From a virus (Duplodnaviria > Caudoviricetes), in IMG/VR virus record IMGVR_UViG_3300033489_000054, positions 1 through 24,409 of that record: a stretch of DNA of 24,409 nt; one strand, 5' to 3'. The notes below the pieces were generated by a model. It saw nothing but the letters and a program-made list of their open reading frames with translations, was not told the origin of the DNA and ran no database searches. How positions within the stretch are numbered: position 1 is the first letter of the stretch; every line of letters starts with the position of its first letter. Positions 1 to 24,409 of this stretch are shown here, one piece after another. The position numbers and the translations under genes are program-made.

Positions 1-1
1 C

Positions 2-79
2 GGTAGAGAGCACCCCGCTGATTGCCAGCGCAGGTATGACAATATCTCAAAAGTAGTATCACGAAAGGGGAACAAATGA
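2..79 (+). CDS. 3' end of probable endolysin (partial)
   Basis: Frame reads GREHPADCQRRYDNISKVVSRKGNK*, resembling the C-terminal helix of GH19-type phage endolysins; lies directly upstream of holin/spanin genes. Only 25 codons are visible. Confidence 0.4.
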   Translation, partial: GREHPADCQRRYDNISKVVSRKGNK

Positions 80-228
80 ACATCTTTATTTTTATCTTGG
101 TAGCAGCGATTCTTTACTCTGTTGCAGGTTGCGTGTTTACAGTTATGGGTGCAATGGCAGAAGGTAAGTTAGAACTTAGCACCATATATCTCTGGCCGTT
201 CAAACTAATGGCACAGAATAAGGGATAA
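76..228 (+). CDS. small membrane protein (50 aa) in lysis cassette
   Basis: MNIFIFILVAAILYSVAGCVFTVMG...; SD AAAGGGG, ATGA overlap; hydrophobic N-terminal helix. Not in the ORF track. Confidence 0.6.
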   Translation: MNIFIFILVAAILYSVAGCVFTVMGAMAEGKLELSTIYLWPFKLMAQNKG

Positions 229-235
229 TTATAGC

Positions 236-553
236 GTGAAGTTTACTGAGTTTATACAAAAGCAATTTTCAGAGCCTGACGGGACACCCTCTAATAACAG
301 AGTAATGTTATTTTTATTGTTAACTACTTTAGCAGGGATATTAATAGGGGTGGCAATATCTCCCAACCTATCTATAAAGATAGTAGTCCCAGAGGTAAAC
401 GAATCCTTCTCTAGTCTTATTAAATGGTTAGCGGGGATTCTAGTTACTGGTGCGGCAGCAGGTAGAGCTGCGAGTGCATACAGTGATATTAGAAGTGGTA
501 ACACAACAGCATCTACAACACAAACTTCTACAACTACTGAAACAAAGGGGTAA
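236..553 (+). CDS. probable holin (2 TM segments)
   Basis: Two hydrophobic segments (VMLFLLLTTLAGILIGVAI; LIKWLAGILVTGAAAG) and a polar C-tail; located between endolysin and spanins. Confidence 0.6.
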   Translation: MKFTEFIQKQFSEPDGTPSNNRVMLFLLLTTLAGILIGVAISPNLSIKIVVPEVNESFSSLIKWLAGILVTGAAAGRAASAYSDIRSGNTTASTTQTSTTTETKG

Positions 554-557
554 TCTA

Positions 558-953
558 GTGGGAATCCTACAAGCAATTAACGCGGTATTAAGTATTAGAA
601 TTGTGCAGTACGCCCTAGTGGGTGCTGTCCTAGTGCTATCCATATTATCTGGAGTTCAGTCGATCAGACTCTATATTTCGCACAATCAAACTGCTAAAGC
701 ACAAGCGGGGTGGGAGTCAGCAAAGAAAGATATCATTATTCAAAACTCTTCAATCTTAACTTTAAAAGCAGCGGGAGATGCTAGAGTAAAACAGATGGCT
801 GTCGCCATTGATGCTGCTAAAGCTATTGGTGACATACAAGCAGTGAAGGCAAAGAATCTGCAAGCGAAGTTAGCTAACCTTCCTAAGAATGATTGTAAGG
901 GCGCAGTAAACGAGTTTATCAAATTGATTCCTGAGATAGTGGGTGACAAATGA
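558..953 (+). CDS. i-spanin (Rz-like)
   Basis: GTG at 558 after SD AAGGGG; N-terminal TM helix, Ala/Lys-rich helical periplasmic part with a C-terminal Cys; overlaps a lipoprotein gene. Confidence 0.7.
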   Translation: MGILQAINAVLSIRIVQYALVGAVLVLSILSGVQSIRLYISHNQTAKAQAGWESAKKDIIIQNSSILTLKAAGDARVKQMAVAIDAAKAIGDIQAVKAKNLQAKLANLPKNDCKGAVNEFIKLIPEIVGDK

Positions 954-1213
954 AAACCTTAACATTGACAATTTGCTTGGCGATTTGTCTGCTAATAACA
1001 GGCTGTGGCACTCTCTGCACCCCCACTAATATTGCCGTACCGGTGCTGGTTGACCTACCTGATTTCCCTGCAAGACCTGAGTTGCAGATTAAAATGCTGA
1101 AAGAGGGGGATACTGCGGATCAGGCTTTATCCGCGTGTGGGCAGGATATTAATATGTTATTAGGGCGTGAGGCCCAGTGGCAAGAGTTCTTGCTTAAATA
1201 TAAAGCACAATAA
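950..1213 (+). CDS. o-spanin (Rz1-like lipoprotein)
   Basis: Signal peptide with lipobox LITG-C, Pro-rich mature region, ATGA overlap with the i-spanin. Confidence 0.75.
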   Translation: MKTLTLTICLAICLLITGCGTLCTPTNIAVPVLVDLPDFPARPELQIKMLKEGDTADQALSACGQDINMLLGREAQWQEFLLKYKAQ

Positions 1214-1218
1214 CTTAA

Positions 1219-1227
1219 TGGTATAAT
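1219..1227 (+). promoter_or_regulatory. possible extended -10 sigma70 promoter
   Basis: TGGTATAAT (TGn-TATAAT) upstream of ORF 1281; no good -35. Confidence 0.35.
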
Positions 1228-1280
1228 GGATATCCTCACAGGATATACACACAATCAATGGAGTTGATAGGATACTTATA

Positions 1281-1685
1281 TTGAAATTAACTAAAGAACT
1301 GAAAGAACTAATATCTAAGTGGAAGAAGATTCTTAAATTAGAGGATTGGGATTTAGATATACAGTTAGAGTGTCCTAAAAAATACAGAGAGATTGAAGAA
1401 GCTGTAGGATTTGAGTCTGGTTACTCTAGGGGTATGAATACTTCTACTGAAGAGAGACAACACAGTTTAATTATTTTAAGTAATGAATCAGGAGATACCT
1501 TAGAAGAGTATTTAATACATGAATTAATTCACACCATAACAAATGAAATGGTTGAGTTTAACGATACTCTAATAGAGTTAGTAATTAATGAAGAAACTAA
1601 ATCTGTTTTAAAAACTAGAGGGTTAGATATATTAGAAAAACTGGTGTGGAAACTAACTCGGATTGTTTCAGAGTTAGATAAATAA
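1281..1685 (+). CDS. HExxH zinc metallopeptidase-like protein
   Basis: YLIHELIH motif preceded by W...L.L.DW segment typical of small phage zincin-like proteins; TTG start. Confidence 0.6.
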   Translation: MKLTKELKELISKWKKILKLEDWDLDIQLECPKKYREIEEAVGFESGYSRGMNTSTEERQHSLIILSNESGDTLEEYLIHELIHTITNEMVEFNDTLIELVINEETKSVLKTRGLDILEKLVWKLTRIVSELDK

Positions 1686-1688
1686 ATA

Positions 1689-1709
1689 AGGGGGTCATAA
1701 AGACCCCCT
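1689..1709. terminator. probable bidirectional intrinsic terminator
   Basis: AGGGGGTC-ATAAA-GACCCCCT stem flanked by A-rich and T-rich tracts, between convergent + and - gene blocks. Confidence 0.8.
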
Positions 1710-1731
1710 ATTCTATTTAATGTACCTTACA

Positions 1732-2034
1732 CTACTCATTCATCATACTAAACAAAGTTTTTTGTTTTTCTTTAGATCGTAACAATCTAATTGCTTCTCT
1801 ACAACTTCCCGAACCCACTACATAATCGTCACACATCTTAGGTCTATCCTCATAAGCAGCACAAACACCATCCACGAGATTCCTACAAGGACAAAACATT
1901 CGCACACACCCATTCTCTAAGTTACCATGTAATTCCACCCAATGTATTTCATCATCAGACCAGCCCCATTGTCTAGGAGACACGATAATTGTCTCACAAC
2001 AAGCACCTTTACACACACTACATATGTTATTCAT
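1732..2034 (-). CDS. YkgJ-like CxxCxxCC cysteine-cluster protein
   Basis: CSVCKGACC ... CRNL..GVCAAYEDRPKMC matches the CxxCxxCC family; start re-placed at ATG 2034 (SD GGAG). Confidence 0.75.
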   Translation of the reverse strand: MNNICSVCKGACCETIIVSPRQWGWSDDEIHWVELHGNLENGCVRMFCPCRNLVDGVCAAYEDRPKMCDDYVVGSGSCREAIRLLRSKEKQKTLFSMMNE

Positions 2035-2197
2035 ATTGTAACTCCAATCTTTCCCCGCATAGCGGACAATACTTGAATATAACATCAAGTCCTTCACAAA
2101 AATTATTGGGGTGTTTTGGTTTATAATTTAACCAAGCTTCATCTACACCTTCTTCATAACTAAATATGTGTTCACAGTAATCTTTTTCAGATTCCAC
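2027..2197 (-). CDS. small zinc-ribbon protein (56 aa)
   Basis: GTG after SD GAGGAG; ends FKYCPLCGERLELQYE. Confidence 0.6.
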   Translation of the reverse strand: MESEKDYCEHIFSYEEGVDEAWLNYKPKHPNNFCEGLDVIFKYCPLCGERLELQYE

Positions 2198-2393
2198 AAA
2201 TAGCTCCTCTCAAAATTTGAGATATGGTTCCCTGCTTAGTTTGAAACTTATCTGCTATTTTTTGTTGAGACCACCCTAAAATTCTTAAGTTAAACATATG
2301 TTCTACTTGTTCTACTGTAAAACTATATTTTCGTCTGTTTTTATTTGATTGTATTATACCTTCTCTACGATACTCTGTTTTACGACTATATAT
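2187..2393 (-). CDS. stand-alone HTH DNA-binding protein (68 aa, inferred ATA start)
   Basis: FTVEQVEHMFNLRILGWSQQKIADKFQTKQGTISQILRG is an HTH like the C-termini of the HNH proteins here; SD AAGGAGG lies 7 nt before ATA at 2393. Confidence 0.6.
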   Translation of the reverse strand: MYSRKTEYRREGIIQSNKNRRKYSFTVEQVEHMFNLRILGWSQQKIADKFQTKQGTISQILRGAICGI

Positions 2394-2601
2394 TTAAAAC
2401 CCTCCTTGCCCACACACGGCCTTCATTATTTTTAATTAGCATTTTAATATCCTCTATATCTTCTTCTTTAGGATCATCAAAATCTGAACCGTACATGAGT
2501 GCTTCAAGAATATCTTTAGGTAAAACTGTTCTAGCTATAGTGTACAGAAGATTTAAGTCGAAGTTCAACTGCTGTAGTGTTGGTATCATATATCCCCACA
2601 A
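2386..2601 (-). CDS. hypothetical protein
   Basis: ORF packed between neighbours; likely start ATG 2589. Confidence 0.55.
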   Translation of the reverse strand: MWGYMIPTLQQLNFDLNLLYTIARTVLPKDILEALMYGSDFDDPKEEDIEDIKMLIKNNEGRVWARRVLNI

Positions 2602-2942
2602 TCTCTTTGGTTTTGCTCTTCCATAATAATACCTTTTGCAAGTATCATGTAATTAATAACATCATCAAACGCATCCAGAACCCCCTCACCCTCAACAAGA
2701 AGGGCACCCTTAGTTGTATGAGTTTGAATACGTTTAAACTTATCTATACAACGAATAAGAATACCAATAATAGGGTGTACTCCAAGAATAGCAGAATCTT
2801 TAAAATTAGCAAATACAGAACCGCCGGAAGTGTAATCATGGTTTTTTTTCTTCATTACTTCTAAACAATTCTCACAAGTATCTTTATGAAGTGCTAATAA
2901 CTCATCAACAGACATTGTATATTTTACACTTGCACTATTCAT
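2586..2942 (-). CDS. DUF1599 / nucleotide-modification-associated (MazG-like helical) protein
   Basis: KKNHDY...FANF, R..DK..R, D...D.INY motifs. Confidence 0.7.
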   Translation of the reverse strand: MNSASVKYTMSVDELLALHKDTCENCLEVMKKKNHDYTSGGSVFANFKDSAILGVHPIIGILIRCIDKFKRIQTHTTKGALLVEGEGVLDAFDDVINYMILAKGIIMEEQNQRDCGDI

Positions 2943-3087
2943 ACTTTAAAGTATCCTCTGCTCTATCCTTCAATCTTAAACAGTAGGGAGAACAAACTGG
3001 CATCCAATCTTTTCCTTCACGAATATAATAAGGAGCTGTATCAAACTCTTTACCACAAACAGTACAAACACGAATCATTTCTGACAT
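2935..3087 (-). CDS. small zinc-finger protein (TRASH/MYM-like)
   Basis: MSEMIRVCTVCGKEF...VCSPYC; not in the ORF track. Confidence 0.6.
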   Translation of the reverse strand: MSEMIRVCTVCGKEFDTAPYYIREGKDWMPVCSPYCLRLKDRAEDTLKYE

Positions 3088-3410
3088 TATCTAGACCCCC
3101 ATATTATTTCAATAAAATTATCATGATTAATCTCAACCCTAGCTACAAAAAACTCATGACCGTGTTGCATAGGATGTTTTCTCCAAAACCATTTACTAAC
3201 ATATTCAGCAAAACACTTCACCCAATCTCTATCGTAGTCTCCGATATCTGGATATCTATTAGGATAAGAGTCTGTGTTTAATGTGAATATCCCCCCACCA
3301 TCTGCCATTATTGTTATATTGTTTATTATATTATATCTAGTCTCTACATAACTAGGTACACCATCATAAATAGCTAGTAATACAAATCGGGGTACAATAT
3401 CTTTATTCAT
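3087..3410 (-). CDS. hypothetical protein
   Basis: 107 aa ORF with SD AGGAG and ATGA overlap. Confidence 0.65.
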   Translation of the reverse strand: MNKDIVPRFVLLAIYDGVPSYVETRYNIINNITIMADGGGIFTLNTDSYPNRYPDIGDYDRDWVKCFAEYVSKWFWRKHPMQHGHEFFVARVEINHDNFIEIIWGSR

Positions 3411-3607
3411 TCTTCTCCTAATTTGCCACGCAAACCCTTGTCAACTTTGTTAACTCTAAAGGTCTTAGGTTGTTTTTGCTCAATAAAAATAAAATAATCA
3501 CACTTAGAGCACCACTCTTCGTCTTCAGTTTCATTAAGATATTCTTTACAAATTGGACATAATTTTAGTTTCATCATCCCACCCTTCTTCATCGTACCAA
3601 TATTCAC
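3407..3607 (-). CDS. small zinc-ribbon protein
   Basis: CPIC...CSKC; true start probably at MMKLKL. Confidence 0.55.
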   Translation of the reverse strand: MNIGTMKKGGMMKLKLCPICKEYLNETEDEEWCSKCDYFIFIEQKQPKTFRVNKVDKGLRGKLGEE

Positions 3608-3836
3608 AGCAGGGGTAATGCCTACCTTCTGTATCTTCTGCTTGAATATAAATTATTTTAGTGTCATCATCGTATAGTTGTTCATACGTTGGTTCAGACC
3701 CATCTACTAAATAAGCTACATCGTTACAAGAACAACCTCTTGGTACACAAGTATCACAGAAATCTAAGTTCTCTTCCTCATGTTGGGGCATGTACGACCA
3801 TGTAGCCATTTTACCACAAGCACATTTAACTTTCAT
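3546..3836 (-). CDS. Cys-rich hypothetical protein
   Basis: CACGK...FCDTCVPRGCSCN...GRHYPCCEY; start re-placed at MKVKC. Confidence 0.6.
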   Translation of the reverse strand: MKVKCACGKMATWSYMPQHEEENLDFCDTCVPRGCSCNDVAYLVDGSEPTYEQLYDDDTKIIYIQAEDTEGRHYPCCEYWYDEEGWDDETKIMSNL

Positions 3837-3837
3837 A

Positions 3838-3942
3838 TTAGACTTCCCACTCCTCACCACAATCTATACAGAAGTTATAAAAATCAAACGAATGACAATT
3901 AATATTTGTACTACCACATTTAAGACAGACTTTAATTTTCAT
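3838..3942 (-). CDS. micro zinc-ribbon protein (34 aa)
   Basis: MKIKVCLKCGSTNINCHSFDFYNFCIDCGEEWEV; ATGA overlap with the HNH gene. Confidence 0.55.
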   Translation of the reverse strand: MKIKVCLKCGSTNINCHSFDFYNFCIDCGEEWEV

Positions 3943-4430
3943 ATGTGTGCCCACCGCTTTCTAGAACAAATATTAGAAATATGCATTTGAGATATATTTA
4001 ATCTCCTACTAATACTATTTTGAGACTCCCCATTAGTATATGCTTCTCTTATCATTAACACATTTTCTTCAGTAAGTTTTGCTTGTGGATGTTGTTCGCC
4101 ACATTTAGGAAATAAATTTTTAGAAAAGAAATTATCTGCACCTTTAGTAGTATATTTACGTCCTTTCAAAACCATGTCTTGCATATTATCTGATCGAGTT
4201 CCTACAGATAGGTGTTTGGGATTGCAGCATCTAGGATTGTCACAACGATGTAGAACACATAGGTCTTTAGGCATTTCTTTATTATTTTCTAAAGCCCGCG
4301 CTAACCTATGTGCCCCAACCTTTATGCCTTGATACCTGAATCTACCATAACCGCGTCCATTAGTACTAGCTAACCAATTCCAACAGTCGTCTTCCCCACA
4401 AACATCAACTTTAGTCCAAAATAAATTCAC
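3939..4430 (-). CDS. HNH homing endonuclease with C-terminal HTH
   Basis: CWNW...GYG...AHR...VLHRCDNPRCCNPKHL..GT..DN..D; AKLTEENV...HTH. Confidence 0.9.
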   Translation of the reverse strand: MNLFWTKVDVCGEDDCWNWLASTNGRGYGRFRYQGIKVGAHRLARALENNKEMPKDLCVLHRCDNPRCCNPKHLSVGTRSDNMQDMVLKGRKYTTKGADNFFSKNLFPKCGEQHPQAKLTEENVLMIREAYTNGESQNSISRRLNISQMHISNICSRKRWAHI

Positions 4431-4432
4431 AA

Positions 4433-5197
4433 CTATTTTCCATATTTATTTTTTAAATATTTTAAACTTAAAGGTAATTCATCAAAATCGCCGTTGTCTA
4501 CATCATTTAATTGAAAACACCCACGCCAATGTACATTAGTTTGTGCATTCAGATACTCCTCCTCATGTTGATAATATGATCCTGCGATAATGGCTGTCAT
4601 TGTTCTTCCGTCAGCACTTTTACTATAGGCAAGGTCTTTTCCTTGCAGATGACCAGCTACACAACTCATATGGTGCTTAGTCAGGAGCATCCTAGCTGAA
4701 CCTACTGGTCTACCCATGACCCCAGATACGAAGTAATGGCTAAAAGCTACACCTTCAATAACTTTAACTTGGAGATATGGTATTACATCCCAACCCCACT
4801 CCTCATATAATAAATCATCTACAGAAATTAATCCATCAAGTTTTGAATCGTTATTAACAGCTCTGTTAATTCTATTCTCATGGTTGCCTAACAGCATAGT
4901 TAATTTAGGATTCCATTGCCTCTCTTTATTTCTACGAAGACGATATTGTTCATCTCTAATTGGACCTAGAAAGTAACGTAAACCTTCTTGAGCCACACCA
5001 ATATCATAAGTATATCGCCTACCTTCAAAGGATTTTTTGCCTATATCATAGGAAGATAGAGATTCCATATCAGCAAAATCACCAAGACAAACGATGTGAT
5101 CTACGTGCTTCTCAGCACACCAACGTCCTGCATATTCTAAATGCTCTAAAGGTGTGTTAGGTTTTACGTGAGCGTCAGGTAGTACGAATATTTTCAT
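4433..5197 (-). CDS. calcineurin-like metallophosphoesterase
   Basis: DxH (PDAH), GDFAD, GNHE, SHY, GHLQ motifs. Confidence 0.9.
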   Translation of the reverse strand: MKIFVLPDAHVKPNTPLEHLEYAGRWCAEKHVDHIVCLGDFADMESLSSYDIGKKSFEGRRYTYDIGVAQEGLRYFLGPIRDEQYRLRRNKERQWNPKLTMLLGNHENRINRAVNNDSKLDGLISVDDLLYEEWGWDVIPYLQVKVIEGVAFSHYFVSGVMGRPVGSARMLLTKHHMSCVAGHLQGKDLAYSKSADGRTMTAIIAGSYYQHEEEYLNAQTNVHWRGCFQLNDVDNGDFDELPLSLKYLKNKYGK

Positions 5198-5332
5198 CTA
5201 AATCCCCCAAATAATAGTGAGTATACTCAATCCAATAAGTCCTACTCCCAACCCTGTAATTATTTCATTCTCGTCGGCTAACCATAAACCCACACCTACT
5301 ATTAATAGTGTAGCAGCTATCCTAGCAATCAT
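5198..5332 (-). CDS. small 2-TM membrane protein (44 aa)
   Basis: MIARIAATLLIVGVGLWLADENEIITGLGVGLIGLSILTIIWGI; ATGA overlap. Confidence 0.6.
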   Translation of the reverse strand: MIARIAATLLIVGVGLWLADENEIITGLGVGLIGLSILTIIWGI

Positions 5333-5763
5333 TTTTTAGAATCCTCAATCCATTCTTGGGGTACAACTTCTCCGAAAGCATACACCATCCCTTTCTTATC
5401 GCACCATGTACTATACTTCGTAGTAGAGTTCTTAGAAATCTTTTGATCCCTCTGAAATAATATTCTAATATCTACATCGGGGTTCATCTCTCTAACAGCT
5501 ACGTGCTTCTTCCTGTCTTGTGCAGTAAACCTGCCCTTAACTTCTACAATTATAGACCCGATAATGAAATCTGGTATGTATTTACCACGTTTGATTGGTT
5601 CTTTGCAGGAGGGGCAGTATTCTTTGATGTAAGGAAGTTCTACAGTCTCATACTCGTATTTAATTTTTCTATTATCTAGGTCTTCTCTAACTCTTGCTTC
5701 TAGACCGCTGCGTACCTCTCGACGATCCCAATAGGTAGCTCTTGATACCTTTTCTTTGCTCAA
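5329..5763 (-). CDS. T7 endonuclease I-like Holliday junction resolvase
   Basis: RSGLE...YEYE...YIPDF...EVKGRF...DRKKH...DIR.LF aligns by eye with T7 gp3. Confidence 0.9.
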   Translation of the reverse strand: MSKEKVSRATYWDRREVRSGLEARVREDLDNRKIKYEYETVELPYIKEYCPSCKEPIKRGKYIPDFIIGSIIVEVKGRFTAQDRKKHVAVREMNPDVDIRILFQRDQKISKNSTTKYSTWCDKKGMVYAFGEVVPQEWIEDSKK

Positions 5764-5856
5764 TAGTTAAATCTCCCTTTCGTCTACAATCACAACTCTC
5801 TTGTAAGATTCGTAAGAATAAGGATTGTAGAGCGAAGAATAATTTAGAATCTAATT

Positions 5857-6057
5857 TCATATCTGTCCTTCAAACCTACACGCGCACCTATTATCAAACT
5901 CCGGCATTTGAAAATCACCACAAATAAGGCATTTTTTATATGCTTGTATTACACTTCGAAAGTTATTTAAGTGTGGGTATTCTTTCTGTAGCTCTGCGTA
6001 CTCTATTTGATTCTCTGGAATTTTATGGATAGTATTTTCTTTCTCAATGTATTTCAT
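5857..6057 (-). CDS. hypothetical Cys-containing protein
   Basis: 66 aa ORF, CLIC...CAC. Confidence 0.5.
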   Translation of the reverse strand: MKYIEKENTIHKIPENQIEYAELQKEYPHLNNFRSVIQAYKKCLICGDFQMPEFDNRCACRFEGQI

Positions 6058-6128
6058 TTAAAACCTATCAGAATAAAGTATTACAAATATAAAACAAGAT
6101 AAAAATGTAGCTACTGCAAGCCACTCGT

Positions 6129-6398
6129 TCACTTGTTTTTGCTTCCTTTCGACCTGCCTCCGTTGTGCAATTCAGGATCAATTGTATTATGCTCCCCTCT
6201 TGTCACTACTTTCATATTATCTGTAGAACCATTACCATCTTGATTACCATCCTTGTGATGTACAATCTCATTAGGTCTTAGCTTCCTACCAAGCTTCTTT
6301 TCCATTTCTAATCTATGTGTGTAAACATATTTCCCTGGCTTTTCACCTTCACCGGGTACGTAAGTCATTGTATGACCGCTTTGCATGTGCTTAGGCAT
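6129..6398 (-). CDS. small HNH endonuclease-domain protein
   Basis: YTHRLEME..LGRKL...EIVHHKDGN....N......EH; SD GGGGAG. Confidence 0.85.
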   Translation of the reverse strand: MPKHMQSGHTMTYVPGEGEKPGKYVYTHRLEMEKKLGRKLRPNEIVHHKDGNQDGNGSTDNMKVVTRGEHNTIDPELHNGGRSKGSKNK

Positions 6399-6552
6399 TT
6401 ATACTCCCCTTATAGTAATAGTATCGTACAGGCGTAAAGTAATCACATAATCCCACATATCTACATATATCACAGTTCCCTATGCATGGAAGTGGCTCTT
6501 CTGCATCATATATTTTATTAATTATAGAAACTCTAGTTGCTCTCCCTATCAT
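6391..6552 (-). CDS. small Cys-cluster protein (53 aa)
   Basis: MIGRATRV...CIGNCDICRYVGLC...; TAATG coupling with the sigma gene. Confidence 0.5.
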   Translation of the reverse strand: MIGRATRVSIINKIYDAEEPLPCIGNCDICRYVGLCDYFTPVRYYYYKGSINA

Positions 6553-7292
6553 TAATACTCTCCTGTCGGTTCTACCGACTCTGCTAGCAAAGCTAGCTTC
6601 AATATCTTTATAATCTTTTGTAACAATTGAGATATCCTAGACTCCTGTAAATTTAAAAATAAACCAATCTGACGCATAGGTAATTCTTCATAAAAGTAAA
6701 GACAGAAAATAACCCTCTCTCGTTCTGGAAGTGCGTAGATATTTTCAATTAAATTGTTTATAAATTCTTTTGATAACAACAAGTTATCTGGAATATAAAA
6801 CGAGTCCTGTTCTAAATCAACAGTAGGCACACCTTCTTCACAAGGATTGTCTACACTATCTTCCTGTATCTGCCTAGTCTCTAAAACATAATCATAATAC
6901 TTTTCTAAAGGTACTTGTAATTTCTCAGCTATCTCAACGAAGGTGCTCTCTCTTCCTAACTCGTGCTCCAGATAAGATATTGCTTGTTCTACCTTCTTTA
7001 CTTTAGTTCTGTTACTTCTGGAAAGGTGGTCCTCTGATCTGAAGAAATCCAGAATAGCTCCGTATACTTTCCTCCTAGCGTAAGTAGACAACTTAGTTCC
7101 AAAGGTAGTCTTATAGTTATCGACAGCATTGATTAAACCTATAGTACCAATAGAGATTAAATCTTCGTTATCTGAGATGGTATTAAATCTCTTTCGTATT
7201 TTAAACACAATTATATGAACAATATATAAATGCTTTAGAATAAGCTGTTCCCTAATCTGTTTGAATGTATATTTTATGATATCTCTTTTGAT
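6552..7292 (-). CDS. RNA polymerase sigma factor, FliA/WhiG (sigma-28)-like
   Basis: EDLISIGTIGLINAVDNY, TYA....GAILDFFR.ED.LSRS.R, region 4 LYFYEEL...IG..L...ESRISQ. Frame is open upstream of GTG 7208 through REQLILKHLYIV; start at 7292 (ATC) is inferred. Confidence 0.9.
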   Translation of the reverse strand: MKRDIIKYTFKQIREQLILKHLYIVHIIVFKIRKRFNTISDNEDLISIGTIGLINAVDNYKTTFGTKLSTYARRKVYGAILDFFRSEDHLSRSNRTKVKKVEQAISYLEHELGRESTFVEIAEKLQVPLEKYYDYVLETRQIQEDSVDNPCEEGVPTVDLEQDSFYIPDNLLLSKEFINNLIENIYALPERERVIFCLYFYEELPMRQIGLFLNLQESRISQLLQKIIKILKLALLAESVEPTGEY

Positions 7293-8167
7293 TTTAAATA
7301 CTCCTGATGTATACTACAAAATGAAGATACGTTGCAATATTCTTCACAGCGAATCCGCTTTCCAGACCGTATTTGAATAAACTCCCCACCACTTTTTTTA
7401 GTTACATTTGAAATTAATTCTATTAAAAAAGCTTTAGCTTCTTCCTCTGTATCAAATACCCGTACTGCTGTCTTTCTTCCTTCTTTCATAACAGCGTATG
7501 TGGAGGGTCGTTCCCACATATCAGAAGAAGTACATAACGGGAGAGCAAAATCTTTCTTATCCTCTGCTTCTTTTTGTTCATATACCCGTTCTACAATATA
7601 ATCTTGTTGTTCGTCTAAACTCCAGAGAGTTATTGGAATAATCTTAATTGGTGTTTGTGGATAATCTTGATTCTGTAGTGCCTTATTACGATCCCAGTCC
7701 CTCAAAATAGTTACAATACGAATACGCTCTACTGGTAGACCACTCTTAGTGCAGAGATAAGCATACATATTAAGCTGCTCTTCCCATTCTTTAACACGAG
7801 AACCATAAACAAGAGTCCAAGCAGATGTAACTTTATAATCTGTGATAACACCATCTTTATAATGGTCAACCTGACCAGAAATAATTCTATCTAATATATT
7901 AAGATAAAATCTTTTCTCCGTAACTGCATCATCTGAGCCGTGCTCTTCTAACATATTGTGAGCCATGCTGCCAAACATGCTCCACAAATTATCAATAACA
8001 TCTTCTGTCAGTTCTTCTTTATGCCTACGTTGAAGTTGCACAATACGAGGAGGGGTCTTTAGGGTAGTCACACTATAATCGCTGTGCTCAGAACCTTTAT
8101 CGTACCTGTCTTTAGATAAAACCTTTGCCACTTCATCTGGAAGTCCGTGCACATTTGTAAAAATCAT
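7274..8167 (-). CDS. PD-(D/E)XK exonuclease (RecB/Cas4-like)
   Basis: SVTTL, G...H..LE, SGQVD, DYK, QLNMY motifs; C-terminal CEEYC.VSSFC. Confidence 0.85.
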   Translation of the reverse strand: MIFTNVHGLPDEVAKVLSKDRYDKGSEHSDYSVTTLKTPPRIVQLQRRHKEELTEDVIDNLWSMFGSMAHNMLEEHGSDDAVTEKRFYLNILDRIISGQVDHYKDGVITDYKVTSAWTLVYGSRVKEWEEQLNMYAYLCTKSGLPVERIRIVTILRDWDRNKALQNQDYPQTPIKIIPITLWSLDEQQDYIVERVYEQKEAEDKKDFALPLCTSSDMWERPSTYAVMKEGRKTAVRVFDTEEEAKAFLIELISNVTKKSGGEFIQIRSGKRIRCEEYCNVSSFCSIHQEYLKSKEIS

Positions 8168-8430
8168 TACATGCCACTCTTACCAGATGTTACGTGATTT
8201 GTCCTACTAAAATAACTCAATCCACCAGAACCACAATTTCTACAGGATGGTCCTGACCAATCCCAATCGGATAGAAAGTCCCTTCTGTTTACCCAAGTTC
8301 TACAATCAGGACATAAAACTTCAAGTTCTTTTGTTTGTGGGTTTTCACCACAAGGCATAGTACCCTCATAAAACTCTATTTTTCTACCGTACACACAAAT
8401 CTGAATTAAATCTCTACACCATTCTATCAC
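8167..8430 (-). CDS. zinc-ribbon protein
   Basis: CPDC...CRNCG. Confidence 0.6.
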   Translation of the reverse strand: MIEWCRDLIQICVYGRKIEFYEGTMPCGENPQTKELEVLCPDCRTWVNRRDFLSDWDWSGPSCRNCGSGGLSYFSRTNHVTSGKSGM

Positions 8431-8628
8431 TTAAACCTCCCAACAATCACAAGTTGATAGTAACATATGATCTATTGCTGATTGATGCCCATCGTTAAAA
8501 CCCTCAACGTAAAGTTTTGTACTAAACAAAATTAGGAGTTGTTCAAAATCATTGAACCCTACTATTTCATTAGTAAGACCATACTTTGCACCAAGTTCGA
8601 GAATATATTCTGGTTTTATCTTAATCAT
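8431..8628 (-). CDS. hypothetical protein
   Basis: 65 aa, SD AAGGTG. Confidence 0.6.
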   Translation of the reverse strand: MIKIKPEYILELGAKYGLTNEIVGFNDFEQLLILFSTKLYVEGFNDGHQSAIDHMLLSTCDCWEV

Positions 8629-8637
8629 TAAGCACCT

Positions 8638-8973
8638 TTAAATAAGATCGTTATTATTTAATTCTACTAAGGGAAGTTCGAGTTGTTTTTCAACTCCGGT
8701 TGACCACCCATAGTTTAAGATAAACATAGCTGCAACCTGTTCTGCTGCTCGTTTAGTTAATTTAACTTTGTATCTAATACGTTGAACTAACCACTCTTTA
8801 AACTTCTTTTCATCTTCTTCTGTCCATTGTTCAGATGTAAACCAATTAGGTAGTTTAGTTAGATCGTTAATATCCCCTTCTTTTAAACCAACCCTACGAA
8901 ACATCTCGGGTAAAAACTCTGAAAAAACTAGGTTCTCTATTTTTGAATCTATAAAATTATAAACATGGCCCAT
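8638..8973 (-). CDS. hypothetical protein
   Basis: 111 aa, SD GAGGT. Confidence 0.65.
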   Translation of the reverse strand: MGHVYNFIDSKIENLVFSEFLPEMFRRVGLKEGDINDLTKLPNWFTSEQWTEEDEKKFKEWLVQRIRYKVKLTKRAAEQVAAMFILNYGWSTGVEKQLELPLVELNNNDLI

Positions 8974-9007
8974 TTTAATACCTCACAATATATCTATCTT
9001 ATAATAC

Positions 9008-9394
9008 TTAACTCCTGTTAAGACGCTCTACTTTGTAGAACGGAAACTCTGAATCTGAGTGAATTATTCTTTTAATTTGCAACTCCTCCAAAAGTCTTCT
9101 GCAATTTTCACACGGTCTTGAGTTAGCTGGTAATCCTTTTTTGGTCTCTCTCCATATAAATAAGTCTGCCCCTCGGATAGATTCTCGGTGCACTTGCATA
9201 GCTGCGTGTCTTTCTGCATGGAGACTTTCTGGATAGCTCGTATATGTGCTCCCAATTCTAGCTGCGCGTATCTGATTGAAGCCTCTGCTAATGACAGTTG
9301 ATCCCTGACAAATAACAACCCCGATTCTATGGTGGTGGGAACTGCGTTTACTCTCTCTTCTTGCATATCTTAGCATCCTCCATACGCGAGTCAC
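9008..9394 (-). CDS. cytidine/dCMP deaminase-family protein
   Basis: HAE and PCxxC (RPCENC) zinc motifs; N-terminal HRIGVVI...GFN. Confidence 0.85.
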   Translation of the reverse strand: MTRVWRMLRYARRESKRSSHHHRIGVVICQGSTVISRGFNQIRAARIGSTYTSYPESLHAERHAAMQVHRESIRGADLFIWRETKKGLPANSRPCENCRRLLEELQIKRIIHSDSEFPFYKVERLNRS

Positions 9395-9900
9395 AAATTT
9401 GACCAGATTATTCTTCTTTTAATGGCTGATATAGTTGTTTGTGCTATGTTGTATTCTTTTGCTATTTGTTTTTGTATAACCCCCCTTTGTACTTTATTTC
9501 GAATATTTATAATATCTTCTCTATTTAATTTTGCTGCCGGATTATTCTCTTCTTTCATACCATATCTTAATCCTATTTCAAAAGCATGATAATGATTTCT
9601 ACTTGCTGTTACAAACTCTAAATTAGATAAACAATTATTACTCTTGTTTCCATCAATATGGTTTACTTGCAAAGTTAAATCTTGTGGGTTTAAATATGTT
9701 TCGGCAACAAGTCTATGAACTAATTTACAAAAACGTCTATTCTTTTGTTTATCATACAAACTAACATAATTATACCCCGATTTTGAATGTGTTTGTATTT
9801 TAAACCATTTATTCCAATAGTGAGACCAAACATCACCAGTAGTTGTTACTGAATACTGTTCCTCATATCCTTTTACTGGTTTTAGATTATTCTTAGACAT
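9391..9900 (-). CDS. NUMOD4-HNH homing endonuclease with HTH
   Basis: KPVKGYE..YSV...G.V.S (NUMOD4); VHRLVA...VNHIDGNKSNN..SNLE; C-terminal HTH. Confidence 0.9.
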   Translation of the reverse strand: MSKNNLKPVKGYEEQYSVTTTGDVWSHYWNKWFKIQTHSKSGYNYVSLYDKQKNRRFCKLVHRLVAETYLNPQDLTLQVNHIDGNKSNNCLSNLEFVTASRNHYHAFEIGLRYGMKEENNPAAKLNREDIINIRNKVQRGVIQKQIAKEYNIAQTTISAIKRRIIWSNL

Positions 9901-9937
9901 AATCCCCTAATGTTGCTAATAGTATAGTGGATAGATT

Positions 9938-9960
9938 GGGTGGGGTGTTTAGCCCCACCC
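9938..9960 (-). terminator. GC-rich hairpin downstream of the putative SSB gene
   Basis: GGGTGGGG-7 nt-CCCCACCC; no clean U-tract on the - strand, so it may be a stabilising or processing stem. Confidence 0.45.
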
Positions 9961-9973
9961 TACTACTCTTTAA

Positions 9974-10603
9974 TTATTCGCCAAACTCCCCACCACAATC
10001 AGGCTCTACTGCAACTTCTTTAGCTTTAGGTCCACGTTTAGGTTTGTCGGGTACAAATGGTACATCTTCTTCTAAGAGATATTCTGTCATATCTTCACCA
10101 GAGGTGAACTTAGCAAACTGAATAGCAACAGATAAAATAGATTTAATCATACCTTCTGAAATTCCATTAACATCTTTTGCTATAACAAGATTGGTTGCGT
10201 TGGTAAGAGCATTCTGCCTAATGATAGCTGCTTGTTTGTCGGGGTCTTCCTTATACCCACCGTAAGATTTAGTGGGAGTAGAAGCGATAGTTGTTGCTAT
10301 TTCTTGTAATTTATCTGGAGTAAGCTTTTCTGTTACTTCTTCTGATTTCTCTTTAGATATAAGAACTATTGCATCATCATCTTTAGCTAGGTTAAAGAAG
10401 TCTCCGTTCTTAACAATCTTAAGTTCAACTATATTTCCAACAGCACATTCTTGTAGAACTTTAAACTGTTTACTGTTCTCGAAAACAAAATCCCTACGCT
10501 TTGCTTCACTCTCTACAGCAACGGTATGTAGAAAAGCACCGTTATATTTACCAGCCATTTTCTGATTGTATTCGATCTGCTTAATCGCGTACTGTTTAGC
10601 CAT
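9974..10603 (-). CDS. putative single-stranded DNA-binding protein
   Basis: Beta-rich N-terminus (OB-like), AIIRQNAL helix, acidic tail with EEDVPF; own strong promoter; lies in the replication module. Confidence 0.5.
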   Translation of the reverse strand: MAKQYAIKQIEYNQKMAGKYNGAFLHTVAVESEAKRRDFVFENSKQFKVLQECAVGNIVELKIVKNGDFFNLAKDDDAIVLISKEKSEEVTEKLTPDKLQEIATTIASTPTKSYGGYKEDPDKQAAIIRQNALTNATNLVIAKDVNGISEGMIKSILSVAIQFAKFTSGEDMTEYLLEEDVPFVPDKPKRGPKAKEVAVEPDCGGEFGE

Positions 10604-10617
10604 GTAATAATCTCCCT

Positions 10618-10688
10618 AAACAACTTGTTAGTTTCACTAACTTTGGTTAGCTTTGCTAACTTCGTTGTTTCGAATCGCCTTTCGGCTC
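10618..10688 (-). promoter_or_regulatory. structured 5' leader of the putative SSB mRNA
   Basis: GCC-GAAA-GGC hairpin, then AAACAAC/GTTGTTT stem enclosing two GTTAG...CTAAC hairpins, abutting SD AGGGAG. Confidence 0.55.
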
Positions 10689-10714
10689 ATTTAAGTTATT
10701 TTAAATTATAAGAC

Positions 10715-10743
10715 ATTATACACTATTTTTACAATTAAGTCAA
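10715..10743 (-). promoter_or_regulatory. sigma70-type promoter
   Basis: TTGACT-17 nt-TATAAT on the - strand, in the intergenic gap upstream of ORF 10603. Confidence 0.85.
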
Positions 10744-10751
10744 GCTATATT

Positions 10752-10922
10752 TTATACTAACTCCGAAAGAGAATCCCTTGCAGATTGTAAATCCTCCCGT
10801 GCTCTTATACAACACTCCTGCAACTCGCTCATTTCTGCAATAACTTCATCAAGCTTATCTCGTTCTTTACTAAGTGCAACTTGTCGTGCTTCAATTTGTT
10901 TTATCCATGATTTTATTTTCAC
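10752..10922 (-). CDS. small coiled-coil protein (56 aa)
   Basis: MKIKSWIKQIEARQVALSKERDKLDEVIAEMSELQE...; GTGA overlap. Confidence 0.6.
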   Translation of the reverse strand: MKIKSWIKQIEARQVALSKERDKLDEVIAEMSELQECCIRAREDLQSARDSLSELV

Positions 10923-11029
10923 TCTTCTTTCTTCTTTAGTGGTAGAGGATTAGTAAAACATTGAGCACACAATCCTTCTTCACCAATAAAATATATAAAA
11001 TCTTCTGCTCCACAACGGTCACATTTCAT
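10919..11029 (-). CDS. micro zinc-ribbon protein (36 aa)
   Basis: MKCDRCG...LCAQC; ATGA overlap with the polymerase stop. Confidence 0.55.
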   Translation of the reverse strand: MKCDRCGAEDFIYFIGEEGLCAQCFTNPLPLKKKEE

Positions 11030-11757
11030 ATCTTTAATTTCTCCATTTTATCCCACGTTAATCCTGCTTTAGCTTCCCCATTCATCGGAGTGATCCAGTT
11101 GTATCCCCAATAGTTTTGCACGAGTGCGGGGATTTCTCTAAACACACCTATACAAATTGTAGCAACCTCCTCTATTAGTCTTTCAGGCATATCTAAGATA
11201 ATACTATCGTGAACTTGATTTATAAACTTTACACTGGGAGTCTCAAAGTAACCTTGTGCTCTTAATCTCCTAAAGATTACTACCATACAAAGAGGCATTA
11301 TATCGGCAGTAGCAGTACCTTGTACCATATAGTTACTTACCTGTGGTCTGGAGTATCCCCAAGCACCTTCTTTATCTACATATTTATTAAAAACATATTC
11401 TCTTCCTGTGAAAGATTTAAGTAGACCTGTAGAACAAACCTCTCTATAGTTTGCGTTCTGCCATTTACCTAAACCTTGGTACTTATCATAGAACTCCTCC
11501 TCAATTGCTAACCATCGTTTTAATCCTAATCTTGGCATACGATAGTCTAAATGAAAACCGTAAGCACTTCCAGAATAGAGGAATCTGAAGGAAATAATTT
11601 TTGCTTCTTGTCTAAACTTAGCATCACCAAACAGATTGATAGCATTGTTGGTGTGCATATCAATCCCGTCTACAATTTCTTGAATCATAATAAGATCACG
11701 AGATAATTCAGCCCCTACGCGCCACTCTAAAGCACTCAAATCACAGTCTAGTAATAT
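11026..11757 (-). CDS. DNA polymerase family A, C-terminal (palm/fingers) subunit
   Basis: Motif A LLDCDLSALEWR, motif B RQEAKIISFRFLY, NYMVQGTA, motif C QVHDS. Start extended from TTG 11739 to ATA 11757 so the motif A Asp is included. Confidence 0.92.
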   Translation of the reverse strand: MLLDCDLSALEWRVGAELSRDLIMIQEIVDGIDMHTNNAINLFGDAKFRQEAKIISFRFLYSGSAYGFHLDYRMPRLGLKRWLAIEEEFYDKYQGLGKWQNANYREVCSTGLLKSFTGREYVFNKYVDKEGAWGYSRPQVSNYMVQGTATADIMPLCMVVIFRRLRAQGYFETPSVKFINQVHDSIILDMPERLIEEVATICIGVFREIPALVQNYWGYNWITPMNGEAKAGLTWDKMEKLKI

Positions 11758-11778
11758 TAGTTATACCTCCTTTCTGAG

Positions 11779-11883
11779 TTATATTAAGTTCCCTGTACAT
11801 ACAGCATAAACTATTACAACAATAAACCATATTACGAAACCACCACAGATTGCTATACCTGCTGCTAAAGCCCACTCTTTCAT
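11779..11883 (-). CDS. micro membrane protein (34 aa)
   Basis: MKEWALAAGIAICGGFVIWFIVVIVYAVCTGNLI; SD GAGGA, ATGA overlap. Confidence 0.55.
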   Translation of the reverse strand: MKEWALAAGIAICGGFVIWFIVVIVYAVCTGNLI

Positions 11884-12023
11884 CTGTCGTCCTCATCTTC
11901 GTTATAAACTAAATATTTATCCTCACCTATAATAGCGAACCAATCATCTAAACATTCTCTACACCAATCTTGAAACGAATCGTAGTGTAAACATTTACTA
12001 TCACTTTCATAAAAAGTACACAT
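11880..12023 (-). CDS. small acidic Cys-containing protein (47 aa)
   Basis: SD TAAGGAG; MCTFYESDSKC...WCREC... Confidence 0.55.
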   Translation of the reverse strand: MCTFYESDSKCLHYDSFQDWCRECLDDWFAIIGEDKYLVYNEDEDDR

Positions 12024-12075
12024 AGGCAATCTCCTTATAGTCAATTTCAGATTTAACTACGTTAAAAGTAACCTC

Positions 12076-12333
12076 CTAGAAAAACATCGAGTCTTTCCAC
12101 TCTTCTAATTTACCACATGAATCATATTCTTTTTTCATTATTGAGTAGTTTTTAAATATCTCTACTGCCTCTTCTTTATAAACTAAAATCATATCTTCTG
12201 GAATACTACATACACTATGTATAATTACAAGAGGTGCTTTACATAATACTACTGATTTTTGTGGCACATCCTCTGCCCTAGTTATATAGACACTTAACAA
12301 AATTATGCAGACAATCAAAAAGAATCTTAGCAT
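12076..12333 (-). CDS. exported or membrane-anchored hypothetical protein
   Basis: MLRFFLIVCIILLSVYITRAE signal-like N-terminus; SD GGAGGT. Confidence 0.6.
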   Translation of the reverse strand: MLRFFLIVCIILLSVYITRAEDVPQKSVVLCKAPLVIIHSVCSIPEDMILVYKEEAVEIFKNYSIMKKEYDSCGKLEEWKDSMFF

Positions 12334-12337
12334 TAAT

Positions 12338-12895
12338 TTAACCTCCAAATACTATATCGCTTATTGGTACTGGGTAATAATCTGTAAGTTCTACAGATAC
12401 ACAGTACGTATTCTTGTTAAGGTGCTTACCTAGTGAATGAGTATGACCGTGAATAAAGAACTTCTCCGGTTCCCGACCAGCAACAGCAGGATCATGAACA
12501 AGAGTAACCCTATCACTATAAAATTCAAACTCTAAAGGAATAAGCAAAGAAGTATGAACAGATAAGAAACCAGCCTCAAGATAATCAAATGGTTTAAGAT
12601 GATCGTGATTACCTAGAATCAAATGATGAGTGCCATTAAGACCTTCAACAATATTAGAAAGCTGCTGCCAAGACTTAGCCCCCGGTCCATAAGCAAAATC
12701 TCCAAGATGATAAGTAACATCGTCAGGAGATACGACTTCATTAAACCTTTTCTTTAATACTTTGTGCATCTCATCTGTAGTTCTAAACCTACGCATAGCA
12801 GGTGCTTCGATAGGCGTACCATCATGTACGCCATAAGACCTGTGCATAAGCATGTTATGATGATAGTAATGGCAGTCTGCGGTGAACCAGATCAT
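12338..12895 (-). CDS. calcineurin-like metallophosphoesterase
   Basis: WFTADCH, YHLGDF, LGNHD, VHDP, HGHTH. Confidence 0.9.
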   Translation of the reverse strand: MIWFTADCHYYHHNMLMHRSYGVHDGTPIEAPAMRRFRTTDEMHKVLKKRFNEVVSPDDVTYHLGDFAYGPGAKSWQQLSNIVEGLNGTHHLILGNHDHLKPFDYLEAGFLSVHTSLLIPLEFEFYSDRVTLVHDPAVAGREPEKFFIHGHTHSLGKHLNKNTYCVSVELTDYYPVPISDIVFGG

Positions 12896-13128
12896 AGCAT
12901 ATTTCCTAACTTAGTTGTTTTAATAAGTCTACGTACTTTCCATTCTAAATCCAGCGCAAAGTGCTGCTTATTTCCGTAATCGAAGCTATTAAACCCTACA
13001 GAGGTATCACACATGTGCCACGAACTTTGATTCCTAACATTCCACTCATCCCCGTCCTGTATAACATCATCATCTTTCAAATAATAAAAGCTAGCTTTGC
13101 TAACCCTGTCTTGCTCTGCAAGATTCAT
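12892..13128 (-). CDS. small protein, DDD-GD family, TKLGN tail
   Basis: YYLKDDDVIQDGDEW...WKVRR..KTTKLGNML; start re-placed at ATG 13128 (SD AAGGAG). Confidence 0.7.
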   Translation of the reverse strand: MNLAEQDRVSKASFYYLKDDDVIQDGDEWNVRNQSSWHMCDTSVGFNSFDYGNKQHFALDLEWKVRRLIKTTKLGNML

Positions 13129-13130
13129 AG

Positions 13131-13568
13131 TTACTCCTTGATAGTAAATGATATATGAATAGGTTTTAAACAAGTCCTACTACAGCGATCCCCTACTGCT
13201 TTAGCCTCTTCGCTGGTATAATGGATATCACAACCTATAAAATAACCGCCGCGAGTATCTGCGAACACATTAACCCAACCCTCAACTTGTTTAGTTGTTC
13301 CCATCACATCTCGAAATGCTGCATCAATACCTGCCATGCTAGGTTTCAAAATAACTTGTTCTACTTCCAAATTTAGCTTCTGGCTGGTCTTTTTAGGTTT
13401 AGGGGTATCCTTACCTATCTTTCTTCCCCACTCGGCTTCATGCGCTCGTACAGCCTCCATTTCTTTTTTAGTCCTACGCACCCTTTTAACTTTAGGCGGG
13501 TATGCTGGGTCAAGGTCTGTGAAGATTAGTTTTCCTTTTATTTGTCTTTTAATCGAGTGTGTTTCCAA
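13131..13568 (-). CDS. hypothetical protein
   Basis: TTG start after SD AAGGAG; basic RVRRTKKEMEA segment and a EGWVNVF module. Confidence 0.7.
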   Translation of the reverse strand: METHSIKRQIKGKLIFTDLDPAYPPKVKRVRRTKKEMEAVRAHEAEWGRKIGKDTPKPKKTSQKLNLEVEQVILKPSMAGIDAAFRDVMGTTKQVEGWVNVFADTRGGYFIGCDIHYTSEEAKAVGDRCSRTCLKPIHISFTIKE

Positions 13569-13776
13569 GGGGGGTTCTCCTTTGTTTTTTAGATATTCCC
13601 AAAAGTCCGTTTAGATAGCTTTCAATATCTGCATAATTAATATTAAAAGATAGTGGGGGAGAAGCTGGTGTTGCTGTATACATAGTTTGATACCAATCTG
13701 AGGTGGTGTAGTGTGGTGCGGGTTGTATAAAATCTCTCCAGCTAAAGATGGGGTCTGAGGGAGACGCATTTGGCAT
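13549..13776 (-). CDS. hypothetical protein with TPLGNTLD tail
   Basis: ATG 13776 after SD AAAGGAG. Confidence 0.55.
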   Translation of the reverse strand: MPNASPSDPIFSWRDFIQPAPHYTTSDWYQTMYTATPASPPLSFNINYADIESYLNGLLGISKKQRRTPLGNTLD

Positions 13777-13785
13777 TTCTTTTCT

Positions 13786-13975
13786 CCTTTCATTTTTTCG
13801 CATCTGAAAAATGCTCATACAGAGGGCAGCATGAGTGATACTCAATCACGAGTGAAAGGTTATTCTGAAAGAATAACTATCGTTAAAGCTGCCCGATAAG
13901 CTTAATATTAGGGGTTGGTTCTAAAAACCAACCCATATATTAATTAAGTATTAATGGGTCGGCTTGTTCCGACCC
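13786..13975 (-). other. structured non-coding region (multiple inverted repeats)
   Basis: Five perfect stems within ~150 nt; see findings. Confidence 0.6.
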
Positions 13976-14028
13976 TATAATATATAACATAATAACATAT
14001 TTTTAGATTAATTACCAGCTTTATAATA

Positions 14029-14601
14029 TTATAATTTATTAATCTCCCATTTAGACAGGGATTCGAAAGTCTTCTTGAAATATTGTTTAGCTGCTGTGTG
14101 GTATATAATAATTCCTTCAGGGTTCATAAAACCTGGGGATGCTACTGAACCAAGTTCTTTTAACATATTAAAAACTAAGTCTATCTTTTCTGTAGAAAAA
14201 TCTCCTTTGTATAATTGAGGTACTGCATGACAACACGGGGGTCGTAATCCTCCTCCATCATTCCAACGAGCGACATTAAACAGAGAGAATCTTTTATGAT
14301 CTAATCCATACTTCCTGCCGATCTTAGAACCCCACCATTCCCCAAAGTGAGAACCGGGTCCAAGTTCAAGCAATCCTTCTACATTTGAGTAAGCCCAAGC
14401 TGCAAATCCAGCATTATCATTTTCTGGAAATATCCATCTGGTTCTACTACCACATAGAAAAGGAACAACCCTGCCTGACTTAAGAGTAATTGGGCTACAA
14501 TTCTCTGCTATATAAATCTGAGCATTCGTCCCATCAATCTTTTCAGTGATGATACATTCTTTAGATAATCTAGGTATTTTACCAAAACCAATAAATTCCA
14601 T
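14029..14601 (-). CDS. RNA ligase (adenylyltransferase domain only)
   Basis: TEKIDGTN (motif I), GSR, FGEW, FSLFN, PEGIII, FKK. Confidence 0.85.
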   Translation of the reverse strand: MEFIGFGKIPRLSKECIITEKIDGTNAQIYIAENCSPITLKSGRVVPFLCGSRTRWIFPENDNAGFAAWAYSNVEGLLELGPGSHFGEWWGSKIGRKYGLDHKRFSLFNVARWNDGGGLRPPCCHAVPQLYKGDFSTEKIDLVFNMLKELGSVASPGFMNPEGIIIYHTAAKQYFKKTFESLSKWEINKL

Positions 14602-14742
14602 TTATTTTTTCTCCTTGTTTAATCTTATTCTAGGACGCAAACCAAAAGCCAATGAACCACAGAAAGGGCATCTCGTTGTTGACGCAGTGCAATCTATAGT
14701 ATATTCTACTCTACCACAAACCCCACAAGTATGACTAAACAT
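14602..14742 (-). CDS. small zinc-ribbon protein (46 aa)
   Basis: SD GAGGAG; MFSHTCGVCG...RCPFCGS... Confidence 0.6.
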   Translation of the reverse strand: MFSHTCGVCGRVEYTIDCTASTTRCPFCGSLAFGLRPRIRLNKEKK

Positions 14743-14784
14743 ATTTAGGTTTCTCCTCACATCTTCGATGTGTCTAGCAAGTTT

Positions 14785-15981
14785 CTACTTGCTCGTTATA
14801 AACACACTTTTAACTCCAGTATCACTATCCCTTGGTATCTGGTGCAATCTACTACAAGTTAATCTACCTGTTACTGTTGCTGTCTGGTTATACTGTGGGT
14901 GAAAGACCCCTTCTATAGACTCTTCTATGAAAGGTTTGAAGTATGTTCCACTTAACTTCTCCATAGAAGATATTTCACTAAGCAATTCTAGGAATCTTTT
15001 CTGTGCTTTACCTTTAGGTACTAGCTGTTCCATCTGCGCCTTATCTGTTTGATAGAATCCCGCTTTCTTTGTCTCTGTTTTCTTACCCGGCTTAAATCCT
15101 AAACCTTTTGTCTCTATCTTTAACTTAGCATTACGTTCACCATACTTAATTGTACCATCCTTTAAGACTCTCTCTGTAGTTTCCTTTCCATCATAGATCA
15201 GATCACCACCAAACAGTATAGTGGATAGATGATCCCCACTTGTCCATTTAATAGGAATATTATACAACTCTGGTAACACATCCTCTATAAACATTGTCAA
15301 CTCTACTTCAAGTTCTTTCTTCTTCTCTAAGCATTCATCTAATCTTGTCTTACAAAGATCAACATCTACCTTCATTCCGTTCCATTCCATCTCTTCTATA
15401 ACAGATACTAATTCAGATTGCAGTCTTACTAACTTCTGCATCCCTTTAGCTTCAATACGTGGCTGTTGCAACTCGTATAGCTCCATAGTATTTATTATAT
15501 CTCTCTTCATGTATGGCATAAGGATTGGCAAAGGAATCTCATCTGTCTCATAGCCAGCTAACCAATAAGGCTTAACTTTATCATCTTTAGGTACAGCAAG
15601 ATATTGTTCTGACAAATCTTCAAGAGACAAGTCACCATACTTCTTAGTCTGACCTGAAAGAAGATACTCTGCTATCATAGTATCATATATCTTAATATTA
15701 GGTTTGAGTATAATGCCACAGTGTCTTAACCAATGTAAGTCAAAGCATATATTGTGTCCTATAATCTCATCAGCCCAATCAAATAAAGATTGTACTTCTT
15801 TTTTATCAAAAGTAGATTCAGAATCATTATGGTTTATAATCCATTCATGATAAGAGCCGTAAGTATCTTCTGGAGTTTCATCTTGAAGATATATACCTAA
15901 TGATACAGCAAAGGAACCTTTAATCCAAGGTAAGTGTCTAGGTTTCTTACTCGTCTCATAATCAAAGCAAAGTGTATTCAT
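14785..15981 (-). CDS. DNA polymerase family A, N-terminal (3'-5' exonuclease + thumb) subunit
   Basis: ExoI FDYET, ExoII GHNICFD, DTM, ExoIII YMKRD, EWNG..VD, NQTATVTGRLTCS.LHQIPR; stops just before motif A. Confidence 0.92.
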   Translation of the reverse strand: MNTLCFDYETSKKPRHLPWIKGSFAVSLGIYLQDETPEDTYGSYHEWIINHNDSESTFDKKEVQSLFDWADEIIGHNICFDLHWLRHCGIILKPNIKIYDTMIAEYLLSGQTKKYGDLSLEDLSEQYLAVPKDDKVKPYWLAGYETDEIPLPILMPYMKRDIINTMELYELQQPRIEAKGMQKLVRLQSELVSVIEEMEWNGMKVDVDLCKTRLDECLEKKKELEVELTMFIEDVLPELYNIPIKWTSGDHLSTILFGGDLIYDGKETTERVLKDGTIKYGERNAKLKIETKGLGFKPGKKTETKKAGFYQTDKAQMEQLVPKGKAQKRFLELLSEISSMEKLSGTYFKPFIEESIEGVFHPQYNQTATVTGRLTCSRLHQIPRDSDTGVKSVFITSK

Positions 15982-15992
15982 ATAGTATTACC

Positions 15993-16169
15993 TCATCTTG
16001 TTCTTAAATTATCAGCATAACAAGCAGATATAAATTCTACTATATTAAAGTTATAGTTTTCAGTCATAAAATAAGAACTTAATTTCTCTATAAGTCTTGC
16101 TTTATCTTCTTTTTCAAGCCTGGTTTCTTGTATAACTTCTGCTATACCAATATGATGTTTTCTAGTCAT
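15993..16169 (-). CDS. hypothetical protein (58 aa)
   Basis: MTRKHHIGIAEVI...ENYNFNIVEFISAC; ATGA overlap; not in the ORF track. Confidence 0.65.
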   Translation of the reverse strand: MTRKHHIGIAEVIQETRLEKEDKARLIEKLSSYFMTENYNFNIVEFISACYADNLRTR

Positions 16170-16408
16170 AGTTCGTTTCCTTTAGGTGTGAGGTTAGGTA
16201 AATTCTGATATAAGTGATATAAGGTATCCCAGTATTCCCTACCTTGAGGTTGTTCAGACCAAGTAAATAAATAAGTTATTGCTTGATCTTCGTCATAAGC
16301 ATTGTAATCTTGTATAATTCCAGCATTATATTGTTGTTGCACATAATCTGCTGCTTTAGAATCTAATCTACGTAATTTAGCTATGATTTTATCTATTGGT
16401 TTCCTCAT
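16166..16408 (-). CDS. hypothetical protein with TPKGNEL tail
   Basis: F.W...PQG.EYW motif; ATGA overlaps on both sides. Confidence 0.7.
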   Translation of the reverse strand: MRKPIDKIIAKLRRLDSKAADYVQQQYNAGIIQDYNAYDEDQAITYLFTWSEQPQGREYWDTLYHLYQNLPNLTPKGNEL

Positions 16409-17640
16409 AAGTCACTAAACCTTCCCGTTGCAGGGTTAAATTTAATTGCATACTTCCCATTCCTACCAACTAACTTATTCTTTGGTATATTAATGTATCT
16501 GATACCGTCCTCTTCACTACCAAGAGTCCTACCTAAACCAATAATAAAATCCATCTCTTTAGGTTTACCTGTCTTAGAATTATCTAGCATGTGCATCTCT
16601 AACCATTTCTTACCTGCTGCTTCTGCTGATGCTTGACCGACAGTTAAACCAATCAAACCAAACTCATCCACAAGTTGTCTGTACAAATAGTACAACTGTC
16701 CTAATCTATTTGGTCCTTCATACTTACTATCTCCTGAGAAAGATACTTTATCTCCCGAATCTATGACAATAAGTTTAGGTTTGTACTCAAAACAAATATT
16801 TCTTATTTGCTTTATATCATGAACTTGTCCAACAAATTTAATCCTATCACCACCACGCTCACTAAACTTTTTTAGTGCTACATCTTTGTATTGAACAATA
16901 CGATCAAGAGGTTCGTTTAACATAGCAGAATACAAACGTAATTTAATACGCCCAACATTCTCTTCGTTACCAAACCAAATTATATCTTGTTCACTGTTGT
17001 CATACTCTAACTGCTCTGCCATAAAAGCTAGTTCTGAGCATAACCACGAAGTTTTCCCTGAGTCTGTGCGAGCAAACATATGCCCTAAATATCCGGGGCG
17101 CAGCGCGCCAATATCATCATTAAGACAAGACAATCTCCAATGCAATCCCTCACCAGTAACATGTGATTCTAGCAAGTCTTCAAGAGGAGTATCTTCAAAA
17201 GGTGTGTCTTGATTTTCTTTTGTTACTAGCTTAAGATAAGATTGTAAATCTCCCTCTATAGAAGAGAGAACACCAAACTTATTTTCAGATAACACAGGCA
17301 GAAGTTTTTGAACAATCTTATTGCAGGTATCTTTCTCTAAAAGATTTTTTATAACCTCCCCCATTAAAGAATCTGATACATCTACTTCATAAATTTGTTT
17401 AGTTAACTCAAGAATAATCTCCTTATCTTTTAGTGTGTTATGGTGCAACAAAAAGAAATTAATATACTCATCTTGACTTATATAATTATGTGTTGGTATT
17501 GTTTCATAATACTTTTCTATAGTCTTATATATTATAACGAACTCTTTGTCAAGAATTAAGTTTGTCATAATGTGACTATACTTTATATAATTATCTTTAT
17601 CCTTCAAAAATAATTTAAGTATAAGTATTTCTGGTGTCAT
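16405..17640 (-). CDS. DnaB/SF4 replicative helicase
   Basis: Walker A ARTDSGKT, NEE, Walker B IVIDS, Q...EA, S..GK...D.IIG, KNK. Confidence 0.9.
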   Translation of the reverse strand: MTPEILILKLFLKDKDNYIKYSHIMTNLILDKEFVIIYKTIEKYYETIPTHNYISQDEYINFFLLHHNTLKDKEIILELTKQIYEVDVSDSLMGEVIKNLLEKDTCNKIVQKLLPVLSENKFGVLSSIEGDLQSYLKLVTKENQDTPFEDTPLEDLLESHVTGEGLHWRLSCLNDDIGALRPGYLGHMFARTDSGKTSWLCSELAFMAEQLEYDNSEQDIIWFGNEENVGRIKLRLYSAMLNEPLDRIVQYKDVALKKFSERGGDRIKFVGQVHDIKQIRNICFEYKPKLIVIDSGDKVSFSGDSKYEGPNRLGQLYYLYRQLVDEFGLIGLTVGQASAEAAGKKWLEMHMLDNSKTGKPKEMDFIIGLGRTLGSEEDGIRYINIPKNKLVGRNGKYAIKFNPATGRFSDL

Positions 17641-17852
17641 ATATGATTTCCTAATTTAGTTATTTTAAGTTGTCTTCGTACTTTATAAAATCCAGAGTAA
17701 TCTAAACCATCTGCTATTGTTTTACCTACAGATGAACGACACCGTATATACCCCAGACCACCCCTACTATCCGTAAATGTATCCCCCTCTTGTATAATAT
17801 CTGTATCGGTTAGATAGTAATATGCAGCATTTGTTAACAGATCGTTTATCAT
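17637..17852 (-). CDS. small protein, DDD-GD family, TKLGN tail
   Basis: YYYLTDTDIIQEGD...SVG...KVRR..KITKLGNHI. Confidence 0.7.
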   Translation of the reverse strand: MINDLLTNAAYYYLTDTDIIQEGDTFTDSRGGLGYIRCRSSVGKTIADGLDYSGFYKVRRQLKITKLGNHI

Positions 17853-18106
17853 AATTGATTCCCCAATTTAGTGCGTGTAATTAACTTCACTAGTTTAGAA
17901 CAAGGAACATGCCAACCACGTCTTTCGTCATATTTTCTTGTACTAGGTACTTCATGATGATGTATTTCCCAACCCCCATCACAACTATCATCAATAACAA
18001 CTATAACAGTATATCCTTCGTGTACTATAATAGTCCCTTGTGCTTCTAAACCATCATGATTAAACTTTACTTTTGTACCGATAGGCCATTTCTCTGGATT
18101 AGTCAT
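17849..18106 (-). CDS. small SH3/KOW-like protein, TKLGN tail
   Basis: IGTKVKF...GTII...; ends RTKLGNQL. Confidence 0.7.
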   Translation of the reverse strand: MTNPEKWPIGTKVKFNHDGLEAQGTIIVHEGYTVIVVIDDSCDGGWEIHHHEVPSTRKYDERRGWHVPCSKLVKLITRTKLGNQL

Positions 18107-18890
18107 CTTTTAAATACTCCTCTAATTGAACGTGAGTTAAAACTTTAGGGTCAAATGGGTGTTGTTTAACTATAAATCGTTTACCTGTTAACTTATTAAA
18201 TCTTATTGCTTGTTTAATTGCAGTCTCTCTTTTATCATAATCAAGATAAATTATTATATTTTCGTAATCCCTAAACTCGTTTAGGATCGTTGTTGGGAAG
18301 TATGAACCTAAAAGAGCAAGACTATTGTGTGTTCTGCCCACACGTATTGCTGAAAGAATATCCTCTACTACAACAAGATAACTAGGATGGTATAGTGGAT
18401 ACTTTATCTTAAAGAATACATTCTTAGCTCCACTTTGTCTTATGTTTAAATACTTTGGGTTATCTTTTGTATAAGGTAACTTGAGACTTCTCCCTTGCCT
18501 GTAGATTAAATCTGCGTTATCATATACAGGTAATATTAATCTGTGATATTGTTCTGAATAACAAATACCATATTTCTGTATCTCATCATCTGTTATATAA
18601 TACCTATACAACCAACTTAATCCGATTGGTGGTATCTCTGGTGTAGCATCTCGTGGAAGATAGATTTGCCCCACCGTCTGCTCGGTTGATAATTCATTCT
18701 GCCTGATGGTGTGTGTAACATTGCTAATAGTTTCTCTCGGTGTGCTACATCCAGATGAGATAAACCCTCGTCCGGCATAACAATCGTTATTATGGCAATG
18801 CCTTATATAACCACCTGACACTTTCTTAATATATAATCTACTACGTGTATCTCCACACTCAGGACAGTTAATCCTCTCTTCGCTAAACAT
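18099..18890 (-). CDS. DNA primase (zinc finger + TOPRIM)
   Basis: CPEC...HCHNNDC, RLILP, QGR, PKY, VVVED.LSA, YLDYD, DPK. Confidence 0.9.
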   Translation of the reverse strand: MFSEERINCPECGDTRSRLYIKKVSGGYIRHCHNNDCYAGRGFISSGCSTPRETISNVTHTIRQNELSTEQTVGQIYLPRDATPEIPPIGLSWLYRYYITDDEIQKYGICYSEQYHRLILPVYDNADLIYRQGRSLKLPYTKDNPKYLNIRQSGAKNVFFKIKYPLYHPSYLVVVEDILSAIRVGRTHNSLALLGSYFPTTILNEFRDYENIIIYLDYDKRETAIKQAIRFNKLTGKRFIVKQHPFDPKVLTHVQLEEYLKDD

Positions 18891-18899
18891 ATTTAGTCC

Positions 18900-19109
18900 T
18901 TAAATTGTATTCCCTAGTTTAGTTTTAGTTATTTTTCTCCTAACTTGCCAACCAGCCTCACAATATGCCTGTTGATCCCATGTTTTAGGGGTGTATCCTA
19001 CACATACAGAATTATCCTGTATACGATACCAAGATTTATTATTGGTAATAATCCACTCATCGCCAGCGTTAATAATATCATCATCTTTTAATATATAATA
19101 TGCAATCAT
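18900..19109 (-). CDS. small protein, DDD-GD family, TKLGN tail
   Basis: YYILKDDDIINAGDEW...CVG...WQVRR..TKTKLGNTI. Confidence 0.7.
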   Translation of the reverse strand: MIAYYILKDDDIINAGDEWIITNNKSWYRIQDNSVCVGYTPKTWDQQAYCEAGWQVRRKITKTKLGNTI

Positions 19110-19378
19110 AGTGTATTACCTAACTTAGTTTGGGCCTTCTGTAATTCATCTATGTGAAAATTATATACACGTTTACCCCTACATAAAGCACGTAACTTAG
19201 GGTTTGTAGTCCTTGGTAGTGTCCAATTTTCCCATCTCCACCAACACACACCATCATTATCCTCAAGCTGTAACACAGTGTATACATTAGGGTAGTCTTC
19301 ACTATTAAACAATCCAACTACGTTACCCACTACTCTACCTCGATATCTTACTAGTTCCCCTTCAAAGAAAGATTTCAT
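19106..19378 (-). CDS. small SH3/KOW-like protein, TKLGN tail
   Basis: FEGELVRY...GNVVG; ends QTKLGNTL. Confidence 0.7.
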   Translation of the reverse strand: MKSFFEGELVRYRGRVVGNVVGLFNSEDYPNVYTVLQLEDNDGVCWWRWENWTLPRTTNPKLRALCRGKRVYNFHIDELQKAQTKLGNTL

Positions 19379-19560
19379 ATATAATCACTCTCTGTTAAGT
19401 TAGTCCAATCTAAAGTGTTAGTATCTTTCTGATATTGACCAAGAGCATAGGCATCTTTATCAAATACAGTTCGTATCGACACCTGACAGGTGTCACAATA
19501 ACCCCTAATCATTTCACTACTCTTTTGTAAATCTGAATCACAAGCTACACATTTAGGCAT
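19375..19560 (-). CDS. small zinc-finger protein
   Basis: CVACD...YCDTC; SD AAGGAG. Confidence 0.65.
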   Translation of the reverse strand: MPKCVACDSDLQKSSEMIRGYCDTCQVSIRTVFDKDAYALGQYQKDTNTLDWTNLTESDYI

Positions 19561-19761
19561 TATTCTTCTCCTTCAAAAGTCTATAAATATCTTGTAATTT
19601 AGTACATATAAAGCCTAGCAAACCAATAATCACCATCACTGAAAGTATTGCTTGATCTTCATTCACTTACATATTCTCCTTTGTTGAAAGACATTCAGAA
19701 GGAATGTCTGTGGTATAGTGGATATCTTCTCTGAAGATATCTTTAGATACTTTAGATAGAC

Positions 19762-20700
19762 TTAATTGACAGATACTACCTTATCTTCTATATCCTCTTC
19801 TTCTACAATCTTTTTCTCTACTTCAAGACAACGAGCACAATCATCACAAAGTACTGCATTTTCTGTACTCTCTAAGATATAGTAATAATCTACACCCTCT
19901 TCGGTATATCTAATACCACAACAATCACAAATAACGCTTGTCTTATAACAATCTGTACATAAAGTTTTACCTCCAATAATTTTCATATCTGCATACACAT
20001 CATACTCAGTACAACAATCACATATAACCCAACGCCTATCACTTATAATAGGATCACTAAGAGATTTATGTTTATTATTATGTTCTTTGTAGTAGTTTCC
20101 TTTAAGCCAAGGACTCATATCATAATCATCTTTATGTACAATCATTGGCACATATTTTTTATATGTATTATTAGAATACCAGTTACCGTCTACAACAACC
20201 CCCTTGTCCTTATTATAAATAATAACACCTTTAGTTCTATGAAGCAAAGCAATCTTAGATGCCCCTATAAAATCCTCAATCATAAGATTAATTATTTCAT
20301 TGTCTTCCCAATCAGCGGGAAGCTGAGACAACCAATCTTCTGCAAATACTTTAGTGTCTGATCTAGTATCCTTCTTATCTATATCTATATTATACATAGT
20401 TCCATTATGAATAATAACCCTATCTTCATCCACAATAAAAGGATGGCAATTATCTAATGTTACATTTCCTTTAGATGCTATCCTAAAATGAATTAAGAAA
20501 TCAGATGTATCACCATAATCTTTAACTGCATTTCGGTACACATCTATAAACCCTTCGTAAGTTAAAGATTTATGTACAAAGAAATCTCCTTCATTAGTTA
20601 TACAAACAAAACCCGCACCGTGATCGTTGTTTAACCAGCCATTATGTAAATGCTCCTCTGAAATAGATACACCTTTTGGCTTAACGATTGCAAGACACAT
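19762..20700 (-). CDS. class II (Ntn) glutamine amidotransferase with C-terminal zinc ribbons
   Basis: Start re-placed at ATG 20700 (SD GAGGAGG), giving N-terminal Met-Cys; N.HG.G, HFR.A..G....NCHPF, HNG, SDT motifs; four C-terminal CxxC. Confidence 0.9.
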   Translation of the reverse strand: MCLAIVKPKGVSISEEHLHNGWLNNDHGAGFVCITNEGDFFVHKSLTYEGFIDVYRNAVKDYGDTSDFLIHFRIASKGNVTLDNCHPFIVDEDRVIIHNGTMYNIDIDKKDTRSDTKVFAEDWLSQLPADWEDNEIINLMIEDFIGASKIALLHRTKGVIIYNKDKGVVVDGNWYSNNTYKKYVPMIVHKDDYDMSPWLKGNYYKEHNNKHKSLSDPIISDRRWVICDCCTEYDVYADMKIIGGKTLCTDCYKTSVICDCCGIRYTEEGVDYYYILESTENAVLCDDCARCLEVEKKIVEEEDIEDKVVSVN

Positions 20701-20701
20701 A

Positions 20702-22336
20702 TTAATCCTCCTCTCCATTATCATTAGTATTTTCTGCAATGTCTACCCGCATTTCGTTGTAACAGATATGATGATAGTAGGTATTGCCGTAAAGCCAATC
20801 CTCATTTTCAGGAATGTCTTCACCACACCGAGCACATATATAATACGAATCAGGATCACATGGCGAAGAACAACAAGCCTCTTCGGTATCAACTTCAGCA
20901 TACATTGTGACTATTTCTGAATTAGTTCTAAAGGTAGCGTATTTGTCACCCCTCTTCAACATAAAATTATACAGATAAGGATAAGCAATACTGTGTTTAT
21001 ATATATAAGTTTCAAACTCCATGTAATCAAAGTGTAATTTTACATCTCGTGTGTAGTTATACAGCGCATCTACAAACTCCACATTCTTTAAAAGCATCCC
21101 TGTATTAGAAGGACTCCAGAAAAAACGTAGTTCAATAGTATTGCTTGTAAAATTAATCATTTCATAACGATCTCGGTTATAATTCTTTTTATAATTCTTT
21201 GCTACTCTTGTCGCTTTTCCATTATTGGAGTAAGCTTTACACCAGTCGCTTTGTAGTGGTCGCTCTGCTACCCACTCCATGTATTCAATATTTGTTCTAA
21301 CAAACTTACAAAACTTATATACGTGAAGGGGGGAAACAAAGGCTGTTTTGTTTATGTGTATGTGACCACCAATACCATAAGTAACTGGTTTAATTACATT
21401 ATCAAACAATTTATCCCATGAAGTATGCCTAAACATATTTAGTGTTAAAGGATGTGTAACAATTTCAGAACCGGGGTCACAAATAGTGCCATCATGCTTT
21501 GCATATATTACTTCATGCTCGTGTCCATCATTTAGTTCTAAGATTTTACCTAAAACTACATTAACATGCTTTTTTTCATAAAACACTGCCTCTATTTCTG
21601 TACCCATATAGAGTACGTTATTTAATGGCGCACTAAGTACAGTATATTTTTCTTTTTTGAAATCATAATCCATAAAATTAAATATCTTAGGTTTATAAGT
21701 ATAAGTTAACTCTGCCCCTAAGTTAATGTCTGTACCATAACAATCTGCACAACTATCTAAATGTTTATTGCCACCATGATAATCTGTAAAATCAACAACA
21801 CCAAGTCTTCTTGTTACCTTATGTTCTTGTTCACATATCTGACAATAACTATCTTTATACACACAATTATTACAGAAGTACTCTCCCTCAAAGATATGTT
21901 CTGCACATAGTCTACCACAGTTAGCACATATTTTCAAATCATCTTTGCAAGTTAAACAATATTCAAAATTAGTTTGATCGAATTGCGTAACTGATTTTAT
22001 ACCATTGCAATGTTTACATTTAAATTTGTGTATATTAATCCATGAGATACCTTCTGGGGGTGGTGGGAACTGCTCATTATATTTCCATATTGCAAAGAGG
22101 AAATATTTTAAGTTCTTTCTCGGGATTTCTACAAAGTCGTTGTCAAATTCTGTATCAGAACCTTGTAAAAACAACACATTAGGGGTGTCGTTATCCCACT
22201 CAGGGCGTAGAGAAGATTTTAATCTAATCTGTGTGCCTCCTACATCAAGTGTAAAATCAATAAGTGTAGTATTTTTAATCTTTATTTTAATAATATCTCT
22301 ACTACTCTGTGCATCGAAAATAAGTTTAATTGACAT
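20702..22336 (-). CDS. amidoligase (COOH-NH2 ligase, glutamine-synthetase-like fold) with zinc ribbons
   Basis: GTEIE, KHDGT, EIVTHP, GGHIHI, RY..IN, TIELR motifs; multiple N-terminal CxxC; adjacent to a class II GATase. Confidence 0.85.
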   Translation of the reverse strand: MSIKLIFDAQSSRDIIKIKIKNTTLIDFTLDVGGTQIRLKSSLRPEWDNDTPNVLFLQGSDTEFDNDFVEIPRKNLKYFLFAIWKYNEQFPPPPEGISWINIHKFKCKHCNGIKSVTQFDQTNFEYCLTCKDDLKICANCGRLCAEHIFEGEYFCNNCVYKDSYCQICEQEHKVTRRLGVVDFTDYHGGNKHLDSCADCYGTDINLGAELTYTYKPKIFNFMDYDFKKEKYTVLSAPLNNVLYMGTEIEAVFYEKKHVNVVLGKILELNDGHEHEVIYAKHDGTICDPGSEIVTHPLTLNMFRHTSWDKLFDNVIKPVTYGIGGHIHINKTAFVSPLHVYKFCKFVRTNIEYMEWVAERPLQSDWCKAYSNNGKATRVAKNYKKNYNRDRYEMINFTSNTIELRFFWSPSNTGMLLKNVEFVDALYNYTRDVKLHFDYMEFETYIYKHSIAYPYLYNFMLKRGDKYATFRTNSEIVTMYAEVDTEEACCSSPCDPDSYYICARCGEDIPENEDWLYGNTYYHHICYNEMRVDIAENTNDNGEED

Positions 22337-22493
22337 AGGTATACCCCACAATTATATTTAACTCCTTAACAATTTTCCACGTATCGTTAGCACCATTTTG
22401 CATAACATACTTAAGAGCATCTTCTGCGGTAGGAAATTCTTGTAAACTCCACTGTCCATAAGAACAATAAACTAACAAATATACTTTTTCCAT
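22326..22493 (-). CDS. hypothetical protein (55 aa)
   Basis: SD AGGGAGG; MEKVYLLVYC...FPTAEDALKY. Confidence 0.6.
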   Translation of the reverse strand: MEKVYLLVYCSYGQWSLQEFPTAEDALKYVMQNGANDTWKIVKELNIIVGYTYVN

Positions 22494-22554
22494 TAATTTT
22501 AATCCTCCCTAAGTTAGCAATAACTTCGTTTTACATATATTCAGTATGATTATT

Positions 22555-22815
22555 TTAAATAGTGTTTCCTTTAGGGGTTGTGCAAGAAAGTAATGCACCT
22601 TCGGGCCAACTCCAACCACATATAGTTACTGTTAATTTATATGCGTCCCTGTTCACAATACTTACACAATCCACAGTTTGAGTCGTACCTAACAATTCTT
22701 TCATTTCGGAAGTTAAAGAATATGGCATATATCTACTTGGATATGTTTTCCATAATTCTTTTTCTGTTTTTATTCTTACTCTCGCACCTTCTTTAATAAA
22801 ATCATAATCAGTCAT
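22555..22815 (-). CDS. small SH3/KOW-like protein with TPKGNTI tail
   Basis: KEGARVRIK...EM..LLG...WSW; SD AGAGGA. Confidence 0.7.
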   Translation of the reverse strand: MTDYDFIKEGARVRIKTEKELWKTYPSRYMPYSLTSEMKELLGTTQTVDCVSIVNRDAYKLTVTICGWSWPEGALLSCTTPKGNTI

Positions 22816-22850
22816 AGCTTATATCCTCTTAAAGTATCCATTATACTGTC

Positions 22851-23078
22851 TTATAATAAGACTTCAATAGGCTGTATCTCTATCCAATCAGGTAGAATAA
22901 TCTTCGCTCCTATCTTTCTCCTGTCTGGATTAATAGAATAACCGTAACAACTAATTGTTGCTGCACCTTTAGTTCTAAATAATTGTGCTTTACTTTTATT
23001 CTCTGTCCACTCTGTACCGCGTCTTGCCTTTTGTTTGTACTTATTATTTCTTGTGTCTTTAACTATACAATATCGCAT
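22851..23078 (-). CDS. hypothetical protein
   Basis: WT.N..KAQLF motif; SD AGGGGG. Confidence 0.65.
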   Translation of the reverse strand: MRYCIVKDTRNNKYKQKARRGTEWTENKSKAQLFRTKGAATISCYGYSINPDRRKIGAKIILPDWIEIQPIEVLL

Positions 23079-23334
23079 AATAAGACCCCCTAAATTAGTT
23101 TAGTTAGATAGTATTCTAGGATAACAAGATTCCACGCCAGAAGATTGAAATTCACCATGACACTCTGGAATTTTAATCTCTTCATCACATTCACAGTTTA
23201 AATATTCTTCTGGCATAACTAAATAGGTTATCGTCCAAGAGTCAGGTTTAAAATGCCTGGATTGATATGCTTGTATTCCAAATATCCCCCCTCTTTTTAT
23301 AGCAATATGCTATCAAAGTACTTTATAGTTTGTT

Positions 23335-24261
23335 TCACAAACTATCCGAAATACTTTGAGTCAAAACAGAGTCAAAGTATTTAGCAAACTTCTTTATAGG
23401 TAAAGCGGTCAGTTCAGGATCAGTATTAGATTCAAATAAGTTTATCGTACTTTCACACTCACAACCACAATTCAACCCAACATCAATACCAGAGTAATTT
23501 AAACCTAAGACTTTGGTAGCTTTAATACACTCTTCTTTAATTCTCTCTATATCTTTTTTAAATGTTTCCAAACGATACCCTTCAGTATAAATTGGTAAAG
23601 AGGGGAGTTTATCTTCGTTCCAATTAACATCATCCAACCAATGCCACTCTTGGTTTGAAGAGAGTAATTGATCGCCATTGCCTTTCCAGAAGATTGTTGC
23701 CACCTTATCTCCTGTCACATAAACCCTGAACTCGCAGGTCTTTTGTACTATCTTCTGAAAATACCAGTTCTCAGAAACATTATCTCTATTAAGATTTGTT
23801 GCAGTAAATGTCAATAACTCCCCTATATTATTAATAACATGAAATTCTAATTGCCTCGCGTGTTTATGTGGGCGAGCAATGAAAGGAAATGTTACCATAT
23901 CTGAAAGAACATTACTTGAGAAAGGAGTCTTGATATTATTCTCTTGCCATACCTTTCTTGTAGCCCATTTGTTACTACCTATAGCGCATGAAGAAGGTTT
24001 GTTTAAAATTATATTACCTTGATCTAACAGAATATGACAACCCCAATTAATAATTCTGTTATCGTAATTAGATAGCATAGCAAATACTTCATCTTTTGTT
24101 AGTGCTTCGGGTCTGCCAATAGATTCCTTCTCCCATTTAAACCAACTACCTGTTCGTTTGCTTTTATACACAAGCAGGTTATCAACTTCCATCTGTTGTG
24201 ATACACTTCGTAAGATTTCTTTGTTACTCCCCATGAATAAGAATAAGATTATGTTTTTCAT
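23335..24261 (-). CDS. ATP-grasp ligase (RimK/phiEco32-like)
   Basis: IINWG, ILNKP, NK, FPFIARP..H, YFQK, EFRVYV, LGLNYSGID, ExN (FESNTDP). Confidence 0.85.
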   Translation of the reverse strand: MKNIILFLFMGSNKEILRSVSQQMEVDNLLVYKSKRTGSWFKWEKESIGRPEALTKDEVFAMLSNYDNRIINWGCHILLDQGNIILNKPSSCAIGSNKWATRKVWQENNIKTPFSSNVLSDMVTFPFIARPHKHARQLEFHVINNIGELLTFTATNLNRDNVSENWYFQKIVQKTCEFRVYVTGDKVATIFWKGNGDQLLSSNQEWHWLDDVNWNEDKLPSLPIYTEGYRLETFKKDIERIKEECIKATKVLGLNYSGIDVGLNCGCECESTINLFESNTDPELTALPIKKFAKYFDSVLTQSISDSL

Positions 24262-24409
24262 ATAAATATGACCCCCACATCAAAAAATTCTGCTTTAAAA
24301 TTTGCTTCATCCCAACATATTTGTTTTTCTCCATAAAAATATGGGGGGTTATTTTCGCCACAAGAAACAGAATATACACACACTTGTCTTGAAAAGAAAA
24401 ATAGATATT

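Follow-up and report, generated by a model that had tools for sequence, protein, structure and literature searches.

A seven-residue C-terminal peptide shared by eight small proteins of an uncultured soil phage is conserved as protein and may act as a docking handle

Eight small minus-strand open reading frames (ORFs) in the early/replication block of an uncultured soil phage end in one seven-residue peptide, T-[KP]-[LK]-G-N-x-[IL], and this tail is selected as a peptide rather than as DNA. The window analysed here is the whole stretch of 24,409 nucleotides (IMG/VR record IMGVR_UViG_3300033489_000054, positions 1 to 24,409). Conserved as protein, the tail is plausibly a docking handle that would connect the eight genes to one putative shared partner, a reading of slightly less than even probability. 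The literature on shared phage C-terminal motifs, judged by titles and the openings of abstracts and with few subscription papers among it, yielded no description of this tail, and the first-pass annotation likewise knew of none. Most small phage genes lack a known function; a selected tail would unite six unrelated orphan families in one pathway, and with these seven residues as bait a single pull-down could identify whatever partner they share and thereby give all six families a role.

Occurrence of the tail in the window

According to a search of the window's six frames, T-[KP]-[LK]-G-N has eight matches, all of them within 3 residues of a stop codon, and the full consensus is C-terminal in 8/8. 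The eight ends proposed by the first-pass annotation were all found in place on the minus strand. They are given below together with a probable ninth, interrupted copy.

12892..13128, minus strand: DDD-GD-type ORF, 78 aa, end TKLGNML; ATGA-coupled to the metallophosphoesterase gene
13549..13776, minus strand: orphan ORF, about 75 aa, end TPLGNTLD; no Pfam or PHROG family
15978..16169, minus strand: 58-aa ORF (15993-16169) with T-R-stop-G-N-T-I-stop in frame; probable interrupted tail at 15978-16001
16166..16408, minus strand: F-x-W-x-x-x-P-Q-G-x-x-Y-W-type ORF, 80 aa, end TPKGNEL; ATGA-coupled
17637..17852, minus strand: DDD-GD-type ORF, 71 aa, end TKLGNHI; ATGA-coupled to the helicase gene
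17849..18106, minus strand: ORF of 85 aa, SH3-like by motif only, end TKLGNQL; ATGA-coupled
18900..19109, minus strand: DDD-GD-type ORF, 69 aa, end TKLGNTI; next gene is the primase, with its own TAAGGA site
19106..19378, minus strand: beta-rich ORF, 90 aa, end TKLGNTL; ATGA-coupled
22555..22815, minus strand: predicted SH3-fold ORF, 86 aa, end TPKGNTI; uncoupled to any gene

T, G, and N, at positions -7, -4, and -3, never change, while the last two positions vary. Net charge over the last 15 residues ranges from 0 to +5 in all eight proteins and is +3 to +5 in five of them; three of the eight tails lack a basic patch. The tail is also restricted to one block, being present on 8/18 small ORFs upstream of 11026 vs 0/18 downstream (Fisher p 0.003, on hand-made lists), and the motif was found in no other window protein outside the small ORFs. 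The micro membrane ORF at 11779, previously listed as a weak member, ends in CTGNLI without T-[KP]-[LK] and was not counted.

For the 13549 ORF, the frame opens at 13845 and the probable start follows an AGGAG. Its tail shares bases with a possible TTG start of ORF 13131-13568 and is thus not free of downstream constraint. The stretch 15978-16001 is, by its sequence, a probable ninth copy interrupted by a stop codon, so that the ninth gene (15993-16169) has apparently lost its tail. This interrupted copy overlaps the ribosome-binding site (RBS) and start of the gene for the N-terminal part of PolA, and the same read-through pattern occurs at 0/3,529 stops in relatives.

Selection on the peptide

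Pairwise comparison of the T, G, and N codons gives 35 identical, 49 synonymous, and 0 non-synonymous pairs (84 comparisons). The first two positions of these codons are invariant in 8/8 and the third positions vary, which bears out the synonymous variation reported in the first-pass annotation; the N codon is AAY in all eight (P ~8e-4 given how the window as a whole uses AAY:AAR). Between families, DNA identity reaches 0.77–0.80 at the T, G, and N codons vs 0.19–0.52 in the preceding 15 codons. The tail is therefore not a shared DNA cassette, as identity is high at those codons only.

A competing account takes the conserved unit to be DNA or RNA, namely a sequence that marks starts or gene boundaries and also serves as an RBS, with the peptide as a by-product. 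Indeed, five of the eight tails (12892, 16166, 17637, 17849, and 19106) cover the Shine-Dalgarno (SD) site of an ATGA-coupled gene, with the G codon always on the SD position; the tails of three metagenomic loci described below (L022, L038, and L093) are likewise ATGA- or GTGA-coupled, and G-N-T-I persists behind a stop at 15978-16001. However, 85 related loci provide 279 ATGA-coupled ends, 187 of these ends with an SD-like site, and not one is G-N-x-[IL]; the chance of this motif at coupled ends, taken as a product of position frequencies, is ~1e-6. Among the other coupled ends in the window, 0/13 have G at -4 or N at -3. Overlap with the RBS thus does not explain the tail: the caveat raised in the first-pass annotation stands as an overlap in 5/8 genes and falls as an explanation, the comparison with other coupled ends that it had called for having given no match among the controls. 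The tail is also kept without coupling at 18900, where the primase has its TAAGGA and a separate ATG, and at 22555, where no gene is coupled, both as originally described. Moreover, all eight copies are in frame with variation at synonymous positions, and none lies out of frame or between genes; conservation of nucleotides whatever the frame, named beforehand as one observation that would speak against a tag, is not seen.

The closest parallel for such a DNA unit, the start-associated sequences of Cluster K phages, is also a repeated element right before the start codons of unrelated genes, but in the available text of PMC3203893 it is a fixed 13-bp DNA consensus, whereas the window motif is synonymously varied and lies in the frame of the upstream gene. 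The codon pattern and the coupled-end controls have already largely refuted the DNA or RNA account, which appears hardly tenable; no RNA holder was listed. Overlap with a downstream RBS in five genes may ease the origin of the tail, yet does not account for it.

Body types and predicted folds

With the tail stripped, the only bodies that phmmer joins are the three DDD-GD paralogues (E 1e-4 to 1e-12); the remaining five stay unlinked (E 0.02 or worse), which gives six sequence types among the eight. The unrelatedness noted in the first-pass annotation is thus upheld, and its count of at least three types is replaced by six. Neither Pfam nor PHROGs provides a name for any of the eight proteins; the 16166 ORF has weak PHROG matches (phrog_25460 and phrog_16354).

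In its AF2 model (pLDDT 77.8), the 17637 protein is a small beta domain whose beta-bridges at residues 64 and 70 flank the motif. A fold search with this model returned nothing above Z 2.7, and the Atlas features for 17637 score under 0.9. As for the 19106 protein, the tail (residues 86-90) is unstructured in the AF2 model with pLDDT under 50, and the fold search gave no match at E 0.001, with weak Tudor/SH3-type rows only. The ESM Atlas model of the 22555 protein resembles the Mind bomb SH3 repeats (PF18346) with TM 0.62–0.64, below the tool's naming bar. In tblastn searches against cultured phages, 22555 and a gene of L038 had no match, and a match of 17849 was dismissed at E 1.

Portability of the tail

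On sequence comparison the tail is portable, the same body types being tailed here and untailed elsewhere. Bodies of the F-x-W type similar to 16166 are untailed in 5/5 cultured phages inspected, as are the homologues of the 15993 body in loci L200 and L178 and the DDD-GD repeats in P0009 and P0011; P0006 and P0012 matched falsely, through their repeats, and were left out. All 14 single-domain DDD-GD homologues from outside the window are tailed, although the queries included the tail and were biased to tailed matches, and all of these homologues are on short contigs. Taken with the window's own members, the 17 DDD-GD proteins have T in 17/17, G in 17/17, and N in 16/17; position 7 is occupied by L, I, F, or Y, with 1–3 extra residues beyond it in 4/17.

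A metagenome search with DNA patterns of the tail reported 121 loci in the 53 of 64 parts scanned, including 3 that are the window itself. The informative three, found by the tail's own DNA pattern, are L022, L093, and L038. In L022, a close relative, the 12892 tail is kept before a different downstream gene; L093 keeps the tail on a second body type, its homologue of 19106 (38% identical) ending in TKLGNEL; and in L038 two further unrelated neighbouring genes are tailed. The in-frame ends in L023 and L092 look like chance. A co-sampled relative has G-N-T-L-stop at the 17849 tail, according to a hand reading of the loose end at 17859.

Beyond these loci, tail DNA patterns revealed no locus with two tailed ORFs among 38 viral and 63 genome loci, and a tail-weighted profile matched only its query, with nothing in PDB sequences. 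No close relatives were found in viral contigs by helicase or DDD-GD-alignment searches, and a genome scan gave 2 weak partial matches, both untailed. Tails are absent from all 85 related loci examined, and 0/1,917 genes in 80 related loci have one. The portable tag under peptide-level selection that the first-pass annotation had suggested is supported by the codon data, the coupled-end controls, and the existence of both tailed and untailed bodies.

Possible roles of the tail

As a docking handle, the tail would work together with its bodies. These would be small binding domains, at least one with a predicted SH3 fold, each gripping a different host target, and the constant tail would bring every target to one common reader in the manner of an adaptor panel. 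As putative reader, a conserved host protein (a protease or a chaperone, for example) is more likely than the phage's own ATP-grasp, amidoligase, and GATase; with a host protease or chaperone as reader, the tail would in addition serve bacterial cell biology as a minimal targeting tag. We infer the adaptor role of the bodies from one sub-threshold fold resemblance, two fold searches having given no significant match. A further step, possible but doubtful, is a modular adaptor library in which small unrelated domains gain or lose one tail, plug into a single host machine, and let the phage retarget that machine by body swaps. Such a library may be likened to eukaryotic F-box or SOCS-box panels and, if true, would be an undescribed strategy of phage host takeover.

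SspB-type ClpX adaptors also consist of a binding domain plus a docking tail. Among phage proteins, SPO1 Gp53 is an adaptor-like protein for ClpCP and, as in the proposal made here, an early protein that redirects a host machine; the likeness is by description only, and Gp53 is a single 25-kDa protein vs the window's panel of 70–90-aa proteins with a common tail (PMC6873191, available text). The T4 proteins gp43, gp55, and gp33 have interchangeable C-terminal clamp-binding motifs, i.e. short peptides on unrelated phage proteins that share one reader, which is putative in the present case. As the available text of PMC2988020 describes it, the T4 motif combines hydrophobic and acidic character, is found on three large known proteins, and is read by the phage clamp, whereas the window tail is neutral to basic, has invariant T, G, and N, and occurs only on small orphans. 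No sliding clamp was found among the 30 window proteins scanned with Pfam and PHROGs, the window being about half a genome.

Alternatively, the tail might be a degron read by a host AAA+ protease or its adaptor, making early proteins short-lived without any adaptor role of the bodies. ClpX and FtsH C-terminal degrons are basic and then hydrophobic, and the position at the extreme C-terminus, the hydrophobic last residue, the positive charge of five of the eight ends, and the limitation to the early block agree with this. In contrast, invariance falls on T, G, and N and not on the last two residues, the basic patch is missing from three tails, and 1–3 residues follow the motif in the 4/17 DDD-GD proteins and in the 13549 ORF. 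Carboxylate-reading proteases tolerate extra C-terminal residues poorly. A degron appears unlikely. Proteasome-activator tails (HbYX, GQYL) have tyrosine next to last, whereas tyrosine at position 6 is never present in the eight window tails or the 17 DDD-GD proteins.

The tail might also be a structural cap, with T-x-x-G-N as a turn or hairpin that stabilises small proteins with no partner, its repeated origin aided by RBS geometry. The peptide can be an ordinary turn, since in each of 10 unrelated viral loci a single larger protein terminates in T-P-K-G-N-x-[IL] and a similar string is internal to DUF4326, an ATP-grasp protein, and others; the beta-bridges around the motif in the 17637 model also fit. 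Many turn sequences would serve, however, yet six body types share the same residues, the 1,917 related genes show none, and the 19106 model leaves the tail disordered. A cap is improbable.

Quite improbable is a virion-loading signal by which a variety of counter-defence proteins would enter the head and be injected. The T4 capsid targeting sequence is N-terminal and cleaved, whereas the window tag is C-terminal in 8/8. According to the available text of PMC3012670, T-even internal proteins are likewise small and highly varied, with nothing in common but a short portable tag, which directs encapsidation; for the window tag packaging is hypothesised only. The scaffold and capsid proteins of phage MEP401 are without this terminal motif (the window itself has no head genes).

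Phage context and the ligase genes

The tailed genes are interspersed with the replication genes, and three enzyme genes identified by Pfam and PHROGs lie in the same block.

11026-11739 and 14785-15981, minus strand: split PolA
16405-17640, minus strand: DnaB-like helicase
18099-18890, minus strand: primase
19762-20703, minus strand: class II GATase
20702-22351, minus strand: probable amidoligase
23335-24261, minus strand: ATP-grasp

A substrate tag for the ATP-grasp, amidoligase, and GATase, as put forward in the first-pass annotation, is highly improbable, although their genes share the block and are divergent enough (ATP-grasp best match 25% over 255 aa) to leave room for a change of substrate. 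The closest relative, L147 (helicase 40% identical), has an amidoligase, a GATase, and an ATP-grasp-like gene and no tailed ORF in 13.8 kb; together with the absence of the tail from related genes, this weakens the idea. In the co-occurrence check, L147, L144, and L142 have ligase-module genes and no tail. QDWS535, with an annotated module, and MEP401, with two of the genes, are both tail-less. Substrates of C-terminal peptide ligases (RimK, PafA) have a fixed terminal residue with a free carboxyl, whereas the last residue of the tail varies and is sometimes followed by others. The available text of PMC10580990, citing Iyer et al. 2009, suggests cell-wall or metabolite modification for these enzymes. 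On present evidence none of the three is part of the tag system.

The phage is Zobellviridae-like, a placement made from the replication module of a window without terminase, portal, or capsid genes. Its module order and split PolA match MEP401 (OP830906), filed under Zobellviridae, and podophages of this kind provide the best PolA matches of the window. As described in the available text of PMC10580990, MEP401-type phages share with it the gene order amidoligase, GATase, primase, helicase, split PolA, SSB-like gene, nucleases, and phosphoesterase, at about 30% protein identity only, and the window has in addition a FliA-like sigma factor, an RNA ligase, and the tailed genes.

Occurrence of the tail

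The tail is a selected, portable, and lineage-restricted C-terminal peptide, T-[KP]-[LK]-G-N-x-[IL], carried by six small early-block protein types, and as a peptide tag it is real and well supported. Across the six frames of the window T[KP][LK]GN has 8 copies, each within 3 residues of a stop. All eight ends reported in the first-pass annotation (ORFs 12892, 13549, 16166, 17637, 17849, 18900, 19106, and 22555, minus strand) were found at their positions; the end at 11779, listed there as a weak member, does not fit the motif and was excluded. With the tails cut off, only the DDD-GD paralogues 12892, 17637, and 18900 match one another, and the remaining five bodies show no link (E-values no better than 0.02), which makes six sequence types where at least three had been claimed.

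Tailed genes are restricted to the block above 11026, where they make up 8 of 18 small ORFs, against none of 18 below that point (p 0.003 by Fisher test, with small-ORF lists made by hand). Two overlapping sigma-70-type promoter matches (11/12 and 10/12; 10705-10743, minus strand), upstream of an SSB-like gene, sit at the border below which tailed genes are absent.

Peptide or DNA conservation

In the eight tails, the T, G, and N codons never differ at bases 1-2, whereas base 3 varies. Compared pairwise, these codons are identical in 35 cases, synonymous in 49, and non-synonymous in 0, which bears out the synonymous variation noted in the first pass; that the tail is a DNA element is thus very improbable. 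The N codon is AAY in 8/8 (P ~8e-4 given the AAY:AAR use of the window). Between families, the T, G, and N codons of the tail have a DNA identity of 0.77-0.80, and the 15 codons ahead of it one of 0.19-0.52, so no common cassette reaches upstream.

As for the earlier caveat that the tail overlaps ribosome-binding sites, G at -4 or N at -3 occurs at 0 of the window's 13 other XTGA-coupled ends, and 0/279 ATGA-coupled ends in 85 related loci finish G-N-x-[IL], an SD-like site being present in 187. Among the latter ends G at -4 has a raised frequency (14-21%), as expected from SD geometry, but multiplying their six tail-position frequencies gives ~1e-6. SD overlap may have eased the evolution of the tail, but does not explain it.

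Homologues and portability

The 17637 protein, tail included, was searched against 1.84 billion representatives and gave 12 matches: itself, 7 single-domain proteins with the tail, two larger proteins (P0009 and P0011) with the DDD-GD body in tandem copies and no tail, and two repeat-driven false matches, which were discarded. The tandem repeats have no Pfam, PHROG, or NCBIfam name, and apparently represent an unnamed repeat domain. A profile search added 7 single-domain DDD-GD proteins, all tailed, although untailed ones are under-sampled, since the queries contained the tail. Among the 17 DDD-GD proteins, which include the 3 of the window, T and G are present in 17/17 and N in 16/17; positions 2, 3, and 7 hold K/P/E, L/K, and L/I/F/Y, respectively, and 4/17 tails are extended by 1-3 residues.

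A metagenome scan with the DNA pattern of the tail returned 121 loci, 3 of them informative. L022, a close syntenic relative, has a 12892 orthologue with 15 synonymous and 11 non-synonymous changes over 66 codons; the sole amino-acid change in its tail affects the variable residue, and the gene downstream is a different one. L093 encodes a 19106 homologue (38% identical) ending TKLGNEL. In the 1,150-bp contig L038 two adjacent unrelated genes (241-797) end NTKLGSLL and NTKLGNLL; no window protein matches this contig, which may represent a second tailed phage lineage. Hand reading of two loose ends from co-sampled contigs gave G-N-T-L and G-N-V-L, in which the other Asn codon is used, a weak indication of conservation that comes from one sample.

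Among cultured phages, 16 records contain weak look-alikes of the 16166 body (E 0.08-0.8); all five inspected have W-x-x-[TS]-x-Q-G and none has the tail. Homologues of the 58-aa ORF 15993-16169 in the loci L200 and L178 also lack it. In the window this ORF reads in frame T-R-stop-G-N-T-I-stop, a read-through pattern seen at 0/3,529 control stops; on sequence, the simplest reading is a putative ninth tail that has since been interrupted at its overlap with the ribosome-binding site of PolA. Together, the untailed bodies and the interrupted copy suggest that tails come and go without regard to the body.

Proposed role

Convergence of six types on the same few residues would imply a single reader. 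The bodies are conserved, which suggests a function of their own, so the likeliest design, put forward tentatively, is an adaptor panel, in which each body would supply a varied binding domain and the tail a constant handle for one putative reader. A conserved host protein is the more probable candidate for that reader, because no larger protein of the window (about half the genome) has the motif or co-varies with it, and L038 seems to be another phage.

That the tail is a degron is unlikely. Less likely still is a structural cap. The DDD-GD protein 17637 is modelled by AF2 (pLDDT 77.8) as a small beta domain, in which bridges at residues 64 and 70 flank the motif; it matches no solved structure above Z 2.7. 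The 19106 model (pLDDT 73.1) comprises four strands plus two helices, with the final five residues below pLDDT 50; Foldseek found nothing significant for it. For 22555 the Atlas model is similar to Mind bomb SH3 repeats (TM 0.62-0.64, below the naming bar), a type of repeat that binds substrate peptides.

Single proteins of 300-420 aa in 8 unrelated viral loci, and of 153-162 aa in 2 further ones, also end in T-P-K-G-N-x-[IL], and tail-like strings are internal to DUF4326 and to an ATP-grasp protein. The peptide can thus be a common turn, which counts against a special role.

Unnamed viral protein families with a TPKGNx[IL] end, present once in each locus
Family 1: L299:4762-6024, L313:1409-2632, six similar loci
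Family 2: L301:5536-6024, L304:4049-4510

Genes beside the protein in L299 and L301 look like packaging or head genes.

T4 gp43, gp55, and gp33 are described as having interchangeable clamp-binding tails (PMC2988020), and diverse T-even internal proteins as having a capsid targeting sequence in common (PMC3012670). By analogy the window tail might work similarly, as a tag on diverse proteins, but it fails sequence or position tests for both, and a virion-loading signal is a doubtful reading. Phage SPO1 has Gp53, described as a lone adaptor for ClpCP (PMC6873191), whereas the proposed panel would have several tailed proteins. At title and abstract level the literature searched, including work on shared phage C-terminal tails, gave no description of the motif.

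Lineage limits and the ligase genes

In the best 80 viral loci found by helicase alignment (up to 10 kb per side, many shorter), the tail, strict or loose, occurs in 0/1,917 predicted genes, and five annotated relatives have none. The first-pass suggestion of a substrate tag for the ATP-grasp (23335-24261), probable amidoligase (20702-22351), and class II GATase (19762-20703) enzymes failed the co-occurrence check. The closest relative, L147 (helicase 40%), has homologues of the amidoligase (E 2e-17) and of the GATase (E 1e-37) and, immediately upstream of the primase, a weak ATP-grasp-like gene (E 7e-4 to that of the window, Pfam sub-threshold), with no tailed ORF; QDWS535 has an annotated ligase module, also without tails. 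Thus, the enzymes need no tailed partners, and a C-terminus that varies and at times runs on is a poor match for a ligase substrate, which makes this role highly improbable. The ATP-grasp protein (minus strand) is very divergent, without a match in cultured phages, and a Cys-rich stretch replaces the short hairpin of its relatives ahead of the E-x-N motif.

Phage genome

The window (24.4 kb, 35% GC) is the entire assembly, covering roughly half of a podophage-like genome, and the label of its best DNA match is soil metagenome. Its minus strand encodes ATP-grasp, class II GATase, primase, DnaB-like helicase, PolA in two parts, RNA ligase, phosphoesterases, nucleases, a FliA-like sigma factor, and a probable amidoligase. 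Gene order is that of MEP401, classed under Zobellviridae (compared from PMC10580990). MEP401 and MEP402 are the best PolA matches (~31%), and no close cultured relative was found. Between the PolA halves (11026-15981, minus strand) lie ~3 kb with RNA ligase and phosphoesterase genes and several small ORFs, of which two are tailed; in L022 this stretch has extra genes inserted. The phage-encoded FliA/WhiG-like sigma factor (6552-7208, minus strand; NCBIfam E 3.5e-49, below cut-off) has no match in 85 related loci. Two overlapping membrane/lipoprotein-like ORFs (450-1213, plus strand), without an NCBIfam match, look by eye like a spanin pair, which would point to an outer-membrane host.

The 13-bp motif GTATARTGGATA[CTG] has 7 copies in the window vs 0.28 expected, and is absent from L022 and 85 related loci.

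Copies of the 13-bp motif
1221-1233, plus strand
9922-9934, plus strand
13216-13228, plus strand
15216-15228, plus strand
18390-18402, plus strand
19713-19725, plus strand
22834-22846, minus strand, ahead of tailed gene 22555-22815

Five copies are antisense within the minus-strand block and one precedes the plus-strand ORF at 1281; the motif is a candidate phage promoter or binding site.
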